64,000 bases of DNA from Bacteriovoracia bacterium (GTDB lineage Bacteria > Bdellovibrionota > UBA1018 > CAIPTA01). The translations under genes were made by a program, and so were the position numbers. Shown piece by piece: positions 1 through 64,000 of this stretch (position 1 is its first letter; each line of letters opens with the position of its first letter). The DNA lies in NCBI GenBank assembly GCA_050246755.1, contig JBFWVL010000001.1, positions 128,001 to 192,000 on the forward strand. The letters are read 5' to 3'. The notes beneath the pieces are model-generated. The model had not been told where the DNA came from. It saw only the letters and a program-made list of their open reading frames with translations, and searched no databases.

Positions 1-634
1 GAGCGAGGATGGAGCGTAACCTCCAGTTCGTATGGTGGCGCAGCGACATCACCGCGTCGTTGCCAAGGTGGATGCGCGTATTTCCCGCGAAAAAAAGATC
101 GCCCTCCTGCCGCAGGAGACCCGCCTGCAGCAGGAAATCGATCGCTTCGTTGAATAGCTTCTGCGAAAGCCCGAGACGACGGCGCATACGGTCTTTGGTG
201 CGGAATTCTGGGATCGTGGCCAGCACGTGCACGGCCGCGAAATGCCAGGAACTGAAATATTTCGTCTGCAAAGATTCCGAGAGAGGCTGTGCAACCCCTA
301 GCCGTTCTTTCAGCATGAGGCGTTTGCGGCGCAGCTCCTGAATTTTTTCGTCGAAATAAGAGCGGAGGCGACCGCTGCCCGCCCTTTCGAATTGCACAAG
401 GAGGAAGAAAAAATCCCTCTCCTCTTTTCCCTGCTCGAGTAGCGCAGCCAGGGCATCGGCTTGCTCCAAACTGAAATGGGCTACCCCCTTCAGGACCTGC
501 GATACGTAGGCCGTTTGACAGCCCATGGCTTTCGCCATCAAAGAGCGTTGCCCTCTTCCAGCCTGAGGAAGGGATTCCAGCCAGTCACTGAGGTAGGCTT
601 TATAGCTGTCATATTCGAAGATGGCTTTTTTCAT
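1..634 (-). CDS. TIGR02147/DUF4423-like HTH protein (partial, runs off the window start)
   Basis: Manual translation from ATG at 634: MKKAIFEYDSYKAYLSDWLESLPQAGRGQRSLMAKAMGCQTAYVSQVLKGVAHFSLEQA...YFSSWHFAAVHVLATIP...RIHLGND...HHTNWRLRSI. No stop before position 1. Missing from the ORF track. Confidence 0.8.
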   Translation of the reverse strand, partial: MKKAIFEYDSYKAYLSDWLESLPQAGRGQRSLMAKAMGCQTAYVSQVLKGVAHFSLEQADALAALLEQGKEERDFFFLLVQFERAGSGRLRSYFDEKIQELRRKRLMLKERLGVAQPLSESLQTKYFSSWHFAAVHVLATIPEFRTKDRMRRRLGLSQKLFNEAIDFLLQAGLLRQEGDLFFAGNTRIHLGNDAVMSLRHHTNWRLRSILA

Positions 635-770
635 GAATATTCTTCTTAGCTTACGGCTTAATTAAGTAAAACTTTATAAATAAGGTGAAATTTAATTAGA
701 ATCAACTATCAACCGAGTGTATTACTAGGTTATTCTCGTTTTCGTCAAAGTGACGAACGAAGGAGACCCT

Positions 771-1850
771 ATGGAAACCCGAATGAAGAATCTAAAAACT
801 GCCTGCCTAACCCTCCTAGCCCTCTCCCTAGCCTCCACTGCGCATGCGGTGAAAGAAGGCGGAGATATCAGCGGCGGCGGTAGCGAAGTGGGAGGTATGA
901 GTTACGAAAATTTCCTGCTCAAAAATAAATTCGATCCCAAGGCCCAAAGCCTCGGCGGCGAGCAAGAGCTGACGAAAATAAAATCCTTGCTCCCGTCCCT
1001 CGGCGAACGCATGGAAGGAATCTATAAAAAAAGATGGATCCTCGTGGGCGGCGACGATATCGCCCAGCTCTCGAACGTAGCTACCGGCATCCCGCTCAAT
1101 AAAAAAGAAGTGATGCTGCAAAATGAGCGCTTCGTGTACGTGAACCGCGACTGGCTGAAGAACGCCACCGCCGAAGAAAAGTCCGTTATGCTCACCCACG
1201 AGTATTGGCAGTATATCCGCGTATCGAACAATAACGCCCTAGCCAATTCCAAAGATAAATCCGCGCTCGGCGTGGAAGGAGGAATGGTAGCTCCCGGCGC
1301 CGTGCCCGAAATTAATTTCGAAATGCTCGATAATACCGAGATCACCGCTAAAGAACTCCAGGCCCTGGCAAAGAAATTTAATTTCGGCACCTACGGCACC
1401 AAAGAAGAAACGGAGAAAGCCACCGCCGAAATCGAGAAAACGAAAAAAAAGGTGCTCGCGGCCTGCGCAAAAGCCACTGCCAACGATTTAATGGATTTGC
1501 TGGAAGACGCGAAGGCACCCTTGAAACAACTCATAGAGCGCACCAGCGCAAGTTCCGGGCTCGGAGCAGAGCTGCGCCGCCAGCAGAAGAAATCCCTGCC
1601 CAAAGAGCTGGAAGATTTCGGCGACCACGAAGTGCGTGACGACAACGCCAGATGGGGAACTCCCGGAGGAAGCTCACTGGGGGCCATGAGCATGAGGCTC
1701 GAAAAATACCTCGATAATTCCGAGGCCGCCTGCAAAGCGCTCGGCGTGCGCAAGGCCGAGAAGCCAAAGATCGCCAAGCCCAAGACCAAAAAAGCCGCCG
1801 CTCCCTCCGGATCTTCCGACGAAGAATTTGGCAGCGGCTCAGCTCAATGA
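771..1850 (+). CDS. Secreted hypothetical protein (signal peptide, GGDISGGG motif, HEYWQ)
   Basis: AGGAGA RBS before ATG 771; hydrophobic signal ending AHA; Gly-rich motif directly after the cleavage site; Lys/Ala-rich tail. Confidence 0.75.
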   Translation: METRMKNLKTACLTLLALSLASTAHAVKEGGDISGGGSEVGGMSYENFLLKNKFDPKAQSLGGEQELTKIKSLLPSLGERMEGIYKKRWILVGGDDIAQLSNVATGIPLNKKEVMLQNERFVYVNRDWLKNATAEEKSVMLTHEYWQYIRVSNNNALANSKDKSALGVEGGMVAPGAVPEINFEMLDNTEITAKELQALAKKFNFGTYGTKEETEKATAEIEKTKKKVLAACAKATANDLMDLLEDAKAPLKQLIERTSASSGLGAELRRQQKKSLPKELEDFGDHEVRDDNARWGTPGGSSLGAMSMRLEKYLDNSEAACKALGVRKAEKPKIAKPKTKKAAAPSGSSDEEFGSGSAQ

Positions 1851-1938
1851 TCTAAACAAGCATTCGCTATCCACGACTAAACCCTAACCGACCGGCGCGG
1901 ACTCGCTCGCGCTCGCAAAAAAACACTAGGAGACCTAT

Positions 1939-2565
1939 ATGAAAATCGCCCTTATCGCTCTCGCCCTTGCCGCCTACCCCACCGCCTTCGCCAATTCCGT
2001 GGACGACGCCTTTAACTCCGCGGTGAAAAAACAATCGTCGCAGAAAGAGCAGAAAAAAAACCAAGAAGAAGCCAGTAAGAAATCCCTGCGCCAGAACCAG
2101 CTCATCAAGGCGGCCACTATGATCACCGCGAAAATGGGAACTTCGGTGGCCGAGCTCGGCTCCGTAAGCGTCCGCAATGATCCCTCGAATCCCAGTACCG
2201 AAACCGTGAAACTGAAAACAAAAAGTGGCCTGGTTTGCCAAGTGGAGTTCGATATGTTCCGCGAAGACAACTATCTCGCGAGAAATATCGAGCGGCAGCT
2301 TCCCACCCTAGAGGCTCTCTGCGGAAGGAAAGCTCCCAATGAACTGGCGGAGGTTCAGGCCAATAGCAGCACCGCTTCGAGGTTCTTCAGCTCGAACGGC
2401 GAAAGCGATTTGAACGATGCCTACGCCTCGCTCCGCTACTCCTGCAACTTAAACCAATGGGAAGCACGCGGCGACTGCTACGATTCCCGCGGGAACCAAA
2501 GCTATATGGGCGTGAATGAAGTGATGGCGAACGAGCTCGGAGTTCGGATCTACGATTCCAACTAA
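1939..2565 (+). CDS. Secreted hypothetical protein
   Basis: AGGAGA RBS; MKIALIALALAAYPTAFA signal peptide; 4 Cys. Confidence 0.75.
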   Translation: MKIALIALALAAYPTAFANSVDDAFNSAVKKQSSQKEQKKNQEEASKKSLRQNQLIKAATMITAKMGTSVAELGSVSVRNDPSNPSTETVKLKTKSGLVCQVEFDMFREDNYLARNIERQLPTLEALCGRKAPNELAEVQANSSTASRFFSSNGESDLNDAYASLRYSCNLNQWEARGDCYDSRGNQSYMGVNEVMANELGVRIYDSN

Positions 2566-2579
2566 GAGAAAAAACGCGC

Positions 2580-2957
2580 TCAGCCCAAGATCACGCTAGC
2601 CATCGCCATATCGCCTTCGTGGGAAAGCGAGAGAAAGATCTTGGTGGCGTCGAAATCGTGGAAGATCTCGGCGGCGCGGCCACTTAACTTAATAATGGGC
2701 GCCCCGCCCTCTTCATGCGCCACTTCGATTTCGGCGAAATCGCCGCTGGGGCCTAGGCCGAGCTTCAGCGCCTTGCCGTAGGCTTCCTTGGCCGCGAAAC
2801 GGGCGGCGAAATAGGGATAAGGGTCTTTTTTCGAGCGGCAATAAGCGATCTCGGCCGCAGAGAAAACGCGGGTCTCGAAGTGGCTGCCCTCTTTTTCCAG
2901 AATTTTACGAATGCGATCAATCGAAACCAGATCGATGCCGTGGCCCTTGATGCTCAT
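2580..2957 (-). CDS. acpS: Holo-[acyl-carrier-protein] synthase
   Basis: GHGIDLV, FAARFAAKEAYGKAL and LSLSHE motifs. Confidence 0.95.
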   Translation of the reverse strand: MSIKGHGIDLVSIDRIRKILEKEGSHFETRVFSAAEIAYCRSKKDPYPYFAARFAAKEAYGKALKLGLGPSGDFAEIEVAHEEGGAPIIKLSGRAAEIFHDFDATKIFLSLSHEGDMAMASVILG

Positions 2958-4393
2958 TTATGGCGGGTTCCCGGAACGTCGGGGGCGCCCACGGCTTTGG
3001 CGAAAGCGGCGGCGATTTTTTTCGCGTGGGCCCGGATCATCTTTAGGTCTTCGCCCTCGATCATCACGCGCACGAGTGGCTCGGTACCCGAATAGCGCAC
3101 GAACACGCGGCCCCGCCCCGCAAGCTCTTTCTCGGCGGCGGCGATGAGCTTCTTCACTTCGGGAATGGATTCAGCCGGTTTTTTTTCCGTCACGCGCACG
3201 TCTTCCCGCACCTGCGGCATGAGCGGGATTTCTTTCTTCAGCTCCGAGAGGGATTTTCCGGTGCGGATCATGATCTCGAGAACTTTCAGGGCCGCGAGCA
3301 GGCCGTCACCGGTGGAACCGTGCTGACTGAAAATCAAATGCCCGCTTTGTTCGCCGCCGAACGTATGGCCACCTTTTTTCATTTCTTCCAAAACGTAACG
3401 GTCGCCCACGTTGGCGCGGAGTAATTTGATGCCGAGAGATTTCAAATAAAGCTCGAGGCCCATGTTCGACATGGGCGTGGCCACCACCGTATTGTTCGCG
3501 AGCTTGCCCTGGGCCTGGAGCTCGAGGGCGCAGATGCCCATGATCTGGTCGCCGTTCACGATGGCGCCGGTTTCGTCGGAAAGAATCAGGCGGTCGGCGT
3601 CGCCGTCGAGGGAGATCCCGATCTTCGCGCCGAATTCCACCACGGCGCCGGCCGCCACTTCGGGATAGAGCGCGCCGGCCCCCTGATTGATATTGGTGCC
3701 GTTGGGCTCGCAGCCCCGGGTGATCACGCGGGCGCCTAATTCCTGGAAAAGCATCGGCGCCACTTTATAGGCAGCGCCGTGCGCGCAGTCCACCACCACG
3801 GGAATATCCTGGAGGTGAAAATCTTTGGGCAGGGAATTTTTTAGCGCCACGATGTAGCGGCCGCCGGCGTCCTCGATGCGGCGGGTGCGCCCGATTTTCT
3901 CGTTGAGCGGGCGGAACGCGGAGCCTTCGTCGGTGATCGTGCCTTTGCCTTCGATGGCCTCCCACACGAGCTTCTCGATCTCGTGCTCGATATCGTCGGG
4001 GAGCTTGAAGCCGAGGTGGTCGAAGATCTTGATCCCGTTATCGTGGTAGGGATTATGCGAAGCGCTCACCACGATGCCCGCGTCTGCGCGCATATTCTGC
4101 ACCAGAAAGGCGATGGCGGGCGTGGGCAGAGGGCCGGTAAGGAGCACGTCGGCGCCCATGGAACAGATCCCGCTCGCGAGGGCCTGCTCGATCATGTAGC
4201 AGGAAAGGCGCGTGTCTTTGCCGATCAGGATGCGGGGCTTGGGGTAATGCGAGCGTTTGGTGCCGCCAGCGCGGGCGAGCAGAACGCGGGCGGTGGCGGC
4301 CCCCACCTGGAGGGCCACTTCGGCGTTCATGGGGAAGCGATTCGCCAGTCCCCTAATGCCATCGGTGCCGAAGAGTCTTTGTCTTTTCACCAC
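2954..4393 (-). CDS. glmM: Phosphoglucosamine mutase
   Basis: LFGTDGIRG, SASHNP, DGDADR, GGEQSGH and RYSGTEP motifs. Confidence 0.97.
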   Translation of the reverse strand: MVKRQRLFGTDGIRGLANRFPMNAEVALQVGAATARVLLARAGGTKRSHYPKPRILIGKDTRLSCYMIEQALASGICSMGADVLLTGPLPTPAIAFLVQNMRADAGIVVSASHNPYHDNGIKIFDHLGFKLPDDIEHEIEKLVWEAIEGKGTITDEGSAFRPLNEKIGRTRRIEDAGGRYIVALKNSLPKDFHLQDIPVVVDCAHGAAYKVAPMLFQELGARVITRGCEPNGTNINQGAGALYPEVAAGAVVEFGAKIGISLDGDADRLILSDETGAIVNGDQIMGICALELQAQGKLANNTVVATPMSNMGLELYLKSLGIKLLRANVGDRYVLEEMKKGGHTFGGEQSGHLIFSQHGSTGDGLLAALKVLEIMIRTGKSLSELKKEIPLMPQVREDVRVTEKKPAESIPEVKKLIAAAEKELAGRGRVFVRYSGTEPLVRVMIEGEDLKMIRAHAKKIAAAFAKAVGAPDVPGTRHK

Positions 4394-4405
4394 GAACGAA
4401 ATCTC

Positions 4406-5302
4406 CTAATCGATGCGAACCTGAATGCGGTCCGGCACCACACGCACCAGCTTCACGCCGGCCGGTAATTCAGCCTTCACTTCGCGCACGTAAATTCCGG
4501 CCTTGGTCTCGGGAACTTCCACATACGCCTGCACCCGTTCCGGGGTCAAGGAGCGGATTAAATTTGGCGGGCAGTTCACGAAGAGCGCTACTTTTTCGGG
4601 CTTGGCGCTGAATGCGCGCGAGGCCTTAACCTTCACGGGCACGCCGGCCACGCGAAAGTTAGATCCCGTGGGCTCCACTTCCACCATCACGCGGGGATCA
4701 TTTTCCTCTTCGAAGCGCACGGCGGGGTGCACGAGCACGAGCGGCACCTCCCATTTCAAGCCGGCGGGAACGTCGGCGAGATCCACGGGTTGGGAGCGCA
4801 CTTCGGAAATCTTCTCGATGATATTGCGCGGGCCCTTCACGCGCACATTCTTAGGCATGGCCTGTAAACGCACCAGGCGGTAGCCATTCGGCACTTCGTT
4901 CTTTTTCACGATCTCCACCGGCACGGTGCGAACGTCCATATGCTCGAGGATGGGATTGATCGTAGACGGACTGATCGAAAGCACGCGCACGCCGATCGGC
5001 AAATGCAGCGAATCTTTTTGGATATTGTAGAAAGCGGGGCCGGTTTTCGCCTTCGTGAGATCCACGCGGATCGTATCGAGGGAATTGGCCAGGGTGCGCA
5101 GGAAAAACTTGGAGCCCGAGAGGCGGAAACTCACGCGGTCGGGCACTTCGTTGGCCACCACCAGGCCGGAGGGCAAGTCCATCTCGAGGTTCACTTCTTT
5201 GGTGATCTCGATGGAATTGGCGCTCATCACCACGAACCAGATGCCGAAGGCCACGAAGATGGAGAGAAATTTCCAGGCGAGATTATGGAATAAAAAGTTC
5301 AT
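4406..5302 (-). CDS. cdaR: CdaR/YbbR-family diadenylate cyclase regulator
   Basis: N-terminal TM (KFLSIFVAFGIWFVV) followed by three YbbR-like repeats; located between cdaA and glmM. Confidence 0.88.
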   Translation of the reverse strand: MNFLFHNLAWKFLSIFVAFGIWFVVMSANSIEITKEVNLEMDLPSGLVVANEVPDRVSFRLSGSKFFLRTLANSLDTIRVDLTKAKTGPAFYNIQKDSLHLPIGVRVLSISPSTINPILEHMDVRTVPVEIVKKNEVPNGYRLVRLQAMPKNVRVKGPRNIIEKISEVRSQPVDLADVPAGLKWEVPLVLVHPAVRFEEENDPRVMVEVEPTGSNFRVAGVPVKVKASRAFSAKPEKVALFVNCPPNLIRSLTPERVQAYVEVPETKAGIYVREVKAELPAGVKLVRVVPDRIQVRID

Positions 5303-5387
5303 GCCTCGCCTCCAGCGTCGGCACCCTGTGGGCTCTCGCTTGCACTCGAGTGCAAAAATCCCCTCCTGGGATTTTTGTCATGCCTCT
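5299..5387. repeat. Palindromic REP-like element flanked by the 9-bp direct repeat TCATGCCTC
   Basis: Perfect palindrome TTGCACTCGAGTGCAA; hairpin CAAAAATCCC-CTCCT-GGGATTTTTG; TCATGCCTC at both ends. Confidence 0.55.
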
Positions 5388-5408
5388 CATTTAAGCTCCG
5401 CAAAAGCA

Positions 5409-6212
5409 TCACTCCACTCCCTTCACGGAACTTCCGCGGCCGAAATCGGTGAGCTCGAGGATCACGGCGAGGCTATTGGCGAGCTCTTCCTCGGAAAGCT
5501 TGGAAGAAATGCGGCCGGCCTTCACGAGGTAGGCGGCTCCGGCTTCTTCGCTCACGAGCACCACCACGGCGTCGGTATCTTCGGTGAGCCCGATGGCGGC
5601 GCGGTGGCGCGTGCCGAAGGCCTTATCTACGTTGGGATTCTTGGTGAGCGGCAGGAAACAGCCCGCGGCGGCGATCTTGCCGTCCTTCACGATCACGGCT
5701 CCGTCGTGAATGGGAGACGAAGGGATGAAAATCGAATAGAGCAGCTCGGAACGCACGGACGCGTCCAATTTTGCGCCGGTATCGATGAAATTCTTGAGGC
5801 CGGTTTCGCGCTCGATCACGATCAAGGCGCCCATGCGGTCGCGGGCCATCTGCAGCGCGGCCTTGGCCACCTCTTCCACCACCATGCGATCGAGCTGTTC
5901 CGCCTTCGAGGAGACGAAGGGATTTTTGCCCACGAACGCGAGCGCGCGGCGCAGGTCGTCCTGGAAGAGCACGATGATGATGATGAAAAGGTAGTCGAAG
6001 AAGTGCTGGAGGATCCAGTGCACGGTAAAGAGCTCGAAGTAGCTCGAGAGGAAATAGAAAACCCCGAGGAACAGGAGCCCCGTGATCATCTGGATCGCGT
6101 GCGTGCCCCTCAGGATCATGAATACCCGATAGACCACGAACGCGACCAGGATGATGTCCACCAGGTCGTGCATGCGGAATCCGTTCAGGATATTCGCGAG
6201 CAGTACGTTCAT
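5409..6212 (-). CDS. cdaA: Membrane diadenylate cyclase
   Basis: Three N-terminal TMs, FQDDLRRAL, and the catalytic HDGA and GTRHRAA motifs. Confidence 0.95.
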
Positions 6213-8161
6213 ACCGGCGCGGGAGTAGAGGAAGAACCGGGAATCACTCCGCCCACGGCGCCTTCATTGGTGGCGGGCGCAGAGCCGGAACCGCCGGAGC
6301 TGCTTTCTTTTTTGGCCGCCTTGGAGGGCAGCTTCACGCGCTTCATCAAGAGATCGATCTCGTCCTTATCGAGGGTTTCGTGATCGAGCAATGCCGCCGC
6401 CATCGTGTGAAGAATATCGATATTGGAGCTGAGGAGCTCGCGGGCACGGCGGTAATTCCGCTCCACGATCTCACGCACTTCGTTATCGATCATCTGCGCG
6501 GTGGCTTCCGAGAACTCGCGCACGTGGCCCATTTCGCGGCCGAGGAATACCTGTTCTTCCTTTTTGCCGAAGGTAACGGGTCCAAGGCGATCGCTCATCC
6601 CCCACTCGCAAATCATTTTGCGGGCGAGATCGGTGGCACGCTCGATATCGTTTCCGGCGCCGGTGGTCTTATGGCCGAACACGATCTCTTCGGCGATCCT
6701 TCCGCCCATGAGGAAGCCGATCATGTTCTCGGCTCGCTCCTTGGTATAGGAGAGACGGTCCTCGGTAGGCATGGTTTGCGTGAGGCCGAGCGCGAAGCCC
6801 CGGGGAATGATCGTCACCTTATGGATGGGGTCGTTGCCGGGCATCAAGTGGCCCACGATGGTATGGCCCGACTCGTGGTAGGCCGTATTCTTTTTCTCGT
6901 CGTCGCTGATCACGAGGCTCTTACGCTCGGATCCCATCAGCACTTTATCTTTGGCCATTTCAAAATCGACCATCTCGAGGAATTTCTTGCCCGTGCGGGC
7001 CGCGAAGAGCGCCGCTTCGTTCACGAGATTTTCGAGATCCGCGCCCGACATTCCGGGAGTCTGGCGGGCGATGAAATTGAGGTTCACGCCGGGGCCAAGC
7101 GGGGTTTTGCGCGCGTGCACAGTGAGGATCTGCTCGCGTCCGCGCACGTCGGGCTTGCCAACTACCACGCGGCGGTCGAAGCGTCCCGGACGCAGGAGCG
7201 CGGGATCTAGCACATCAGGACGGTTCGTGGCGGCCACGAGGATCACGCCTTCGTTGCCTTCGAATCCATCCATCTCCACGAGGAGCTGGTTCAGGGTTTG
7301 CTCCCGTTCATCGTGGCCTCCGCCCAGGCCCGCGCCACGCTGGCGGCCTACGGCGTCGATCTCGTCGATGAAGATAATGCAGGGAGCTTGCTTCTTGCCT
7401 TGCTCGAAAAGATCGCGAACCCTAGAGGCGCCCACGCCCACGAACATTTCCACGAAATCGGATCCCGAGATCGAGAAGAAAGGCACGCCTGCTTCGCCCG
7501 CGATGGCTTTGGCGAGCAAGGTCTTCCCGGTGCCGGGAGGGCCCATCAAGAGAACGCCCTTAGGGATGCGTCCGCCGAGACGGGTAAATTTTTTCGGGTC
7601 CTTCAGGAAGGCAATGATCTCTTGCAGCTCCTCCTTGGCTTCGTCTACGCCCGCCACGTCCTTGAACGTAACGCGGTTATTGCTCTCGTTCATGAGACGC
7701 GCCTTGGATTTGCCAAAGCTCATCGCCTTGCCGCCGCCGATTTGGATCTGGCGCATGAACACGAAGAAAATCCCTACGAGGAAAAGGATCGGCAGCCAGG
7801 AGAGCAGCGCTTGCTGCCAGAAAGGGGCTTTCTCCACCTGTTTCACGTTGAACTTCACCTTGTTCTGCTCGAGCATGCCGATGAGGCTATCGTCTTTGGC
7901 GTAGGAGAGAGACTTGAAGGCCGTCTTGCCCTGCACGGCCGTTTTGAATTTTCCCAAAATCACGTCGTCGGAGCGAAGGGTAACTTCTTCCACGTTCCCG
8001 GAGCGCACGTTGGCTTTGAATTCGGAATAGTCCACGTCCACGGCGGGATCTTTTAATCCCTGCTCCAGCGCCTTGAATACGAACAAAGAACCAACGAGGA
8101 TGATGGTCCAAAGCGCCATGGATTTGCTGAACTGTCGCATATTGAAGTTTTTCTTTTTCAT
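6209..8161 (-). CDS. ftsH: ATP-dependent zinc metalloprotease FtsH
   Basis: Two TMs, [21 protein letters not shown] and the HESGH zinc motif. Confidence 0.98.
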
Positions 8162-8315
8162 TTCTGTCCTTTAAACCCTGGGTGGCGCAACGTTTTTGCG
8201 CTCCGAAGATCATCGTAAAAGTATCGCCCATCTGAGGCCCGGTGGCAAAAAAAAGGAGCATTCCGAAGGGAGTGCGTCATGGCGTTTCTAAGAAAAAATG
8301 GTTACTGTTAGGGCA

Positions 8316-9533
8316 ATGTCAACATCGGGCGTCACCAATAAGCTCAGCTTTCCGCTATACTTGGATTGTCATTCAACTACTCCGCTCGATCCGAAAGCGC
8401 TCGAAGCGATGATGCCGTATTTAACCACCGATTTCGGCAACGCGAGCTCGAAAAGCCACTGCTTTGGCTGGAAAGCCGAATGCGCGGTGGAAAAATCCCG
8501 GGACCGGGTGGCAAAAGTGCTCGCCGCCTCGAGCCGCGAGATCGTTTTTACCAGCAGCGCCACCGAGAGCAATAATTTCGTGCTTACCGGCGTGGTGGAA
8601 AAATACGGCCATCTGGGCAAACACATCATTACCACCGAGATCGAGCATAAGTGCATCCTCTCCACGGCGAAATACCTCGAAGGCAAAGGCGTGGAAGTTA
8701 CTTACCTGCCCGTGGACAATACGGGGAAAATCCGTCTCGCCGATCTCGAAAAGGCCATTCGCCCCAGCACGATTCTAATTTCCGTGATGATGGCCAATAA
8801 CGAGACCGGCACGATTCAGCCCGTGGCGGAAATCGGTGCGCTCGCCCGTGCGCACAACGTGCTTTTTCACACCGACGCGGCCCAGGCCGTAGGAAAAATT
8901 CCGATTGACGTGAACAAAATGAACATCGATTTGCTCTCGCTTTCGGCCCATAAATTCTACGGCCCCAAAGGGGTGGGCGCGGTGTATATCCGCCGCAAAA
9001 ATCCCCGCGTGGAGATCGAGCCCTTGCTGCACGGGGGTGGGCAAGAAAATGGTTTCCGCTCGGGAACGCTGAACGTGCCCGGGATCGTGGGCATGGGCAT
9101 GGCCGCCGAAATCGCCGGCGCTCACCTCGACCAAGAAGTGGCCCGCCTTTCTTACCTCCGCGACAAACTGCACAATGGCCTGAAGGAGCAACTGGGAGAG
9201 GTTTTTCTCAACGGCCACCCCAGCGATCGCCTCCCCGGTTCGCTGAATATTTCTTTCCCCTTTATCGAGAGCGACTCGCTCGTGGCGAATCTAAAAACCA
9301 TAGCCATTTCCAGCACTTCGGCCTGCATGAGCGCGGCCGCGATCCCCTCCTACGTGCTGGCCGCCATGGGGGTTCCCGCCGAGCAAATCCATAGCTCGGT
9401 GCGCTTTGGGCTCGGCCGATTTACCACTGAGGAGGAAATCGTGTATACTATAGACACGGTGTCCCAGTGCGTGAAGCAGCTGCAAAAAGCTTCTCCGCTC
9501 TACCAACTGAGCGAAAAAGGGGCCCAAGGATAG
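8316..9533 (+). CDS. iscS: Cysteine desulfurase (IscS/NifS type)
   Basis: YLDCHSTTP, HTDAAQ, SAHKFYGPKG, RSGTLN and SSTSAC motifs; start could be 8298. Confidence 0.9.
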   Translation: MSTSGVTNKLSFPLYLDCHSTTPLDPKALEAMMPYLTTDFGNASSKSHCFGWKAECAVEKSRDRVAKVLAASSREIVFTSSATESNNFVLTGVVEKYGHLGKHIITTEIEHKCILSTAKYLEGKGVEVTYLPVDNTGKIRLADLEKAIRPSTILISVMMANNETGTIQPVAEIGALARAHNVLFHTDAAQAVGKIPIDVNKMNIDLLSLSAHKFYGPKGVGAVYIRRKNPRVEIEPLLHGGGQENGFRSGTLNVPGIVGMGMAAEIAGAHLDQEVARLSYLRDKLHNGLKEQLGEVFLNGHPSDRLPGSLNISFPFIESDSLVANLKTIAISSTSACMSAAAIPSYVLAAMGVPAEQIHSSVRFGLGRFTTEEEIVYTIDTVSQCVKQLQKASPLYQLSEKGAQG

Positions 9534-9536
9534 ATT

Positions 9537-9860
9537 ATGGTGAACCTTACTCCCGGCGCGGTTTCGAAAATCAAAGAAGTGCAGATCGCGGAACAGAAGC
9601 CCGGCTTCGTGCTGCGCGTGAGCGTGGCCGGCGGCGGCTGCAGCGGGCTCAGCTATAAATTGGATTTCGTGGACGCCCCCACCGAGAAGGACCGCGTGTT
9701 CGAAAAAGACGGCGTGAAAGTGGCCGTGGACCCCAAGAGCTACCTTTTCCTCGAGGGCATGGAGCTCGATTACTCGGGCGGCCTCAATGGTAAAGGATTC
9801 GTGTTTAACAATCCCAACGCCAAGAAGAGCTGCGGCTGCGGGAATTCATTCTCGGCATAG
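9537..9860 (+). CDS. iscA: A-type Fe-S carrier (IscA/ErpA/HesB family)
   Basis: GGGCSGLSY and NPNAKKSCGCGNSF motifs; subtype cannot be resolved by eye. Confidence 0.9.
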   Translation: MVNLTPGAVSKIKEVQIAEQKPGFVLRVSVAGGGCSGLSYKLDFVDAPTEKDRVFEKDGVKVAVDPKSYLFLEGMELDYSGGLNGKGFVFNNPNAKKSCGCGNSFSA

Positions 9861-9895
9861 CCGAGACAAACAATCAGCCGGCATAGCCGAGACAA
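9853..9895 (+). repeat. 17-bp direct repeat CGGCATAGCCGAGACAA x2 spanning the iscA stop codon
   Basis: Copies at 9853-9869 and 9879-9895. Confidence 0.8.
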
Positions 9896-9912
9896 TAAAC
9901 GGCCCACCCAAG

Positions 9913-10305
9913 CTAATCCAAAAACCGCGCCCGTTCGGCGGGCGTGGGCAAGCGGCAGGTTTCCCGCTTACCAAATAAAAAATATCGATAGCGCGCCACC
10001 AGCCCGTAGAGAAAATCGCGGATCGGCCGCGGCACCACCCAAAAAATTCGAAACGCTCCCCACAGCCCACCCAGCTGCTGCAGCACCATCAGCGCGGCGT
10101 CGGATCTCTCGAAATGCTGGCCCTGCGTCCACAAAACCACCGAGCGCAGGCTCAAGCGCGCCTCCGCGGGCAAGGTGCGCTTGCCGGTTTCTCCCTGGAT
10201 GGAGGCGAACTGGAATTTCTGGTCGAGGTCGCGCTTCACCACGAAATCCACGAAGAAATTACAGAGATTGCACACGCCGTCGAAAAAAATAATCTGTTTA
10301 TCCAA
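9913..10305 (-). CDS. DCC1-like thiol-disulfide oxidoreductase (DUF393/YuxK)
   Basis: FFDGVCNLC, RSDAAL, ARYRYFLFGK and C-terminal RFLD motifs. Confidence 0.92.
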   Translation of the reverse strand: MDKQIIFFDGVCNLCNFFVDFVVKRDLDQKFQFASIQGETGKRTLPAEARLSLRSVVLWTQGQHFERSDAALMVLQQLGGLWGAFRIFWVVPRPIRDFLYGLVARYRYFLFGKRETCRLPTPAERARFLD

Positions 10306-11005
10306 GGCCGGCCTCTTTCAGGAAACGCTCTTTGGCGTCACGGAACTTGAAGCAGAGAATTAGCTCCAAGGCATCGGGGATCCCCTGCTCCACCCTCACG
10401 CTCGATTCTAACCAAGCTCCCGCCGCGAGGCGATGAAAGAAAAAGCCGGCGGCCTCTACCCGCTCGAAAAAATCGGGGCCGTAGAGCCATTCGTCGCCGT
10501 TTTGGTCCAGGAAAGCGCGGGGGTAGGCTTTCGGATCTTCGCCGTGGAGCTCGGAGGCGCGGCGCGATTTAGGGAGGAGCATTTTCACCGTCATGAGCGC
10601 CAAACCTTCGCCTTTGAGCGCCCGGTGCGCTTCGGAGATCGCCAGATAATCGCTGCGGATAAAGGGCAGCACGCCACCACAAAGAATGAGGTCGAAGCAG
10701 TGGTCGGAGAAAGCGAGGTGGGTCACGTCCATCTGCATGGCGCGGTGGGGAAGTTTGAGTATGGAATGAAACGTGCGGTCGCGAAGATCGATGGCGGTCA
10801 CTTTCGCGGGCGTGGAGTGCTGGGCGATATAGCGGAGCTCCGGCTCGCTCGCGCCCACGGAAAGGATTTTATCGGTGGCCTTCAGCTTCACCGTACGCGC
10901 TAGCAGCAGGAACTGCAGGCGGTGCTCGGGTTTGGAGCCGCAATGAGGGCATAGGCCGGCGGGCGCAAATTCGGGAAAGGATTCTTTGCAGAGAAAACAC
11001 TGCAT
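10298..11005 (-). CDS. Class I SAM-dependent methyltransferase-like protein with N-terminal zinc ribbon
   Basis: CFLC...CPHCGS..EHR; MDVTHLAFSDHCFDLILC; EAHRALKGEG. Confidence 0.75.
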   Translation of the reverse strand: MQCFLCKESFPEFAPAGLCPHCGSKPEHRLQFLLLARTVKLKATDKILSVGASEPELRYIAQHSTPAKVTAIDLRDRTFHSILKLPHRAMQMDVTHLAFSDHCFDLILCGGVLPFIRSDYLAISEAHRALKGEGLALMTVKMLLPKSRRASELHGEDPKAYPRAFLDQNGDEWLYGPDFFERVEAAGFFFHRLAAGAWLESSVRVEQGIPDALELILCFKFRDAKERFLKEAGLG

Positions 11006-11046
11006 GCTGCCATTTTAGCACAGGCGCCGCGGGCGCGAGAAATCCC

Positions 11047-11075
11047 TTGCCTTTGTTGAGAATGATTCTCACAAT
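11047..11075 (+). promoter_or_regulatory. Putative sigma70 promoter (TTGCCT-N17-CACAAT) with a Fur-box-like 7-1-7 palindrome TGAGAAT-G-ATTCTCA (11057-11071)
   Basis: Perfect palindrome resembling the Fur consensus TGATAATnATTATCA, lying within the promoter spacer. Confidence 0.6.
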
Positions 11076-11081
11076 CGAAGT

Positions 11082-11236
11082 AGGGAGAATTCATTGCGCA
11101 TGCCGGGCTGCCTTTCGCTGGAACTGCTGCTGATTTATGCGGGGTCAGATGCAGCGGACGCGCCTTCTGCCCAGGATGAAGAAAAAGAAGAATAGCGCAG
11201 CGCTTCTTCGGCGCCGGCTAAGCGGTGCGTTATTTT
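11082..11236 (+). ncRNA. Candidate iron-regulated sRNA or small-ORF transcript (31-aa ORF at 11100-11195)
   Basis: Downstream of the Fur-box promoter; AGGGAG RBS-like site; ends in the hairpin AATAGCGCA...TGCGTTATT followed by a T run. Confidence 0.35.
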
Positions 11237-11243
11237 AGCTGGT

Positions 11244-11774
11244 CTACTTGATTGTTGTTTGCGATTGGCGCGTGAATCCGCGGGACGCACAGGGAGACTG
11301 CCCCGTCGCCATAAATGTGCGGCGGAACCAATCCTGGATATCAACGGCTTCCGACTCCAGCGATTCATCGCCTACCGTGAAATCGGCGTGCTGGTAAGCA
11401 TACTGGATAAAATGAGCCAATTCGTGGGCCAGGGAATCATCCATGAATCGTCCGTGCCGGGCGTAGTAGGCGCCGTCGTCGATTAAATAGATCTCGTTTC
11501 GCGCATAAGCGAAAGCGTTGGAAAAGGAGTCTGGCCGGATTCCCCACTGGGGCTCGATGGCATCCTGAAATTGAGAGAGCGGAGTTTTGCTCTCCACGTA
11601 GATGGAAGGAATCGCGATGCCGGCATCCAGCGCAATATTTTTCTTCCTTGCCACCGACTCCAGAATGCACTCGGGCGAATAAGCGAGCGAAACAGGTTCC
11701 GCTCCGCCTAACGGCGAAAACAGGCTAGAGAGCAGAAACACCGACAGGAAACGGCCGATCGAAGGAAATTTCAT
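11244..11774 (-). CDS. Secreted protein with an HExxH zinc-metallopeptidase motif
   Basis: Signal peptide; SLAHELAHFIQ followed by ESEA. Confidence 0.7.
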   Translation of the reverse strand: MKFPSIGRFLSVFLLSSLFSPLGGAEPVSLAYSPECILESVARKKNIALDAGIAIPSIYVESKTPLSQFQDAIEPQWGIRPDSFSNAFAYARNEIYLIDDGAYYARHGRFMDDSLAHELAHFIQYAYQHADFTVGDESLESEAVDIQDWFRRTFMATGQSPCASRGFTRQSQTTIK

Positions 11775-11816
11775 CCGGCCAAGCTATCCCAGGTGCTTTC
11801 TTCGATCAAATAATTA

Positions 11817-12602
11817 CTAATCCCCGCCGGAATTCGCCATCTTCTCGCGGGCCATCGCCTTCGCGCGCGCGAACTCTAAGTTCAGCGTGCGGATATTTTC
11901 GATCTTAATTTCTTTCGGGCAAGTAGCCTCACAGGCGCGGGTATTGGAGCAATTGCCAAAGCCCTCTTCATCCATGCGCGCCACCATATTCATCACGCGG
12001 TCTTCGCGTTCGGGTGCGCCCTGGGGCAAGCGGGCCAGGTGCCCTACTTTGGCCGAGACGAAGAGCATCGCCGAAGCGTTCTTGCACACGGCCACGCAGG
12101 CTCCGCAGCCGATGCAGGTGGCGGCGTCGAAGGCCCGATCGGCGTTTTCTTTTTTCACGAGGATGGCGTTCGCATCCACCGCGTTACCCACGCGCACGGA
12201 GTTATATCCCCCAGCGGCCTGAATACGGTCGAAGGCGGAGCGATCCACCACGAGGTCTTTGATCAGCGGGAAAGCTTTGGCGCGGAAAGGCTCCACCACG
12301 AGCTCGTCGCCGTCGTGGTAGTGGCGCATGAATAATTGGCAAGCCGTGGTTCCCTTCTCGGGGCCATGGGGCTGGCCATCGATCACCATATTGCAGGAAC
12401 CGCAGATTCCCTCGCGGCAATCACTCTCGAAGGCAATCGGCTCTTGGCCCTGCTTCACCAGCTTCACGTTCAACTCGTCGAGCATCTCGAGGAAGCTCAT
12501 GTCGGCGGTTACGTGGTCCACTTCGTAGCGCTCGAATTTTCCCGGGCTATTGCAGCCCTTTTGGCGCCAGATCTTCAGCTTAATTTTCATGCTTTTTTCC
12601 AT
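11817..12602 (-). CDS. sdhB: Succinate dehydrogenase/fumarate reductase Fe-S subunit
   Basis: [20 protein letters not shown] and [12 protein letters not shown] motifs. Confidence 0.95.
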
Positions 12603-12610
12603 GATCGCCT

Positions 12611-14527
12611 CTATTTGTAGCTACGAACGGCCAGGTGAACGTTGTCGAACTTCAATTCTTCCTTATGGCGCGCCGGCTCTTTGCCTTCGCCCATGAATTC
12701 CCAAACGCCCACGTGCGCGAAGTTTACGTCGTCGCGCTTGCACTCCCCGTCCACTTGGTATTCTTCGCGGAAATGCCCGCCGCAGCTTTCACGGCGCTCG
12801 AGGGCATCGCGGCACATCAGCTCGCCGAGCTCGAGATAATCCGCCACGCGGGTGGCGTTCTCGAGCTCCTGGTTGAGATCCTTGGAATCCCCGGGGACGC
12901 TCACGTTCTTCCAGAATTCTTTGCGCAGCTCCTGGATCAAACCGATCGCTTTCTTAAGGCCGGCTTCGTTGCGGCTCATCCCGCAGTATTCCCACATGAT
13001 CTTTCCGAGGTCGCGGTGGAACTCGAGGGCGGTTTTATTGCCCTTCACGTTCAGTAATTTCTGGATGATCGCTTCTTGCTCGCCCTTCGCCTTCTTGAAC
13101 GCTTCGTGCTCGGTCGTAATTTTCTCGAGCTTATTCGTGGCGAAGTAATTCCCGAGGGTGGAAGGAATCACGAAGTACCCATCGGCCAATCCTTGCATCA
13201 GCGCCGAGGCGCCGAGGCGGTTCGCGCCGTGGTCGGAGAAATTCGCTTCGCCGAGCACGTGCAATCCGGGAATCGTGCTCTGGAGATTATAATCCACCCA
13301 GAGACCCCCCATCGTATAGTGCACGGCCGGGTAGATCCGCATCGGTACTTTATAGGGATTTTCCCCCGTGATCTTTTCGTACATCTGGAAAAGGTTCCCA
13401 TACTTCTCGCGCACCTTATCTTCGCCGTCGCGCTGGATCACATCGCGGAAATCCAAATACACCGCCAGCTTCGAGGGCCCTACTCCGCGGCCTTCGTCGC
13501 AGGCAAACTTCGCTTGGCGGGAAGCCACGTCGCGCGGCGCGAGGTTCCCGAAGGATGGATAAATGCGCTCGAGGTAATAATCGCGCTCGGCATCGGGAAT
13601 TTCGTTCGGCGGGCGGTTATCGCCAACTTTCTTGGGCACCCAAACGCGCCCATCGTTCCGCAGCGATTCGCTCATCAAAGTTAGTTTACTCTGGTGCGTG
13701 CCCGACACGGGGATACAGGTCGGGTGGATCTGCGTGAAGCAGGGATTCGCAAACCCCGCCCCGCGCTTATGCGCGCGCCAGATCGCCGTCGCGTTGGAGT
13801 TCATCGCGTTCGTGGAAAGGTAATACACATGGCCGTAACCGCCGGTGGCCAGGATCACCGCATCCGCCGCGTGAGATTCCAGTTCTCCGGTCACGAGATT
13901 GCGCGCGATCACGCCGCGGGCCTTGCCGTCCACCATCACCAAATCGAGCATCTCGCGGCGGGAGAGCAATTCCACTCCGCCGGCGTTCACCTGCTTCATC
14001 ATCGCCGAATAAGCGCCGAGCAAAAGCTGCTGCCCGGTTTGTCCGCGGGCGTAGAAAGTCCGGGAAACCTGGGCGCCGCCGAAAGAGCGATTCGCCAGGG
14101 TGCCGCCGTATTCACGGGCGAAGGGCACGCCGAGGGCCACCGAATGGTCGATGATCTGGTTGGAAACTTCGGCCAGGCGATACACGTTCGATTCGCGGGC
14201 GCGGAAATCCCCGCCCTTCACCGTATCGTAGAAAAGCCGGTACACCGAATCGCCGTCGTTCTGGTAATTCTTCGCGGCGTTGATCCCGCCCTGGGCGGCG
14301 ATCGAGTGCGCGCGGCGGGGAGAATCGTGGATGCAAAGCGCCTTCACTTTATAACCAAGCTCCGAGAGTGAAGCCGCCGCCGAAGCCCCGGCGAGGCCCG
14401 TGCCCACCACGATCACGGAAAGTTTTCTTTTGTTCGCGGGGTTCACGAGCTTTACGTCGAACTTATGGTTCTTCCACTGCTCTTCGATCGGGCCTTCGGG
14501 ACATTTCGAATCTAAATTGAAAGGCAT
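12611..14527 (-). CDS. sdhA: Succinate dehydrogenase/fumarate reductase flavoprotein subunit
   Basis: [26 protein letters not shown] and HGANRLG motifs. Confidence 0.96.
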
Positions 14528-14528
14528 C

Positions 14529-15197
14529 TTACCCTCTCCAGAAAATATAAATGGGGTTCAAGGCAAATCCGATCGCTACGGCCCAGCCGAATACTTGGCT
14601 CACGCAAAGCAAGGCCTTCTCTTTTCCGTTCGGCACCAGCCCCAGCGTCTGAATCGAGCTCCACAGGGCATGGCTTAAGTGCAGGCCCAGCACGAACAAG
14701 CAAACCAGGTACCAAGCCACGTAGCCGCCGCTGGCGAAGATTTCCGTCATCAAGCGATGCAGATCGCGGATTTCTTTTCCGTCGTGCTGGAAGGGATACT
14801 CCACCCCGAAGCGGAATTTAATTAGGTGCAAAATAATGAATACGAAAATCAGCAGCCCCGAGTACGCCATCGTCTTCGAACCGAGCGAAGCCTGGCCCTT
14901 CGTGCCCATTCCGGGATTCACCGCGTACCCCACCGGGCGCGCCTTTCTATTTTCTAGGGAAACCAAAATTCCCAAGATGGCGTGGGCCAATAAAGAAACC
15001 GCGAGCGCTACTTCCAGGGGATAATACAGGGCCTTATTCGCGGTGATATTATGCCCGTATGCGTTATACGCATCGGCGCTCACTAGATAGAGAAGGTTGC
15101 CGGCCATATGGGTGAAGACGAAGCCGCACCAAAATAAACCAGCAATGCCCATCAGCTGCTTCTTGCCGATGGATGAACAAAGATAGGCGCCCTTCAT
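14529..15197 (-). CDS. sdhC: Succinate dehydrogenase cytochrome b558 subunit (single 5-TM anchor)
   Basis: [30 protein letters not shown]; several heme-ligand His; operon position. Confidence 0.92.
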
Positions 15198-15335
15198 ATA
15201 TTCCCCTTATGCGGTTGTGTGCGCTTTCTAAGATAGCATAAAGCCGGTTCATTTTGGACGGGTTCGCAAGATTGACGCGACTGGGCAACCCCAAAATATC
15301 CTGCACAGTGTGGATTTGTTTGGGATCATAAACCC

Positions 15336-15800
15336 ATGAAGGGTGAAAAGTTTTTCGACGTGAAAATGATCGCGCTGCTCATCGGCCTCGTTTTTCTGCT
15401 CGCCGCCATGGCCGCCCTCGGCGCGCCCTCCCTCGACAAACGCCTCTACTATACCGGCCTCGAAGCCCGCGAGTTCTTCTCCCGCCTTTCCGCGCAGGAT
15501 GCCGCCAACTACCGCCTCAACGAAATCATCGATCTCGGCTTCATCCTTCTCTATACCTTCACACTCGTGCTCACCTTCGTGCGCCTTTATCCCCGCTCCA
15601 AGCTCCTCTACTGGATCGCCTTCGCGCCGGCGGTTTTCGATCTCATCGAAACCGGTTCGATCCTTCACGTACTGAATTTCGGTGAGACATTTCCCGTGCT
15701 GAGCTGGCTGGGCGCGGCTACTTTTTTAAAGTGGGCCAGCACGGTGGTCGCGCTGGGACTGATTTTACGAGGTGGGTTGAGGAGGGTTAGTTTGGGGTGA
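15336..15800 (+). CDS. Hypothetical membrane protein (4 TM)
   Basis: Hydrophobic segments; DLGFILLYT, FDLIET and LKW motifs. Confidence 0.7.
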   Translation: MKGEKFFDVKMIALLIGLVFLLAAMAALGAPSLDKRLYYTGLEAREFFSRLSAQDAANYRLNEIIDLGFILLYTFTLVLTFVRLYPRSKLLYWIAFAPAVFDLIETGSILHVLNFGETFPVLSWLGAATFLKWASTVVALGLILRGGLRRVSLG

Positions 15801-15993
15801 GGGTTAGCTGGGATATTACCTGGCGCACGCAAACACATTGGCAAAGAGAGGTTGCGCGGCATTCTTCGTTTTGGTGCTATTGTCTCATGCGGTAGATCCT
15901 TCGGGTTTAGTGAGCGTAGCCAATAGCCAGCTAGACCAATTGAGGTAACGCACTTTTATTCACCAAATATTTTTATGCTTTCACCAATTTTAG

Positions 15994-16530
15994 CTAGAGC
16001 CCTACCACGGTTAACGGCCGATTGCCCACGCGCGTGATAAACTCCATCTTCTCTGTTTCAATTTGCCACTCTTTATCTACAAGGCGCAGTTGAAGTTCAT
16101 ATCCTGCCGTAGCACCATCCGAAGCCGTTTTTCGCAATCTGACAAAAAGTAGATCTCTTTTCTGCCAACAGAGAGACGAGATAGTTAAACGATTGTGCTT
16201 ATTTTTATCCCCAAAACCGCTCCTCAAAGATTGTCCCTTAAAAAGGGCAAATTCCTTATCTTTATAGAACCCTCTCAATGCTAAAAGAGTCGCCTCCATC
16301 TCTTCAGAAGAACTGTTATCGCTCAATAAAAATTCTTTCACCCCAGAATCTTTTGTTTTTTCTACAAAAAATTTATATGAGGCAATTTTTGCTTCTGCCG
16401 TCAAGCGCGCCTGTTCTTTCGAATCGCTATAAACGGAAGACTGGCATTTACGAGATGCGCCCTCTGCATCAAATCTCAAAAATATTGATGCCATCAAAAC
16501 TACGAAGCATACATTTAATCGCATTCTCAT
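15994..16530 (-). CDS. Small secreted hypothetical protein, paralog of 20466..20966
   Basis: Signal peptide; shares RL..[EQ]AK, I..LCWQ and the C-terminal beta-strand pattern with 20466..20966. Confidence 0.7.
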   Translation of the reverse strand: MRMRLNVCFVVLMASIFLRFDAEGASRKCQSSVYSDSKEQARLTAEAKIASYKFFVEKTKDSGVKEFLLSDNSSSEEMEATLLALRGFYKDKEFALFKGQSLRSGFGDKNKHNRLTISSLCWQKRDLLFVRLRKTASDGATAGYELQLRLVDKEWQIETEKMEFITRVGNRPLTVVGL

Positions 16531-16551
16531 CTGGCACGAATAATTAGGGCG

Positions 16552-16992
16552 TTAATTCTTCGTTTGTTCGTTTTTCTTTGGAACTAAAGCCTTTGCGACT
16601 AGCTTATTCTTTTCCCGAAGCTCCACAATGAATGCATTGGGAGTTGCCAAAAAATTAACTCTGGCCGAATCGAACATGTGAGGTAAAGATCGGCTATTCT
16701 CATTATTCTGCTTAGACCGCTTAGCAAAAGACATATTTCCAGTTTGCTTCAAAAGCAGGAAGGCCGATTCAATTTCTTTTCCATTTTTATCTTTTAATAC
16801 TGCGCGCAGGTCTGTTGCAGCCGCGGACCTATGGTCTTCATCTGTTCTTTCGCGAGAATATGAAACTCTAGATAAATTTAAAGAAAATTTACCGTGGTCC
16901 TTGATCACAAGTCCCAGGATTGCGTCTTGCCCAGGCTCAATACCATGACTATTGAATGGAAAAAATAATAGACAAAAAATAATGAACTTCAT
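16552..16992 (-). CDS. Small secreted beta-rich hypothetical protein resembling the post-protease domain of 21017..24439
   Basis: GAGG RBS; signal peptide; LRAVLKDKNGKEIESA..ARVNFLATPNAFIVEL compared with YLVELKTISNELISSS..LEFTVPVTANGVFVDI. Confidence 0.7.
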   Translation of the reverse strand: MKFIIFCLLFFPFNSHGIEPGQDAILGLVIKDHGKFSLNLSRVSYSRERTDEDHRSAAATDLRAVLKDKNGKEIESAFLLLKQTGNMSFAKRSKQNNENSRSLPHMFDSARVNFLATPNAFIVELREKNKLVAKALVPKKNEQTKN

Positions 16993-17120
16993 TCTACCTC
17001 AAAGTTTAAATCTGCTGCGCCAGCCAATTTCAATCTAGACCATTCTCTAACTTTGATTGTTGACCAGCCGGAAGTTTTAGCTCCACTCCTAGAGCTTAGT
17101 TCCAGCCGTTTGACGTTCCT
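16989..17120 (-). pseudogene. Decayed orphan C-terminus of module X
   Basis: Manual translation ...KRLEL...RLKLAGAADLNFEVE* compared with RRLEI...KEVGRSAEINFSVP*; its stop overlaps the next ATG (ATGA). Confidence 0.4.
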
Positions 17121-17179
17121 GAGAAAACCGGCCCACGCCAAATCCGTAAAAAGCCGCTTATACGCCCCTACCGACCAAA

Positions 17180-17974
17180 TTATTCTTTATCAAAAATCAA
17201 AATACCGAAGGCCCTGATCGTAGTAATGTCTTTTTTTACTCCAGAGAACGTGGCCTCATACTTTGTGCGCTTTAAAATCTCTCCAAGCTTAAAATCCGCC
17301 TGATTCTTCTTATTGTCATACAAATAGAGGTCGTTGTCGGCCAAGCCACTTTCAAGAAAAAGCGGCCGTGAACCTCCCGCTGACTGAGCTAGCTGGGCAC
17401 TACATTTAATTGTATCCGAGACGCCGCCCGCCCTAGAAACGATAACGCAATCTGGGGCCCGATAGAGCGCCGTAATCAGCTTGTTTCCCAAGCCGTCCAA
17501 TGCCTTTCTCGAAAAGAAAGCCGGAAAAGGCAGGATATATGAAACCTTCCGGCGCTGAACATACGCTTGAACCTCACCTTCTCCGCCATCGCCGGGGATA
17601 TTTTCAAGAGACTCGAACTCCAGCGGAAAAAGCATTATGAGCAAATAAAACACACTAAATGTAATAAAAAAAATCGGAAGAGCACTTCCCCGCACTTCGC
17701 GGAAAGCAGAAAACCTATAACGCCGCAGGCAAATCTGAAAAAATTTTACAAAGAAAAAAGCAAAGCTCGCCAGAACGCAGAGAAAAGAAATACCTTTAAA
17801 AAGGCTCGAAATAGGTACGGCAACCCAAAAATAATTGAAAAATACGAGAACTCCAAAAAATAAAATAGCCGGAATTTCAAAAACAAATAGAACCCAAAAA
17901 ATAGCGGTACTTAACAATAGAAAACTGACGTAATCCGAGCTTGGGTCTTTTAAAAATTTTCGAATTCTATTCAT
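17180..17974 (-). CDS. Hypothetical membrane protein (3-4 N-terminal TMs plus a soluble domain)
   Basis: 264-aa AT-rich ORF with Phe-rich hydrophobic segments. Confidence 0.6.
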   Translation of the reverse strand: MNRIRKFLKDPSSDYVSFLLLSTAIFWVLFVFEIPAILFFGVLVFFNYFWVAVPISSLFKGISFLCVLASFAFFFVKFFQICLRRYRFSAFREVRGSALPIFFITFSVFYLLIMLFPLEFESLENIPGDGGEGEVQAYVQRRKVSYILPFPAFFSRKALDGLGNKLITALYRAPDCVIVSRAGGVSDTIKCSAQLAQSAGGSRPLFLESGLADNDLYLYDNKKNQADFKLGEILKRTKYEATFSGVKKDITTIRAFGILIFDKE

Positions 17975-18098
17975 ACCGCAATTATCTCTACGGCCCGACC
18001 ACGCATGCCGGAGGCATTTATCTTTTTAAGACTCAGTCGTCTTGTCACCAACTTAAAAGACAAATATTTAGAATCCACAAAATTCCCTTATCGACCAT

Positions 18099-18929
18099 CT
18101 ATTCGGCCCCGTACACTTCGATTTCACGCGTCCTGCCTTGCCCGAACCATTGAATTTTTCGAACGAGCTTTAATCCTAGCCGCGACGGCTGGTTTTTACT
18201 TAAAATTTCAACCATTGCCCTATTCGGAAAGGGGAGAACTCCCGGAAGAATCTCCCTAGAATAGACCACTGCGTCCACATGAAAATCTTTCAGGGCTAAC
18301 CGTGGCTCATTCTGACGATAAAAAAACAAAAAATATGAGGGCAGAAGAAGTAATGCTTCAAATGGTCGTATAAGAAACGCCAAAAAATAAAATACCGTAT
18401 AGCCCCACGCCTTCCCGGAGCAAAGGCAAGCTAGGGCAGATAGAGCAAAGGCGCAGAATGGCAGCTCAGACATGAATGCGCGGCTCATCCCCACGAAAAA
18501 TGGATACGTGCAGACGGTGGCTGCGCCCAGAGCGGCCGCGGCTTGGCTCAAACCCAAACCTCTTAAGACGGCCCTGCTACTGAACGTCGCTAACGCAAGT
18601 AAGGAGATGCCGAATAAAATAACCGCCGTTTCGATTGTTCCCGTTAGACAAAGAAACAAAGACCCTAGTATTGGGTGGTATGTTGAATATTGAATTTTTG
18701 AAGTAAGTAATTCATACAGCGCGGCGCCCAGTGGTCGAGTGGAAAATGTCTCCCTCCACCGGACGGCGTAGTTCCAATGGAGAAAATCATCGGATTGAAA
18801 GTCGAATGGGTTAAAATAAAAATATAGGCCAAGAAGGACACAAGGAAGAACGAGAAATATATTAGAGACCATGCACCTAAAAGAAGACTTCAGTAACGCA
18901 AATCCATTTGGGGGAAAATATGACTCCAT
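18099..18929 (-). CDS. GT-C/ArnT-like membrane glycosyltransferase, apparently truncated or internally deleted
   Basis: DDFLH after TM1, RPLG, SRAFMSELP and LAFLIRP motifs; only 276 aa. Confidence 0.5.
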   Translation of the reverse strand: MESYFPPNGFALLKSSFRCMVSNIFLVLPCVLLGLYFYFNPFDFQSDDFLHWNYAVRWRETFSTRPLGAALYELLTSKIQYSTYHPILGSLFLCLTGTIETAVILFGISLLALATFSSRAVLRGLGLSQAAAALGAATVCTYPFFVGMSRAFMSELPFCAFALSALACLCSGKAWGYTVFYFLAFLIRPFEALLLLPSYFLFFYRQNEPRLALKDFHVDAVVYSREILPGVLPFPNRAMVEILSKNQPSRLGLKLVRKIQWFGQGRTREIEVYGAE

Positions 18930-19059
18930 TTATCTCTTTATCCTTAAGAAAGAAAAATAAAAGACTAGGCCTACTGAAAATTCGGAATTATAAAAAATGA
19001 CAAAGAGTTCGCCCAACTAAGAACCTCCATGGCGACTCTTTTAAATTAAGAGGTCTTTA

Positions 19060-19295
19060 TTAATCTGCTATTCCTTGAGCGACTGCCTCTGAAATTAAAA
19101 TTTCTCCCTTCGCCTCACTTAATACAAACCCATAAATATACCCCTCATCACGATATTTTTTGGCCCCCAAGAATACTATAATTTTCTCGCCCACAGCCTG
19201 GTCGGAAAATCGAGAGAAGGTCAAAACCGAGTACCTTACAGCCGCCTAGCGTACAAATATTCTATCCCTGTAAAGAATACAGGCCCATCCTTCAG
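19060..19295 (-). pseudogene. Degenerate copy of the 20466..20966 gene
   Basis: Manual translation GEKIIVFLGAKKYRDEGYIYGFVLSEAKGEILISEAVAQGIAD* compared with AEKNILVGGSKKYRSGGGYFYRFVLSEVKGELLVSEAVAQGIGD*; upstream EYLYARRL (vs EHLYVSRL) lies in another frame; no start codon. Confidence 0.85.
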
Positions 19296-19299
19296 GAGG

Positions 19300-20034
19300 C
19301 TATTTTGCAGATTTCCCGAAGCAAGTTATGGGGGCTAAATCATTCCCATCAGGATCCAATTTAAAATCACAAGTCTGCGTTAGAAATAGCGAGTTGGTCG
19401 TAACGGCGCGGACATCCCATTTTCCGCCATTCCACTTTGGGAAAACCTCCCACATAAGATGCTTGGGATCGAAACCCCAAAGCATCGCCGCAAATCTCGA
19501 ATCAGAATAATACTTTGAAACCGCTAGTCTTGCTATCGCCTGCCTCTCGAGAGGTCTCATGCCTATTAAAGCCTGCGGCTCGCCAACATCTTCCCCATAA
19601 AACTCGTAGGACATGGGGCGCTTAACAATAAATAGCATGACGCAAAATAGCGCTATCGAGCCTAACAAAAAATATACATTTTTAATTCCACGGAAACTCG
19701 AGTCTCCATCGCGTGCAAAAAATAAAATAATAAATGCAGCACTCGCGGGAAGTGCAAATCCAGGAATCAAAAAAAGACTTGAGCTGGGCGAACCGTTAAA
19801 GTTTGAAATTAATTCAAATGAAAATATTAACAATGCATAAAACACCAATAAGATTCCAAAGAATGACGTTAAGGTATTCTTACTTGAGGAAAGTGAAATT
19901 TCTCTGCCGCTAAACGAAGATCGACTGAGTTTCTTCGATAAAAAGAGGGCAGCTATCACAAAAATGCTCGTGACCAATGAAAATACTAAACAGTATAGAA
20001 GTAGCCGAAACTCCTGTGATAAAAATGCCCTCAT
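19300..20034 (-). CDS. Hypothetical membrane protein (4 TM plus a C-terminal domain with a Cys pair)
   Basis: 244-aa ORF; start overlaps the stop of the upstream remnant (ATGA). Confidence 0.65.
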   Translation of the reverse strand: MRAFLSQEFRLLLYCLVFSLVTSIFVIAALFLSKKLSRSSFSGREISLSSSKNTLTSFFGILLVFYALLIFSFELISNFNGSPSSSLFLIPGFALPASAAFIILFFARDGDSSFRGIKNVYFLLGSIALFCVMLFIVKRPMSYEFYGEDVGEPQALIGMRPLERQAIARLAVSKYYSDSRFAAMLWGFDPKHLMWEVFPKWNGGKWDVRAVTTNSLFLTQTCDFKLDPDGNDLAPITCFGKSAK

Positions 20035-20228
20035 GGTATTATGGTAATCAACCTTTCTACACTTGCCCCGAACGACTTCCGCTCTTCTTGGATTTTCATC
20101 TCAAGTAAGTAAATTCTGGATTCCAAAACCAAGAGCCTCGCTTGTATGCGACTAATTTTATCTGAGTTAGTTTTTGTGACATTGGCGGGAGAAACAAGAC
20201 CAGCTTGCCGAGTCAGAAAATTTTTCAA
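20031..20228 (-). pseudogene. Orphan C-terminal fragment of module X
   Basis: TNSDKISRIQARLLVLESRIYLLEMKIQEERKSFGASVERLITIIP* aligns almost without gaps to NDPDRRLEIESQILILSRRIANARSQGAELEKEVGRSAEINFSVP*; an in-frame stop lies just upstream; no signal peptide. Confidence 0.65.
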
Positions 20229-20465
20229 AAAAATTCACCGATTTTTAAATTTATTCCCAACATCTATTTAGATGAAGCACTTTGCCGTGCGATTATTGCA
20301 GAAGATAACTCTTATGCTGAAATCCTCGTAAAACAGGGGGCAACGTCACCATGTGTCTCTAACCCCTAAGAGGCAAAATCCAAAAGCTATAATTTTCCCG
20401 AAAACTCTGCGCCCACTGACGACGGCAAAGCTTCAGCCAAATGAACTACTACTCTATGATATTCG

Positions 20466-20966
20466 CTAATCCCCGATCCCCTGAGCAACTGCTTCTGACA
20501 CCAAAAGCTCTCCCTTTACCTCACTCAACACAAATCGATAAAAATAGCCGCCGCCACTACGATACTTCTTCGATCCACCCACCAATATGTTTTTCTCAGC
20601 CTGCCAACATAGAAAATCAATCCCAATTACAATGACGCCCTTACCAGCATCAGGAATTGACGAATATCCACCTGCATAAAAAGTCTGGCCTTTAAACTTC
20701 TTAGATAACCTAGAAACGTAGAGATGCTCATCTGCATTTTTCTCTAGAGTACGATCAACAAGACCTATTTTTTTTATTTCAGTGGGCAAATTTTCAGCCA
20801 ACCAAAAAAAAACTTTCTCTTTCGCCTGGCTTTCAAGCCGAAATCTAACCGACGGCTTAACCTTTAAATCATTGACCTTTAAACACCCAGCATGGCCAGT
20901 AACACTGCATAAAAACAAAAGAAAAATAGCAAAATATTTTTTATACCAATTAACCATAAATGACAT
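20466..20966 (-). CDS. Small secreted hypothetical protein (candidate cognate partner or inhibitor of the upstream protease)
   Basis: GAGGG RBS; signal peptide ending GHA; 2 Cys in the mature part; two further paralogous copies downstream. Confidence 0.75.
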   Translation of the reverse strand: MSFMVNWYKKYFAIFLLFLCSVTGHAGCLKVNDLKVKPSVRFRLESQAKEKVFFWLAENLPTEIKKIGLVDRTLEKNADEHLYVSRLSKKFKGQTFYAGGYSSIPDAGKGVIVIGIDFLCWQAEKNILVGGSKKYRSGGGYFYRFVLSEVKGELLVSEAVAQGIGD

Positions 20967-21016
20967 ATTACCCTCAATGACAACATCACGGTAATAAATT
21001 AAGTATGGATCACCAA

Positions 21017-24000
21017 CTATGGAACGGAAAAATTAATTTCTGCGCTTCGCCCTACTTCTTTTTCCAGCTCAGCCCCCTGAGACCTCGCGTTAGCAATTCG
21101 CCTAGATAAAATTAGAATCTGGCTCTCTATTTCCAACCGCCTATCAGGATCATTTTCATCTCTTAATCTCGACCGAAGATCAAATATATCTTGCCGCCAA
21201 GAAGCAATCGCAGACCTTAGTGCAAACCAAGGACGCTTAGGCACAAGACTCACATTCACCTGCCATCTATGACTTCCCGACACAAGCCTGAATGACTCTG
21301 CCTCTAGATATCGCTCATGATGCTTAGGTTCGACCCTAGTCCCGTCATAAAATACATTATAAACAAACATATATTCGGGATTTTCGGGAGACTTGACGAA
21401 ATCCGCCCTCAGCCTATTTCGTCCTCCTACAATATTACCTCCATCAGTATCGAGAACCACGAAAGGGCTCGGATCCTCCAATACTGGCGGCTCTAAAGCA
21501 CTTAGCCTAACAAAGGCACCAGCAATTTGTTTTCCAATTTCATGCTTACCAGCATCCAAATAGGAGTCAGCCAGAAATGAATCTACAAGCAGGCTCGACG
21601 CAAGTGGTGCCAATTGTTTACTTAGTATCTGTTTAGCTAATGAAATTTTCCGCGCCAAAACAGCAGCCCGCAATCTAGATATCTCCGCTGACAACTTTGC
21701 TCGTCCAGAGATTGCATTAACAATAAAAGCTCGATCTGGAATGTATTTAACCTCTTCATCTATTAAATCAGCTGGTATAACCACCGAGCCTAATTTAACT
21801 TTTCCATTTAAGTTATCTCGAAAAATATCTACGAATACGCCATTCGCAGTGACAGGAACAGTAAATTCCAACTCAGGCGAACCCCCAGGGAGGTTGATAT
21901 CCTCCTTTGCCGCAAATCTCGAAGATGAAATTAATTCATTGGAAATAGTCTTTAACTCAACGAGGTATTCCCCGTCGGAGTTGCTAGGAACTTCGCGATT
22001 TGAATATAAAACATACGTGCTAAACCTATTAAATACGTTTTGACTAATATTTCCTGAAATCAGAATTTGGCTCCCAGGAAAGTTCATGGTCACTTTTTGC
22101 GGACCTGGTATATTTCTTCTAAAGACCTGCACATAATCATTATAAGAAAACCAAAAAGGATTGGGGTCTATATATGGCTGAGCTGGGTCAATGCTATATT
22201 CATTCGACTGCCCTTGCATCATTACATCAATTTGGGCAAGCCTTTTTCCGCGACCTATCTCAATTGGTATAGAAAAATCATAGTTAGAATACCCCTCAAA
22301 TCTAGCTTGGGGATTAAGTGGATCAATAATTCGAGGAGCATGCCATCCCTCTTCGCCGGAGGGTGGCGAGCAGCCGGTTCTACTATCGAATCTAATACAA
22401 AAAGTGTGCCCCAGCTCATGCGCCAAACTTTTAATCAAACCACTCTGCACATGAAAAGCAGGCTCATCAAAGTTGGCCAGTCCAACCGAGTCATGAAGTT
22501 CGTGCGGCGAAGGAAACTTCTGATGAAAGTAGTTATTGGAAACAATCCCAACAAGATGAGTGATCGTCGTATCATTATAAAATTCAGTGGAATTTTCTTT
22601 ATCTACTAGCGCTTTAAGAATATTTCGATCATTTTGAATATCTAACACATCTCCCGTACCCCATACTTTTCCAATTAAAAAATCTCTAGTGAAATCTGTG
22701 TCCGCAGCCGGATAAAGTTGCTTCAAATATGGAAATCCGCCAAAAATGGAAGTCTCATAGGAAAATTCATCTGGCACCTTTGGCTCCGGACCCTTCTCAA
22801 AGCCAGTTCTAACAAAGCCGAGATGAAGGGGCTTTGTTTTTCTAACTCTGACAATAATTTTTCTTTCGGAAATAATTCCGTTTTCTGAATTCCTTAAAAC
22901 GACGTGCATTGTCTTGTTAAGACCGAGAAATGCGCTAGTGGCTGGAACAGGATTTATCTCAAATGTGACGGTTGAACTCCCGCTTTCATCTGTGATTACT
23001 GGATTTGGATGTAAAGTGATCCCATTCCATTCCATGGTCGATTTTGCAATATCGACAGCGGCATTTATTCCCGAAACCACTACATCAGCATTCTTTCCTG
23101 CCACCAGATCTACCTCTTGACCATTACAGAAAGATGTATACTGGCCGGAGCAAAGATTTGGATTTTCAACCACTTGAAACACCGAATACTCACCGGGATA
23201 AGGCTTCACATAATAGGCCGAGTAACCAGAATGGTTTGGATTTGAAGAATGGAGTCGAAATGCGGCTTCACCTTTATTATTGAAAGCACCGGCGTAGAAG
23301 GCAATGCTTAGAAAAGCTTCTGTATTTTCTGATATTGCTTTTGGATTAGCCAACATTATCGGATCTCTACCGAGCGCAAAATTGTAGAGTGCGGGTCCGT
23401 TGAAAGCACTAGCAGAAGTCGCTACTTCGTCGTTATCGTTGATTGAAAAATCATGAAGATCACACGGGAAATCGGGGTTGAGATAGCCAAATCCGGTAAA
23501 AGGAGAACTTAGGCTATCTACGTCTTCCCTCGCGTATGTTCTAGCAAGTTCTTCCACAAATCTATTTCCGGCTGAATACCTGGAAAGCAAAAGAAACTGC
23601 TGTCTTGTTGCTCCAATCATCCTAGTGCCAGAAAAAACAACAGATCCCTTGGAATTAATATCAGCACCTCCAAGGCAAATATTATCAAAATGAATTGAAC
23701 CCAAATTGGTAGGAATGGCCTCAAGAAAATTCGCCGAATTCCTAACTACTATCTCGTCAGTATTTCCCGTTCTTCTCTTATACATGAGCCAGCCATTGTC
23801 TTTCACAATAGGTTCGCCGACTATAGTCGCTGGGCGTGCGCCTTGATCCACAAACTCTAGACCGTTACCAGACGAAAAATAGATAGCGGTGGTTCGATAG
23901 CCTGCATCACTAGGATGTAAATCAACTAAAAAAGCCTGCGCAGAACCGGAGGGAGACACACTATGACCGCGAATTGCTTGAACTCTCAAATTATTTCCAG

Positions 24001-24439
24001 CAGCACCAGCGTCAACCAAGGTCTCATAATAGAGCTGTGCACTAGGCGAACTACCATTGTTTGTGAACGAGTAGACACCCCTTCCCCATCCATCTGGTGC
24101 GGTCGGAATTCCTACGGTAGGTGTAGTTATTCCATAAAATGTTCCATTGTCATCAAATGAAAGGCTCGGCAAAAAACTATTACTAAATCCAATTATCGGA
24201 ACGGGCGTCGTAAGAGGAAATTCACTCCCAATATAAAGGAGTTCATTGGCAGAATTTACGGCAACTTGACCACCATTATTTAAAGCAGGCGTTCCGTCTC
24301 TATTCTGAAATGCCGAAATCTCTTTTCCATTATATTCTAACCGAGTTCCGGGAAGCACGAGTTCAGTTTTATAGGCGTAGAATGGAGCTGCTGTCGCGCA
24401 TAGAGGAAGAAGCGCTACAAGAAAGAATACTCCTCTCAT
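21017..24439 (-). CDS. Large secreted protein: NxxGxxxF-repeat beta-propeller + HExxH metalloprotease + beta domain + helical bundle + module X
   Basis: Likely start MRGVFF at 24439 (ATGA overlap, GGGAGGGG RBS); repeats LNNGGQVAV, INSKGSVVF, INDNDEVAT, FNNKGEAAF; LVAGK; LAHELGHTF...WH...DVMM. Confidence 0.8.
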   Translation of the reverse strand: MRGVFFLVALLPLCATAAPFYAYKTELVLPGTRLEYNGKEISAFQNRDGTPALNNGGQVAVNSANELLYIGSEFPLTTPVPIIGFSNSFLPSLSFDDNGTFYGITTPTVGIPTAPDGWGRGVYSFTNNGSSPSAQLYYETLVDAGAAGNNLRVQAIRGHSVSPSGSAQAFLVDLHPSDAGYRTTAIYFSSGNGLEFVDQGARPATIVGEPIVKDNGWLMYKRRTGNTDEIVVRNSANFLEAIPTNLGSIHFDNICLGGADINSKGSVVFSGTRMIGATRQQFLLLSRYSAGNRFVEELARTYAREDVDSLSSPFTGFGYLNPDFPCDLHDFSINDNDEVATSASAFNGPALYNFALGRDPIMLANPKAISENTEAFLSIAFYAGAFNNKGEAAFRLHSSNPNHSGYSAYYVKPYPGEYSVFQVVENPNLCSGQYTSFCNGQEVDLVAGKNADVVVSGINAAVDIAKSTMEWNGITLHPNPVITDESGSSTVTFEINPVPATSAFLGLNKTMHVVLRNSENGIISERKIIVRVRKTKPLHLGFVRTGFEKGPEPKVPDEFSYETSIFGGFPYLKQLYPAADTDFTRDFLIGKVWGTGDVLDIQNDRNILKALVDKENSTEFYNDTTITHLVGIVSNNYFHQKFPSPHELHDSVGLANFDEPAFHVQSGLIKSLAHELGHTFCIRFDSRTGCSPPSGEEGWHAPRIIDPLNPQARFEGYSNYDFSIPIEIGRGKRLAQIDVMMQGQSNEYSIDPAQPYIDPNPFWFSYNDYVQVFRRNIPGPQKVTMNFPGSQILISGNISQNVFNRFSTYVLYSNREVPSNSDGEYLVELKTISNELISSSRFAAKEDINLPGGSPELEFTVPVTANGVFVDIFRDNLNGKVKLGSVVIPADLIDEEVKYIPDRAFIVNAISGRAKLSAEISRLRAAVLARKISLAKQILSKQLAPLASSLLVDSFLADSYLDAGKHEIGKQIAGAFVRLSALEPPVLEDPSPFVVLDTDGGNIVGGRNRLRADFVKSPENPEYMFVYNVFYDGTRVEPKHHERYLEAESFRLVSGSHRWQVNVSLVPKRPWFALRSAIASWRQDIFDLRSRLRDENDPDRRLEIESQILILSRRIANARSQGAELEKEVGRSAEINFSVP

Positions 24440-27315
24440 TTTCCCCTCCCAGCCGCACCGCAAGCATCAGCGAAATCAAGCGTACATGCCCGTTGCCACA
24501 ATCTCGTCTTCGTGAAATCGTCGCCGTCTTCGGAATACATATTTCCTAGCTCGTAACAAGCACCGCCGTCGCCGGGAGGCGCCCAGCAGGCGTTGGTCAG
24601 CAGCTGCCTCTTAGCTTCACGCTCGCCGTCATACGGAAGATCGAGCTTCTTTTTTGCCAGCGGTGGCGCTCCGCTAACATTCACCGTCACGAAGGTGAAT
24701 ACGAGGTTGCCATCGTTATCCACCACGGCGAGGTTAACTCCGTAAGTACCCGGTGTTTCGTACACGTGAGAAGCCACGGCCGTCGTCGTCTCCTCCGATC
24801 CATCGCCCCAGTTCCAGCTGTAGCTGGCAATGGTTCCATCATAGTCATAAGATTCCAAGCCGTTCACATTGAGCGTGAAGGGAGCAACGCCCGAGAGCGC
24901 GCCATTACGAATGATCGCTCTAGGGGCATGGCCCGCATTCACGTTGAATACTTCCATAAAAGCCCTCTGCGGCGGCGTGAAGCCAACACCCGAGGTCACC
25001 CCCATGCTCACAAAATAATTGCGCGCGAGCGGATAGGTATAGTTCACGAACTGCCCGTTCGCGATGCCTTGCCCGTCGGGATTTAGGAAATCCGAGAAGC
25101 GCCAGTTCCAGTTAATGATGGTCCCGCCGACATTGGGATTCACGGCGTAGCTTCCGTTGAAGCTCAAGGGTGTGCCAAGGAGGACTTCGCGAGGCGGCCC
25201 GACCACAAACTGATTCACGGGCGCCATGCTGCCGCTGATTCCCGGCTGCACAAGGATAATAGCCTCTCCTTCAGCTCCATAAGCATCTCTCGTGCGGAGA
25301 CGGACATTGTAGTTTCCGGAAGCATTGTAAGCGTGAGTGACTACTGGGTCGGTAGTCACGGTCTCGCCAAACGCATCGCCGAAATTCCAGCGGTACTGCA
25401 CGATTCCGTCCGAGTCGCTCGCCTCCGACGCGTCGAACGTTACGGTGCGGGGAAAAGATCCGAGCAGGCCACTCACCCGAAATTTTGCGGTAGGCATATC
25501 GGTATCCGTAATCACCACCGTGATATTGGCCGACGTGGTGGCGCCGAGGTTATCGGTGGCCGTGAAAGTGGCGTTATAAGTGCCGGTAGCTGGGTAGTTG
25601 TGCAGAATAAAGGCAGCGGCGGTATCAAACGTGCGTTCACGGGTTCCGTCGCCAAAATCCCACCACATGGATTCGATCGTTCCGTCGGGGTCGGTTACGC
25701 CGCCGACCGCCAATGCAAGAGCTAGCCTTACCTGGAAAGGTGCGCCAGGCGTTTTCTGGTTAACGAAGGGAGCAGCGCCCAGCACGGGAGGAAAGTTCGC
25801 CACTACCGACACGGGAATGGAAACAACGGTGCTAAGTGGAGGGGTGCCGTTATCAACAATGGTTACTTCGAGAGTGTCGGTACCTTCGTTCTCACCAGCC
25901 TGGAAACTAACAAGGCCAGCGGAAGAAACGGAGGCGGTTCCGTATGCGCTTTGCTTCGTCACGAAGAAAGAGCGCACCTGCCAGAAATCCGCGTCGGCCG
26001 AAGTGATTTGGCTGGTTCTCGTCGCATTGATCCCGGCGGTGATCGAAGGAGCGGATCCCGTGGGCGCGCGGTTAGCGGGGGCGCTCACTTCAACGACGGC
26101 AAGCGAAATATTGCCGGTCATGAAGGGAGTGGTGGTTTCCGCGATACGCATTTCCATCACGTAGTAGCCAGGAACGTCCGGCGTGAAACTGTAATTTACG
26201 TCCGTGCTCACGGGATCGGTATTGATCGCGAGCGCGGAACCGGTTGGTTTCGAGATCAAGCGCCACTCGAAGGCAAGGGGCTGGTCATTCACGTCGTGGG
26301 AATTAACCGCGGTTACTTGCGCCCCTTCTCCGAGAGCGATCGGGCTGGCCACGGCTTCGGCAATTCCGATCGGCGCGGTGGGTGGAATATAGGGCTCGGG
26401 AACGATTACGGTGTCGTTCGTGGCAAAAAACGCATTTTTACGAATTGCATTCTTCACGACTCCGCCCGAGGTAAAGCGAATCTCCACGTCTTTGCTGCCT
26501 TCGGTGGAAAACACGGGAGTATTGAGCGTGATGCTCGTGGAGCCAGAGCTCGTAACGGCCGTCGTAATGCCGCCAAGTTTTACTTCGGGGCTAGAACCAA
26601 AATTGGCGCCAGAGATCGTGATCGTGGTACCACCCGCGGCGGCCACGAGGTGGGGCGTTACGTCGGAAATTCTCGGGAAATCCGTTCCGGTCGTTTGCTC
26701 CACCACGTTGAACGAAATGCTTTCTTCGCCCACGGGGGATTTTAGGGAGGCGAGAGCGGCCACGAGCTGGTTCTTGAGCGAAACCTTCTCGTCGCGCTGG
26801 GCCGTAAGCTGGGCGATCTCGGTGGGGTCGGTCGCGGCCGCGATGGCGGCGTTTAGAGAAACAATATCGGCCTCGAGCGAAACGATCGCGTCGCGGATTT
26901 GCACGGCCTGGGCTTTGTCCTGGATAAACATCGAGGCCAGGAAGGTATGCGATTTGATTTCGGTTAAGGCGCCGGCATCATAGATCCACATCTCTTGGGA
27001 AGGATGCTCGAGAGCAACGGTGGCGCCATCGAATTTACCTTCGAGCAGCACTTCACTATCCGTAAATCCCGTATTGGGAATGAGGTAGAGGCTCACGTGA
27101 TCGCCCTGGGCGGGAGTATTCGAAGGAGACACGAATATTCGCACCAGGGGATCACTCAGCTTCTTGATCTTGAGAGTCCGGTCTCTCTTGGCTTTCTCCA
27201 TCTTGGCGATGAGAGTTTTTACCTTAATATTCGTTACCGAACCCTTTGCCGCAAAGGCGGCATCGGCGAAGTTTGCAACGCAGAGAGAGAGCACTAATAA
27301 AATGATTTTTTTCAT
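24436..27315 (-). CDS. Secreted adhesin-like protein: module X + IPT/TIG + Ig/cadherin-like + about 4 PKD + C-terminal Sel1-like repeat
   Basis: AAGGTTITISGANFG (IPT); WDFGDG, WNFGD, WNWGDG and SHVYETPGTY (PKD); AC...ACYELGNMY...RAC...AC (Sel1-like). Confidence 0.85.
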   Translation of the reverse strand: MKKIILLVLSLCVANFADAAFAAKGSVTNIKVKTLIAKMEKAKRDRTLKIKKLSDPLVRIFVSPSNTPAQGDHVSLYLIPNTGFTDSEVLLEGKFDGATVALEHPSQEMWIYDAGALTEIKSHTFLASMFIQDKAQAVQIRDAIVSLEADIVSLNAAIAAATDPTEIAQLTAQRDEKVSLKNQLVAALASLKSPVGEESISFNVVEQTTGTDFPRISDVTPHLVAAAGGTTITISGANFGSSPEVKLGGITTAVTSSGSTSITLNTPVFSTEGSKDVEIRFTSGGVVKNAIRKNAFFATNDTVIVPEPYIPPTAPIGIAEAVASPIALGEGAQVTAVNSHDVNDQPLAFEWRLISKPTGSALAINTDPVSTDVNYSFTPDVPGYYVMEMRIAETTTPFMTGNISLAVVEVSAPANRAPTGSAPSITAGINATRTSQITSADADFWQVRSFFVTKQSAYGTASVSSAGLVSFQAGENEGTDTLEVTIVDNGTPPLSTVVSIPVSVVANFPPVLGAAPFVNQKTPGAPFQVRLALALAVGGVTDPDGTIESMWWDFGDGTRERTFDTAAAFILHNYPATGTYNATFTATDNLGATTSANITVVITDTDMPTAKFRVSGLLGSFPRTVTFDASEASDSDGIVQYRWNFGDAFGETVTTDPVVTHAYNASGNYNVRLRTRDAYGAEGEAIILVQPGISGSMAPVNQFVVGPPREVLLGTPLSFNGSYAVNPNVGGTIINWNWRFSDFLNPDGQGIANGQFVNYTYPLARNYFVSMGVTSGVGFTPPQRAFMEVFNVNAGHAPRAIIRNGALSGVAPFTLNVNGLESYDYDGTIASYSWNWGDGSEETTTAVASHVYETPGTYGVNLAVVDNDGNLVFTFVTVNVSGAPPLAKKKLDLPYDGEREAKRQLLTNACWAPPGDGGACYELGNMYSEDGDDFTKTRLWQRACTLDFADACGAAGRGK

Positions 27316-27327
27316 GTCCGGGGTTCC

Positions 27328-27837
27328 TTAGTTCAAATTGGTAAAAGAAGAGAAATTGTAGGTCTCGCGGCCGATTCTATTTTTGAGGCCTTCTAGCTCC
27401 GCCTGGAGCCGCGTTTGGAGTTGGAGATTTTTATTGAGCTCGGCCTCAAGGGCGGCGAGGTCATCTGGGTCAGAGGTTTCGGCGATCTCGGCGCGGAGGC
27501 TTGCAATCGTTTGCTCTGTTACTTTTAGAGATTCAGAGAGGCGATCGGTTTGCCGGGCGTCGGCCAAGGAGATCAGAAAAGAAATCGCGTGGGCGCCGTT
27601 TCCTGGAACTTTAAATACCCAGAGGTCTTTGGCGGGATGCTCGAGGGTCGCAGGGTAGCCATCAAAGTTGGCGTCGAGCACCACGTAGGACTTTTCAAAA
27701 TTCGTGTTGGCGCGGATGAAGAGATTCACCTGCCCGTTCGCGGCCCGATTTTCCGAAATACTAAGAAAAGAACTGGTTTTTGGGCCGGCCAAGGCCGCAA
27801 AAGGCAAAAAGAGGCAAAGCAGTGCAATAAATTTCAT
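27328..27837 (-). CDS. Secreted protein consisting only of module X
   Basis: GAGGA RBS; signal peptide; FDG.PATLEHP..LW shared with the N-terminus of 24436..27315; helical hairpin with a central SDP. Confidence 0.8.
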   Translation of the reverse strand: MKFIALLCLFLPFAALAGPKTSSFLSISENRAANGQVNLFIRANTNFEKSYVVLDANFDGYPATLEHPAKDLWVFKVPGNGAHAISFLISLADARQTDRLSESLKVTEQTIASLRAEIAETSDPDDLAALEAELNKNLQLQTRLQAELEGLKNRIGRETYNFSSFTNLN

Positions 27838-27846
27838 ATTTTCCTC

Positions 27847-28839
27847 TTACTGGGCCGTGAGGGTGATGGATACGGGCTGGCCCACGGGGGTGCGAACCTC
27901 GGCGAGGTGCGCGCGCGTGGAATTGAGCAAAGCTTGATTGCGGTCGATCTCGGCCTGGATGGCGGCGATCTCGGTAGGGTTCGTGGTATTGCCAAGAGCG
28001 GTGGTCAGGCGAGTGATCTCGGCCACGTAGAAATTAATGGCGTCGTTGAGGGATTTGGCCTCTTTCTTGTTTTGTAGAAACAAGCTGGCCACGAACTCTT
28101 GGTCGCCCGCTACGAGGGGAGAAGTGGTCCCGTAGCTCTGGCTATCGGTGATGCGCGTGAGGGGGAGATCGGATCCGGCAAAAGAGGCCGAAACGTAGAA
28201 TTCGAAATTAGAATTCGTGGGTCCGTTTCTCGTGGTGAGAAGCACGGTGGCCTTTGCGCCAACGGCGTAGCTCGGCTGGTCGGCGCTCAGAATAAGATTA
28301 TAGGTGGGAGTTGGTACGGGGTGCGGCTGGTAGCCCGGAAGGATTTCGATTCCGTTCACGAGGGCGTCCCCCACTACGCTCGCGAAATTGAGGTTGATCA
28401 CGCCGGATGGATTGGCGTTTACGGTAAACTCCCTCACGGTGGCGATCCCGATGCCCCCGGTCGCGCCCACGATATCGAAGTTGGTTAAAACCTGGGAGCC
28501 ATTGATACCGATGTTGAAAATACGGGAGCCGCCCGTGGTGTGATAGAGCTCCGCGAAATGAAGGCGAACGAGGTGGGCTGCGCCGGCCTCGAGGCCAGGG
28601 ATCGCGTAGGAGAAGTTTCCGTAGCGGCAGGTTTGGTAAACGGCGAGCGGCGCGGGGTTCGTTACTTGGCTTGCGTTGATCGGGATGCCGGTGGTGTAAG
28701 GGGTTCCGCCGCTAAAGTACTGGTCGGCGGTATAGTTTCCATTCGCCACCACCGTGCCGGCACCGATTGCGATCGGAGAGTCGGCGTGAGCAAAAGTGCT
28801 GCAGAAGAAAAGAGCGAGCGCCAAGCAGGAACGGAACAT
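27847..28839 (-). CDS. Secreted malectin-domain protein with C-terminal module X
   Basis: YTADQYFSGG, VYQTCRYGNFSYAIP, VRLHFAELY, RIFNIGING, NFDI and LVNGIEI (malectin); GGAGGG RBS before ATG 28839. Confidence 0.88.
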   Translation of the reverse strand: MFRSCLALALFFCSTFAHADSPIAIGAGTVVANGNYTADQYFSGGTPYTTGIPINASQVTNPAPLAVYQTCRYGNFSYAIPGLEAGAAHLVRLHFAELYHTTGGSRIFNIGINGSQVLTNFDIVGATGGIGIATVREFTVNANPSGVINLNFASVVGDALVNGIEILPGYQPHPVPTPTYNLILSADQPSYAVGAKATVLLTTRNGPTNSNFEFYVSASFAGSDLPLTRITDSQSYGTTSPLVAGDQEFVASLFLQNKKEAKSLNDAINFYVAEITRLTTALGNTTNPTEIAAIQAEIDRNQALLNSTRAHLAEVRTPVGQPVSITLTAQ

Positions 28840-29183
28840 GAGCAACCCTCCATAGGTAGCAAAAATCACCAACCACCATGTTGGCGCACTCGACTTTCAG
28901 GCGAGATTTAAATTCGAAGGAGATAGGAACACGAAATAAACTAATCCGGCAATATCTTTTTTTTAGGCTAAAAGAGATTTAATATTCGTCCGAACTGGCT
29001 GCATTGCAACTAATGCGGCGAGAAATATACCGAAAAAAATTTACTTTTTTTCCCGTGAGAAATGATGATTTCTCGCTAGGCAGAGTGGCTGGTGTTTTTT
29101 CTAAAGAAACGAAGAAAAGACCGCACGCATTAAACTCGATGCGGCAGAATTCTTCCTACACGGTGAGAGGCGCGCGATAGCCG

Positions 29184-29221
29184 GAAAATAGAAAGGGCGG
29201 AGCAACTAGTGCCCCGCCCCC
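29184..29221 (-). terminator. Intrinsic terminator after the ArsR-SRPBCC operon
   Basis: Minus strand GGGCGGGGCA-CTAGT-TGCTCCGCCC followed by TTTCTATTTT. Confidence 0.7.
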
Positions 29222-29235
29222 GCTAAGTACAATCT

Positions 29236-30174
29236 CTAATTTTTCTGCAGATACTCTTCGAGCTTGTCGAACGATCCGGTCCAGCCCTGGGTCATTCCCG
29301 CTTTGGCTTGGTGGAAGGTTTCGCGCTCGGCCGCAGAGGCCTCGCCGTAGACTTCCCACTGGATCGTCACGCGGGTTTTGTTCTCGGATTCCGCCGTGAA
29401 GCAAACCGTAGTGAGCATGGTCTCCGGCCAAGTGGGCGCCGCGGGATGGCGGGAGACATTTCCTTCTTTGTCACAGAAAATCTGCGTATAAACGAGCTTG
29501 CTGGGCTTCGTGATTTCCTTGTAGTGGATCTTCCCGTACATCGTGATCTGGCCGTTGCTCATAGAATAGAAATTCGTCCCTCCGGCCTTGATATCGGCCT
29601 CGATGCTTTTCATGGTGAAACCAGTAGGCGCCAGCCACTGGGAGAAATGCTTGGGATTGGTCCACATCTCGAACATTTTCTCGATGGGCGCCTCGAAGCT
29701 GCGGTTGATCACGAAGCGGTCCACGGGAGAGAGGAACTCGGCGAGTCGGTCCCAGGTGGAATCGCCTCCAGCCTTCTTGATGAATTTCTTGGTTTCCTTG
29801 GCGGCTTCTTCGGTGGGCAGCGCCATGGTCATTTCCATCTTGGTCTTGCCGGCTTTTTCGGAGAACTCCACCGTCACCCGGAATAGCGGGGCCTGTTCAT
29901 CGTTGCCGCCGTGGTCGTAGACCATGCGGGAATATTTTTCCACCTCGAGGTATTTGGTTTTGTTCACGTAGTCGGTGCCGTCGGGCCCGTGCATGGTGTA
30001 GTGCCAGGTGCCGCCGGTGCGGATATCGGAATTGTGCGTGGTGATGGTGAAACCACGGGGCCCCCACCAATGCGCTTTTTGCTTGGGATCGGTCCACGCG
30101 TCCCAGACCATCTTCACGGGGGCATCGTAGACGCGGCTGATATAGAGTTCGTTGGGTTTATTTTTTACGGGCAT
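29236..30174 (-). CDS. Tandem SRPBCC (AHSA1/START-like) domain protein
   Basis: Two copies of the pattern R...AP...(W/F)..WT.P.....W..P.GF; C-terminal GWTGSFDKL. Confidence 0.92.
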   Translation of the reverse strand: MPVKNKPNELYISRVYDAPVKMVWDAWTDPKQKAHWWGPRGFTITTHNSDIRTGGTWHYTMHGPDGTDYVNKTKYLEVEKYSRMVYDHGGNDEQAPLFRVTVEFSEKAGKTKMEMTMALPTEEAAKETKKFIKKAGGDSTWDRLAEFLSPVDRFVINRSFEAPIEKMFEMWTNPKHFSQWLAPTGFTMKSIEADIKAGGTNFYSMSNGQITMYGKIHYKEITKPSKLVYTQIFCDKEGNVSRHPAAPTWPETMLTTVCFTAESENKTRVTIQWEVYGEASAAERETFHQAKAGMTQGWTGSFDKLEEYLQKN

Positions 30175-30514
30175 GCTTCTTTTCCTTCTTATTGATCGTT
30201 TTCAAATAGGCATCCAGCCGATCGAAACTTTCTTCCCAGAATACCCGGTAGTGCTCCAGCCATTCCGATACTTCCTTGAAAGATTCTCCATTCAATTTGC
30301 AGGGGCGCCACTGCGCTTCGCGCCCCTTCGAGATCAGGCCCGCGCGCTCGAGCACCTTGAGGTGCTTGGTGATGGCCGGGGCGCTCATGGTTTTGAGGAA
30401 GGGCTTCGACAGCTCCGAGACGCTCGCCTCCCCTTTTGAAAGGCGCACCAAGATGGCCCGGCGAGTGGGATCGCCGAGGGCCGAGAACGCGAGGCTGAGT
30501 TTATCTTGGTTCAT
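30158..30514 (-). CDS. ArsR/SmtB-family transcriptional regulator
   Basis: FSALGDPTRRAIL, KHLKVLERAGLI and GREAQWRPC motifs. Confidence 0.93.
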   Translation of the reverse strand: MNQDKLSLAFSALGDPTRRAILVRLSKGEASVSELSKPFLKTMSAPAITKHLKVLERAGLISKGREAQWRPCKLNGESFKEVSEWLEHYRVFWEESFDRLDAYLKTINKKEKKHARKK

Positions 30515-30576
30515 AATTAGCTATTTAGTTAATTAACTACTAGGTTAATTATAAAGCGGGTTTCGGCGAAAATCAA
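30514..30576 (-). promoter_or_regulatory. Sigma70 promoter TTGATT-N17-TATAAT (30576-30548) followed by tandem imperfect palindromes (ArsR operator)
   Basis: TAATTAGCTATTTAGTTAA and TTAACTACTAGGTTAATTA lie between the -10 box and the ATG. Confidence 0.75.
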
Positions 30577-30759
30577 GGAGGGGAAGTGCTGGGAATTGTG
30601 GGAGAAAATCTGAATTTTACTTTGGACGTTCAAAGCAGAACCGCGCTTTTATCTATTCCATAAGGGAATGTTTTACATGAATTTTATCTGCTTTTTCGAT
30701 GGATACGCGCGGGGTATAACCACCCTCGTTCAAGCAACCTCACCGCTTAAGGAGATCTT

Positions 30760-31206
30760 ATGAAACCCGTATTTTTCCTAACCGCCCTCGCTTCCGTATT
30801 CCTTGCCCACGCCGCCCATGCCACCGGCGGAGTTCAGGTGAGCTGCAATACCCCCTCCGGATCCCTCGTGGTTTACTCCAAGCTGGAATGGTCGTCGGAT
30901 GGCGATACTAAGGAAGATATCCAGCTGGTGCTCGCCAATGGCCAAGCGGTGAAAGCGGAGGAATTTTTCCTCGATTTGAATAAAAAGAAAAAGAAAACCC
31001 AGATCCTCGAGCTGAACGGAAAACCCGCCTTCAAGGTGGAGCTCATGAAATCCTCGCCTCAGCAAAAGCTAAAGCGCCCAGATTTCGGCGGCGACTGCTA
31101 CGAAAGATTCCACAATACTCACTGGCTGAAATTCACTCCCGCCGGCAGCGCGGACTACGAGAACGTGAACTGCGACGTGATCGAGACGAAATCGACTTGC
31201 GGATAG
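30760..31206 (+). CDS. Secreted hypothetical protein
   Basis: AAGGAG RBS; signal peptide ending AHA; 4 Cys. Confidence 0.75.
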   Translation: MKPVFFLTALASVFLAHAAHATGGVQVSCNTPSGSLVVYSKLEWSSDGDTKEDIQLVLANGQAVKAEEFFLDLNKKKKKTQILELNGKPAFKVELMKSSPQQKLKRPDFGGDCYERFHNTHWLKFTPAGSADYENVNCDVIETKSTCG

Positions 31207-32265
31207 TTACTGATCGCCGCGTTTGCGCGTGGAGGAAGTGATCACGGCTTCCACGCGCGCGGGCGTGTGCACCTGGCGCGACATGTCCTGGCGGAGCAGG
31301 CGCTTCTCGGCGAACTCCACGTGGCTATAACCAAATTTTACGTACTCCACGATCTGGCTCACGAGATCGAACTTCGTGAAAGGGCAGATGATATAGTAGT
31401 TGTTCGTGCCGTCCTTGGAAAAGTGCATGGCCAATTCCAGCGATTGCTCGTAGGCGATCTTTTCCCGGTCTTCGCGGGTGCTCACGCCGTCGAACTCTTT
31501 CATCACTTCCTCGGGCACGTGGATGCCGGAGAAGTTCGCGTTGAGGAATTCCCCGTTCTTGCGGCTCATGATCGGCATGAGGCCGAAGATCACCGGAAAA
31601 CGCTCCTGGGGAATATTGTACTTGGCGAGCGCGTCCACGCAGCGGTTGAACGCGTCTTTGGAGTGCACGGGCTGGGTTTCGGCGAAATCCGCACCGGCTT
31701 CGATCTTGCGGAGCAAACGCTCGGTCTCATTATTGATGTCGGTGGCGTTCGGGTTATAGGCCACGCCCACGAGCATATCCACGGGCTCTTCGAGGTCCTG
31801 CCCGCTCATGAGTTTTCCCTGGCGCATCTTCTGCACCACTTCGAGGAGCTTCATGGAATTGCCTTCGAACACGCTCTTGGCGGGTTCGGGGCCTTTGCGA
31901 ACGGCATCCCCGGTTACGGCGAGGATCGCGGCGATATTCAGGGCGGCGGCGCCGAGGATCTCGGTCTGCAGCGCGATCAAATTCTTGTCGCGGCAAGTGA
32001 TATGGTAAATCGTGTCCATGAAGGCCGGGCCGGCCTGCTGCATGCGGGCCTGGAAGGCGAGCGGATGCATTTTCACCGAAGCATTCGGATTATCGGCGAG
32101 GTTGAGGGCGTCGCAGCCTTTTTGCCCGAGCTGAAAGCAGCCTTCCCGCATCTTGAGAGTCTTATGGCCCTGGGGCATCCCTACTTCCACGGTCACGAAG
32201 CGGTATTGGGGGGCGTAGAGTTTTTCGAGGAGACGCTGGCGGAAATGCGCCGTGGGCTTATGCAT
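31207..32265 (-). CDS. Methylenetetrahydrofolate reductase-family flavoprotein (stand-alone YitJ C-terminal-like domain)
   Basis: ALNLADNP, HITCRDKN, ILAVTGD and KIEAGADFAETQP motifs; start uncertain (up to 32322). Confidence 0.85.
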   Translation of the reverse strand: MHKPTAHFRQRLLEKLYAPQYRFVTVEVGMPQGHKTLKMREGCFQLGQKGCDALNLADNPNASVKMHPLAFQARMQQAGPAFMDTIYHITCRDKNLIALQTEILGAAALNIAAILAVTGDAVRKGPEPAKSVFEGNSMKLLEVVQKMRQGKLMSGQDLEEPVDMLVGVAYNPNATDINNETERLLRKIEAGADFAETQPVHSKDAFNRCVDALAKYNIPQERFPVIFGLMPIMSRKNGEFLNANFSGIHVPEEVMKEFDGVSTREDREKIAYEQSLELAMHFSKDGTNNYYIICPFTKFDLVSQIVEYVKFGYSHVEFAEKRLLRQDMSRQVHTPARVEAVITSSTRKRGDQ

Positions 32266-32369
32266 AGGGGATAAATCGCTTGAAACGCCCCGTGATTCAA
32301 GGATTTCCTGAGGCGCCGGCAAGAAATAACGCAGCGCCTAGCCGGCGAAGGCGAAGCGGCGCGCTAAAC

Positions 32370-33767
32370 CTACTTCGAAACCTTGGTTCCTTGAGGCGTA
32401 TCGTTCACGCGGTAGCCCTTGGCCTGGAGCTCGGCTTTGAGCCGGTCGCTCTCGGCAAAGTTCTTGGCGGCACGGGCCTGGTCGCGGGCGCTGACTAAGG
32501 CCTGCACCTCGGAGGGAATTTCCTCCGCTTTCCCGAGCAGCTCTTCAATCCTGAGGCCGAATACTCCATCGAAATCGATCGCGAGCTTCACCTTATCGGC
32601 CGACGAGAGCGCAGTGTCTTTGGCCGCCTGGAAAAATACCGCGAGGGCTTCGGGCATATTCAAATCGTCGAAGACGGCTTTATCGAAGGCGGCGGTATAT
32701 TTGGAAAGATCGCCCGTGGAGCTTCCGCCCTTCGCGTGCCAGTCCCGTAATCTTTCCATGAGCCCGCGGCGCCCGGCTTGCGCGGCCCTCAGGGCATCGT
32801 AGGAAAACAATAATTGCGTGCGGTAATGGGCCTGCAAAAGCAGGAACCTGTAATCCATAGGATCAAAACCATCGCGCTCGAGCACGCTCAGGGTAAGCGT
32901 CTCCCCCTTGGACTTGCTCATCTTGCCCGAATCCTCGTTGAGGAATTCGCCGTGGAGCCAGAAATTCGCGAAGCGCTTTCCGGTGGACGCCTCACTCTGC
33001 GCCACTTCGTTGGTATGGTGCACGCGCACGTGGTCGATGCCGCCGCAGTGGAGGTCGAAGGTGGCGCCCAAATATTTCATCGCCATCGCCGAGCACTCGA
33101 TATGCCAGCCAGGGAATCCCTTACCCCAGGGAGAATCCCATTCCTGCTGGCGCTTTTTGTCTTTGGGCAAAAATTTCCAGAGCGCAAAATCCGTGGGCGC
33201 TTTCTTCTCGCCGAGAGCCACGCGCTTGCCGGCCTCCTGGTTTTCCACGTCGAGGTGGGCAAAGTTCGGGTAGGCGGGAAACTTTTCGGTATTGAAGTAG
33301 ACGCCGTCGCTCGTGACGTAGGTGAAGCCCTTTTTTTCCAGGTCGGCGATCAGCGCGATCATCTCGGGAACGTGGTCGGTGGCTTTCGGAATCGTTTGCG
33401 GCTTCACCACGTTTAGCTTGGCCAGATCATCGAAAAAAACCTTGGAGTAATAGTCCGCGATCTCCCAGATCGTTTTACCGGCCTTGCGCGCCCCAACTTC
33501 CATTTTGTCTTCGCCATCGTCGCCATCTGAGACAAGATGTCCCACGTCGGTAATATTCATCACATGGTTCACGGCGTAGCCCGCGCGCTTCAAAACCCGC
33601 ACCAAAAAATCCTCGAAAACGTAGGTGCGCAAATTGCCAATATGCGCGTAATGATAGACAGTTGGCCCGCAAGTATAGAGCCCCGCTTTGCCGGCCTGGA
33701 GGGGCTGGAATCTTTCCTTTTGGCGGGCCGGAGTATTGAACAAAAACAGGTCTTTAGGCATTTTCAA
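32370..33767 (-). CDS. cysS: Cysteine--tRNA ligase
   Basis: CGPTVY, HIGN, PGWHIECSAM and KMSKS motifs. Confidence 0.97.
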   Translation of the reverse strand: MKMPKDLFLFNTPARQKERFQPLQAGKAGLYTCGPTVYHYAHIGNLRTYVFEDFLVRVLKRAGYAVNHVMNITDVGHLVSDGDDGEDKMEVGARKAGKTIWEIADYYSKVFFDDLAKLNVVKPQTIPKATDHVPEMIALIADLEKKGFTYVTSDGVYFNTEKFPAYPNFAHLDVENQEAGKRVALGEKKAPTDFALWKFLPKDKKRQQEWDSPWGKGFPGWHIECSAMAMKYLGATFDLHCGGIDHVRVHHTNEVAQSEASTGKRFANFWLHGEFLNEDSGKMSKSKGETLTLSVLERDGFDPMDYRFLLLQAHYRTQLLFSYDALRAAQAGRRGLMERLRDWHAKGGSSTGDLSKYTAAFDKAVFDDLNMPEALAVFFQAAKDTALSSADKVKLAIDFDGVFGLRIEELLGKAEEIPSEVQALVSARDQARAAKNFAESDRLKAELQAKGYRVNDTPQGTKVSK

Positions 33768-33818
33768 ATGCTACCAGAAGGCTAGCCCAAAAGCAGTTGC
33801 TATGTTAGAAGTGGCGGG

Positions 33819-34883
33819 ATGCAGAACGGCGCCGTATCGCTCGCGGAATATAAAAAGCTTCTCCAGGAATACTTCCCGGCAAACCCTTGGATTTATTGGT
33901 CGGATCTTTTGTGCACGGCGATCGTGGGCTACGGATCCTTCGTGGTGACGGAACGCTTCCCGGCGTTTTCCGCGCCTTACCTGCTTTTTTTCACGATCTC
34001 GGTTTTCGCGCTTTACCGCGGAATGCTCTTCATCCATGAGCTCACGCACCGCGAGCGCTCCGACCTTCCCGGATTTTCCATCGCGTGGAACCTGATCTTC
34101 GGCGTGCCGTTTTTGTTTCCCTCGTTCATGTACCGCGGCGTGCACATCGATCACCATAAGAAAAATTCCTACGGCACCGACGAAGACGGCGAATACCTTC
34201 CGCTCGGCGCGCATCCCTTCTGGAAAACAGTGCTCTACTTAGCGCAGTCGGTATATTTGCCGGTACTCATCGTGCTCCGCTTCGGCTTGCTCACGCCCCT
34301 ATCGCTTTTGCATCCGAAACTCCGGCACCTCGTGGTCACCCGCACCTCCGCGCTCGCCATCCGCGCCGACGTGCCCCGCAAAGCACCCCAAGGCGTGGAC
34401 CTCCGTAACTGGCACGTGCTCGAGGCCCTCTGCTTCGTATACGTCTGGGGCATGGTCTACCTCTTCGCCTCTGGCATCCTTGGCCTCTCCACCTTGGAGC
34501 ACATGTACGCGGCGATGCTCTGCATGTTCCTCGTGAATTCCTTACGCACGATCGTGGCCCACCGCTACCTGAACCGCTCGGCCGCCGAGCTCAGCTTCCA
34601 GGACCAGCTCCTCGACTCCGTGAATATCGAAGGCAATCCCATCATCGCCGAACTCGTGGCGCCCGTGGGCCTGCGCTACCACGCGCTTCACCACTTGTTC
34701 GCTACGCTGCCTTACCATAACCTCGGCCACGCCCACCGCCGCCTGCGTGCGCATTTGCCCGCCGATTCCTTTTATCACCTCACCAGCGAGCCCAGCTTCT
34801 TCCACGCCCTCGCCACCCACTGGCGCAATACGAAGAAGCATTCGGCGGTCCAGTCCGATCTGAATCCCACCCGCATCGCCTAA
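33819..34883 (+). CDS. Membrane fatty acid desaturase family protein
   Basis: His boxes HELTH, HIDHH and YHALHH. Confidence 0.9.
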   Translation: MQNGAVSLAEYKKLLQEYFPANPWIYWSDLLCTAIVGYGSFVVTERFPAFSAPYLLFFTISVFALYRGMLFIHELTHRERSDLPGFSIAWNLIFGVPFLFPSFMYRGVHIDHHKKNSYGTDEDGEYLPLGAHPFWKTVLYLAQSVYLPVLIVLRFGLLTPLSLLHPKLRHLVVTRTSALAIRADVPRKAPQGVDLRNWHVLEALCFVYVWGMVYLFASGILGLSTLEHMYAAMLCMFLVNSLRTIVAHRYLNRSAAELSFQDQLLDSVNIEGNPIIAELVAPVGLRYHALHHLFATLPYHNLGHAHRRLRAHLPADSFYHLTSEPSFFHALATHWRNTKKHSAVQSDLNPTRIA

Positions 34884-35021
34884 ACAAAAATAGCCATGTC
34901 TCCGCGCCGCCATACAGGTGCCTAAACCCTAGACACCCAGCTCGCGTTAAACCCCTCGCCGGGGCGGCATGCTAGTTGCTTTGACAGGCCTGTCGCTTAC
35001 CAAACCCGCAGGAGATTTTCG

Positions 35022-35762
35022 TTGATGTTCAAGTCCAACCCAGTTGTTGCCCAAATTCTCGCCCTCGCCCTGATCACCGGCTTTAGCGCCCAGGCCCTCG
35101 CCGCACCCGCCGCCGCCCCGGCCGCACCCGCGAAGGCCACTCCCGCTGCCCCTGCCGCCGCCGCTCCCGTAGCCGTTCTCTCCCCCCTCGTTCCCCTGCA
35201 ACAGGACTACGATAAAACCGCCAAGATCATCGAGGACAACCTGAAAGTATTCCTCAAGCACGGCGAAAGCTGCGGCATGATCGGCACCAAGATCGTGGAA
35301 GGCATGAAAGAGCAAAAAGCCCTCGCCAACCAGGAAAGATCCCATAAAGAAGTAGTGGCCGCGTTCGCCACCGCCGCCACCGAAGCCGACGCGAAGAAAT
35401 TGGCCGCCGCCAAGAAACGCATCGAAAAAGAAATCGGCACCATCCTGGAAGTGTATAAACAAATCGACGACAATATGGACGCCATCAAGATGGGCCTCGA
35501 TACCCCCGAAGTGAAAACCTGCGTAACCGCCGGTAAATCCTTCTACTTGGTGCGCGGCACCGCCGACAAAATGCTCTCGAGCCTCGAGAAAGCCAATAAG
35601 CTCCTCGGCGCCAAGCCCAAAAAGAAACAAGCCAATCTGCTCACCGACGGCCTCCCGGCCTATGGCTCGCATGAAGCGGCCTACGATACCGCCGCCGCCC
35701 AGGTGGAATTCGAACGCGCCCAAGCCGAAGAACGCGTAGAAACTTCCGAACTCACTTTCTAA
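35022..35762 (+). CDS. Secreted helical hypothetical protein
   Basis: AGGAG RBS; signal peptide; Pro/Ala linker; amphipathic helices. Confidence 0.75.
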   Translation: MMFKSNPVVAQILALALITGFSAQALAAPAAAPAAPAKATPAAPAAAAPVAVLSPLVPLQQDYDKTAKIIEDNLKVFLKHGESCGMIGTKIVEGMKEQKALANQERSHKEVVAAFATAATEADAKKLAAAKKRIEKEIGTILEVYKQIDDNMDAIKMGLDTPEVKTCVTAGKSFYLVRGTADKMLSSLEKANKLLGAKPKKKQANLLTDGLPAYGSHEAAYDTAAAQVEFERAQAEERVETSELTF

Positions 35763-35796
35763 ATCTCCTCCCTCCTCTCTCTCTTATCTAGGCAAA

Positions 35797-35832
35797 GGCG
35801 GATCCATGTTGGGATCCGCCTTTTCTTTTTTT
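35797..35832 (+). terminator. Intrinsic terminator
   Basis: GGCGGATCC-ATGTTG-GGATCCGCC followed by TTTTCTTTTTTT. Confidence 0.85.
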
Positions 35833-35855
35833 CCCGAGAGCCTTATCGTGAGCGC

Positions 35856-36167
35856 ATGCTCTCCCTCATTTTTTATGTCCCCGACTCCCACCTCGAATCC
35901 GTGAAAGCCGCCATCTTCCAGGCCGGCGCCGGCAAGCTCGGCCACTACGACCAATGCTGCTGGCAAACCAAGGGCGTGGGCCAGTTCCGCCCGCTGCCGG
36001 GAAGTGATCCGCATTTAGGTTCGGTGGGCGCGCTGGAAAAGGTGGAGGAGTGGAAGGTGGAAGTGGTTTGCGCGGAAGCGTGCATCGGCGCAGTGGTGGA
36101 AGCACTCAAAGCCGCACACCCCTACGAGACCGCCGCGTTTTTGGTGCTGAAGCCGCATTCACTATAG
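35856..36167 (+). CDS. Stand-alone NIF3/YqfO PII-like domain protein
   Basis: FQAGAGKLGHYDQC, GQFRPLPGSDP and AHPYE motifs. Confidence 0.88.
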   Translation: MLSLIFYVPDSHLESVKAAIFQAGAGKLGHYDQCCWQTKGVGQFRPLPGSDPHLGSVGALEKVEEWKVEVVCAEACIGAVVEALKAAHPYETAAFLVLKPHSL

Positions 36168-36218
36168 CGCCTTGGTTTAGGTTTTAGCCGGGCGCGCTCG
36201 GCGCACCATTATTCCGCG

Positions 36219-36785
36219 CTACCCCGAGGGCCAGCCGCGCTGGCGGTCATGCGCGCGGGCAATGATAAACCCGGCGTCGAAACGGCTATACCCAGCGCCC
36301 TCGAGCTTATTGATTTCGATATAGTCGGTGAGCCGCAGGTAACCGGACTTGCTGAGCACCAGGCGCGTGAAGGGGCGGTAGTCCCAAAATTTTTCCTTCA
36401 CCTTATTCCAGCGGCTCTTCCCCGCAACGGCCATCGCGATCGCGGCGGTAACAGCGCGGATAAATGGCTTATAGCCATGGAGCTTGGCTAGCTTTAGGTG
36501 AAAGTGCAGGTGATTGCCCACGTTCGCCAAGGAGATAATTTCCACACGGTACTTGGCCGCGAAACGCTTCACGATCGCTTGGATTTTTTGGGCATTGCGG
36601 GGCTGCTTGAAACTTAACGGGCCTTTGGCTCGGGAGGCCCGCAGCACCACATGCATGCTATTTCCGGTAGCGATCGGCCTAGGCCCTGCCCGCTCTACGC
36701 GTAGGCTGCGCAGCTGCCCTCCGTAGGCCAACGGGTTTCGCTTTTTATATAGCTGGCGGTTTTTTAGGGTGGTGGTGGCCGGCAA
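36219..36785 (-). mobile_element. Y1 HUH transposase-like protein (IS200/RAYT-like)
   Basis: HVVLR, NHLHF (HUH), FWDYRPFTR and catalytic Tyr in DYIEIN; likely TTG start at 36785 after AAGGA; no tnpB adjacent. Confidence 0.75.
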
Positions 36786-36818
36786 TGTTCTCGTCCTTTT
36801 TAACCTATACGGAAAACT

Positions 36819-36847
36819 CTTATACCTTCGGTCACAAAAATAGGCAA
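36819..36847 (-). promoter_or_regulatory. Putative sigma70 promoter TTGCCT-N17-TATAAG for the HUH gene
   Basis: Near-consensus hexamers with a 17-nt spacer, about 35 nt upstream of the start. Confidence 0.55.
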
Positions 36848-37076
36848 ATAAACAAACAAAAATGAGCAAGCAAGCTCAACCCACGCACCCTAACCCCCCA
36901 CCGCCACGCACCAACCCCAATTGAGCTCGATAACCGCTGCGCTAACTGCTTCGGCTCCTAAGGCCGGCACCATAGGCCCGCATGACCGGAGCCCACCGCA
37001 CCGGAGCCCACCGCTTAAGAAATTCGCCGCTCCGCCCCATCCGCGATGCCATGGTAGAAACTACGCAGGAGAAAAC

Positions 37077-38150
37077 ATGTTTAACTACAGCAAAATTCAG
37101 GAATCCCTCGGCAAAGACGCAGCGAACCTTCTGGGCTTCAAAAATCCCAAGGTTTCCAAAGATGTACTCACGCTGCCCGGCCCAGATTTTGTGGAACGCG
37201 TATTTCTGCAGTCGGACCGCAACCCCCAAGTGCTCCGCTCCCTGCAAGCCATGTACGGCCACGGCCGCCTAGCAAATACGGGTTATTTATCGATCCTTCC
37301 CGTAGACCAAGGGATCGAGCACTCGGCCGGCGCCTCTTTCGCCCCGAACCCCGCTTACTTTGATCCCGAAAATATCATTCAGCTCGCCATCGAAGGCGGC
37401 TGCAACGCCGTGGCCACCACGCTCGGCACGCTCGGGCTCATGTCGCGCAAATACGCGCACAGAATTCCCTTCATCCTGAAGATCAACCACAACGAGCTCA
37501 TGACCTACCCAAACAAGTTCGACCAAATCATGTTCGCGCAGGTGAAGCAGGCCTGGGACATGGGTTGCACCGCCATTGGCGCCACGATTTATTTCGGCTC
37601 CGAAGAATCCGGCCGCCAGATCGTGGAAGTATCCAAGGCTTTTAAGCAAGCGCATAGCTTGGGAATGGCCACGATCCTCTGGTGCTATACGCGCAATAAC
37701 GCCTTCAAAGTAGACGGCAAAGATTATCACACCGCCGCCGATCTCTCGGGCCAGGCCAACCATATCGGCGCCACGATCGAAGCCGATATCGTGAAGCAGA
37801 AAATGCCCACCATCAACGGCGGCTTTAAGGCGCTGAACATGGGCAAGAGTTCTTATGGAAAACTTGACGAGAAGATGTATACCCAGCTTTCGAGCGATCA
37901 CCCGATCGACATGACCCGCTACCAAGTGATCAACGGCTATATGGGCAAGATCGGCCTGATCAACTCGGGGGGCGCGGCCGGCGCGAACGACCTCGAAGAA
38001 GCGCTCTCCACCGCCGTGATCAATAAGCGCGCGGGCGGAATGGGATTGATCTCGGGACGCAAAGCGTTCCAGAAGCCGATGAAAGACGGCGTGGCTCTCC
38101 TGCAGGCCATCCAAGACGTTTACCTCTGCAAAGAAGTTACGATCGCGTAA
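37077..38150 (+). CDS. fbaB: Class I fructose-bisphosphate aldolase
   Basis: [20 protein letters not shown] and [10 protein letters not shown] motifs; AGGAG RBS before ATG 37077. Confidence 0.95.
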
Positions 38151-38155
38151 GCGCG

Positions 38156-38692
38156 GTGGTGAACCCTAAAAAAATCGTGGTGATCGGCGACAGTTGCGCC
38201 GGGAAAACTACGTTGGCAAAAACGCTCGCTTCCGCCTTAAACGTAAAACACGTGGAACTCGACGCGCTTCACTGGGAACCGGGCTGGAAAGAAGCCGATA
38301 AAAAAGCATTTCAGGAACGATTGACGGCGGCGCTAACGGATGAGAGCTGGGTGGTAGACGGAAACTATACCAGTAAAACGGAAGAACTCGTTTGGACACG
38401 CGCCGAGATGGTGATCTGGCTGGATCCTCCGCTCGCGACGATTCTTTACCGCTTCGTATTGCGGTCCTTCACCCGCGCTTTTACCCGTGAAGTTCTATGG
38501 GATGGATGCCGCGAGAGCCTGCGCAATAGTATTTTCAAAAAAGATTCCCTGCTGGTTTGGATTCTCACCACGCACCAACGCCGAAAGAAACAATTCTCCG
38601 CGCTGATGACTGCCGGACAATATCCTAATATCGAGTTTTTCCACGTAAAGACGGCCGCAGAACGCCGAGCACTGTTAAAAAGATTTATTTAG
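38156..38692 (+). CDS. Adenylate-kinase-like P-loop protein (FlaR/topology modulation family)
   Basis: GDSCAGKTT, ELDALHWEPGW and WVVDGNY motifs. Confidence 0.85.
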   Translation: MVNPKKIVVIGDSCAGKTTLAKTLASALNVKHVELDALHWEPGWKEADKKAFQERLTAALTDESWVVDGNYTSKTEELVWTRAEMVIWLDPPLATILYRFVLRSFTRAFTREVLWDGCRESLRNSIFKKDSLLVWILTTHQRRKKQFSALMTAGQYPNIEFFHVKTAAERRALLKRFI

Positions 38693-38774
38693 CTCCAAGA
38701 GTTTAACTTGTCTCTTGCCGAAAGCCCCTCCTTACGCTATTTCTTAGCCGCCATTTTCAAACCTGGGGAATTCC

Positions 38775-39386
38775 ATGAAAAAATTCGCACTCGCCACTTC
38801 TTTGATCCTAGCCCTCACCGCGTGCGGCGGCAACGATAGCGGCACCGCTTCTTCCACCCTGGGCTCCGACGGCAGCCCCCAAGTAGCCATTCCCGCCGAT
38901 GCCACCACCCAGGATTATACCTGCCGGGTAACGCATGTTTTCAGTGATAACGGCGCCCCCGAAGAGACCTCCACCTTTGATTACTCCGGGGTAATTCACG
39001 ACTGGCAAGAAGGAGACCTCTTCGTTTCCTTCGATTGGGATTCCAGTGGCAACGAAGCCTACCTCACGAAGGTGCGTTCGGAGAAAATCACCGAGATCCA
39101 GAAACGATCCTTCATCCAGCAAACCCACTGGGAACGCGAAAACGGCGCGTGGATCCAGACCGTAAAAAATATTGAGAGAGTTTCGGAGCGCGAAAACGGC
39201 CAGTTCCGCGTGATCTCCAATAAGGTAAACGGCGTGGAAACGCCCTATGACTGGAACGCGGAATTCACTCCCGTGAACGATAACCAGTTCAAGGAAATCC
39301 GCCGTCACAAAGATCCCAGCTCGAGGAATAAAGATGGGATCCGCTACTCGAAAATCGAGGATGTCTGCAGCTATACCAACCGCTAG
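38775..39386 (+). CDS. Hypothetical lipoprotein (beta-rich)
   Basis: Lipobox LTAC after the signal peptide. Confidence 0.8.
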   Translation: MKKFALATSLILALTACGGNDSGTASSTLGSDGSPQVAIPADATTQDYTCRVTHVFSDNGAPEETSTFDYSGVIHDWQEGDLFVSFDWDSSGNEAYLTKVRSEKITEIQKRSFIQQTHWERENGAWIQTVKNIERVSERENGQFRVISNKVNGVETPYDWNAEFTPVNDNQFKEIRRHKDPSSRNKDGIRYSKIEDVCSYTNR

Positions 39387-39401
39387 AAATCACCAATAAG
39401 C

Positions 39402-39434
39402 AAAAAGCTGGCGCCAATCGCGCCGGCTTTTTTT
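39402..39434 (+). terminator. Intrinsic terminator (possibly bidirectional)
   Basis: AAAAAGCTGGCGC-CAATC-GCGCCGGCTTTTTTT. Confidence 0.8.
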
Positions 39435-39441
39435 ATGCCTG

Positions 39442-39664
39442 AAAAAGGTGAAGCCCCACTCCCTGAGGAAGAGTGAGGCTTCGGTGTGGCCAGCTGGCTC
39501 ACACGATCGATGGATCGCGCCCGCTAGGTGGATGGAGACACCTAACGGAAAGTACTAATCTCTCGGATAACTGAGGGGGCCGAGAAACTAGGCGATTTGT
39601 CTGGGGGAAAAAATTCTAAAGAGCCGGGATCGTGGAGACTCTGGTTGTGAAGGAGCAGCGGGCG
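39442..39664 (-). ncRNA. Candidate novel structured sRNA (about 220 nt) with C-rich loops
   Basis: Own promoter and terminator; about 6 hairpins whose G-U wobbles work only on the minus strand; 8-bp long-range helix; no ORF in the track. Confidence 0.7.
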
Positions 39665-39670
39665 AGGAGA

Positions 39671-39699
39671 GTTATACGTCCGGAGCCGCTAAAATACAA
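39671..39699 (-). promoter_or_regulatory. Sigma70 promoter TTGTAT-N17-TATAAC
   Basis: Near-consensus hexamers with an exact 17-nt spacer, directly upstream of the structured region. Confidence 0.7.
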
Positions 39700-39738
39700 G
39701 TAAAATAGTCAGGAATTTACTGGTTTAAAATCAACAAC

Positions 39739-40203
39739 TTAGGGACTTGCCTGGAGCATCAGGCCCTCGATCGCGATCGCGCCCACGGCATTCTTCACTC
39801 CGTAGTAGCTCTGGAGAAGCACGGAGCCGTCCGGCTGGGGGTGGAGCTTGAGATTATAGGCGTAAGAAACACCGCCGCTCCGGGAAACGGTGATGAGGGT
39901 AGTGTCGGTGATAGTGCCCACCTGCTCTTCGTCTTCCCCCTCACCCTCGAATACTTTTCCGTCCCGGATCGTCTGCGCTACCGGCCCCCAATTGGAATCA
40001 TAGGTTCCGCAATTGGCGCGGTACTGCTTGGTGAGAAGGAGCCCCTCTTTTTGCTCGATCACGATTTCGATCTTCGAGCAATCACCCTTGATGCCCACGG
40101 TGCTATTGATCTTTCCGGTGGTGGTGAGCCAGTGGCCGGAGAAATTTCCCACGGCGAAGGCGGGGGTGGAAACTAGAGCGGCGAGTAAGAATAGAGTTTT
40201 CAT
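39739..40203 (-). CDS. Secreted hypothetical protein (small beta-barrel-like)
   Basis: Signal peptide ending AFA; NFSGHW lipocalin-like start; Cys pair. Confidence 0.75.
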   Translation of the reverse strand: MKTLFLLAALVSTPAFAVGNFSGHWLTTTGKINSTVGIKGDCSKIEIVIEQKEGLLLTKQYRANCGTYDSNWGPVAQTIRDGKVFEGEGEDEEQVGTITDTTLITVSRSGGVSYAYNLKLHPQPDGSVLLQSYYGVKNAVGAIAIEGLMLQASP

Positions 40204-40273
40204 AAGTAGACGCTACCGCAGCCCTGCGGAGAGAGCAAATGACGCGCATCTTAACCAAAGGTGCCTGACACCA

Positions 40274-40867
40274 TCAGCGGCGAAATACCAAATCCCAGCA
40301 GATTTCCCCGCGCGCCAAATATTTCTTCTCAAAATGCGTGCGCGGCTCGGCGTGAGCGGGAACGATACCTTCAGTTACAAGTTCGAGGCCCCACTCTCCC
40401 GTAATTTTCTCCTTCGCCCCCGCCCGATAAAAATCCATATTCGTAGCGAGAGTCAATAAACCACCCACCCGCATGGTCTCCACGATCACCGAGAAAAACG
40501 GCATCTCGTGGAAACGCAAATTCCGCTGGCTCTCTTTTGGATAGGGGTTGGGATACAGCAAAAAATATCGGTCCACCGAACCGGGCGAAACCCCGTGCGT
40601 GATCCAGGGAATCGCGTCGCCGTGAATCGCCCGCAAATTCGGCAAGGCCGGGTGGTGCGCCAGTCTTCCTTGAAACCGCGCGAATTTCTCCGCCGTGCGC
40701 TCGAAGGCCACTAATTGCCGCCCGGGATTCTCGCGGGCGTATTTCAAAGGATGAAATCCCACGCCGCAGCCTATTTCAATATCCAAAGGCATGCCCGTAC
40801 GCAAAGCCAAGGGAGAAAAATCCGGAGGCAGCGGAATTTTCTCCCGCGGAAAAACGCGCACGATCAA
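40274..40867 (-). CDS. trmB: tRNA (guanine-N7)-methyltransferase-like protein
   Basis: DIEIGCGVG, YPNPYPK, LATN and THFEKKY (divergent TrmB motifs). Confidence 0.75.
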   Translation of the reverse strand: MIVRVFPREKIPLPPDFSPLALRTGMPLDIEIGCGVGFHPLKYARENPGRQLVAFERTAEKFARFQGRLAHHPALPNLRAIHGDAIPWITHGVSPGSVDRYFLLYPNPYPKESQRNLRFHEMPFFSVIVETMRVGGLLTLATNMDFYRAGAKEKITGEWGLELVTEGIVPAHAEPRTHFEKKYLARGEICWDLVFRR

Positions 40868-41703
40868 CCCATTTTCTTGGATTGGGGATCGAGGGCATCG
40901 CGGAGACCATCGCCCAAAAAGTTAAACGCCAGGATCGTGAGGAAGAGCGCGATGCCGGGGAAAAAAATCAAATAGGGATAGGTGCGGTAGGCGCGCCAGC
41001 CTTCGTTGGCGAGGGTGCCCCAGCTCGCGAAGGGCGGCTCGAGCCCGAGGCCCACGAAGCTCAGAAAACTTTCCGCCAAAATATTCTGGGGAATCCCGAA
41101 CGTGAGGCTCACGATCACCGGCCCGAGAATATTGGGCAGGATATGCTGGAACAAAATCCTCGTGCTGCGCATGCCAAGCGAGCGCGCCGCTTCCACGTAG
41201 AGCATTTCTTTGGCCTGCAGCACTTGCCCGCGCACAAGCCGCGCTTCCCCTACCCAGCCCACGATCCCGAGCGCCAGGAAAATCCCCAAAGGCCCCCGGC
41301 CCACCACGAGCATGAGCATCACCGTCACGAGCAGCGAGGGCAGCGCCAATAAAATATCCGCGGCCCGCATCATCACGGTATCGATCTTGCCGCCCGCATA
41401 GCCCGAGATGGCGCCATAGACGGTGCCGATGACCAGGGAAAAAATCGCGGTGAAAAATCCCACCGCCAGCGAAATGCGTGCGCCGTAGAGGATGCGGGAA
41501 AAAAGATCGCGGCCCAGGGAATCGGTGCCGAACCAGAAAGTGGAATTAGGAAACTGCAGGGCCTGATCAGCATCCTGGGCGAAATAGGAAAATTTCGTGA
41601 GCCAGGGCGCGAGGATCGCCACTAGCGAGAGCAGAAGCAGAAAGCCGAGGCTCACCATGGCTAGGCGATGACGCTTCAATCTTTTCCAGGCTTCGCCGTA
41701 CAT
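40864..41703 (-). CDS. oppC: Oligopeptide ABC transporter permease
   Basis: FGTDSLGRD, YVEAARSLG and HILPN motifs. Confidence 0.92.
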   Translation of the reverse strand: MYGEAWKRLKRHRLAMVSLGFLLLLSLVAILAPWLTKFSYFAQDADQALQFPNSTFWFGTDSLGRDLFSRILYGARISLAVGFFTAIFSLVIGTVYGAISGYAGGKIDTVMMRAADILLALPSLLVTVMLMLVVGRGPLGIFLALGIVGWVGEARLVRGQVLQAKEMLYVEAARSLGMRSTRILFQHILPNILGPVIVSLTFGIPQNILAESFLSFVGLGLEPPFASWGTLANEGWRAYRTYPYLIFFPGIALFLTILAFNFLGDGLRDALDPQSKKMG

Positions 41704-42621
41704 CTAGCGCACCCGGATCCTGGGATCGATCACCACGTAGGCGATGTCCACGAGCAAATTGGCCATCACGAGCGTAAAGCCATAGACCATCGTTACGCCC
41801 ATGATCAGCGGATAATCGCGGTTCGTGACCGCATCGATGAAGTATTTTCCCATACCGGGAATCGCGAACACGTATTCGATCACGAAGGTGCCGGTGAGCA
41901 CGTAGGCCGCCAAGGGGCCAATCAGCGTGACCACGGGAATCAGCGAGTTCCGCAGAGCGTGCTTGAGCACCACCATCGATTCGCTCACGCCCTTGGCGCG
42001 GGCGGTGCGCACGTAGTCGGAACGGATGCTCTCGAGCAGGGCCGCGCGCGTGAGCCGCGCAATTAAGGCTGCCGGGCGCGTTCCTAAAGTAATGGTGGGC
42101 AAAATTTTATGCACCCACTCTTCCCAGAGCGCGGGCGGGAGCCAATTCAGCTGGAGTGAAAACACGTAGATCAAAATCGCGGCCACGAAATAAGAAGGCA
42201 GGCTGATCCCCGCCACCGCCATGAACATCGCGGAAAAATCTACCCAGGTATTTTGCTTATAGGCTGAAAGAATCCCGAGCGGGATGCCGAGCGCGATCGC
42301 CAGCACCAGCGAATAGATCCCGAGCTCCATCGAGGTGGGCAAGGTATCGAGAATGATCTCGCTCACGGTGCGGCCAATATACTTGAAGCTCGGGCCGAAA
42401 TCGAAACGGGTCATGCCGCTGAGGTAATTGAAATACTGCACGGCCAGCGGCTTATCGAGGCCGAATTTGGCTTCCACGTTGGCCTTGATGTCGGGAGGCA
42501 AGGCTTTATCGGAATCGAAGGGCCCGCCCGGCACGATGCGAAGCAGAAAAAACGTGATCGTGGCGAGCACGAAGAGCGTCGCGAAAATGGTGAGAATTCG
42601 TCTCAGGAGAAAAGCGGCCAT
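41704..42621 (-). CDS. oppB: Oligopeptide ABC transporter permease
   Basis: PGGPF, YVRTARAKG, HALRNSL and NRDYP motifs. Confidence 0.93.
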   Translation of the reverse strand: MAAFLLRRILTIFATLFVLATITFFLLRIVPGGPFDSDKALPPDIKANVEAKFGLDKPLAVQYFNYLSGMTRFDFGPSFKYIGRTVSEIILDTLPTSMELGIYSLVLAIALGIPLGILSAYKQNTWVDFSAMFMAVAGISLPSYFVAAILIYVFSLQLNWLPPALWEEWVHKILPTITLGTRPAALIARLTRAALLESIRSDYVRTARAKGVSESMVVLKHALRNSLIPVVTLIGPLAAYVLTGTFVIEYVFAIPGMGKYFIDAVTNRDYPLIMGVTMVYGFTLVMANLLVDIAYVVIDPRIRVR

Positions 42622-42660
42622 CTATTATTTCTTATCTCTCGACCCGGCCTCAACCGCAAT

Positions 42661-44280
42661 CTAAGACTTACCGCCACTAGTTCTCATGCGGCGCCAAAGC
42701 GATCTACCTACGGATTTCCAAGAATCTTCCTCGAAATAGAAGTTCTGGAAGTACCATTTATCCAAAATATTCAAATTGACGCCCCGCAATTGAGCCCGCG
42801 CCAGGGCTTGATGGCTAGTAAAAAAGAGCGGCATGATCACGGCTTGGTCTTCCAGTAAAAGCTTCTGGGCTTCGCGATATAAGCCCGCACGCACGCCCTC
42901 GTCGGCCGTAGAAACGGCGCGCTCGATCAGCTTATCGTAAGCGGCATTACTCCAGCCCGTATAATTGCTTTCGCTCGTGGAAGTGAACACGTTCATGAAG
43001 CTATGGGGATCGGGATAATCAGCCACCCACCCGAGGTAGACGATATTGGGCATTTTTTCCCTCTTGCCCCCCGTGAGCGAAGATAAAAACTTTCCGTACT
43101 CCCGCGAATCCATCTGCTCGAGCTTGGTGCGCGCGCCCAAGTTCTCGGCTACCAAGCGCTGTAGAGTTTGGAATAATAAATTCCAGGTATCGTTTCCACT
43201 GAAGCGAACGTCTAAGGTTTGCCCAGCCAGGAGGCGGCTTTTTTGCGAATCGGTGGCAATGCCGATTTCGGGGCGGTAGCCGATCAGCCCAGGAGGAATC
43301 CAGGAAGACGTGGGATTCTGGGAACCCTGAAAAAAAGAGGCCAGGAGCGGACGGTCCAGCGCGCGGATAAAGGCGCGGCGGTTTTCTACCTTATCGAAGG
43401 GAGGTTTGCGCGTATTGAAAAGCAAATAACTCACCGACAGCTTGGGGCCCGAGCGATAGTCGGGATGCGCCTGTAGCTTACGCGCGAACGAGGGCGGTAG
43501 ATCGCGGGGGATGATATCTAGCTCCCCGTTCTCGTACATCGCGAAGGCCGTGAGCGGCTCGGCGATCATGCGGCAAATCACGGTGTCGATGGCGGGCGGT
43601 TCGCCGTGGTACCCGCGGAATCCTTTCAACACGATGCGATCGCCCTGGGTCCACTCGGCCACGCGGTAGGGCCCGAGGGTGACCAGCTTCTCGGGATCGG
43701 TCCACTGCTCCCCGTATTTTTCGATGAGATCTTTGCGGATGGGAAACGTGGAGGGCGAAGCCACGAGGTGCAAAAAATACGGCACCGGGCGCCGGAGCTT
43801 TACCTCGAGCGTGAGATCGTCGATCGCCTTCACGCCCACCCTCGAGAAATCCTTGATTGCGCCATCGGCGAAGGCTTTCGCGTTTTCAATATCGAAAAGA
43901 TGGTAGGCATTCGAACTATGCGTGGCGGGAGAGAGCAGCCGCTCCCAGGAGTCCACGAACTGCTGAGCCGTGAGCGGCGCGCCGTCCGTCCACGCCGTTC
44001 CCGCGCGCAGGCGAAACCGGTATACCTTCCCCTGCTCCGCCACGGTCCAATATTCGGTGAGCGCAGGCAGCGGGCGAATTAGTTCCAGGCGTGCGCTTTT
44101 GACGGGATCGGAATAGGTGGTGAGGCCTTCCATTACATTATCGAGAATCGTGACGGAGGTGGTATCGATGGCGCGGTTCCAATCGAGCTGCAGCGCTTCG
44201 ATGCCGAGATTAAACTGCAGGGGGCGATCGCCGCCGCTGCAGCCCACGAGCAACAGTAAAAGTGCTAAGGCTCTTGCCAC
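42661..44280 (-). CDS. oppA: Oligopeptide ABC transporter substrate-binding lipoprotein
   Basis: Lipobox LVGC; WTDGAPLTAQQF, GVKAIDDLTL and GWVADYPDP motifs. Confidence 0.9.
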   Translation of the reverse strand: MARALALLLLLVGCSGGDRPLQFNLGIEALQLDWNRAIDTTSVTILDNVMEGLTTYSDPVKSARLELIRPLPALTEYWTVAEQGKVYRFRLRAGTAWTDGAPLTAQQFVDSWERLLSPATHSSNAYHLFDIENAKAFADGAIKDFSRVGVKAIDDLTLEVKLRRPVPYFLHLVASPSTFPIRKDLIEKYGEQWTDPEKLVTLGPYRVAEWTQGDRIVLKGFRGYHGEPPAIDTVICRMIAEPLTAFAMYENGELDIIPRDLPPSFARKLQAHPDYRSGPKLSVSYLLFNTRKPPFDKVENRRAFIRALDRPLLASFFQGSQNPTSSWIPPGLIGYRPEIGIATDSQKSRLLAGQTLDVRFSGNDTWNLLFQTLQRLVAENLGARTKLEQMDSREYGKFLSSLTGGKREKMPNIVYLGWVADYPDPHSFMNVFTSTSESNYTGWSNAAYDKLIERAVSTADEGVRAGLYREAQKLLLEDQAVIMPLFFTSHQALARAQLRGVNLNILDKWYFQNFYFEEDSWKSVGRSLWRRMRTSGGKS

Positions 44281-45122
44281 TGCAGCTTCCTCGGGCCGCC
44301 CAGGAGCTTGCGGGGCTTGGCGATATTTCCCCAGCGGGGGTCGAACTCGGGCTCTTCGAGCAAACCCAACCCTTCGTAGGCCGCCATCCAGGCGCAGAGA
44401 AGCGCATCGAACGCCGTGAGCTCCTGGGATAGCTGGGAAATCTCGCTATTGTATAAAAATAAATGCGGGATCTCGGGATGCCGCGGAGGCGAACTTAGTT
44501 TATCGAGCAAGGTGAAGCGATTCTCGAGCCCGTCCTCCACGTCGCGGGCCCGGCGCAGCTCGCGGGAATTAAAATCGTACTGCTCCGCGATCCCGCTCAG
44601 CGCCAGGCGCGGATTCACTTCGAGCAAGGTTTCCGCCTCGAGATGGCGGCGCAGGTACTGCATGCGCACGGCTAGCGGGGCGCGCGAAGAGCCGAACGAT
44701 TCGTCCACCGGAAAAGGCACGATCGCATCGTCTTGCCATTTTCCCCGCATTAAATAGTCCACGGGCCGCTGAGTATACGGCGAAGGGAATCGTACTTTCC
44801 CCCAGCGCTTGCCCTCTTCGCGCATCCAGCGCACGGCCCCTACTTCGCAGCGGGAAAACGTGGGGCAAATATCGAGGGTGCAAGCCACGCAGGGCGGCAG
44901 CGAGAGCGGAGCATCGATGCCGATGATCTCGGGCTCGAGCTCGTTCAGGTAGGCGATGAGCTGATCGTCGGAAGATTGCTCCTCGGTGGACTGAAAATTC
45001 GTGCGCAGCTCAGCAAGGAAAACTTTTTTCTGCTCCGGAAAATAATCGAGCGCCACCACCGCCGTGCGGCGGCCGCTGCCCAGTTCCAGCCCAACGTATC
45101 GAGTCTTAGTACTCATAGTCAC
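44265..45122 (-). CDS. DUF429-like RNase H-fold predicted nuclease
   Basis: YVGLELG, IGIDAPLSLP, LLEVNP and FDALLCA motifs. Confidence 0.75.
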   Translation of the reverse strand: MTMSTKTRYVGLELGSGRRTAVVALDYFPEQKKVFLAELRTNFQSTEEQSSDDQLIAYLNELEPEIIGIDAPLSLPPCVACTLDICPTFSRCEVGAVRWMREEGKRWGKVRFPSPYTQRPVDYLMRGKWQDDAIVPFPVDESFGSSRAPLAVRMQYLRRHLEAETLLEVNPRLALSGIAEQYDFNSRELRRARDVEDGLENRFTLLDKLSSPPRHPEIPHLFLYNSEISQLSQELTAFDALLCAWMAAYEGLGLLEEPEFDPRWGNIAKPRKLLGGPRKLQWQEP

Positions 45123-45149
45123 CTATCGTACCAGAAAAGAGAGGCGCTC

Positions 45150-46160
45150 TTAGTAAGAGTTGATGCTCAGGCCTTCGGAGTCCACGTGGAAATCGATGAT
45201 CTTCGCGTCTTTTTCGCGGAGTTTTTTGATCAAGGGATATTTATCCGTGGGATTCGTCCAGAACATCACGCAGCCACCCCCGCCGGCGCCGCAAATTTTG
45301 GCGGCCTTCGCGCCGTTCTCTTTGGCGAAGGTGATCAGCTCTTCGATTTCCGGGGTGGAAATCTCGGGAGCCAGCTTCCGGCGATGTTCCATCTCGAACT
45401 CGATCGCTTTCGCGGCCTCTTCGTAACGGCCGGTTTTGAGCGCCACTTCGAGCTCGAGGGTAGCTTCCTGGATCGCGTGCATATGGCCTTGCACTTCTTT
45501 GTTGCCATCGAGGAAATCGCGCATCACTTGCCAGTTATTGATCCCGGAATTGCGGGTTTTGCCGCTATAGATCAGCACGATCCGCGATTCGATCTGGTGG
45601 GCGAGAATATGCGAATGGCGCAGCAATCCATCGCCGGTGACTTCGAGGAGAACCGAATTCAAGCCGCCGTACATGGCCGGATAATAATCCTGCACGCCCG
45701 CGGGCTTACGCAGCACCTGGGTTTCCACGTTTTTGGCGATCGTGATGAGCTCTTCGCGGGAATGGCGGCCGCCGATCAGGCTATTCATCGCTCCGCAGAG
45801 CGCGATATTGAGCGCCGAGGATCCGCCGAGGCCGGCGCCGGCGGGGCTCATGCAGGAAGTGGAAATTTTCAATCCGCCCTCGGGGCGGAAGAAGGCGAGC
45901 AGCCGCAATACCAGCTCTAGGGGATGGCCCGGCTCCACTTCGTCGACGTAATCGATCGACGGTAGGCGGTGATTCAGTTCCTGGTCTTCCGAGCGGATCT
46001 CGATGGCGTTGCCGCCCACTTGCTCGATCTTCGCTTTAGCGCGCTGATCGATCGCCACGTTCAAGGTGCGGGATCCGGGGTGAAAAAGGTAGAGCGGCCA
46101 GATATCGGTGGTGCCACCGGCGAGGTCGATGCGAGTGGGTGCGCTGCTGTTAACGATCAT
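45150..46160 (-). CDS. GHMP-family sugar kinase (HddA-like heptose-7-phosphate kinase)
   Basis: APTRIDLAGGTTD, PAGAGLGGSS, GVQDY and KICGAGGGG motifs. Confidence 0.88.
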   Translation of the reverse strand: MIVNSSAPTRIDLAGGTTDIWPLYLFHPGSRTLNVAIDQRAKAKIEQVGGNAIEIRSEDQELNHRLPSIDYVDEVEPGHPLELVLRLLAFFRPEGGLKISTSCMSPAGAGLGGSSALNIALCGAMNSLIGGRHSREELITIAKNVETQVLRKPAGVQDYYPAMYGGLNSVLLEVTGDGLLRHSHILAHQIESRIVLIYSGKTRNSGINNWQVMRDFLDGNKEVQGHMHAIQEATLELEVALKTGRYEEAAKAIEFEMEHRRKLAPEISTPEIEELITFAKENGAKAAKICGAGGGGCVMFWTNPTDKYPLIKKLREKDAKIIDFHVDSEGLSINSY

Positions 46161-46190
46161 TTTGTCTCCTTAGCAACCGGAAAATTCCGC

Positions 46191-46733
46191 TTAGAGCGGG
46201 CGTTCCACGGCGCCGATATAGGAGAGACCTCGATACCGTTCTTGGTGATCGATCCCGTAGCCGACAACGTATTCGTCCCCGATCTGGAAGCCCACGAAAT
46301 CGATTTCGAATGGGCTGCGCAGGGTATGAGGTTTCAGGAATAGCGTACAAACACGCAGGCTCGCGGGTTTGCGGGCCTCCAGCGTTTGCATGAGGAATTG
46401 CAAAGTAGTTCCCGAATCAATCACGTCTTCCACGAGCAAAACGTGTTTTCCGGCCACGGAGCTCGCGAGGTCGAGAGTAACTCTCACCTCACCCGATTGT
46501 TTCGGGCGGCTTCCATAACTGGTGATACCGAGAAAATCACAATTCATCGGCAGATCGATGCCGCGGATCAAATCGGAGAAAAACACAAAGGAACCCTTCA
46601 GCACGCAAATTGCGACGAACGGTTCTTTCCCTTGGTAATGCTCCTCAATCTCTTTTGCCAGTTCCCTTACGCGCGAACGGAGGCGTTCCTCCGGAATCAG
46701 GCAGCGGGGATTGTCTGGCCTTTCGATCGCCAT
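46191..46733 (-). CDS. hpt: Hypoxanthine phosphoribosyltransferase
   Basis: VLKGSFVF, VLLVEDVIDSGTTL and YVVGYGID motifs. Confidence 0.95.
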   Translation of the reverse strand: MAIERPDNPRCLIPEERLRSRVRELAKEIEEHYQGKEPFVAICVLKGSFVFFSDLIRGIDLPMNCDFLGITSYGSRPKQSGEVRVTLDLASSVAGKHVLLVEDVIDSGTTLQFLMQTLEARKPASLRVCTLFLKPHTLRSPFEIDFVGFQIGDEYVVGYGIDHQERYRGLSYIGAVERPL

Positions 46734-46957
46734 CGATCTTCCTTACTACGAATGGGCAGAGTCTCACGACTCGGCTTTCGGCTTTGGTCCGGTCTCTCCG
46801 GATATTTAATAAACCTTTGCGTTCTAGCACTTGCCATCAATTCTGAAAGCTTCGCGCTAACGCTACTAAGAATTTAAATTAACTTAGATTGCCGTAAAGC
46901 GGAATGCTAACGGCGTAGATTCTTCTTTTTCACGAGGAGAAAACGCGGTGCGCAACC

Positions 46958-48298
46958 CTACTTCGAGGGTTTCGCCACCTTGGGCTTAGACACCGACGCG
47001 GGTTTCGGTGAAGGTTTGGGTTTTCCCACTACCTTCACCTTGGCCGGTTTACTTTTCGGCTTATCGGCAGGAATCACCCCATTCGCCGGCACCGGCGCAA
47101 GCGGGAGATCAGCCACCGTTTCCACGCCGCAAAAAGTTTTCCATTCCGGCACCTGCTTGAGTGCGGGCCTCATCTCGGCAACGCACTGCGGAGCGTAAGA
47201 ATAGAGCAGCCCGCCCCCGGCCAGCTTCGCCAACAAAGGCTTTCCGCGGCCCGGAACAAAACCGAGGCAAGCATTCGTGCGGCCCATCGGCATCCGGGTT
47301 CCGTCGAAATTATATTTCGCCTCGTGGGCCACTACGCCGTCGTTCTCCGCCATCCAGTTTACTTCGGGCGTGAGCCCCACCAGCTTCACCCCATTTTTTC
47401 CGGCCGCGAGCAAAGGCCAGCCATTTCCGCGGCCGTGGTCCGAATAGTAATAATCGCCGAACTTAAAAAATCCCGGTCGCTGCAAACCATTCCCGCCTTT
47501 GGTACCACATTTTTTCAGCATCCCGCGGTGCTGAGGATCGCCGGGGTACCCCGCGCCCGCCATTCCACCGCCATGGGAAACCTTTTCCTGCAGGAGCTTC
47601 CCGTTCGCGAGATCGAGGAGGTAAAAGCGCTTATTGCGCGAGTTCTGCGAATAGTCGGCGATGCCGATCACCGGCTTGGTAACCTTCCGCGGGCCGGCCT
47701 TTTCCTTTTGCTGGCGGGAATAAAACAATAAAGCTTGTTTAAGTGGGGCGGACGGCACGCCCATCGCGTGAAATTTATTATAAAGCTCGCAGAGAGGTTC
47801 CTTCTTCGCTTCGGGCGGAGTGGTGGCGGGTGTTGCTTTAGGAGCCGCCTCGGGGCGCGGCTTCGGGAGCGGCACCGGCTCGGCTTTCGGGCGCTCGAGC
47901 GCCGGGCGGCGGTCCGAGAAAGGATCGAGTTTGTCGGCGGTGGCGTCCATCGTCTGGCAGGTGGCGCATTTTTCTTTCTCCGCCCCGTTCTCCGTGGCCT
48001 TAAGGCCCGCCGAGATCTTACGGCTAAGAATCTGCCTCAGCTCTTCGGCCGTGATTTCATAGTAACCATCGAGGGCTTTACCGTCGGGACTAAACACGCG
48101 GATCACGGCGATGTCGGTGAGCTGCTCGGAAACCTCGTAGCTATAGCCCTGGCTCGCGGGCAGCACGAGCGGCGTTTTCGAATCGTGATCCTGCAGCTTC
48201 AGCTCGAGCTCTACATTGTAGCGCGTGGCCGCGCGCACGTGAGCGCCAGCGCAAAGCGCCATGAGCGAAACGATCGTAAAGAAAACAAAGTTCCTCAT
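46958..48298 (-). CDS. Secreted murein L,D-transpeptidase catalytic-domain (YkuD_2-like) protein
   Basis: IADYSQNSRNKRFYLLDL, VSHG and VVAHEAKY...GRTNAC; signal peptide; Pro/Lys-rich linkers. Confidence 0.8.
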   Translation of the reverse strand: MRNFVFFTIVSLMALCAGAHVRAATRYNVELELKLQDHDSKTPLVLPASQGYSYEVSEQLTDIAVIRVFSPDGKALDGYYEITAEELRQILSRKISAGLKATENGAEKEKCATCQTMDATADKLDPFSDRRPALERPKAEPVPLPKPRPEAAPKATPATTPPEAKKEPLCELYNKFHAMGVPSAPLKQALLFYSRQQKEKAGPRKVTKPVIGIADYSQNSRNKRFYLLDLANGKLLQEKVSHGGGMAGAGYPGDPQHRGMLKKCGTKGGNGLQRPGFFKFGDYYYSDHGRGNGWPLLAAGKNGVKLVGLTPEVNWMAENDGVVAHEAKYNFDGTRMPMGRTNACLGFVPGRGKPLLAKLAGGGLLYSYAPQCVAEMRPALKQVPEWKTFCGVETVADLPLAPVPANGVIPADKPKSKPAKVKVVGKPKPSPKPASVSKPKVAKPSK

Positions 48299-48385
48299 CC
48301 CTTTCTTTATCGGTAAAAAGGGAGAAAAACTTAATGAAACTAAGTACTTTGCCGGCTTTTGCCCTAGGAGAAAACCCTAGGCATT

Positions 48386-49015
48386 TTACATACTTACGGT
48401 AGAAGCCGCGGGGCTATGGGTTATGCCTCGCCGAGCCCCCCTCCCAACCCGGATTTCGGGTTCGGGATGGTGATGCGCCCGGCAGCGTGCTTCGTAGGAA
48501 TCTTGGGCGCCCACGAGCACCGTTTCGTCGGAGCTGGAAACGCGCTGGGAGCGAGTGGCGGGAGCCGAGCAAACCACGCAGATCGCGCTCAGCTTGGTCA
48601 CTTGCTCCGCCGTGGCGAGCAAACCGGGCATCGGACCAAAAGGCTTGCCGCGGAAATCCATATCGAGGCCAGCCACCACCACGCGGATCCCCCGCATCGC
48701 TAGACGCTCCACCACTTCGAGCAAACCATCGTCGAAAAACTGGGCTTCATCCACGCCCACTACGCGCGTAGAATCATCCACCTTCATCAAGATTTCGTGG
48801 GCGCTTTGCACGGGAACGGAATCAATGCGATTCGCATTGTGAGAAGCTACGTACTCGACTCCATAGCGATCGTCGATGGCGGGCTTGAATACCTGCAGCT
48901 TCTGGCGTGCAATCTGCGCGCGCTTCATCCGGCGGATCAACTCCTCGGTTTTTCCGCTGAACATGCAGCCACAGATAACTTCCACCCAGCCGTACGCGCT
49001 TACGCCTTCTCTCAT
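48386..49015 (-). CDS. tdk: Thymidine kinase
   Basis: CGCMFSGKTEEL, DEAQF, AGLDMDF, CVVC and YEARCR motifs; likely start at 49015. Confidence 0.95.
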   Translation of the reverse strand: MREGVSAYGWVEVICGCMFSGKTEELIRRMKRAQIARQKLQVFKPAIDDRYGVEYVASHNANRIDSVPVQSAHEILMKVDDSTRVVGVDEAQFFDDGLLEVVERLAMRGIRVVVAGLDMDFRGKPFGPMPGLLATAEQVTKLSAICVVCSAPATRSQRVSSSDETVLVGAQDSYEARCRAHHHPEPEIRVGRGARRGITHSPAASTVSM

Positions 49016-49134
49016 CCGAATATTCCCCCATTTCGGCCTGCACGGCCGACCCGGCGAGAATCCTAAAAGGATTGAAAAATGAATGCAACAATGTTGCGCC
49101 GCGCCCACTCCAAATACTTCCGGTCACTTCTGGC

Positions 49135-49164
49135 AAAAAGAAAGGGCTCCGCAAGGAGCCCTTT
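49135..49164 (-). terminator. Intrinsic terminator
   Basis: Minus strand AAAGGGCTCC-TTGC-GGAGCCCTTT followed by CTTTTT. Confidence 0.85.
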
Positions 49165-49181
49165 GTGTTTAACCACTTAGG

Positions 49182-49274
49182 TTAATTTCCGCCGGGCGGT
49201 GCGCCCTGCGCGTGCAGACTAGACAGGCGATGCCTCGTTTGGTTCGTCGGTTTTTTCCATGTGCCTATTTTCAT
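49182..49274 (-). CDS. Candidate 30-aa small protein MKIGTWKKPTNQTRHRLSSLHAQGAPPGGN
   Basis: GAGGGGGG RBS before the ATG; fills the gap between the upstream gene and the terminator. Confidence 0.3.
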   Translation of the reverse strand: MKIGTWKKPTNQTRHRLSSLHAQGAPPGGN

Positions 49275-49308
49275 ACGCACCCCCCCTCATCATTAAAGAG
49301 CGAGAAGA

Positions 49309-50571
49309 CTAGATCGCGCCGCGGCGGCCGATTTCTTTAATGCGTGAACGCACCATCGTGAAGATCGAGCCGCTGTCTTCGGTATGAATACCGGCGTTCT
49401 GATCCGTGGTGGCGAGATCGCGCGTGGGCTCGGCACCACCGAGGGTGGAATCGAGCGGGGCGCCGGCATCGAGGCCGAGATCGGCGAGGCTATCGTTGCC
49501 CTTGGACTTCATTCCGAGGAAGGAAGGACGCGAACTGCCGTTGCTATAGCCTTCGAGATCTTCGGACGCTTTGGCGAGCGCGGGAGCCAAGGCCGCAGGA
49601 CCAGCTGCACCCCCTTCTCCGCCGCCACCGGCGCCGAGACTGCCCATGCTGCTGGAGCCAGACGAATTTCTGCCTTCACTGCCGCTACCCGCGGGCGCGC
49701 CGGTGAACATCTCGGGCTTCGCGCTGGAAATGCCGGAGTCAAAGCTCGCGCCGTTGCCGGGATTGAACACGCCGGTTTTCGACTCGGCGGTTTTATCGTC
49801 GGTGCCGCCGATGCCCACTTTATTGCCGGCGAGCTGGTTGCCGCTCAAGCTGGAGCCGGCCACTTTCTCGGGAGTGGTCACGTCGGATTTAGGAGCTTCG
49901 GCCTTAGGCTTCTCTTCTTGCTTGGGCATCTCGGGCATTTTCGGAGGCTCCATGCCTTTGCCGTTTTCGTCGCCCTTTTTTTCGTTCTCCGCCATTTTAG
50001 CGGCTTCCGCGTCTTTTCCGGCGGCAGCTTGCTCGGCGGCGCCGGCAGCTTGCTTACATTTATCCGCAACTTTTTTCGCTTCCGCGGCAGGACCCGAGCC
50101 CACGTCGGATTCGCTACACTTGCTCTCAATTTCGGACGAGCAAGTATTGAGCGGTTCCACTAGTTCGCGAGCGTTGCCCGCCTGAGCCTTGCTTGCATCA
50201 CTTCCGGCAGAGCTTACGCCCGCACCTTTATTCATGCTATTGCGAGCGCTGGCAGCCTTGGCTAAGGCGGCCGCATTGTCTTTAGCGGCCGAAGTACCTT
50301 TCGCCACGATGCCGGCGTCTTTGGCTTTCGCCTTGGCAATAGCTTTTTCTACGGCCTGCTTCTGCTTTTGTACTTCAGTAGAACAGGCACTCATGCATTT
50401 CTGCTTCTGTTCGTCTTTTTCCGCAGCACTGCAATTGGGCTCGCTACCGCCGCCGCCATAAGCGGAGACGATGCTGTCGAGGTAAGGCGAAGCGGAAGCC
50501 TGCGCGCTTGCGAGAGAAACTCCCATAATTGCCATCAAACTAATTTTCGAAATGCTAGAAACCATCCGCAT
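49309..50571 (-). CDS. Secreted low-complexity protein with Cys-patterned helical N-terminus and C-terminal SIFxxV motif
   Basis: Signal peptide; CxxxC and CxxxxxxxC; Gly/Ser/Ala-rich linker; GSIFTMVRSRIKE. Confidence 0.75.
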   Translation of the reverse strand: MRMVSSISKISLMAIMGVSLASAQASASPYLDSIVSAYGGGGSEPNCSAAEKDEQKQKCMSACSTEVQKQKQAVEKAIAKAKAKDAGIVAKGTSAAKDNAAALAKAASARNSMNKGAGVSSAGSDASKAQAGNARELVEPLNTCSSEIESKCSESDVGSGPAAEAKKVADKCKQAAGAAEQAAAGKDAEAAKMAENEKKGDENGKGMEPPKMPEMPKQEEKPKAEAPKSDVTTPEKVAGSSLSGNQLAGNKVGIGGTDDKTAESKTGVFNPGNGASFDSGISSAKPEMFTGAPAGSGSEGRNSSGSSSMGSLGAGGGGEGGAAGPAALAPALAKASEDLEGYSNGSSRPSFLGMKSKGNDSLADLGLDAGAPLDSTLGGAEPTRDLATTDQNAGIHTEDSGSIFTMVRSRIKEIGRRGAI

Positions 50572-51883
50572 TTGCTACCCCTTTTCCCCCAATGGAACGG
50601 CCACGAGAGTCGAAACCATAAATCATACGAAACTTTTCCTGGTACTTACGGTGCACCACCTGAAAGATCGAGGAAGCGGCCCGCATCTGCGCGGTATCGC
50701 GATCGGCCAGGGCGGCCTGAATCTCGGGACTCAGCTGATCGCGATCGCCGGCCAAGCTGGTGGCGGCGTCGGGAGCTTTATCTCCGCCGAGGAGATCGGA
50801 CATATCGTCGAGCTCTTTCGAAGAGCTGGAGCGCGAAGCGCTTTTGCCGGCGGTGGAGATAGGATCCACGGGAACCGTGCTCGCGAGATCGCGGCTGAGC
50901 TCATTCATGCCCGCCATCGCCGCATCTTTTTGTTCCTGCGACATATTCTTAGCCGCCGAGAAGGCCATATTCATTTCGTCGGCGGTGAACGCGTTCTTCG
51001 GCGCGTTCATCAGCAACGAACGAGGATCAGCGCCATTCAGCAGCGCATTCGCGAAATCTTCGCGCGGGATTCCGAAGTTTTTCTCGAATTCGTTAAATAC
51101 GGAGGCCGCTTTGCCTTCCCGCAGCAACGAAGGGTCGATTTTAATCGGCGTCGTATTGCCGGTTCCGTTTCCGATATTGGATCCCGCCACTTGCACCGGA
51201 GCGGCTTCGGTCAAATTGCCTAAATTAGAGCCGTTGGTGGCGGCTTGCTTGCCGCTTTCTTTACCGGCCATCAGCCCCATTAGGCCTTGAAGCATCTGCA
51301 TCGCCCCTTGGGCCATCGACATCATGGCATCGTTACAGCCGGCCACGGCTTCGGCGCGGGTTGGGCGAAAAAGATCGAAAAGCATTTTGGCTTTGGAGCC
51401 ATTCCCCATGCAGAGGAAAGCATTCTCCGCGGGTTTGGAATAACGATTCCATCCCGTGGGCGACATTTGCGCAGGCCCACTCTCTTGCATGCGGGGTGCG
51501 CTCGGAGCTTGCGGAGCAGAACCGCCGGGCGACATGTTCTGAATGGCTTTCCCGGCGCCTTGCGCGGCACCATCCTGCGCGGCTTTATTCGCGGTAGCTT
51601 CTTTACCGGCGCCATCGCAGCCTTCTTTGCAGCAAGCCATCTGCTGCTTGCCCTTCGCCATGGAGTTAGCACCCTGAGCGGCAGTGGTGGCACCGATCGC
51701 AGAACTTAAAGGACCGGCCATACCTTGCAGACCTTTGGCCGCGGTAAAGGCAGCGCTAGGATCGAGGCCAGCGGCATTCACCGTAGTAGGAGCCATACAA
51801 ATCGCCGTGCTCAGCACGCAAACAGAAGCCGTGCGCGTAAGCGAACGCAGCGAACTAACTATTTGATAACGAAAAGACCCCAT
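50555..51883 (-). CDS. Secreted low-complexity protein with Gly/Met-rich hydrophobic helices and C-terminal SIFxxV motif
   Basis: Signal peptide; MMSMAQGAMQMLQGLMGLMAG; SSIFQVVHRKYQE. Confidence 0.75.
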   Translation of the reverse strand: MGSFRYQIVSSLRSLTRTASVCVLSTAICMAPTTVNAAGLDPSAAFTAAKGLQGMAGPLSSAIGATTAAQGANSMAKGKQQMACCKEGCDGAGKEATANKAAQDGAAQGAGKAIQNMSPGGSAPQAPSAPRMQESGPAQMSPTGWNRYSKPAENAFLCMGNGSKAKMLFDLFRPTRAEAVAGCNDAMMSMAQGAMQMLQGLMGLMAGKESGKQAATNGSNLGNLTEAAPVQVAGSNIGNGTGNTTPIKIDPSLLREGKAASVFNEFEKNFGIPREDFANALLNGADPRSLLMNAPKNAFTADEMNMAFSAAKNMSQEQKDAAMAGMNELSRDLASTVPVDPISTAGKSASRSSSSKELDDMSDLLGGDKAPDAATSLAGDRDQLSPEIQAALADRDTAQMRAASSIFQVVHRKYQEKFRMIYGFDSRGRSIGGKGVANADGF

Positions 51884-52142
51884 ACAGATTCCCCCAAGGA
51901 GGATTGCCCCTCCTTTAATCTTACCTCTTAATCGACTCTTTTATTCAGGAACTTGAATGGGTAATGGAATAGCCAAAGCTTTCGAGTAGTTAAAAGCTGC
52001 GGAGGAAATAGCGGCAGGGAACTTATGAGGAGAAAATTTTTCGAAGCCGTCTCCGCGAAGAGACGGTAGGTGCCGTGAAGCGCACTAGTCGGTTCGCGCG
52101 CCCTAAGTGACCAGCAAAAACAACAATCAAGTAGACCAGCTC

Positions 52143-53295
52143 TTAAACGTCATCCGTATCCGCGCCGGTTTTACGCTCTATCATGCCCTTATCGAAGAGC
52201 AGGAAAGTTTTGATGAAGGGATCGATGGCGCCGTCCAGCACCTCTTCGGCGGAAGAGGTCACTTCGCCGGTGCGGTGATCTTTCACCATCTTATAGGGGT
52301 GCAGCACGTAGGAGCGGATCTGGGACCCCCACTCCACGGCTTTTTTTCCGGCTTCCACGGCGGCCTGCTTGGCGCGCTCTTCCTCTAAATGTTTTTCATA
52401 GAGACGGGCTTTCAGCACCTTCATGGCGGTGGAACGGTTCTTGATCTGCGATCTCTCGTTTTGGCAAACCACCACGAGGCCGGAGGGAAAGTGGGTGATC
52501 CGCACCGCGGAGTCGGTGGTATTCACGCCCTGGCCCCCGGAGCCGCCGGAACGGAATACGTCCACGCGGATATCGGTTTCCTTCACTTCGATTTCTACGT
52601 CGTCGTCTACCTCGGGATACACGTAGGCCGAGGCGAAGCTGGTATGGCGGCGCTTATTGGAATCGAAGGGAGAAATTCTCACGAGGCGGTGCACGCCGGC
52701 TTCGGCGCGCAAGAGCCCGTAGGCATTCAGGCCGGAAACGAGCACGGTGGCGCTCTTGATGCCGGCCTCTTCGCCCTCCGAAACCTCCACGATTTCTTTC
52801 TTAAAACCTTTTTTCTCGCACCAGCGCAGGTACATGCGGAGAAGCATCTTGGCCCAGTCCTGGGATTCGGTGCCGCCGGCGCCGGAATTGATATTAAGGA
52901 AGGCGTTGCGCCCGTCGTTCTCGCCGCTCAGTAGGGTACGGCCCTCCATCTCGTCCACTTTTCCGCGGATCACGTCGATGGAGGAAGAAAGCTCCTGGAG
53001 AAGGGAGGCATCTTTAGGATCTTCTTCGGCAAGTTCCACGAGGGCGAGAGCATCGTCCACGAGGGAGCGGAGGGAACCGTATTCTTTTAAGGTGTCGGAG
53101 ATCTGCGCTTTCTCGCGCTGGATCGCCTGGGCTTTGCGGTTATCGTTCCAAAAAGTGGGATCGGCTTCGCGGGCCTGGATATCGCCTAGGCGGCGTTCTT
53201 TGGTCTCGACGTCAAAGCGACCTCCCGAGAGCCTCTAATTTGCTCTTCTGGGATTCGATCGTTGATTTACAGTCTTTTAAGCTGATCTCTTGCAT
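52143..53295 (-). CDS. prfB: Peptide chain release factor 2 with programmed +1 frameshift
   Basis: ATG at 53295; 27 codons to GGG AGG TCG CTT TGA C (53217-53211); the +1 frame continues DVETKERR and contains SPF and GGQ. Confidence 0.96.
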
Positions 53296-53372
53296 CGGGG
53301 GAATATACTCCCTTTTGCCCTTCCTGCACTAGCCACTTTCCACAAAGGCGGGCCTGGATTAAGGTAGAGCCC

Positions 53373-54467
53373 ATGATCATCCTCACCGGAGCAGCGGGTT
53401 TCATCGGCAGCCATGTGGCAGGGCAGCTAGAGCGCGACCACCGGATGCTGCTCGTAGACAAACCGGAGCATTTTCGCGAGCGGCCTTACCTGCACCTCGA
53501 CGAAGCCGACCTTTCCGACTGGATGCGCGGAAACCATTCCCGTCCTAGCCGCTTCAAGATCGTGGACCGCGCTTATTTTCCCAAAATTCTCGATACGATC
53601 GCCCCCGCGGCTCCGGCCGGAAATCCTCAAGCGAAGGAACACGTGCTGCTTCCTCCCGGCGAAAAAATCGAATGGGTGATCCACCTCGGGGCCTGCACGA
53701 ACACGGGCGAAACCCGCAAAGATTTCCTCGACGAATGGAACGTGGAATACACGAAAAAAATCTGGAACTGGTGCACCGAGCATAAAGTTCCCCTCATCTA
53801 CGCGAGCAGTGGTGCCACCTACGGCAACGGCGAAGCGGGATTTTCAGATTCTTGGGAAACGGCCGAGAAATTAAAGCCCATGAATCCCTACGGGCAATCG
53901 AAGCAAGACTTCGACCTCTGGGCCCACGGCGAAGTGAAGGCCGGGCGTACCCCGCCCCACTGGTACGGCCTGAAGTTTTTCAACGTTTACGGCCCCCAAG
54001 AAGGCCACAAAGGACGCATGGCCTCGGCGGTGCTGCACTCCTTCCGCCAAATCCAGCGCACCGGCGCCTGCAAGCTTTTCAGATCGCATAACGAAGCGGT
54101 GAAAGACGGTGAGCAAAGCCGTGATTTCATCCACGTGCACGATATCGTGAACCTGATCCGTTTCTTTATGCAAAAACTTCCACCCTCGGCCCTCTATAAC
54201 TGTGGCACCGGCAAAGCCCGCACCTTCCGCGATCTCGTGGAAGCGATTTTCGTTTCCCTGGATAAGCCCGTGCAGATCGAGTGGACCGAAACCCCGCCCC
54301 AGTTCCGCAAGGCCTACCAGTATTTCACCGAGGCCGACATGAGCCGCGTGCGAGAGGCGGGCTATAGGTCCAGTTTCATCGCACTCGAAGACGGCGTGGA
54401 CCAATACGTGGAGTGGCTGAAAGAAAACGACACCACTGAAGCCGTGCTGCCTAAGAACTTTCAGTGA
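53373..54467 (+). CDS. rfaD: ADP-L-glycero-D-manno-heptose 6-epimerase
   Basis: TGAAGFIGS, HLGAC, YASSGATYG, YGQSK and FFNVYGP.E.HKGRMAS motifs. Confidence 0.92.
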   Translation: MIILTGAAGFIGSHVAGQLERDHRMLLVDKPEHFRERPYLHLDEADLSDWMRGNHSRPSRFKIVDRAYFPKILDTIAPAAPAGNPQAKEHVLLPPGEKIEWVIHLGACTNTGETRKDFLDEWNVEYTKKIWNWCTEHKVPLIYASSGATYGNGEAGFSDSWETAEKLKPMNPYGQSKQDFDLWAHGEVKAGRTPPHWYGLKFFNVYGPQEGHKGRMASAVLHSFRQIQRTGACKLFRSHNEAVKDGEQSRDFIHVHDIVNLIRFFMQKLPPSALYNCGTGKARTFRDLVEAIFVSLDKPVQIEWTETPPQFRKAYQYFTEADMSRVREAGYRSSFIALEDGVDQYVEWLKENDTTEAVLPKNFQ

Positions 54468-54563
54468 GCCTTTACTCGGCGCGTTGGATTTATACCATTT
54501 AGTGGGCCGCGAGAATTCCTTGAACTCAGGCCCGATTTCGCATAAGTTTTCCGAAGTTTCAGG

Positions 54564-54639
54564 GGGCGCTTAGCTCAGTTGGTAGAGCACCTGCTTTGCA
54601 AGCAGGGGGCCATCGGTTCGATCCCGTTAGCGTCCACCA
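54564..54639 (+). tRNA. tRNA-Ala (anticodon TGC)
   Basis: 76-nt cloverleaf GGGCGCT...AGCGTCC-ACCA with G3-U70, anticodon loop TTTGCAA and GGTTCGATCC T-arm. Confidence 0.96.
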
Positions 54640-54642
54640 TTA

Positions 54643-54687
54643 AAAAATCCGACCTAGCTTTTGGCTGAGTCGGATTTTTTATTTTTG
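54643..54687 (+). terminator. Intrinsic terminator after the tRNA
   Basis: AAAAAATCCGAC...GTCGGATTTTTT followed by ATTTTT. Confidence 0.8.
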
Positions 54688-54720
54688 TCCCTAGAGAATC
54701 AAGCATGGTAGGGAAATCCC

Positions 54721-55737
54721 ATGACGCAAAATCTTCCAATCCTAGAGTTTCTCTTAAAAAATTATAAAAATTTCAATTCGCGGGCCACGCGCGACGCCAC
54801 CCTCGCTTACTGGAAACATATCGAAGGCGGCGGGAAGATGTATTGGTCGGTAGCGGGCGCCATGTCTTCGGCCCAGCTGGGGATCACCCTCGCTCCTGCC
54901 ATCCGCGCCGGATTGATCCACGGCCTCTCCGTTACGGGCGCCAACTTAGAAGAGTCGCTTTTCCGCCTGGTGGCGCACCATAGCTATAAAGACTTCCCCG
55001 AATACCGCTACATGACCAAAGAGGACGATACCAAAATCCTCGAGCAGCGCATGCGCCGGGTAACCGACACGAGCATTCCCGAAGACGAAGCGTTCCGCGC
55101 CGTGGAAAAATATATCGTGCCGATGTGGACCGAAGCCTCCACGAAGGGCACGCGCCGCTTCTGGCACGAGTATTTTTACGAGGTGATCCAGAAAATCGAT
55201 TCCAAGATCTTCGAAGGCAATCCGGATGAATGCTGGCTGCTCGCCGCGGCCAAGGCCAAACTCCCCCTCGTGGTGCCCGGCTATGAAGATTCCACCTTCG
55301 GCAATATTTTTGCGTCGTACGTGAAAACGGGCGAATGCCAAGCCTCGGTGGCCAAATCCGGCATCGAGTACATGGGCCAGCTCTACGACGATTATCGCGA
55401 GATGAGCTCCGGCAAGGGCGTTGGATTCTTCCAAATCGGGGGCGGCATCGCGGGCGACTTCCCCATCTGCGTGGTGCCCTCGATCAAATACGATCTCAGC
55501 CAACCCGTGAAGCCTTGGGCTTACTTCTGCCAGATTTCGGATTCCACCACTTCGTATGGTTCCTACTCCGGCGCCACGCCGAATGAAAAAATAACCTGGG
55601 ATAAACTCACCCAGAACACCCCCATGTTCGTGGTGGAATCGGATGCCACCATTGTGGTGCCCTTGATGCTGAGCGCATTGCTGGAAGCCAAACAGAATCC
55701 GCAAGGAGCTAACGCGCTGATCGCGAAATTGAAGTAA
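54721..55737 (+). CDS. Deoxyhypusine synthase-like protein
   Basis: AGAMSSA, TGANLEE, IGGGIAGDF and GSYSGATPNEKITWDK motifs. Confidence 0.9.
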   Translation: MTQNLPILEFLLKNYKNFNSRATRDATLAYWKHIEGGGKMYWSVAGAMSSAQLGITLAPAIRAGLIHGLSVTGANLEESLFRLVAHHSYKDFPEYRYMTKEDDTKILEQRMRRVTDTSIPEDEAFRAVEKYIVPMWTEASTKGTRRFWHEYFYEVIQKIDSKIFEGNPDECWLLAAAKAKLPLVVPGYEDSTFGNIFASYVKTGECQASVAKSGIEYMGQLYDDYREMSSGKGVGFFQIGGGIAGDFPICVVPSIKYDLSQPVKPWAYFCQISDSTTSYGSYSGATPNEKITWDKLTQNTPMFVVESDATIVVPLMLSALLEAKQNPQGANALIAKLK

Positions 55738-55753
55738 TTCTAGCTAGCCAGAC

Positions 55754-56206
55754 CTAATCGCATTTATAGCTGGCGTCACCCGGAATCTTCGCTTCGTAGG
55801 CCTTTAGCTGGGGCTGAAACCCTTCGAGCTGCTGCACGCATTCCTTCATCTCGAGCAGTCGCGCCCCGGGCAGGGCTTTTTCCACGTCGGCCTTCGTGGC
55901 TTTGATTTTTTCGCGGAAGTCTTTGGCGAGCGTAGCTAAGCCCACCTGCGAGGAACGCATATTGGTGATCGCCGCGGGATTCTCTTTGTGGGTTTGGTAA
56001 TAGATGCAGGCACTGCGGAAATCTACCTCCCCTTTATTCACCTTCGCGGCCAAACCGGGAAGATCCGCGTGGTTTCGCGCGATCTTGGTCACGATCGGCG
56101 AAACTCCCACGAGTTTGGAGCAAGGCCGTCCGTCGACGCCCGCAAAGCAAAACGTGGGGATAAGAATTAGAAAAGAGAGTACGAAAGACTTTGCCGTTGG
56201 GATCAT
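55754..56206 (-). CDS. Secreted helical hypothetical protein
   Basis: GGAGG RBS; signal peptide; 4 Cys in the mature part. Confidence 0.7.
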   Translation of the reverse strand: MIPTAKSFVLSFLILIPTFCFAGVDGRPCSKLVGVSPIVTKIARNHADLPGLAAKVNKGEVDFRSACIYYQTHKENPAAITNMRSSQVGLATLAKDFREKIKATKADVEKALPGARLLEMKECVQQLEGFQPQLKAYEAKIPGDASYKCD

Positions 56207-56230
56207 GGGCCACCTCCGAGGAATTGTACC

Positions 56231-56662
56231 CTAATCCACCGAAAAAATAACCCGCACTCCGGGATCGCGAACGGCCCCGCTCACGTAACCGATCCCGCCC
56301 TTATTTTCGCGCACGTACTGCAAGATTTCCTTCTCGCTACTTAGGGCGCGGGGAGGAGTTCCGGCACCGGTAAAGATCGTAGTGGACCAGTAGAGCTTCA
56401 TATCCATGTCGGATTTTTCGAAAAATTTCTTATAAAAAAGGTTCCGCACGGCATCGCCTTCGGGCAGATCCACCGGCTTGGCGGTAAGCCCTTCCGCGAA
56501 TTGGCGGATTTTTCCCAGAAAAATATTCTTCACCCGCTCCTGATCGAGCGAGACGGAATTTTCGGCATTCACGATCACGTCGATCCGCGCGTGGGCCTGA
56601 GCCGCAGCCAGAAAAATTCCCGCCAGCAACAGAGAGAAAAAACTTCTTTTAATGATAGGCAA
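56231..56662 (-). CDS. Small periplasmic binding-protein-like protein (phosphate-ABC SBP-like single lobe)
   Basis: VIVNAEN, IFLGK, YW...IFTG.G.PP and GGIGYV motifs. Confidence 0.85.
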   Translation of the reverse strand: MPIIKRSFFSLLLAGIFLAAAQAHARIDVIVNAENSVSLDQERVKNIFLGKIRQFAEGLTAKPVDLPEGDAVRNLFYKKFFEKSDMDMKLYWSTTIFTGAGTPPRALSSEKEILQYVRENKGGIGYVSGAVRDPGVRVIFSVD

Positions 56663-56677
56663 GCTTCCCTCTTTTCC

Positions 56678-57772
56678 CTAAAAAACGAAATCCGCCGAAG
56701 CGGTTACGGTGTTTACGCGATAGTTGAGGCTATTATCCACGAAGCGGAAGCCGGTGCGCATGAATTCGGCTTTCAATACGGTGGAGAGGCCGAGACGGAA
56801 GTTCAAGCCCCCGCTGTAGGCATACGTGCTCGTCAAATAGGTTCTGGGCGTAGGTACGGCCACGCTCGGATGCCCACTCATGGTGGCAGAGATGGAATCG
56901 CGCCAGGCGCCGGAAATATAGGGCGTGAATACCGGAGTTACGTGATAACCAAATGTTGTGTATCCAGCGGTGGTGGAATCCAGGATCCCGCTGTTACCGA
57001 GCGCGCGGATGCCCTCGGCGATCACCAAAAATTTACTGGAATCGTAGCTCGCCCCGGCGGTGAATACCTGCAAAAACTTCAAATCGGAGGACGGAAGCGA
57101 GGGGCTGAAATAAACTTTCGAATGGTTGGAAGAATTATAGTGAAGGTGGAATTTAAAATCATTTACCGTGAGGGTGGCCGCCGCCCCCTTCAGGGCGTTG
57201 GCCGAGGTGGTGATATCGCTCGGCGCTCCCCCCGCGCTGAGGCCGGGGAGCACTAGCTCGCCGCCGCCGGCGAATGCCTGAACCACGAGCTGGGCCTTGC
57301 CGAAAAATACGGTATAAAGAGCCGAAACCCCGTTCACCGATTTTACCGGAAACGTTCCGTAAACCTGGTGCGGGAGGCGGGCCCAGATATAGGTATAGCC
57401 GACATCTGTTTGCTCGGAAAAAATAAACGCGGGAATAATTTGCCGCCCCATCCGGAAAGACCAATGCTCGGTGGCCCGGTAAGTAAGGAATAGCCAGTCG
57501 GCCCGGAGGTTATAATATCCGCCGCCGGCGCCGCGGGCCACGATCTGGCTGGCGAAGCTCAGCTTTTCGCCCAGCTCTGAGCTTAGGTTGAGCCCGAGCC
57601 GGCTTTCTTCGTCGAAGCCTATCGTTTTCCCCCGGTTGCCAATGCTATTTACGGCGTAATCGCTATTGCTCTGGGAGGTTACTAAGTCCCCGAACCCGTG
57701 AATATTGATTTCCGCCTTGGCGGGAGAGGCGAAGAAAATTAAAGCCAAAAAAACGAATAGATTGGATTTCAT
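56678..57772 (-). CDS. Outer-membrane porin
   Basis: Signal peptide; IHGFG, SRLGLNL, WLFLTY and VGYTYIWARLP; C-terminal DFVF. Confidence 0.85.
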   Translation of the reverse strand: MKSNLFVFLALIFFASPAKAEINIHGFGDLVTSQSNSDYAVNSIGNRGKTIGFDEESRLGLNLSSELGEKLSFASQIVARGAGGGYYNLRADWLFLTYRATEHWSFRMGRQIIPAFIFSEQTDVGYTYIWARLPHQVYGTFPVKSVNGVSALYTVFFGKAQLVVQAFAGGGELVLPGLSAGGAPSDITTSANALKGAAATLTVNDFKFHLHYNSSNHSKVYFSPSLPSSDLKFLQVFTAGASYDSSKFLVIAEGIRALGNSGILDSTTAGYTTFGYHVTPVFTPYISGAWRDSISATMSGHPSVAVPTPRTYLTSTYAYSGGLNFRLGLSTVLKAEFMRTGFRFVDNSLNYRVNTVTASADFVF

Positions 57773-57848
57773 AAAGGCGGCTCTCCATTTAGCCATTTCA
57801 ACCAGGCCTTTAGCATCTCAATGAGCACGGCATTATGTAAATGATCAA

Positions 57849-59279
57849 TTGTGGGCAACTACCATTCAAGAAGGTAAGCCTCCTTTCCGAAACGCCAGTA
57901 TGCGACAGCTGAGATCCTTCATCACGAATACCGCCCTACGTACTTGGTCTACCGGCGTAATGCGTTACATTCACTATCTTGGACTAGCTTTTGCCGTGTT
58001 TATGCTGGTGAGCGCGCGCCGTTCTTCGCAGGAAACAGACCAGACGCTGAGCCACTCCGCCTACAAGCAGCAAAACTTACGCAGCATCCTCTGGGTAAAT
58101 TTACTTATTCAGCGCTCTACGAGCTTGGCGCTTACCGCTAACCAGGTAAAGGATCCCTCCTACCTCGACCGGGCAAAGACCATCGCCGACTCGCTCGAGC
58201 GTCCGATCTCCAATATCGGCGCCAACGCCAAGTTCGAGCCCCTCACCGACATGCGGGCAGTGGTTCAGCAGAATGGAATCGAGTTTAGGGAATCCCTCGC
58301 GAAATACCTCGCGCGCCAGGCGGACTCCTCCCAACTCTCCGCCGACGTGGACCGTATCGGCGCCCAGCTCAACCAGCTCGAAAGCGAGGAGTGGTATAAG
58401 CTGAATGAACAAAATACCCTCCTGCTCAGCAATATTCACCACGATCACGTGAAGCTCATGATCATGCTCGGGATCTTCGTGGCCTACCTTGCCCTCCTAG
58501 GCTGGATCCTTAAGCAAAAAGAAAAAGCCGAGTCCGCCCTCCACGATGCGGAAGCCAAGATGCTGAATTCGGCTAAAATCTCCGCCCTCGGGGAAATGGC
58601 CGGCGGCGTGGCACACGAAATCAACAACCCCCTCGCCACCATCAGCCTCCTCAATGAGCAGGTAATCGAGGTGCTCCAGGAGAAAGCAGCCGATAATTCT
58701 TTGGCCCTCGAGATGCTGCAAAAAGTGACCAAAACTGTGGCGCGGATCAGCGCCATCGTGCAGGGCCTACGCACTTTCTCCCGCGACGGCAGCCAGGATC
58801 CTTTCGTGGCCACCCGGGTGATCGAGATCGTGGAGTCCACGCTATCTCTCTGCCAAGAAAAATTTAAGAACAACGGCATTCAAGTGACCGTAACCATCGA
58901 GCCCGAAAACCTATCCATCAAATGCCGCCGGGTGCAGCTCTCGCAAGTGCTGCTGAACCTCTTCAATAACTCCTGCGACGCGATCAGTAACCTGCCGGAA
59001 AAATGGATTAAGATTTCCGCCACCGCGCACGCAGGAACATTGCAGCTCGCGGTAACAGATAGCGGCGCCGGGATTCCCGAGGCGGTTAGCCAAAAGATCT
59101 TCAATCCCTTCTTCACCACCAAAGAGATCGGCAAGGGCACCGGCTTGGGGCTAAGCATTTCCAAGGGAATCGTGGATGCCCACCAAGGTAAGATCTTCGT
59201 GGACCGCACCTGCCCTAATACCCGGCTCGTGCTCGAGCTGCCGCTGCTAGACCCCCAGGGCGAAAAAAGCGTAGCCTAA
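57849..59279 (+). CDS. Membrane sensor histidine kinase (NtrB-like)
   Basis: Two TMs around a periplasmic helical domain; AHEINNPL, QVLLNL, DSGAGI, PFFTTK and GTGLGL; start uncertain. Confidence 0.92.
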   Translation: MWATTIQEGKPPFRNASMRQLRSFITNTALRTWSTGVMRYIHYLGLAFAVFMLVSARRSSQETDQTLSHSAYKQQNLRSILWVNLLIQRSTSLALTANQVKDPSYLDRAKTIADSLERPISNIGANAKFEPLTDMRAVVQQNGIEFRESLAKYLARQADSSQLSADVDRIGAQLNQLESEEWYKLNEQNTLLLSNIHHDHVKLMIMLGIFVAYLALLGWILKQKEKAESALHDAEAKMLNSAKISALGEMAGGVAHEINNPLATISLLNEQVIEVLQEKAADNSLALEMLQKVTKTVARISAIVQGLRTFSRDGSQDPFVATRVIEIVESTLSLCQEKFKNNGIQVTVTIEPENLSIKCRRVQLSQVLLNLFNNSCDAISNLPEKWIKISATAHAGTLQLAVTDSGAGIPEAVSQKIFNPFFTTKEIGKGTGLGLSISKGIVDAHQGKIFVDRTCPNTRLVLELPLLDPQGEKSVA

Positions 59280-59320
59280 GGCTAGGCAGCTCTTCATTCG
59301 CTGGGAAATATGGGCGAAAA

Positions 59321-60445
59321 ATGCGAAAATCGCTAGAACCTCCCCCTGAAAACGAGACCGGATCGGGGCCTAAATTGCTTTCGAAATATAAAATTCTCGG
59401 GTTCGTGATCGCCTCGTTGCTTTCCGCAAATGCGGGGGCCCTCGAGATCTCCAAGAACAAAGCCGGGCACATTATCCTCAGCGGTATTTCCTGCGAAGAC
59501 ATTCCCGCGCAGAGTAAAGCGCTGAGGCAATGGACCGAAAGCACGGATGCCACCTGCCGTTTCGGGCGCGTGCGTAAGAAGGGAGCGCTCTGCGAAATGG
59601 ATTTGCAGAACTGCTTGCCCGCGCACGTAAAAAAATACCAAGGCGCCAATCCCGCGAAGGATGGGCCTAATTGCTGGAATCTCGCCCTCGTTACCAAAAA
59701 TCTTCTGCCCTATCTGCGCATGTCTTCCAATGAAGAGATGAGCTTCTTCATGAATTCCGGCATGTGCCAGCAAATCGGCAATGGAGCAAAGCCCGCCCCC
59801 GGCGATATCGGCGCGATCCGGAAAAAAGATACCAACTGCCAGCCCGGAGAAGCCGCCTGCGAGGTGCACGGTTTCATCTACGTTTCAGAGCAGCTGGCTT
59901 ACTCAAAAAACAGCCAGGACGCCCTCGACTCCTACGCCCTCCAGGACATTAATCACGTATACTCCATGTACGACGCCGGCCCATTCACGTGCAGCGAAGA
60001 AGGCAATTCCAGCGCCTGCCCCGCTCACCAAATCGATTTTTTCCGCTGCCAATCGTTCCCGGATTTTCTCGCCAAGGCTAAAGCAGCCGCGGAATACCGG
60101 AAGGCTTTCGAAGTCCTCGACTTTGCGGAGTGTAAAGTCTCGGGTGCGTCGATGCGCCCCGTGGTCTTCGACCAAAAAGAAAAAACGAATATCGCCGCCG
60201 CCATCGGAGCGGTCACCGGATTTCTGAACCGGGCCGAGGCGGCCACGAAATCCCCGGACGAAATTTTCCTCTATGAAGCGCTGGGCGTTCGTTTGCGCTC
60301 GATGGCCGAACAAGTAAATTTATTTCCCTACGCCCCGGTGAACCCCGGCTTTCCCAGCGGCAAGCGGCAGCTGGACGAGAAATGGTGGAAAGCGGTGGAT
60401 CCCGATCCGGCCCAGCGGTCCACCCAGGAATGGCCCTTTCCCTAA
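59321..60445 (+). CDS. Secreted hypothetical protein with papain/NlpC-P60-like Cys-His motifs
   Basis: GPNCWNLAL...PGDIGAI...HGFIYV...YSKN; signal-like segment ending AGA; start uncertain. Confidence 0.6.
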   Translation: MRKSLEPPPENETGSGPKLLSKYKILGFVIASLLSANAGALEISKNKAGHIILSGISCEDIPAQSKALRQWTESTDATCRFGRVRKKGALCEMDLQNCLPAHVKKYQGANPAKDGPNCWNLALVTKNLLPYLRMSSNEEMSFFMNSGMCQQIGNGAKPAPGDIGAIRKKDTNCQPGEAACEVHGFIYVSEQLAYSKNSQDALDSYALQDINHVYSMYDAGPFTCSEEGNSSACPAHQIDFFRCQSFPDFLAKAKAAAEYRKAFEVLDFAECKVSGASMRPVVFDQKEKTNIAAAIGAVTGFLNRAEAATKSPDEIFLYEALGVRLRSMAEQVNLFPYAPVNPGFPSGKRQLDEKWWKAVDPDPAQRSTQEWPFP

Positions 60446-60483
60446 ATTTAAAGCAAACCGGCCACTTACCCGATAAGCCGTAG

Positions 60484-61410
60484 ATGCCCTATTTCGTAAC
60501 CTTACTCCTATTTTTCGCGGCGCTTTCCGGCCCACCTGCGCACGCAAAAACTTCTTCCGCCGATTGCGTGGATTGCGGCACGAAAAAGAGCAAGGCCGGG
60601 TCGTTTAAAACAAGTTCTATAGAAACGATGATCGACCATCTCAGCGGCATTCCCCCTGCCCTTCCCCAGAAAGTGCAAACCGCCGCGCTCTATGGCGGGC
60701 ATAAGATCGAAGAGATGAAAGCGGGCTACCCCTGGAACGGCATCGGCCGCCTATTTCCCAACGCGAAATCCGGCACGGACTTTTGCACCGCCGTGCGGGT
60801 CAGCGCCTGCCACATCATGAGCGCCGGTCACTGCGCCCGCGACGCGAACGGAAGCTACGAAAAACAGATCACCTACGTTCCGCCCTTCGAAAAGAAGGCG
60901 TACTTCGTGGATAAAGTTCTGGCCGGCGAGGGAAATTTCCTCAAAGACCGTTCGCTGGACTGGGCCGTGATGCGGCTCGAGGATTCGGCGTCGGGGAACC
61001 GCGACGGCTGGATGGGAATTGCCGACACCAAGGGCGGCGAGCTCGTGGGCAAGACCTTCGTGCATTCCGGCTACCATCTGGATCTTTCTCCCAACGCGAA
61101 ATTCGCCTACGTAGACGATCAGGCGAAGGTGATCAAGACCAATAAGGGAATCTTTTCCGGCAACGCCAACCACGTTTTCCTGCGCGCCAACGCCGGCCGC
61201 GGCGGATCGGGCGGGCCGGTATTTCGGCTCGACGATAGCGGCCAGGCCTGGCTCGTTTGCTTGGCGAATGCGGGAGTATCGGTAGAGGGTCAGGGCACCA
61301 CCGCCGTGCTCGGCGCCGACGAAACCGAGCACCTCACCCAGTGCGCGGCCAGCAACGCTTTCTTCGCCAAGGTCCAGCAATTCATGGCAGAAAATCCCTG
61401 TAAGCCCTAA
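60484..61410 (+). CDS. Secreted trypsin-like (V8/glutamyl endopeptidase-like) serine protease
   Basis: PWNGIGRL, CTA, SAGHC, DWAVMRL and GGSGGP motifs. Confidence 0.88.
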   Translation: MPYFVTLLLFFAALSGPPAHAKTSSADCVDCGTKKSKAGSFKTSSIETMIDHLSGIPPALPQKVQTAALYGGHKIEEMKAGYPWNGIGRLFPNAKSGTDFCTAVRVSACHIMSAGHCARDANGSYEKQITYVPPFEKKAYFVDKVLAGEGNFLKDRSLDWAVMRLEDSASGNRDGWMGIADTKGGELVGKTFVHSGYHLDLSPNAKFAYVDDQAKVIKTNKGIFSGNANHVFLRANAGRGGSGGPVFRLDDSGQAWLVCLANAGVSVEGQGTTAVLGADETEHLTQCAASNAFFAKVQQFMAENPCKP

Positions 61411-61562
61411 ACCTGGGGGCAGGCCTGGGCGGCAATAACTAAATTTAGCCACTCCTCCGTTCGCGCATTCCTATTTCTTTTAGAAAATCTGAAAATCGGT
61501 CGATTGATTATATAGTATTTATATATACTTAATAAATCAGGCGATTTAGGGGGGATGGCTAA

Positions 61563-62300
61563 GTGGGCAGCCCGAGAAACTTCATGATAGCCGAGGCGGA
61601 CGCCAAGCACTTGCAGCAGGTGCTCGGCATCTTGCGTGCGGCATTTCCCGATGCGATTCTCTCTCACGCGTCTGATGCTCGCTCCGCGCTTTTTAAAATG
61701 CAGAACGTTCCTCACCAAGTTTTGGTAACCACGGCGGGAGAGCTGGAAAAAAATGGCACCGGCCTCCAGCTCATCGATGCCGTCTCGCAGGATCCCGGCA
61801 TCCAAGTGGGAATCGTGGTACTGGCAACGGCGTCGATTCCCGAAAACTATACCCCGGAAATCCTCAGCGGGCGCCTCCACATCTGCGCCCGCCCGGTGCA
61901 GCAGGCTTCTTTCCTGCGTGCGATGGGCCACGCGCTCCATTATCGCCCCAACCAGTTCAGCGGAAGCTTTCAAATCCATTCGCTGCAGCCCGGAGAAATT
62001 TTGTTCCTCGAAGGCGATAGAGCGGAATTGGCCTTCCTCGTAAAGTCAGGAAAGCTCCGCGCCTCCAGATCCCGAGACGGAAAAGTTAGCGTGCTCGGTG
62101 AGATCTTACCGGGAGAATTCGTGGGGGAAATGGCGTATATCAACGGCGATCCCCGCTCCGCCGATGTGGAAGCCCTCGAAGGCTGCGAACTCATCCAAAT
62201 TCCCCTGAGCGTATTCGATAGCCTGCTCTTCACGAAACCAGCCTGGTCGATGGCGATGATGAAAACCCTCTCTAAGCGCCTAAAAACCGCCAACGATTAA
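61563..62300 (+). CDS. Receiver-like domain + cyclic-nucleotide-binding domain protein
   Basis: LFLEGD, LVKSG and GEFVGEMAYINGDPRSADV; degenerate N-terminal REC; no HTH. Confidence 0.85.
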   Translation: MGSPRNFMIAEADAKHLQQVLGILRAAFPDAILSHASDARSALFKMQNVPHQVLVTTAGELEKNGTGLQLIDAVSQDPGIQVGIVVLATASIPENYTPEILSGRLHICARPVQQASFLRAMGHALHYRPNQFSGSFQIHSLQPGEILFLEGDRAELAFLVKSGKLRASRSRDGKVSVLGEILPGEFVGEMAYINGDPRSADVEALEGCELIQIPLSVFDSLLFTKPAWSMAMMKTLSKRLKTAND

Positions 62301-62401
62301 AGATATTATCAATTAAAATCAGCAACTTATATTACTTAATTTAAATGGTCAGCCATAGAGAAATTGCTTATACTAGAGAGTAGGATATCCGGGGGGATTT
62401 C

Positions 62402-63130
62402 ATGCGCTCTATCGTTTCCATCGCTCTCGCCGCTTCGCTGCTTGCCGCCGCCGCTCAGGCGCAGAGCATTCCTAATAGCCCCGGCTGGAAGCTCGATCGA
62501 ATGGAGAAAGACGCAGAAGAAACCGCGGAAGGCGTGGTTTTTGAATACGCCGACTATTTCGCGCTCTACCCGAACGATACCCGGCCCGCGATCACCATCG
62601 ACGGCGGAACCGCCACGCGGATCCTGAGCGGCCAAGCTACCGCCGAATCCATCTACTATGCTCGCACTAACGGCGCGGCCCTCGAGGCCGGCAAGCAGGC
62701 CGAAAGCACCTCGGGCAGCGGCGCTGTGGGCTGGCAGATCGCCGAATCCACCTACGTGCCCGCGGGGCAGGAGACCAATCCGGCCCGGGCACCCGCTTCG
62801 GCGCAAATAAATTATAATAATTTACAAGAAAGATCCGGTGCCTCGGCGAGCCCCGTGGCGGCTTTTGGTGGCGGAGCCGCTATGCCGGTAGGCGGGGCAA
62901 CCGGCGTGGCCTCCAGCGTCGCGGGCGGAAATGGGGTTACGATCTATAACCCGGGAGGCGGCGGAGCCATGGCGGCAGCTAGGCCAGTATACCCATCTTC
63001 CGCGCCCGACAAGACTGAACCCGCCGGGCCCCTTACCTACTCCCAGATGATCGATAAGGCCATGAGCTCGGCTAGCAGCAGCCTCTGCGGCCGCATGGGC
63101 GCCTATGCCGGCGCCGGGCAATGTAAATAG
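62402..63130 (+). CDS. Secreted low-complexity hypothetical protein
   Basis: Signal peptide ending AQA; Gly/Ala-rich; C-terminal Cys pair. Confidence 0.7.
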   Translation: MRSIVSIALAASLLAAAAQAQSIPNSPGWKLDRMEKDAEETAEGVVFEYADYFALYPNDTRPAITIDGGTATRILSGQATAESIYYARTNGAALEAGKQAESTSGSGAVGWQIAESTYVPAGQETNPARAPASAQINYNNLQERSGASASPVAAFGGGAAMPVGGATGVASSVAGGNGVTIYNPGGGGAMAAARPVYPSSAPDKTEPAGPLTYSQMIDKAMSSASSSLCGRMGAYAGAGQCK

Positions 63131-63146
63131 ACGCCAGCTGGTCTGC

Positions 63147-63668
63147 CTATTTGTCGAACTTGCATTCGTCATTATAGTAATTCATCGACATTTCCTGCAC
63201 CGGAGGACTACCCGCGATATTCAGGGAAAGCACCACGCGCGTGAAGCTAAACTTCATGTCGAAAATCTGGCGGGTATTCCTTTCCGTCACGAGATTGAGC
63301 GCTTCCACGTCGAGCCCGCCGATAGTACGGCGCTCTCCGCCCGCGCAGCTGATCAACCCTTCGCCGAAAGTTTTGCAGCGGCTGCGTGGAAAACGGAACT
63401 CGGTTTCCGTCCCAAGAAGCGGCAGCGTTTTAGCCTTGCGCTCGAGGTACGCCATATCGTTGGGAACGATGATGCCTTCGTGGATCGGCATATAAGCCGT
63501 GCCGTTATGGTGAAGAACCTTTAGCACCATTTCCTCGCCGCGGTCTTCCAGCATAAAGCTGGTAGTGGGCATAGCGGCTTTGCACGCGAAGCCGAATTTT
63601 TCGGCCGGTGCCTCACCCGCAACGGCGTGAACGCTAAGAAGAGAGAGAAGTAAGGAAAAAAGTTTCAT
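63147..63668 (-). CDS. Secreted hypothetical protein
   Basis: GGAGG RBS; signal peptide; 4 Cys. Confidence 0.75.
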   Translation of the reverse strand: MKLFSLLLSLLSVHAVAGEAPAEKFGFACKAAMPTTSFMLEDRGEEMVLKVLHHNGTAYMPIHEGIIVPNDMAYLERKAKTLPLLGTETEFRFPRSRCKTFGEGLISCAGGERRTIGGLDVEALNLVTERNTRQIFDMKFSFTRVVLSLNIAGSPPVQEMSMNYYNDECKFDK

Positions 63669-63839
63669 GGAGCCTCCGTAAAAAAACCACCTGCTACTAG
63701 GCTAAATCTTTCCGCGAAGGCTGGCCAGAGCTCTTCTGACACAGTAGAGGGTAAGGCCCCCAGAAATCCCATGACTTTCGGCCGGAGAGAAATAAAATAG
63801 AGGCCGGGGGGAATTATAGATTCCCCGTTGGGGGAATTC

Positions 63840-64000
63840 ATGCGGCACATTGCTCTTTCGTTATTTTCATTACTCGTTCTATCGCAATGCAGCTGGCAAA
63901 ATAATCTGAGCCGCCTACCCGCTTCCGGTAAGAACATCCTCGATAAGAGCGGCTACCTCTACGACCCCAAAGACAAATCCTGCGACGGGTTTCCCCGCCT
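63840..64000 (+). CDS. Lipoprotein (partial), possibly the N-terminus of a glucose/sorbosone dehydrogenase-like protein
   Basis: MRHIALSLFSLLVLSQCSWQ...KSCDGFPR, open to the window end; the family guess rests on CDGFPR alone. Confidence 0.5.
   Translation, partial: MRHIALSLFSLLVLSQCSWQNNLSRLPASGKNILDKSGYLYDPKDKSCDGFPR

Follow-up and report, generated by a model that had tools for sequence, protein, structure and literature searches.

The tail of a Bacteriovoracia secreted-protein operon as a probable record of sequential gene displacement

Polymorphic toxin loci are recognized by RHS repeats, PAAR, VENN/DUF638, haemagglutinin repeats or MafB, together with a linked secretion system. Silent-cassette antigenic variation, as in pilS/pilE and vls, relies on several silent copies of a variable region flanked by DNA that is shared with the expression site. 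The orphan immunity-gene arrays of the Vibrio cholerae T6SS are proposed to stem from sequential displacement of effector genes by homology-facilitated illegitimate recombination, for which a conserved upstream region would serve as the anchor; according to the part of that study used here, the 3′ end of the old effector gene can remain, and the DNA that comes in derives from horizontal transfer (Kirchberger et al. 2017, PMC5361080). Rhs orphans, as described in the corresponding part of Koskiniemi et al. (2014, PMC3967940), consist of a bit of the conserved N-terminal core and a whole variable toxin tip, and their reactivation by recombination with the main gene is possible.

Here we compare these systems with a locus in a 64,000-nucleotide stretch of DNA from a Bacteriovoracia bacterium (GCA_050246755.1 JBFWVL010000001.1:128001-192000), the whole of which we call the window. 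The original prediction read the sequence downstream of a four-gene cluster as an array of orphan C-termini of one conserved module, each coupled to a different gene, and likened the locus to those of Rhs, CDI and MafB. We found this observation partly confirmed and its interpretation partly supported.

A secreted-protein operon with a common module X

Genes 1–4 make up an uncharacterized operon for secreted proteins sharing a module that we call X; these genes and all features of the tail described below lie on the minus strand. Gene 1 (27847..28872, 341 aa) encodes a signal peptide, a malectin domain (Pfam Malectin, E 2.1e-19) and a C-terminal module X, and gene 2 (27328..27837, 169 aa) encodes a signal peptide and module X only, the module being recognized by alignment in both. 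Gene 3 (24436..27315, 959 aa) begins with module X, continues with TIG and four PKD stretches and ends in a Cys-rich tail (domains from Pfam); its stop codon overlaps the ATG of gene 4 as ATGA. Gene 4 (21017..24439, 1140 aa from its ATG) encodes a signal peptide (the N-terminus is hydrophobic and signal-peptide-like by eye), a HELGH motif at residue 674 and a C-terminal module X. HExxH is common to its relatives P0133, P0116, P0107 and P0134, the last of which has weak Reprolysin-type Pfam matches; gene 4 is a putative zinc metalloprotease.

No Pfam or NCBIfam model matched module X, and the family is unnamed; a search of 1.84 billion proteins gave 328 representatives at E ≤ 0.001. Its plan is a beta-sandwich, an antiparallel helical hairpin and a terminal strand, with a conserved (T)DP loop and a G before the last strand. 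This plan is common to genes 1–4 and to P0153, an intact 282-aa PKD + module-X protein from another contig. In the AlphaFold2 model of gene 2 (pLDDT 92), the beta-sandwich is accompanied by a helical hairpin (H94-120/H124-150) and a final strand (153-164). Proteins with a C-terminal module X carry varied payloads, with HExxH in 6 of 41 representatives and PKD or malectin in others; for gene 4 and its relatives it is the C-terminal module that is conserved and the N-terminal part that is variable.

Truncated gene ends downstream of gene 4

The open reading frame at 20031-20228 has a TTG start and 65 codons, being open from 20228 to a stop at 20031-20033. Its last 47 codons (20174-20034) match the C-terminus of P0153 without a gap, with 41/47 residues identical and 45/47 positive (tBLASTn E 6e-21), and we refer to this stump as fX1 (20034..20174). 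Module X is complete in P0153 (HMM E 7.8e-30, residues 127-273), and the homology begins in the loop between its two helices; the claim that this frame encodes only the last helix and strand of module X was therefore correct. From the loop onward, helix 2 and the terminal strand are in register and the G is conserved, but without the beta-sandwich and helix 1 fX1 cannot fold as module X. The conserved D-P of the loop is S-D in both fX1 and P0153, so that this deviation is a trait of the lineage and not decay, and the frame holds neither a stop nor a frameshift relative to P0153. Also as predicted, what was retained is a piece of the conserved module, with no payload, and not a toxin tip.

The fragment had been said to align nearly without gaps to the C-terminus of the gene 4 protease. 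The ungapped alignment holds for P0153, whereas likeness to the protease itself is weak: the Smith–Waterman score of 42 (z 3.8) was reached by 5/1000 shuffles, the module X profile HMM gave this frame an E value of 2.6 among 2099 six-frame ORFs, and the originally suggested tBLASTn check, in which the C-terminal 150 aa of the protease were searched against 15800-21016, gave no match in 20031-20228 among the matches listed, which extended to E 69. The comparison with the operon's own protease is too weak to show that fX1 is a true remnant of module X; the external match to P0153 is decisive. Module X of P0153 is 29% identical to that of gene 4, and P0153 groups with the PKD-X proteins P0058 and P0087. 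These relationships show that the parent of fX1 was a PKD + X gene, of a different kind from the present protease gene, and hence that the X-ending gene at this position was replaced.

The stop codon of fX1 overlaps the ATG of g6 (19300..20034) as ATGA, as had been noted. Four hydrophobic 19-mer segments (8-36, 52-80, 85-108 and 116-142) mark g6 as a membrane protein. Twenty-five codons further downstream from this ATG, a GTG offers an alternative start, and the database and Atlas versions begin at codon 26. We found no relative of g6 in a protein collection of 5.8 billion clusters, and none from the contig of P0153. The coupling of each fragment to a different gene stands as far as the ATGA overlaps go, but an ancestral cassette finds no support in a g6 that has no relatives and a database start 25 codons downstream.

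Between the protease and fX1 lies g5 (20466..20966, 166 aa), a small secreted protein gene 50 nt after gene 4 with one N-terminal hydrophobic segment (11-31). It had no family match and, among the 5.8 billion clusters, no relative except itself. Its Atlas model resembles NTF2-like clusters at TM 0.39-0.62, a lead only, and its AlphaFold2 model (pLDDT 48) was unusable. We regard g5 as the prototype of a recurring ‘follower’ gene. Downstream of g6, fA (19060..19224) matches about the last 43–50 codons of g5, with 29/43 residues identical (67%; tBLASTn E 2.4e-12, Smith–Waterman z 22) and with 76% DNA identity over 83 nt (19061-19143 against 20467-20549). By this alignment fA is clearly a true 3′ remnant of a g5 paralogue, and its truncation is a second such event. 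This fragment was absent from the original prediction. Neither fX1 nor fA has an ATG start or a signal peptide, and fX1 shares no direct DNA repeat with the 3′ end of gene 4. Judged by these alignments, the block contains at least two decapitated gene ends, fX1 and fA. The last gene of the block, g10 (15994..16530), encodes a small protein of 178 aa with a hydrophobic N-terminus (by eye) and no family match. It may be a distant relative of g5 (BLASTP E 0.003, 19/63 identical at matching positions, with LCWQ common to both; the Smith–Waterman score was reached by 10/1000 shuffles).

The likeness of fA to g5 at the DNA level, and possibly that of g10, would fit a tail that is simply a degraded tandem duplicate of the operon's own gene 4–g5 region. 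We consider this improbable, in that fX1 is no copy of the end of gene 4: it is 87% identical to P0153 and reaches only z 3.8 with the protease, for which it was not among the tBLASTn matches listed. The distance between the P0153 and gene 4 modules and the PKD + X architecture of the parent, unlike that of the protease, also speak against duplication, and no further piece of gene 4 was found in the tail.

Two membrane ORFs lie between fA and the next gap. The first, g7 (18099..18929, 276 aa), is multi-pass, has weak matches to PMT_2 and AZOBR_p60025, and may represent a fragment of a glycosyltransferase of the GT-C type. Toward its C-terminus, 18183-18275 may derive from a gene-1-like gene (BLASTP against gene 1, 16/33 identical, E 7e-4); the gene-1 family HMM did not detect g7. 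The second, g8 (17180..17974, 264 aa), resembles g6 in layout, with hydrophobic segments over residues 13-121 and a soluble C-terminal part; against g6 it scores Smith–Waterman z 5.2 but BLASTP E 0.27.

A second, more decayed module-X remnant had been proposed at 16989-17120/17141. We found an open frame, fX2 (16989..17186), that fills the whole 188-nt gap between g8 and g9 and ends in LAGAADLNFEVE followed by its stop codon, which overlaps the ATG of g9 as predicted (ATGA). As for module X, fX2 is a possible, unproven end: the likeness is confined to its last ~12 residues, pairwise comparison with all four modules gave z ≤ 0.9, and fX2 was not among the ORFs listed by the module X profile HMM search. 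With an end-anchored 45-column profile, fX2 ranked 4th among 715 non-module ORF ends and its score was reached by 13/20000 shuffles; the same profile gave comparable chance hits in the window, at the end of cysS (18/20000 shuffles) and in an out-of-frame ORF at 59734-59949 (0/20000). Two of the top four ends belong to the tail, which contributes 15 minus-strand ORF ends (hypergeometric p 0.0024), a joint rank that is suggestive only. The predicted array of orphan module-X ends thus has one proven member, fX1, and one unproven, fX2. The gene that follows, g9 (16552..16992), encodes a small protein of 146 aa without a family match, whose first 13 residues, signal-peptide-like by eye, are 8/13 identical to the start of gene 2.

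That both fX1 and fX2 stay open up to the ATGA raises the possibility that these stumps are kept by selection as upstream frames that feed ribosomes into g6 and g9. The length of fX2, reached by only 34/830 stop-to-stop segments in the block, and the uninterrupted, conservatively changed frame of fX1 would fit this. Against it, both frames lack an ATG start (the best available being TTG), no obvious ribosome-binding site precedes either of them in the sequence read by eye, and the g6 start called in the database is not the ATG that overlaps fX1. A recent truncation explains an intact frame equally well, and we consider selective retention unlikely. The stumps are dead scars and not a switching reservoir, because they have no ATG start, no signal peptide and no DNA repeat shared with the live gene.

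Base composition and a proposed history of the tail

The GC content at third codon positions (GC3) is 0.73, 0.59 and 0.65 in genes 1, 2 and 3, and 0.69–0.77 in the genes on either side of the locus (sdhC, sdhA and SRPBCC). From gene 4, at 0.34, through g10, each gene has a value of 0.34–0.47. Within gene 3, GC3 is already down to 0.35 over the final 20 codons, as compared with 0.55–0.75 in the nine preceding segments of that gene. Genes 1–3 have host composition, and by this sharp break where gene 3 meets gene 4 both gene 4 and the tail are foreign to them. The break was not part of the original prediction. The low-GC block measures 8.4 kb, from gene 4 through 15994, of which the tail (15994-20966) makes up 5 kb. 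It has two composition boundaries only, at ~24440 and ~15994, and no step inside.

A jump this abrupt, in a window that is apparently part of a 1.9-Mb contig, could in principle reflect an assembly chimera in which DNA of another organism in the sample was joined at shared sequence. We consider this highly improbable: host-composition DNA lies on both sides of the block, so that two precise false joins would be required, and the left join keeps an exact ATGA followed by a gene whose N-terminus is hydrophobic and signal-peptide-like (by eye).

Together, the truncated ends and the composition break lead us to read the 5-kb tail as the trace that sequential displacement left behind a conserved secreted-protein operon, at its 3′ end, a reading to which we assign a probability of roughly 0.65. 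Incoming DNA with a different ‘gene 4 + followers’ unit would pair via the conserved upstream genes and cross over at the extreme 3′ end of gene 3, and its far end would be joined illegitimately, as in homology-facilitated illegitimate recombination. With each event the resident gene 4 would be lost but for its 3′ stump, and the stump and the genes downstream would be pushed further along. From oldest to newest, the order would then be (fX2?) g9 g10; g7 and g8; fA; fX1 g6; and gene 4 and g5. Consistent with such units, an X end, an ATGA-coupled gene and a g5-like gene follow one another in fX1-g6-fA and, less surely, in fX2-g9-g10; g7 and g8 fall outside this three-part pattern. With g5 and g6 lacking relatives among 5.8 billion clusters, joint travel of an X gene and its partner finds no support. 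No integrase or transposase match was found among the ORFs scanned, which fits recombination rather than a mobile element. A genome scan for related loci matched generic PKD motifs, with module X in 0/80 loci.

Where the replacements took place is less clear, as all pieces share one low GC3: they may have occurred in a donor lineage, with the block then arriving in one piece. A single transfer of the whole 8.4-kb block, gene 4 to g10, from a low-GC donor with its scars already inside would leave one replacement at this site. The uniform GC3 and the mere two boundaries favor it, and complex arrays do move as stable units by homologous recombination, according to the part of Kirchberger et al. 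(PMC5361080) used here. Such an arrival explains the composition of the tail as well as serial arrivals do, and we regard it as a serious, though less probable, alternative. However, serial donors of similar composition would give the same picture, and the scars would still need an earlier displacement somewhere, which changes the place and leaves the process the same. Of the predicted repeated replacement of the fourth gene and its partner, the replacement of an X-ending gene, the second truncation at fA and the composition break thus speak for it, and the uniform low GC3, with events possibly in the donor lineage, limits what can be placed at this locus.

Comparison with known systems

No hallmark of Rhs, CDI or MafB loci was found. 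RHS, PAAR, VENN/DUF638, haemagglutinin and MafB domains were absent from the proteins of the locus (Pfam, NCBIfam) and from 40 other ORFs of the window (Pfam), and gene 4 lacks the conserved N-terminus and variable C-terminal toxin tip of those systems. There is nevertheless a likeness to Rhs/CDI orphans, as far as the cited account describes them: fragments without a start or export signal lie downstream of a main gene, a separate small gene comes after each of them, and they resemble displaced pieces of full-length genes that are intact elsewhere (P0153 for fX1, g5 for fA). The polarity is inverted relative to that account: fX1 carries no payload and consists of the final 47 codons of a module that is conserved and C-terminal. 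Having no detectable DNA repeat shared with the 3′ end of gene 4, the scars cannot serve as recombination substrates as Rhs orphans can. We also considered silent-cassette antigenic variation; 15500-24600 holds no such repeats, the only long direct repeat being that of fA and g5 (83 nt, 76%).

The likeness to the Vibrio T6SS arrays is closer in kind. There, in the portion of the work drawn on here, as would be the case in our locus, the 3′ end of a conserved cluster is variable, and an incoming module replaces the resident one and shifts the rest downstream. In our operon a foreign module follows the conserved genes directly, the junction falling within the final 20 codons of gene 3. In contrast to those arrays, the window ORFs scanned yielded no T6SS gene, the upstream genes encode malectin-X, X and X-TIG-PKD proteins with signal peptides, and the displaced gene would have encoded a Sec-secreted protein with a conserved C-terminal module and not a T6SS effector. 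The Vibrio arrays retain immunity genes; the downstream genes retained here are at most candidate immunity genes, and nothing related to g5 or g6 was found elsewhere. Among the followers here, fA and perhaps g10 resemble g5. Our side of the comparison comes from a single genome. Our best reading by this analogy is that the same process as proposed for the Vibrio T6SS arrays has acted in an operon without the hallmarks of a toxin system, the end of which would have been swapped in the manner known for toxin and immunity genes at loci of bacterial competition.

A foreign block behind a conserved operon

Every gene of the locus lies on the minus strand, as do the short ORFs described below, with ArsR/SRPBCC genes on one side (29236 and above) and sdhCAB on the other (15197 and lower). 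A strong terminator-like site (29221–29193) is followed by the four operon genes: gene 1 (27847–28872; malectin plus module X), gene 2 (27328–27837; module X alone), gene 3 (24436–27315; module X, TIG and PKD repeats, and a Cys-rich tail) and gene 4 (21017–24439), which encodes a putative zinc metalloprotease with a HELGH motif and a C-terminal module X. Their products have N-termini that by eye are hydrophobic and signal-peptide-like. A promoter and terminator scan of 15700–29300 found no more sites than in shuffled sequence. ATGA overlaps occur at three junctions, gene 3/gene 4, fX1/g6 and fX2/g9, where fX1 and fX2 are frames in the tail downstream of gene 4 and g6 and g9 are tail genes. The window encodes two more secreted-looking proteins distant from the locus (60484–61410 and 59321–60445), one with a trypsin-like domain (Pfam E 2.3e-7) and the other Cys-rich, 374 aa and of no family.

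Module X constitutes a genuine family. Its four copies in the window can be aligned across ~155 columns, and a profile built from them retrieved 328 representatives at E ≤ 0.001 from 1.84 billion proteins, 191 of them at E ≤ 1e-10. Among 140 near-full-length domains in the 150 proteins listed, the module is N-terminal in 62, alone in 44, C-terminal in 33 and internal in 1. Many module-X proteins carry two tandem modules (P0006, P0011, P0012 and others, ~340 aa), P0004 has three stretches matched by the module, and in P0040 it is fused to RCC1 repeats; the tandem modules and the RCC1 fusion indicate that its partners are far more varied than in the present operon. An AlphaFold2 model of gene 2 (pLDDT 92) shows a beta-sandwich, a helical hairpin (94–120, 124–150) and a final strand (153–164). 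The whole module has no match among PDB chains (best TM by query 0.35); sequence comparison likens the sandwich to a SiiE BIg domain (E 2e-5) and the hairpin to coiled coils. Neither Pfam nor NCBIfam has a model for module X, and a literature search made by the operon's domain combination alone found no publication.

The composition of the locus changes abruptly near the end of gene 3. GC content at third codon positions (GC3) is 0.73, 0.59 and 0.65 in genes 1–3, 0.69–0.77 in flanking genes and 0.34–0.47 in gene 4 and each tail gene down to g10, the last one. This marks gene 4 and the tail as a single foreign block of 8.4 kb, whose junction lies at the very 3′ end of gene 3. In 20-codon windows, GC3 is 0.35 in the last window of gene 3, following nine at 0.55–0.75, and 0.20–0.50 in gene 4 from the first codon. 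The fall thus starts within the final 20 codons of gene 3 (24380–24440), and the crossover that introduced gene 4 was probably in the conserved Cys-rich C-terminus of gene 3 rather than at the ATGA. A plasmid collection gave no match for gene 4 as protein or for genes 1–2 as DNA, and the tail DNA matched nothing in plasmid and phage collections. A genome scan, whose patterns proved to be those of PKD motifs and not of module X, returned 80 loci, 0/80 with module X.

An orphan module-X end downstream of the protease gene

The original prediction held that the tail carries an array of orphan module-X C-termini, the clearest being the short ORF fX1 (20031–20228), said to align with the C-terminus of the protease. 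The genome's own paralogues gave faint signals. By Smith-Waterman comparison with the protease C-terminus, fX1 reached z 3.8 (score attained by 5/1000 shuffles), the score with gene 1 was attained by 15/1000 shuffles, and genes 2 and 3 gave no signal. When the last 150 aa of the protease were searched by tBLASTn against 15800–21016, the check suggested with the prediction, no match was listed in 20031–20228; the best one, a weak match (E 0.045), fell within g9. Two module-X HMMs, one built on the four copies in the window and the other on 140 domains from the representatives, both gave fX1 E 2.6 among 2099 ORFs, placing it first or second among non-module ORFs. A phmmer comparison with 150 representatives had a best E of 0.015, and most of its matches aligned in register to the last 40 residues of module X. 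In an end-anchored test, which ran a 45-column profile from 138 outside domains on 715 non-module ORF ends, fX1 ranked first, its score reached by 9/20000 shuffles, with chance controls close.

A search with the 65-aa fX1 ORF against longer proteins returned a sole protein, P0153, and it is this protein that bears out fX1 as a leftover module-X end. P0153 is a 282-aa protein with a PKD domain, from one contig of 54,970 nt, and its residues 127–273 are a complete module X (E 7.8e-30); it has no match in PADLOC or PHROGs. Its last 47 residues match window 20174–20034 without gaps and with the same stop position (41/47 identical, 45/47 positives, E 6e-21), and no window frame shows any likeness to it upstream of 20174. 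These results identify fX1 as the 3′ stump of a gene of the PKD plus module X kind, cut in the inter-helix loop. The module of P0153 is 29% identical to that of gene 4, and its closest representatives are the PKD-X proteins P0058 and P0087, so the gene that formerly ended at fX1 differed in kind from the present protease. The loop motif (T)DP is the most conserved part of module X, with D and P each present in 86–89% of the 140 domains; it reads DSD in P0153 and NSD in fX1 (window 20160–20174), and since the intact protein shares the deviation, it does not reflect decay of the stump. The prediction was also correct that the piece retained is the conserved module rather than a toxin tip. Paralogues in the same genome did not suffice to recognise the scar; one sampled relative was required.

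A second decapitated gene and the remaining tail genes

The first gene behind the protease, g5 (20466–20966), has a decapitated paralogue further downstream. The short ORF fA (19060–19224) has neither an ATG start nor a signal peptide, and window 19188–19063 matches g5 residues 124–166 with 67% identity (E 2.4e-12; Smith-Waterman z 22). At the DNA level, 19061–19143 is 76% identical to 20467–20549, the only long direct repeat in 15500–24600. The last gene, g10 (15994–16530), is a possible third family member: its residues 91–153 match g5 97–154 at corresponding positions, with a common LCWQ (BLASTP E 0.003), and 10/1000 shuffles reach its Smith-Waterman score with g5. The ESM Atlas's own model of g5 (pTM 0.73) has NTF2-like clusters as its nearest neighbours (TM 0.39–0.62), a lead only; an AlphaFold2 model from a 3-row alignment had pLDDT 48. 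Codon-position statistics of g5, g9 and g10 are coding-like, and by eye their N-termini are hydrophobic and signal-peptide-like.

A second module-X remnant had been proposed at fX2 (16989–17186), an open frame overlapping the start of g9 (16552–16992). The ATGA overlap is real, and the frame is open through the entire 188-nt gap, a length attained by only 34 of the block's 830 stop-to-stop segments. The dozen residues at the end of fX2 (LAGAADLNFEVE) match the G-x5-hydrophobic/polar strand pattern of the family. The remainder does not fit module X: pairwise z values are ≤ 0.9, neither HMM lists fX2 among the 2099 ORFs, and comparison with the representatives gave no consistent register. In the end-anchored test fX2 was fourth of 715 (13/20000 shuffles), equalled by two controls, the cysS end (18/20000) and an ORF that lies out of frame within a real gene (59734–59949; 0/20000). 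Two of the top four scores fall among the tail's 15 minus-strand ORF ends (hypergeometric p 0.0024). On these comparisons, the chances that fX2 is a module-X end appear about even.

The tail genes g6 (19300–20034) and g8 (17180–17974) each encode several N-terminal hydrophobic segments followed by a soluble C-terminal part. They align with Smith-Waterman z 5.2, yet BLASTP gives E 0.27, and a relationship is not demonstrable. The g6 entries in the public protein collection and in the ESM Atlas begin with a GTG, codon 26 (window 19959–20034), 25 codons past the overlapping ATG. As most of the first hydrophobic segment would be lost with this start, we prefer the ATG overlapping the fX1 stop; the coupling of g6 to fX1 via the ATGA is not certain. 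The membrane ORF g7 (18099–18929) has a weak likeness to GT-C-type glycosyltransferases in their membrane part and is possibly a fragment. Where its 3′ end (18183–18275) is compared with gene 1, it resembles the malectin end and module X start (BLASTP E 7e-4, 16/33 identical). This piece went undetected by an HMM of the gene-1 family, so we keep it as a lead; it may be a third kind of scar, in which case g7 would be a chimeric ORF. The first 13 residues of g9 (16954–16992) and gene 2 (27799–27837) share 8/13 identities (MKFI..L.F.PF), which may be mere signal-peptide likeness. Searched against Pfam, NCBIfam, PADLOC and PHROGs, the tail proteins gave nothing above noise, and in a 5.8-billion-cluster collection, within word-filter limits, g5 and g6 had no relative except themselves.

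Probable sequential displacement and comparison with known systems

Together, the locus shows a conserved upstream part of host composition, an abrupt switch to foreign DNA as gene 3 ends, a live gene 4 with g5 and, behind them, the decapitated ends of an earlier gene ending in module X and of an earlier g5-like gene, with intact genes after each. With the lack of any integrase or transposase among the window ORFs scanned as its fifth part, this pattern fits a product of sequential displacement. We infer a mechanism in which incoming DNA would anchor by one-sided homologous recombination, successive and separate events displacing the 3′ end of the operon in order. An illegitimate right-hand joint within the old gene would leave its 3′ end, whatever is encoded there, and this joint geometry is the simplest reason for a conserved module to be retained in the stump. 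Given the uniform GC3 of the block, the events may predate its arrival, displacement having taken place in a donor lineage and the array having been imported in one piece. Wherever it occurred, sequential displacement would account for the foreign block and for the two proven orphan ends in it, one of module X and one of g5; the array originally predicted survives to that extent, its second module-X end being only possible.

The locus is a dated-by-position record of gene replacement in an uncharacterised operon family, and it marks gene 4 as the exchangeable subunit of four. Gene 4 is thus the place to seek the system's specificity, be it substrate, target, or phage or competitor pressure. 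A bolder reading, which we consider unlikely (roughly one chance in eight), is that module X is a C-terminal docking handle joining exchangeable fourth subunits (protease, PKD adhesin, others) to a surface complex of genes 1–3. The operon would then be a polymorphic effector system of inverted polarity, its payload variable and N-terminal, its handle conserved and C-terminal. The followers (the g5 family, the g6/g8 membrane proteins and g9) would serve as cognate protectors, and their retention in an orphan array would have the same cause as that of orphan immunity genes. If true, exchangeable-effector loci would gain a new class that belongs to none of T5SS, T6SS and Rhs.

Hallmarks of Rhs, CDI, MafB and T6SS were absent from the locus and the window ORFs scanned. 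For Vibrio T6SS clusters, Kirchberger et al. (PMC5361080) proposed that an incoming effector-immunity module is anchored by its conserved upstream region, with illegitimate joining at the far end; the module takes the place of the old effector and shifts the old immunity gene downstream, in one case together with the effector's 3′ end. Related 'orphan' fragments are described at Rhs loci (PMC3967940). Rhs orphans can be reactivated by recombination, whereas the fX1 stump cannot, as it has no payload and no DNA repeat in common with the live gene. In the toxin loci the exchanged gene has its conserved part at the N-terminus, and here at the C-terminus. Displacement with scars, known from toxin-immunity loci, thus also shapes an operon for Sec-secreted surface proteins: the process is known, and the setting is new, uncharacterised and of inverted polarity.

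Follow-up and report, generated by a model that had tools for sequence, protein, structure and literature searches.

Results

Gene organization of the locus

The window, i.e., the whole stretch of 64,000 nucleotides analysed here, carries between positions 28839 and 21017 four co-oriented open reading frames on the minus strand (G1 to G4). As read directly from the sequence, G1 and G2 are separated by 9 nt and G2 and G3 by 12 nt, while G3 and G4 share an ATGA overlap (−4), and the four genes are translationally coupled. This is the arrangement that an initial, sequence-only reading had described, including a signal peptide on each product: judged by eye, all four N-termini resemble Sec signal peptides ending in A-x-A. 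G1 (27847..28839, minus strand, 330 aa) starts with an ATG at 28839, preceded by a GGAGGG ribosome-binding site, and encodes a signal peptide, a malectin domain (aa 31–142) and, at aa 176–330 (nt 27850–28314), a domain of about 150 residues here referred to as module X. G2 (27328..27837, minus strand, 169 aa) consists of a signal peptide and module X only (aa 18–169, nt 27331–27786). In G3 (24436..27315, minus strand, 959 aa) the signal peptide is followed by module X (aa 55–209, nt 26689–27153), a TIG domain (aa 214–282), Ig-like/PKD repeats up to about aa 890, a Lys-rich linker and a conserved C-terminal end with a four-Cys motif in the last ~50 aa (nt 24439–24600, minus strand). G4 (21017..24439, minus strand, 1140 aa) comprises a signal peptide, an N-terminal region of about 560 aa without known family, an HExxH region with the motif HELGH at aa 674–678 (nt 22406–22420), a helical linker and module X at aa 989–1140 (nt 21020–21475).

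Upstream of G1 lies an AT-rich leader of 350 nt (28840..29192, minus strand), the presumed promoter region of the operon, for which no consensus sigma-70 site was reported and no Rfam match was obtained. It is preceded by an intrinsic-terminator-like hairpin (29193..29221, minus strand; 12-pair stem with 8 GC pairs and a T run) that ends an AHSA1-family gene and thereby sets the 5′ limit of the operon; an ArsR-type HTH gene is also located upstream. At the other end, a fifth co-oriented gene (20466..20966, minus strand) starts 50 nt past G4 with its own ribosome-binding site and encodes a protein of 166 aa of no family, with a signal peptide and a possible lipobox (HAGC). No terminator-like site was found between G4 and this gene, which is possibly co-transcribed with G1–G4 and bears no likeness to the small genes that follow X operons elsewhere. 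G4 and six small genes of no known family constitute a low-GC island (15800..24440, strand not assigned), with GC values of 0.36–0.50 vs. 0.55–0.62 in the flanks (400-nt windows) and a boundary falling exactly at the start of G4 (GC 0.427, GC3 0.34). No tRNA was found in the island, beyond whose far side a succinate-dehydrogenase-type flavoprotein gene is located. G4, the putative effector gene of the window operon, seems to be a replacement acquired by horizontal transfer.

A module common to the four proteins

Module X is homologous in all four proteins. The motifs on which the sequence-only reading had based its definition are present and align in register, almost gap-free: FDG, YDG or FAG in the strands, TTNPTEI, TSDPDDL, ATDPTEI and ENDPDRR at the hairpin turn, and a final strand after V/I-G. 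Direct module-to-module BLASTP gave 82 bits for G2–G3 (33% over 153 aa), 60 bits for G1–G3 and only 28.5 bits for G2–G4, the identity among modules of one operon being only 13–30%. When scored with an external profile, built from 197 modules none of which came from this genome or from the C-termini of large proteins, G3, G1, G2 and G4 reached 159.7, 154.9, 104.9 and 69.9 bits, respectively, vs. 5.6 bits for the best of 500 shuffled G4 modules. The G4 match (E = 1.7e-14 for a database of 1.8 billion) covers profile positions 10–146 and thus includes the sandwich as well as the hairpin.

An AlphaFold2 model of G2 residues 18–169 (pLDDT 85.9) shows six strands, two helices (77–103 and 107–133) and a further strand (136–147). 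Module X is accordingly modelled as an Ig-like β-sandwich with an antiparallel two-helix coiled-coil hairpin of 27 + 27 residues, predicted to be about 40 Å long, inserted before the last strand. Its conserved hydrophobic hairpin positions line up in one a/d seam, the pattern expected of a self-contained two-helix coiled coil; both helices bear in addition an Ala/Ser-enriched stripe, which could allow a second packing surface. The best conserved surface features, common to all subtypes, are an E-T-D-P tip, in which 178 of 214 modules have the D and 168 the P, and a Q-D-K (Q-D/N-K) base; the tip motif may simply be a helix-capping box. Other conserved surface residues are specific to subtypes. 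A tandem X–X protein was modelled with pLDDT 92.4 and pTM 0.86; the linker between its modules is of low confidence (blocks 78 and 53), and the high pTM despite this linker means that the two modules are predicted in a fixed mutual arrangement. In an exhaustive search for folds like that of the tandem model, matches involved a single hairpin or a single sandwich and none superposed the two hairpins with a low rmsd, so that the search lends no support to a four-helix-bundle geometry or to bundling between hairpins, the mechanism put forward in the initial reading.

Module X, which had been put forward as unnamed, is indeed a previously unnamed domain, and no match in the sequence-family, PDB and viral-structure searches covers it. 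Pfam returned no family for G2 at E ≤ 0.01, and 95 of 150 representatives searched at E ≤ 1e-5 had no family at all, with stand-alone and tandem-only X proteins lacking any; in the remaining ones, the best TIG, malectin, PKD and RCC1 stretches, where checked, fall outside the X region. NCBIfam gave sub-threshold coiled-coil noise only, PHROGs no match, and a sequence-profile search of the PDB GCN4-type coiled coils only (best 25 bits). Among structure searches for module X, Foldseek against the PDB found 0 matches at E ≤ 1e-3 (the best being GlgE, TM 0.30), the top rows in VIA (48,161 chains) span the hairpin only (residues 76–135), BFVD gave 0 matches at E ≤ 1e-3, and the ESM Atlas gave TM ≤ 0.48. 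With the tandem model, the sandwich resembles ordinary Ig/FnIII/CBM-like domains (Z 9–11.7, rmsd 1.6–2.4).

Domains fused to module X

The cargo proposed for the four proteins was largely borne out. Pfam recognised Malectin (PF11721) in G1 with 70.7 bits against a cutoff of 23 (E = 1.9e-19), and in the paralogue P1 with 59.7 bits. G3 matched TIG/IPT (PF01833; 36 bits, cutoff 20.9, E = 6.8e-9), for PKD (PF18911/PF00801) PKD_4 (165.9 bits, E = 2.2e-49, four stretches) and PKD (127.3 bits), these scores all exceeding the gathering thresholds, and also K319L-like_PKD. The two labels that found no confirmation were a Sel1-like C-terminus in G3 and a propeller in G4: neither the last 75 aa of G3 nor the N-terminal 560 aa of G4 match any Pfam family at E ≤ 10. 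The Sel1-like label was a by-eye resemblance, and the actual feature is the four-Cys motif of about 45 aa, shared by 22 of the 27 relatives listed. The HExxH motif of G4, the zinc-binding and catalytic signature of zincin metallopeptidases, was confirmed, its H, E and H being invariant in 7/7 aligned homologues; the extended HExxHxxGxxH form is absent. G4 has no Pfam match at gathering score (Reprolysin_5, E = 0.33), a PDB profile search retrieved ADAM17 chains at E 0.3–1, and its language-model features are nearest to the Peptidase_M66/Reprolysin_3 clusters (0.95, 199/256), which is a lead only. Two homologues of G4 in genome G007 have sub-threshold DUF7453 matches (E = 9e-5 and 2e-4). G4 may be catalytically active as a peptidase.

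Distribution and evolution of the X family

The X family, with 403 representative clusters, is real but narrow: module X was found in 16 members of a 401-genome sample of the phylum, at least two matches occurring in 15 of the 16 and a single one in G309, a near-complete genome (99% complete). The co-occurrence and cargo swapping anticipated in related genomes were both encountered. In 16 of 18 fetched loci, two to five adjacent co-oriented X-bearing genes are found together, their reading frames often overlapping or nearly abutting, with 2–7 modules per cluster, a variation which argues against one fixed four-subunit complex and against a fixed stoichiometry. A recurring layout, X-TIG or malectin-X, X alone, X-TIG-PKD and a variable gene, is shared by the window and three related genomes (L020, L021, L022), and a paralogous operon in the same genome encodes malectin-X, X-TIG-PKD and a C39-peptidase-X. 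The terminal gene varies, and looks exchangeable by horizontal transfer. Cargo comprises a binding group (malectin, TIG/PKD, LamG, RCC1) and an effector group (HExxH or C39 peptidases, Rhs toxins), and the position of X within the protein can be N-terminal, internal or C-terminal. Cargo-free X and tandem X–X proteins are common: of 214 distinct modules, 51 belong to proteins of ≤260 aa, and 26 tandem X–X proteins are without other domain. Rhs/YD-shell genes were located in or beside 5 of the 18 loci, one Rhs toxin bearing X at its N-terminus directly after the signal peptide (L028 3606–8127, X at aa 44–177).

In the tree of X modules, the genome label required 29 changes vs. a shuffled mean of 33.9, modules from one genome being scattered over the tree, and the modules of one operon mostly group with their counterparts in other genomes and not with one another. 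The X modules of X-TIG-PKD proteins from four genomes group together (SH-aLRT 91), which, along with the scattering, indicates that X modules are old, maintained paralogues. G2 has its nearest row in G3, from the same operon (path 1.73), and the stand-alone X of genomes G001 and G007 belong to a different clade, hence the X-alone proteins are not one orthologous subunit. In protein P0022, malectin (192–333) is flanked by two X modules; in the FastTree leaf order (no support values inspected), the first (28–182) adjoins the N-terminal and the second (360–520) the C-terminal tandem type.

Discussion

Possible functions of module X

Module X may well be a common module that assembles co-expressed secreted proteins, a tentative reading to which we give a little less than an even chance. 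Once exported by the Sec route, co-expressed proteins would bind each other through their X domains, by either hairpin–hairpin or hairpin–sandwich contacts, and four kinds of subunit would thereby come together in one hetero-oligomer, outside the cell or in the periplasm. Here G1 would be the glycan-binding subunit, G3, with its four-Cys tail, a long adhesin or stalk, G2 a cargo-free adaptor and G4 an exchangeable effector, whose slot would be occupied by a C39-like peptidase in the second, paralogous operon of this genome and by Rhs/YD-shell toxins in relatives. That X binds X, and likewise the stoichiometry, the extracellular location and the biological target of such an assembly, we infer.

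Each X might instead bind, through its hairpin tip or base, one and the same non-X partner, such as a polymer or protein on the surface of the producer or a target cell, so that the operon proteins gather at one place without mutual binding. Such a targeting or anchoring domain is, in our judgment, unlikely; it is nonetheless a reading which the tip and base common to all subtypes fit at least as well as they fit assembly, and with which the free position of X and a cargo consisting mostly of other binding domains and of effectors needing aim are consistent. Periplasmic adaptor proteins dock on TolC through a conserved hairpin tip, and the conserved tip of X might be read by analogy with them. 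Yet no common partner gene is conserved beside the operons, whose flanks differ in every locus, and the rigid arrangement predicted for the tandem protein suggests X–X contacts. Moreover, the frequent and operon-conserved cargo-free X and X–X proteins are hard to explain for a pure tag, such forms not being expected of a domain that merely carries or aims cargo. They also weigh against a role of X in export, trafficking or folding, shared because the operon products use one route, since a cargo-free X has no cargo to export. This explanation, which we regard as quite improbable, would make X a recognition element for outer-membrane export or an intramolecular chaperone, comparable to the trafficking domains that polymorphic toxins have at their N-terminus. 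It agrees with the N-terminal X of the Rhs toxin, with the Rhs/YD-shell genes at several loci and with the signal-peptide-like N-termini of all X proteins examined, but in the peptidase proteins X is located at the C-terminus and in G1 it comes after malectin, which is not a sorting-signal position, and the operons have no conserved secretion-system genes next to them.

Both operon clustering and tandem forms could also stem from a generic domain that was duplicated locally. X would then be an Ig-like spacer or stalk with a decorative coiled-coil insertion, spread by gene duplication and the shuffling of domains within a rapidly evolving locus of surface proteins and devoid of specific binding. 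The resemblance of its sandwich to ordinary Ig-like domains, the abundance of other Ig-like repeats in X proteins and the proximity of G2 to G3 speak in its favour. However, the low identity within operons and the grouping of modules with counterparts in other genomes speak against copying of this kind, each protein keeps exactly one X (or a defined tandem) beside its many PKD repeats, genes for cargo-free X have been retained, and subtype-specific conserved surface residues exist. We find a spacer role as doubtful as an export domain.

Should X be an assembly module, it could further be the connector of a new modular secreted attack complex, AB-toxin-like or cellulosome-like and built on an Ig-plus-coiled-coil domain, a prospect that we rate as rather unlikely. 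Subunits of lectin or adhesin type (malectin, LamG, TIG/PKD, RCC1) would then self-assemble with an interchangeable effector, be it an HExxH or C39 peptidase or an Rhs/YD-shell toxin, through the one X that each of them bears. Cargo-free X and X–X proteins would serve as adaptors, and horizontal transfer would exchange the effector slot from one strain to another, as is suggested by the low GC of the G4 cassette.

Comparison with known systems

As in the cohesin–dockerin system of cellulosomes, one small recurring module is found on many co-encoded secreted cargoes, with plug-in binding and catalytic subunits, and the best Foldseek row for the tandem X model was a cohesin + FnIII construct (2w1n, E = 1.8e-7; TM only 0.19/0.28). 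Unlike cellulosomes, X is a single module type with neither a receptor/ligand pair nor a multi-cohesin scaffoldin, its coiled-coil hairpin has no counterpart in cohesins, and no Pfam Cohesin or Dockerin was detected in the window proteins, the paralogues or 150 relatives. Periplasmic adaptor (membrane fusion) proteins similarly project a long antiparallel coiled-coil hairpin with a conserved tip from a small β domain, and their hairpins oligomerise and dock tip-to-tip. There the hairpin sits between the two halves of a lipoyl domain, whereas in X it interrupts an Ig-like sandwich ahead of the last strand. The proteins scanned had no HlyD or biotin-lipoyl Pfam match, no pump genes lie nearby, and no periplasmic adaptor chain appeared in the fold searches with X models, which is not proof of difference.

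Domains N and S of the maltosyltransferase GlgE also combine a β-sandwich with a helical insertion, used there for dimerisation. GlgE 5vt4_C was the only solved structure that Foldseek aligned over sandwich and helices (E = 1.5e-3, 161 columns), and 3zss_A was also matched by the tandem model (Z 9.2, rmsd 8.2). Given the low TM (0.30/0.10) and the rmsd of 13 Å against the single model, and a sequence identity of 11–14%, GlgE, a cytoplasmic enzyme, was rejected as a relative of X and is regarded as a topological echo only. Finally, no PAAR, T6SS or TcA-like genes were seen in X loci and no immunity gene was identified; X operons of relatives nevertheless recall polymorphic and multi-subunit ABC-type toxins, with Sec-signal Rhs/YD-shell proteins encoded together with lectin-like subunits (LamG, malectin), one Rhs protein bearing an N-terminal X, and a variable terminal gene, in which position the window operon has a peptidase in place of the Rhs protein.

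Results

The sequence-only reading had proposed that four adjacent genes of the window, here G1 to G4, each encode one copy of an unnamed domain of about 150 residues (module X), and this proposal was borne out and extended. The four X segments align with almost no gaps; in pairwise BLASTP G3 scored 82 bits with G2 and 60 bits with G1, and G4 was weak, reaching 28.5 bits to G2. As circularity had to be avoided, a profile was built from other genomes only (197 modules, large proteins that end in X being excluded), and it matched G3, G1, G2 and G4 at 159.7, 154.9, 104.9 and 69.9 bits, respectively. The match in G4 (E 1.7e-14 for 1.8 billion sequences) covers profile positions 10-146, and the top score of the same segment shuffled 500 times was 5.6 bits. 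AlphaFold2 modeled G2, which consists of X only (169 aa), at pLDDT 85.9 as six strands, two 27-residue helices connected by a three-residue turn, and a last strand; the model thus predicts a beta-sandwich with a helical hairpin inserted ahead of the last strand. Common Ig/FnIII/CBM-like domains can be superposed on the sandwich (rmsd 1.6-2.4, Z 9-11.7).

Module X represents a domain family not described before, with 403 representative clusters at 50% identity. Pfam recognized no family in G2 or G4, NCBIfam returned only coiled-coil noise below threshold, PHROGs gave nothing, and a sequence-profile search of the PDB found only GCN4-type coiled coils. Foldseek with the single module had nothing in the PDB at E ≤ 1e-3; it listed GlgE and assorted Ig domains, none significant, and ranked GlgE (domains N and S) first with TM 0.30 and rmsd 13. 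When the single module was exhaustively aligned to 48,161 chains the hairpin alone was matched, by generic helical hairpins, while the BFVD library of viral structures gave nothing at E ≤ 1e-3 and the ESM Atlas, queried with the structure and with G2 features, no usable match. A keyword search of the Bdellovibrio literature (malectin, RCC1 and Rhs toxin contexts) returned nothing on the module in the portions of text that it reached. Word-indexed protein searches, whose index is insensitive for this family, recovered either G2 itself only or five proteins. A search for related loci with the whole of G3 was set aside as uninformative on X, since its 78 loci (chiefly Actinomycetota, the rest being a handful of records from archaea and other bacteria) were PKD-only matches to query residues ~330-960.

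G1 to G4 are co-oriented on the minus strand, and their spacing is as the sequence-only reading had stated: G1 and G2 are 9 nt apart, G2 and G3 12 nt, and the G3 stop overlaps the G4 start in ATGA. G1 (27847-28839) encodes a malectin domain, recognized by Pfam, followed by X (330 aa); G2 (27328-27837) encodes X alone; G3 (24436-27315) combines X with TIG and four PKD stretches, also from Pfam (959 aa); and G4 (21017-24439) carries an HExxH motif and a C-terminal X (1140 aa). All four N-termini, judged by eye, resemble Sec signal peptides, and a purine-rich ribosome-binding site precedes every start. The former labels "Sel1" for part of G3 and "propeller" for part of G4 found no support in the Pfam search. 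A strong terminator-like hairpin (29221-29193) closes the upstream AHSA1-family gene, and the AT-rich leader of 350 nt before G1 yielded no sigma-70 consensus. Terminator-like sites were absent between the genes of G1-G4 as well as between G4 and a fifth, small gene (20466-20966), and neither the Rfam search of window positions 20000-30000 nor the tRNA scan of 10000-32000 gave a match. At the C-terminus of G3 (24439-24600), behind a Lys/Glu-rich linker, lies a motif of ~45 aa with four Cys (AC..G..AC..L..MY.EDGD.F....L.E+AC.LG...AC), without a Pfam match and conserved in 22 of the 27 X-TIG-PKD-type proteins listed.

When 1.84 billion representatives were searched with the profile, 403 clusters matched at E ≤ 1e-3; the number fell to 272 at 1e-10 and to 31 at 1e-30. 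Its distribution over whole genomes is patchy: X is present in 6 of 41 close relatives (own genome included), 9 of 127 genomes of the class and 16 of 401 genomes sampled in the phylum. Of these last 16, 15 have at least two matches, and a near-complete genome carries one X only; several complete genomes of this sample possess an X operon. Two to five X-bearing genes stand together, adjacent and co-oriented, in 16 of 18 fetched loci (2-7 modules per cluster); the contigs that bear the two singletons measure 8.1 and 5.8 kb. The flanking genes differ everywhere, and the gene order of the window (short X protein, X alone, X-TIG-PKD, variable gene) recurs in three relatives (G007:C5, G001:C71 and G006:C17). 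X marks a conserved operon type for exported proteins in which binders of glycans and surfaces occur together with either proteases or Rhs toxins; the localisation, activity and binding of its products are what we infer.

The window's own genome (G000) holds two further X loci. A paralogous operon at G000:C1:823536-831663 (fetched locus L007, 1536-9663), with a GC of ~0.50 and without a cargo-free X gene, encodes a malectin-X protein of 344 aa, an X-TIG-PKD/Big_9 protein of 1051 aa with the four-Cys tail, and a 1299-aa protein that ends in X and also contains Big_9/PKD and Peptidase_C39_2 (32.8 bits, cutoff 24). At the third locus, G000:C1:33042-37051 (L027, 7024-11051), an X protein of 176 aa and a protein of 318 aa that ends in X are encoded ~2.5 kb apart. 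The intervening DNA contains an integrase ORF of IS type (rve, HTH_21) plus two ORFs with no family, and the locus looks disrupted.

The cargo census covers the best 150 of the 403 clusters, among whose representatives TIG, PKD or Big_9-type repeats occur in 41, malectin in 7, RCC1 in 6 and LRR in 1; 95 have no Pfam family at all, and these include stand-alone X (~170 aa) and tandem X-X (~340 aa) proteins. The fetched loci added LamG, a PQQ-type propeller, PEGA, CarboxypepD_reg and PAP2. At 5 of 18 loci, Rhs/YD-shell (teneurin-like) genes of Sec-signal type lie in or beside the X operon: L022 (5296-9696), L028 (3606-8127, with X fused at the N-terminus), L108 (1-3463), L111 (10334-14017) and L114 (14465-18000, with a partial X); large LamG-repeat proteins are encoded upstream of those in L028 and L114. 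In L022 an ORF of 117 aa (4946-5299), whose product has a signal peptide and begins like X, shares 4 nt with the start of the 1466-aa Rhs gene; it could represent a truncated X, or else an X-Rhs fusion that was split or frameshifted.

Large proteins that combine HExxH with a C-terminal X form a recurrent class, of which G4 is one; HExxH is unchanged in 7 of 7 aligned members. Pfam gave G4 no family, Reprolysin_5 scoring E 0.33, and language-model features point toward M66/reprolysin-like clusters. Together with six small downstream genes without family, G4 occupies a low-GC island of 8.6 kb (15800-24440; 0.36-0.50 in 400-nt windows vs. 0.55-0.62 in the flanks), in which tRNA and integrase were not found. 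Its GC is 0.427 (contig mean 0.546) and its GC3 0.34, against a GC3 of 0.59-0.73 in G1-G3, and the break falls exactly at the G4 start codon. From this composition G4, with its own X, looks like an effector cassette acquired into the variable last slot of the operon, presumably by horizontal transfer. A conserved small partner (inhibitor or immunity protein) 3' of the peptidase genes was not found, the window's 166-aa gene, P5 and their counterparts being mutually dissimilar. An exception among the small downstream genes is a lipoprotein-like pair in the related genome G007 (L020, 14515-14901; L025, 3224-4042), 55% identical over 42 aa and with the common motif CKPGHEG.CNDVGYIS. The former comes after a peptidase-X gene, the latter after a 1140-aa gene without detected X, and both are dissimilar to the 166-aa gene.

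Discussion

The sequence-only reading had envisaged that the hairpins of the four proteins bundle into a hetero-oligomer. This interpretation was supported in part: a module shared by the four proteins and fused to cargo stood up to analysis. Several findings speak against bundling of the hairpins. Rows from a fold search with the model of a natural tandem X-X protein (P0008) covered either one hairpin (60 residues aligned) or one sandwich, and since none brought in the two hairpins together at low rmsd, the idea that the tandem forms a four-helix bundle was dropped. Foldseek with the same model found only tandem-Ig proteins (TMq ≤ 0.23). The model itself, computed with a 33-sequence alignment, reached pLDDT 92.4 and pTM 0.86 despite a low-confidence linker, so that a fixed mutual placement of the two modules is predicted; in another protein (P0022) a malectin domain is flanked by the two tandem subtypes.

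We favor, at a little short of an even chance, X as a mutual assembly module that would join binders, an adaptor and an exchangeable effector, because its genes are tightly clustered and translationally coupled, cargo-free X and X-X proteins are conserved, and old, distinct X subtypes, each with its own conserved residues, are retained within operons. In the tree, obtained from 146 columns by a quick search and weak in many branches, the genome label takes 29 changes against a shuffled mean of 33.9, and the modules of X-TIG-PKD proteins from four genomes form one group (SH-aLRT 91); G2 is nearest G3 of its own operon, and the stand-alone X of two relatives lie elsewhere, which, like the single X of one near-complete genome, counts against the hairpin bundle. 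The polar features conserved best, E-T-D-P at the turn and Q-D/N-K at the helix 1 base, occur in every subtype; this too counts against the bundle and fits equally well a shared external partner, to which X would attach its proteins as a common anchor, an explanation that we regard as rather unlikely; the turn may be a helix capping box only. That X serves export or folding of the proteins carrying it appears improbable, and a role as passive spacer has a similarly slight chance.

As an assembly element, X would represent a new, genetically compact means of putting together extracellular machines of several exchangeable subunits, and would offer a handle on the binding and killing factors of its carriers, by finding X and reading the cargo. 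Even were it a targeting domain only, the family model would annotate hundreds of secreted proteins now called "hypothetical."

The conserved hydrophobic positions of the hairpin form one a/d seam, with only an Ala/Ser-rich stripe alongside, which again speaks against the hairpin bundle. In the family alignment of 214 modules, profile columns 114, 121, 124 and 128 of helix 2 are bimodal, with Arg/Lys or Ile/Leu according to subtype (e.g., R69/I67 and I85/R55), which hints at two classes of hairpin surface, possibly complementary partners.

Follow-up and report, generated by a model that had tools for sequence, protein, structure and literature searches.

A candidate strand-specific, multi-hairpin RNA with C-rich loops adjoining a secreted-protein gene in an uncultured Oligoflexia bacterium

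The window analyzed in this work, a stretch of 64,000 nucleotides (64 kb), covers positions 128,001-192,000 of contig JBFWVL010000001.1 (C1:128001-192000 in our numbering) in assembly GCA_050246755.1, which is recorded as Bacteriovoracia bacterium and represents an uncultured Oligoflexia lineage of the Bdellovibrionota. The genome (G000) consists of 3.55 Mb in 10 contigs and is 95.7% complete. The best relative of its aldolase gene, at 83% identity, was found in a MAG labelled Oligoflexia. The candidate RNA described here is intergenic and lies between two convergent genes for secreted proteins, sec154 and lipo203, neither of which has a Pfam match. A search of 5.8 billion proteins identified 13 relatives of sec154 sharing 43-72% identity, and hits to sec154 were obtained in 13 of 127 genomes of the class. 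The coordinates of all features are collected in the table below.

The arrangement of the locus has consequences for both ends of the candidate RNA. A terminator scan revealed no terminator-like site from the sec154 stop codon (39739) as far as the RNA (39666), so that the RNA sequence must also form the 3' end of the sec154 mRNA. Downstream of the RNA there is no gene on the same strand, as would be needed by a cis-regulatory leader or riboswitch; the RNA is followed by two terminators and then by the convergent lipo203 and, in the relative X3 (one of the metagenome runs discussed later), by the aldolase gene, which is likewise convergent. With its neighbours in convergent orientation, the RNA has no downstream gene to control in cis. 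The locus is also variable within the genus, with a TrmB-like methyltransferase gene abutting the aldolase gene in G003 and G004 and an ORF for a 329-aa membrane protein placed between the methyltransferase and aldolase genes in G002.

Table. Features of the candidate RNA locus (positions in the window) and housekeeping RNA genes elsewhere in the same genome (contig coordinates)
Feature	Position	Strand	Description
sec154	39739..40203	minus	154 aa; signal peptide (read by eye); directly upstream of the RNA, same strand
-35-like hexamer	39694..39699	minus	TTGTAT; read by eye; unchanged in X3 and X6
-10-like hexamer	39671..39676	minus	TATAAC, 17 nt past the -35-like hexamer; read by eye; unchanged in X3 and X6
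Candidate sRNA	39442..39666	minus	225 nt as folded; RNA position = 39667 minus coordinate
5' strand	39657..39664	minus	CGCCCGCU; RNA 3-10; two rival partners
Hairpin 1	39620..39642	minus	RNA 25-47; AGAGUC/GGCUCU, 6 bp; loop UCCACGAUCCC; in MFE and centroid structures; pair probability 0.98
Hairpin 2	39555..39591	minus	RNA 76-112; CUAGUUUCUCGG/CCGAGAGAUUAG; 12 bp, two G-U; loop CCCCCUCAGUUAU; pair probability 0.999
Hairpin 3	39525..39544	minus	RNA 123-142; UAGGUG/CACCUA; loop UCUCCAUC; pair probability 1.0
3' domain	39484..39518	minus	RNA 149-183; two small hairpins (preliminary fold); in the MFE, one hairpin and the strand that pairs with the 5' end
Intrinsic terminator	39442..39482	minus	14-bp stem 39482-39450 with 3 G-U pairs; loop CCUCA; then ACCUUUUU; called by scan
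Second terminator-like hairpin	39401..39433	both	Bidirectional; GGCGCG..CGCGCC, extended by GCC/GGC
lipo203	38775-39386	plus	Lipoprotein signal (read by eye)
6S RNA gene	C3:142935-143113		82.7 bits
SRP RNA gene	C1:1501249-1501347		61.7 bits
tmRNA gene	C7:96352-96704		Same genome
RNase P RNA gene	C1:1178213-1178617		305 bits

A preliminary description of this stretch, made from its letters alone, had reported an unannotated minus-strand RNA of about 220 nt with several hairpins and a terminator of its own, and all of the elements it listed are present within 39442-39699. Its proposed promoter, TTGTAT-N17-TATAAC, is there with respect to hexamers and spacing, but a sigma-70 consensus scan called 0 sites. 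The pair is left uncalled because TTGTAT matches the consensus at 3/6 positions and TATAAC lacks the final T. Similar hexamers (TTGTCA-16-TATATT) are located upstream of the 6S RNA gene in the same genome. The spacing from the -10-like hexamer makes a transcript start near 39664 likely, and the transcript likely ends within the U-tract at 39446-39442, after a terminator hairpin that has the form described earlier and was also called by the terminator scan. The second terminator-like hairpin is flanked by an A-run and, on its opposite side, a T-run, was called by the scan on the minus strand (39424-39410), and gave weak terminator-type Rfam matches on both strands; it would stop lipo203 transcription on the plus strand as well as any read-through from the RNA.

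The 225-nt minus-strand RNA folds with an MFE of -86.3 kcal/mol (z -7.54), and none of 200 dinucleotide shuffles folded equally well. For the plus strand of the same locus the z score was -3.26, with 2/200 shuffles equally good. When the terminator was left out, the z scores were -6.34 for the minus strand (0/200 shuffles equally good) versus -3.26 for the plus strand. As a background set, 142 windows of 184 nt were drawn from 71 further intergenic regions of this genome; their mean z score was -0.23 (sd 1.2) with a minimum of -4.2, and 0/142 reached -6 or lower. Wobble positions that are G-U on the minus strand only, as had been claimed, number six in the MFE structure: hairpin 1 has one, hairpin 2 has two and the terminator has three. 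The combination of z scores, background and G-U asymmetry indicates that both the structure signal and the strand assignment are sound.

Within this fold, the three main hairpins with the loops previously assigned to them, plus two small hairpins, can all be formed on the minus strand. Hairpins 1-3 and the terminator are common to the MFE structure and the fold of the preliminary description, and judged by thermodynamics only, the RNA is predicted to hold three stable hairpins. The two folds part ways in how the 5' end is closed. The pairing first proposed joins CGCCCGCU (39664-39657) to its complement AGCGGGCG (39525-39518, RNA 142-149) in a helix of 8 bp about 140 nt downstream, whereas the MFE structure pairs RNA positions 4-14 with 167-178. 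Forcing the helix 3-10/142-149 gave -79.7 versus -86.3 kcal/mol for the MFE; it is absent from the MFE structure and the ensemble, with pair probabilities of about 0, although it ranks first when only the first 152 nt are folded. Thus, the complementary strands are present and the helix is possible as suggested, but a stronger competitor replaces it in the full-length MFE.

To identify a possible known family, the locus was compared with Rfam. At the gathering score, the 64-kb window contained one tRNA only, and no match was obtained at the RNA locus. A search of 751 bases around the locus with Rfam 15, at E values up to 10, gave terminator-type matches near 39349-39492, all below the gathering score, and within the RNA core a single 38-nt fragment match was observed (E 4.7). 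Models for RsaE, 6C, riboswitches, HEARO and Y-RNA-like RNAs had no match at the locus under the same settings. Housekeeping RNAs are normally present in one copy per genome, and the genes for 6S, SRP, tmRNA and RNase P RNA were all located elsewhere in this genome (see table). The absence of an Rfam match at the locus, together with these four genes, bears out the earlier statement that the RNA is none of them, and the Rfam comparison that had been recommended as a check returned no known family.

A few other identities were considered and rejected. CsrA is encoded in the genome, but the RNA contains one GGA, situated in the terminator stem, and is thus not a CsrA/RsmA sponge. A repeat or mobile element was discarded: the RNA is single copy in its own genome, had no phage or plasmid match by blastn, and was not found in viral contigs searched with one 24-nt pattern. 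An origin linked to HIP1 or cyanobacteria had been suspected from GCGATCGC near the locus, where 8 sites were counted versus 4.6 +/- 2.4 expected. The repeated loop words GUCUCCA (x2) and CCUCAG (x2) were dropped as protein-binding motifs because, by our own estimate, about one repeated 7-mer would turn up in a random sequence of 225 nt.

Homologs of the RNA were sought at several phylogenetic distances. Searches by blastn revealed no RNA homolog in 40 relatives and matches of only 21-29 nt in 401 genomes of the phylum. A single-sequence covariance model (R1) built from the RNA found, amongst 127 class genomes, its own copy and one match of 18.7 bits in G025; this match is ascribed to chance because its E value of 0.004 per genome is to be expected over 127 genomes. 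The same model returned nothing in five genomes of the same genus at E up to 1, and the syntenic loci of G002, G003 and G004 do not contain the RNA. Exact patterns searched in genome, metagenome and viral contig collections also yielded no RNA homolog. Downstream of the more distant sec154 homologs, the RNA was absent from the loci inspected: L100 has a tandem repeat downstream, L101 a convergent ORF, and L106 a 13.9-bit model match that falls inside a coding region. One sec154 relative, P0004 (JGI, 70% identity), lies outside this set of loci, having been missed by the peptide pattern. Copies beyond the genome itself were near-identical and were found only in contigs of four other metagenome runs. 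From these searches, the RNA appears to be restricted to very close relatives, i.e., to a narrow clade.

Two runs are possible sources of the assembly. Five others contained about one fifth of the sampled words, and four of these (X3, X4, X6 and X7) were compared with the window. The block formed by the RNA and the promoter-like hexamers differed by 0-3 substitutions in the four runs, whereas the adjacent sec154 differed by about 11%. The most informative contig, 16.3 kb long and from X3, carries in order the aldolase gene, a 35-nt joint, the terminator, the RNA, sec154 and the methyltransferase gene. It lacks 38152-39415, which in the window holds kinase178 and lipo203, and it keeps sec154 and the RNA together. 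Over 39429-39700, three substitutions (U10-to-C, U100-to-C and U113-to-A in RNA numbering) and the deletion of one U from the U-run were recorded in X3, as opposed to 143 substitutions over 39701-41000 (Fisher p 3e-9). Of the 30 listed substitutions in X3 sec154, 22 fall at third codon positions, and about 23% of third positions are changed, which implies a large neutral distance on the sec154 side. A comparable contrast was seen in X6, with 3 substitutions per 266 nt in the block versus 19/115 in the next stretch (p 3e-8).

In both X3 and X6 the first upstream difference occurs at 39701, one base past the -35-like hexamer. The 34 nt at 39667-39700, for which no structure is predicted, are unchanged in these two runs, as compared with seven listed changes in the next 38 nt up to the sec154 stop codon. 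In X4, the RNA contig showed 2 substitutions and 3 gaps in 210 nt and two flank contigs showed 14 substitutions per 238 nt, a difference with p 0.005 by substitutions and p 0.10 when gaps are counted; this run thus weakly favours conservation specific to the RNA. A 152-nt contig from X7 was identical over 39444-39593. This run is labelled RNA-Seq but is probably DNA, and the contig was therefore not taken as evidence of expression; amongst the runs containing the sampled words, no RNA data set was listed. With respect to structure, the last loop base of hairpin 2 is changed from U to C in X3, X4 and X6 (39567), and the X3 change U10-to-C (39657) disrupts a U-A pair under either model of the closing helix. 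Amongst the three known substitutions and one deletion, 0 compensatory changes were found.

The unpaired parts of the RNA have a distinctive composition. Out of 99 unpaired bases, 44 are C, 31 U, 20 A and 4 G, and C-rich motifs are exposed in the loops of hairpins 1-3 as well as in the linker UUUUUUCCCCC. CCCCC occurs at RNA positions 60-64 and 88-92, and there are three CUCC motifs. The C-rich loops of the preliminary description are accordingly real, and the unpaired bases are strongly C/U-rich and G-poor. Its further claim that these loops resemble anti-Shine-Dalgarno sequences gained no support over and above base composition. The tetramers CUCC, CCUC and UCCU occur 8 times versus 6.75 +/- 3.06 in 5000 shuffles (P 0.38), which is not above composition. 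When seven unpaired segments were matched to 3299 initiation regions, binding was no better than for dinucleotide-shuffled segments; the same segments bound initiation regions slightly better than internal coding windows.

This target scan, which was based on crude gene calls in a single genome, had also been proposed as a check, and its best matches were at about chance level. One of them was a 12-nt perfect match of loop 1 to positions -8 to +5 of a 975-aa ORF at C1:1260259, and by our own estimate about one such match is expected by chance. The genes neighbouring the RNA did not stand out as predicted targets. Neither Hfq nor ProQ was found in the 95.7%-complete genome. In view of this and of the C/U-rich unpaired bases, a pairing mechanism that would be independent of Hfq and make use of C-rich loops is plausible.

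The closest analogs in form are the C-rich-loop sRNAs of Staphylococcus, Bacillus and Mycobacterium, which act without Hfq and have stable hairpins with C-rich, G-poor loops and an intrinsic terminator. This Gram-positive group includes the S. aureus Rsa RNAs with their UCCC motif, RsaE/RoxS and mycobacterial 6C (PMC2790875, PMC5419742, PMC6486639). The candidate shares with them the stable hairpins, the C-rich and G-poor loops, the intrinsic terminator and a host without detectable Hfq or ProQ. It differs in being about twice as long, in belonging to another phylum, in a possible multi-way junction, in having no Rfam match to such families at E up to 10, and in an anti-Shine-Dalgarno character that does not exceed composition.

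Within the phylum, a report on Bdellovibrio bacteriovorus describes seven attack-phase sRNAs (APsRNA1-7) of 98-655 nt that are lineage-specific, with no homologs outside the species, as well as merRNA, an orphan riboswitch RNA with no downstream ORF (PMC3627812). Compared by description, the candidate resembles them in phylum, intergenic position, strong structure and lack of homologs outside the immediate lineage, and it resembles merRNA in likewise having no downstream ORF. It differs in having no match to a c-di-GMP or other riboswitch. A FliA motif, TTAAG-N16-CCGATA, is reported for three of the Bdellovibrio attack-phase RNAs (PMC3627812). Read by eye, the sequence upstream of the candidate RNA lacks this motif.

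Another relevant comparison is with sRNAs of the 3'UTR type, such as DapZ and CpxQ in enterobacteria, whose 3' end and terminator are also those of an mRNA and which depend on Hfq. Like these, the candidate comes straight after a coding gene of the same strand, sec154, and has its terminator in common with it. Unlike these, its promoter-like element comes after the stop codon and not inside the coding sequence, and Hfq was not found in the host. Lineage-specific sRNAs are, in general, numerous in bacterial genomes.

Altogether, these observations suggest that a functional RNA is probably encoded on the minus strand. The reading that we prefer, if tentatively, is that of a clade-restricted sRNA gene whose product pairs with mRNAs without Hfq or ProQ and whose sequence also serves as the 3' end of the sec154 mRNA. 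We infer both transcript ends, the action in trans and the targets from the sequence. Transcription would begin near 39664 from the weak sigma-70-like promoter and stop at the intrinsic terminator (39482-39442), so that the RNA would measure about 220 nt; transcription of sec154 would run on through the same sequence and use it as the mRNA 3' end. The RNA would form its three hairpins followed by the 3' domain, and its 5' end may close the structure in two ways, through helices that exclude each other. The G-poor, C/U-rich loops and linkers would pair with purine-rich mRNA regions, typically ribosome-binding sites, and this pairing may alter the translation or stability of several targets without Hfq or ProQ, much as in the Gram-positive C-rich-loop sRNAs. 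Amongst the several mechanisms that could be imagined, pairing with mRNAs seems the most likely one, although as a single choice it still falls somewhat short of being probable.

The sequence could instead belong to sec154 entirely. It would then not be an independent gene but a long, structured 3' UTR with a role in cis, such as protection from 3' exonucleases and efficient termination, or else the source of a processed 3'UTR-derived sRNA. Because no terminator-like site follows the sec154 stop codon, sec154 transcripts must enter the RNA; the two elements are retained together in X3, where kinase178 and lipo203 are absent, and the promoter hexamers fail the consensus scan. The unstructured and unchanged stretch 39667-39700, next to 38 nt with seven changes, fits a promoter better than a UTR. 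Additionally, the more distant sec154 homologs (L100, L101 and L106) have no such element downstream, and near-identity over the whole length exceeds what a stabilising hairpin would need. We regard this explanation as rather unlikely. A lower probability is assigned to the possibility that the locus does not encode a functional RNA, and that well-folding intergenic DNA sits in a recently exchanged segment of low divergence with a breakpoint at about 39700. The aldolase gene of X3 has 1 difference in its last 152 nt, a stretch situated 35 nt from the RNA block, compared with 3/272 in the block (p 1.0). As the two stretches are adjacent there and equally conserved, the boundary at 39700/39701 could be a recombination breakpoint and not the edge of a selected unit. 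The variability of the locus in the genus (G002, G003 and G004), the restriction to near-identical copies and the lack of covariation would also agree with such an exchange. Unremarkable DNA would not be expected to give z scores of -6.3 to -7.5, when the minimum in 142 intergenic windows was -4.2, nor a strand-specific signal that includes six G-U pairs, nor a called terminator at the right place. The conservation boundary, moreover, coincides with the -35-like hexamer, and X4 has proportionally fewer substitutions in the RNA than in the two flanks (p 0.005). On balance, an exchanged segment without function is unlikely.

The RNA may also be functional and structured without pairing to mRNAs, for example by binding a protein or small molecule as an orphan aptamer or sponge, in the manner of merRNA or 6S, in which case the closing helices could constitute a conformational switch. 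The fold stands far outside the intergenic background, and in close relatives conservation is as high in the loops and linkers as in the stems. The 5' strand has two strong alternative partners (-79.7 vs -86.3 kcal/mol), there is no downstream gene, and the same phylum offers a precedent in the Bdellovibrio orphan riboswitch RNA, which likewise lacks a downstream ORF (PMC3627812). The distribution of the candidate is extremely narrow, whereas aptamers and housekeeping RNAs are usually widespread, and MFE predictions often show alternative helices. The locus offers no candidate for a ligand or protein, and Rfam at E up to 10 gave no riboswitch match or any other apart from the weak ones mentioned above. 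Such a role is, in our judgement, quite improbable. We give slightly less credence to a bolder version, in which the RNA would be the first of a new non-pairing class in predatory-type Bdellovibrionota, toggling between helices 3-10/142-149 and 4-14/167-178 and transcribed from a promoter of its own as well as being carried at the 3' end of a secreted-protein mRNA. A small protein or type I toxin-antitoxin pair deserves hardly any weight. Six ORFs of 23-42 aa do overlap 39400-39720, but their start codons are GTG or TTG throughout, there is no hydrophobic or toxin-like product among them, and several cross terminators; the unpaired parts of the RNA have 4 G only, and the sole GGAG lies in the terminator stem.

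The distribution of the candidate sRNA gene is very narrow, and no long-standing question is answered by it. Its practical value is that of a well-delimited candidate, with promoter-like element, fold and terminator, onto which metatranscriptomes from landfill and wastewater samples can be mapped. To our knowledge, the class Oligoflexia is known almost only from metagenomes, and very few sRNA candidates have been described in it. If real, the RNA would be one of these very few Oligoflexia sRNA candidates, and it would represent an Hfq-independent C-rich-loop RNA outside the Gram-positive bacteria.

The gap that separates the aldolase from the TrmB-like methyltransferase, examined at loci L086-L088, is a variable spot in the genus. 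It is empty in two same-genus genomes (G003 and G004) and holds one 329-aa membrane-protein ORF in a third (G002), and in the genome studied here four features lie inside it. Conversely, same-genus genomes space oppC and the methyltransferase about 900-1000 nt apart, with a 298-aa ORF between the two at L086; in our genome the two genes overlap.

Part of the gap is occupied by an island of 1264 nt, in which the kinase-like ORF gave weak matches to AAA_18, SKI and AAA_33. The related contig from X3, another metagenome run with a near-identical copy of the candidate small RNA, does not carry this island, and at its site the aldolase stop codon is followed by 35 other bases and then by the bidirectional terminator. 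The island is positioned exactly between the end of a gene and that gene's terminator.

Features discussed in the text and their locations
Feature	Location	Description
Aldolase-methyltransferase gap	window 38150-40274	
Island	window 38152-39415	178-aa P-loop kinase-like ORF and 203-aa lipoprotein ORF
sec154	window 39739-40203, minus strand	small uncharacterised secreted-protein family, members about 150 aa
Weak sec154 paralog	C1:607958-608314	
CsrA gene	C1:1612944-1613099	
Tandem repeat	L100:735-860	3' of a sec154 homolog, metagenome contig

Only 13 relatives of sec154 were found among 5.8 billion proteins, and their alignment (A2) contained 29 invariant columns and two invariant cysteines. 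The family is patchily distributed: its best matches come from genomes of a different family within the class (G070, G107, G076 and G060), the matches in the same genus are all weak, and the same genome has a weak paralog. The unit of the tandem repeat at L100 is the last ~30 nt of the homolog gene (..CAGAAGCTCAGCATCAGCTGAGCG..), of which about three further copies follow.

Regarding RNA-binding proteins, neither Hfq nor ProQ was found in this genome (95.7% complete), and CsrA is encoded.

In X6, a further run with near-identical copies of the RNA, the contig covering the RNA stops at 39656 and the next one starts at 39658. This break at 39657 is the exact site of the U10-to-C difference in X3, which points to the presence of both alleles side by side in the X6 sample.
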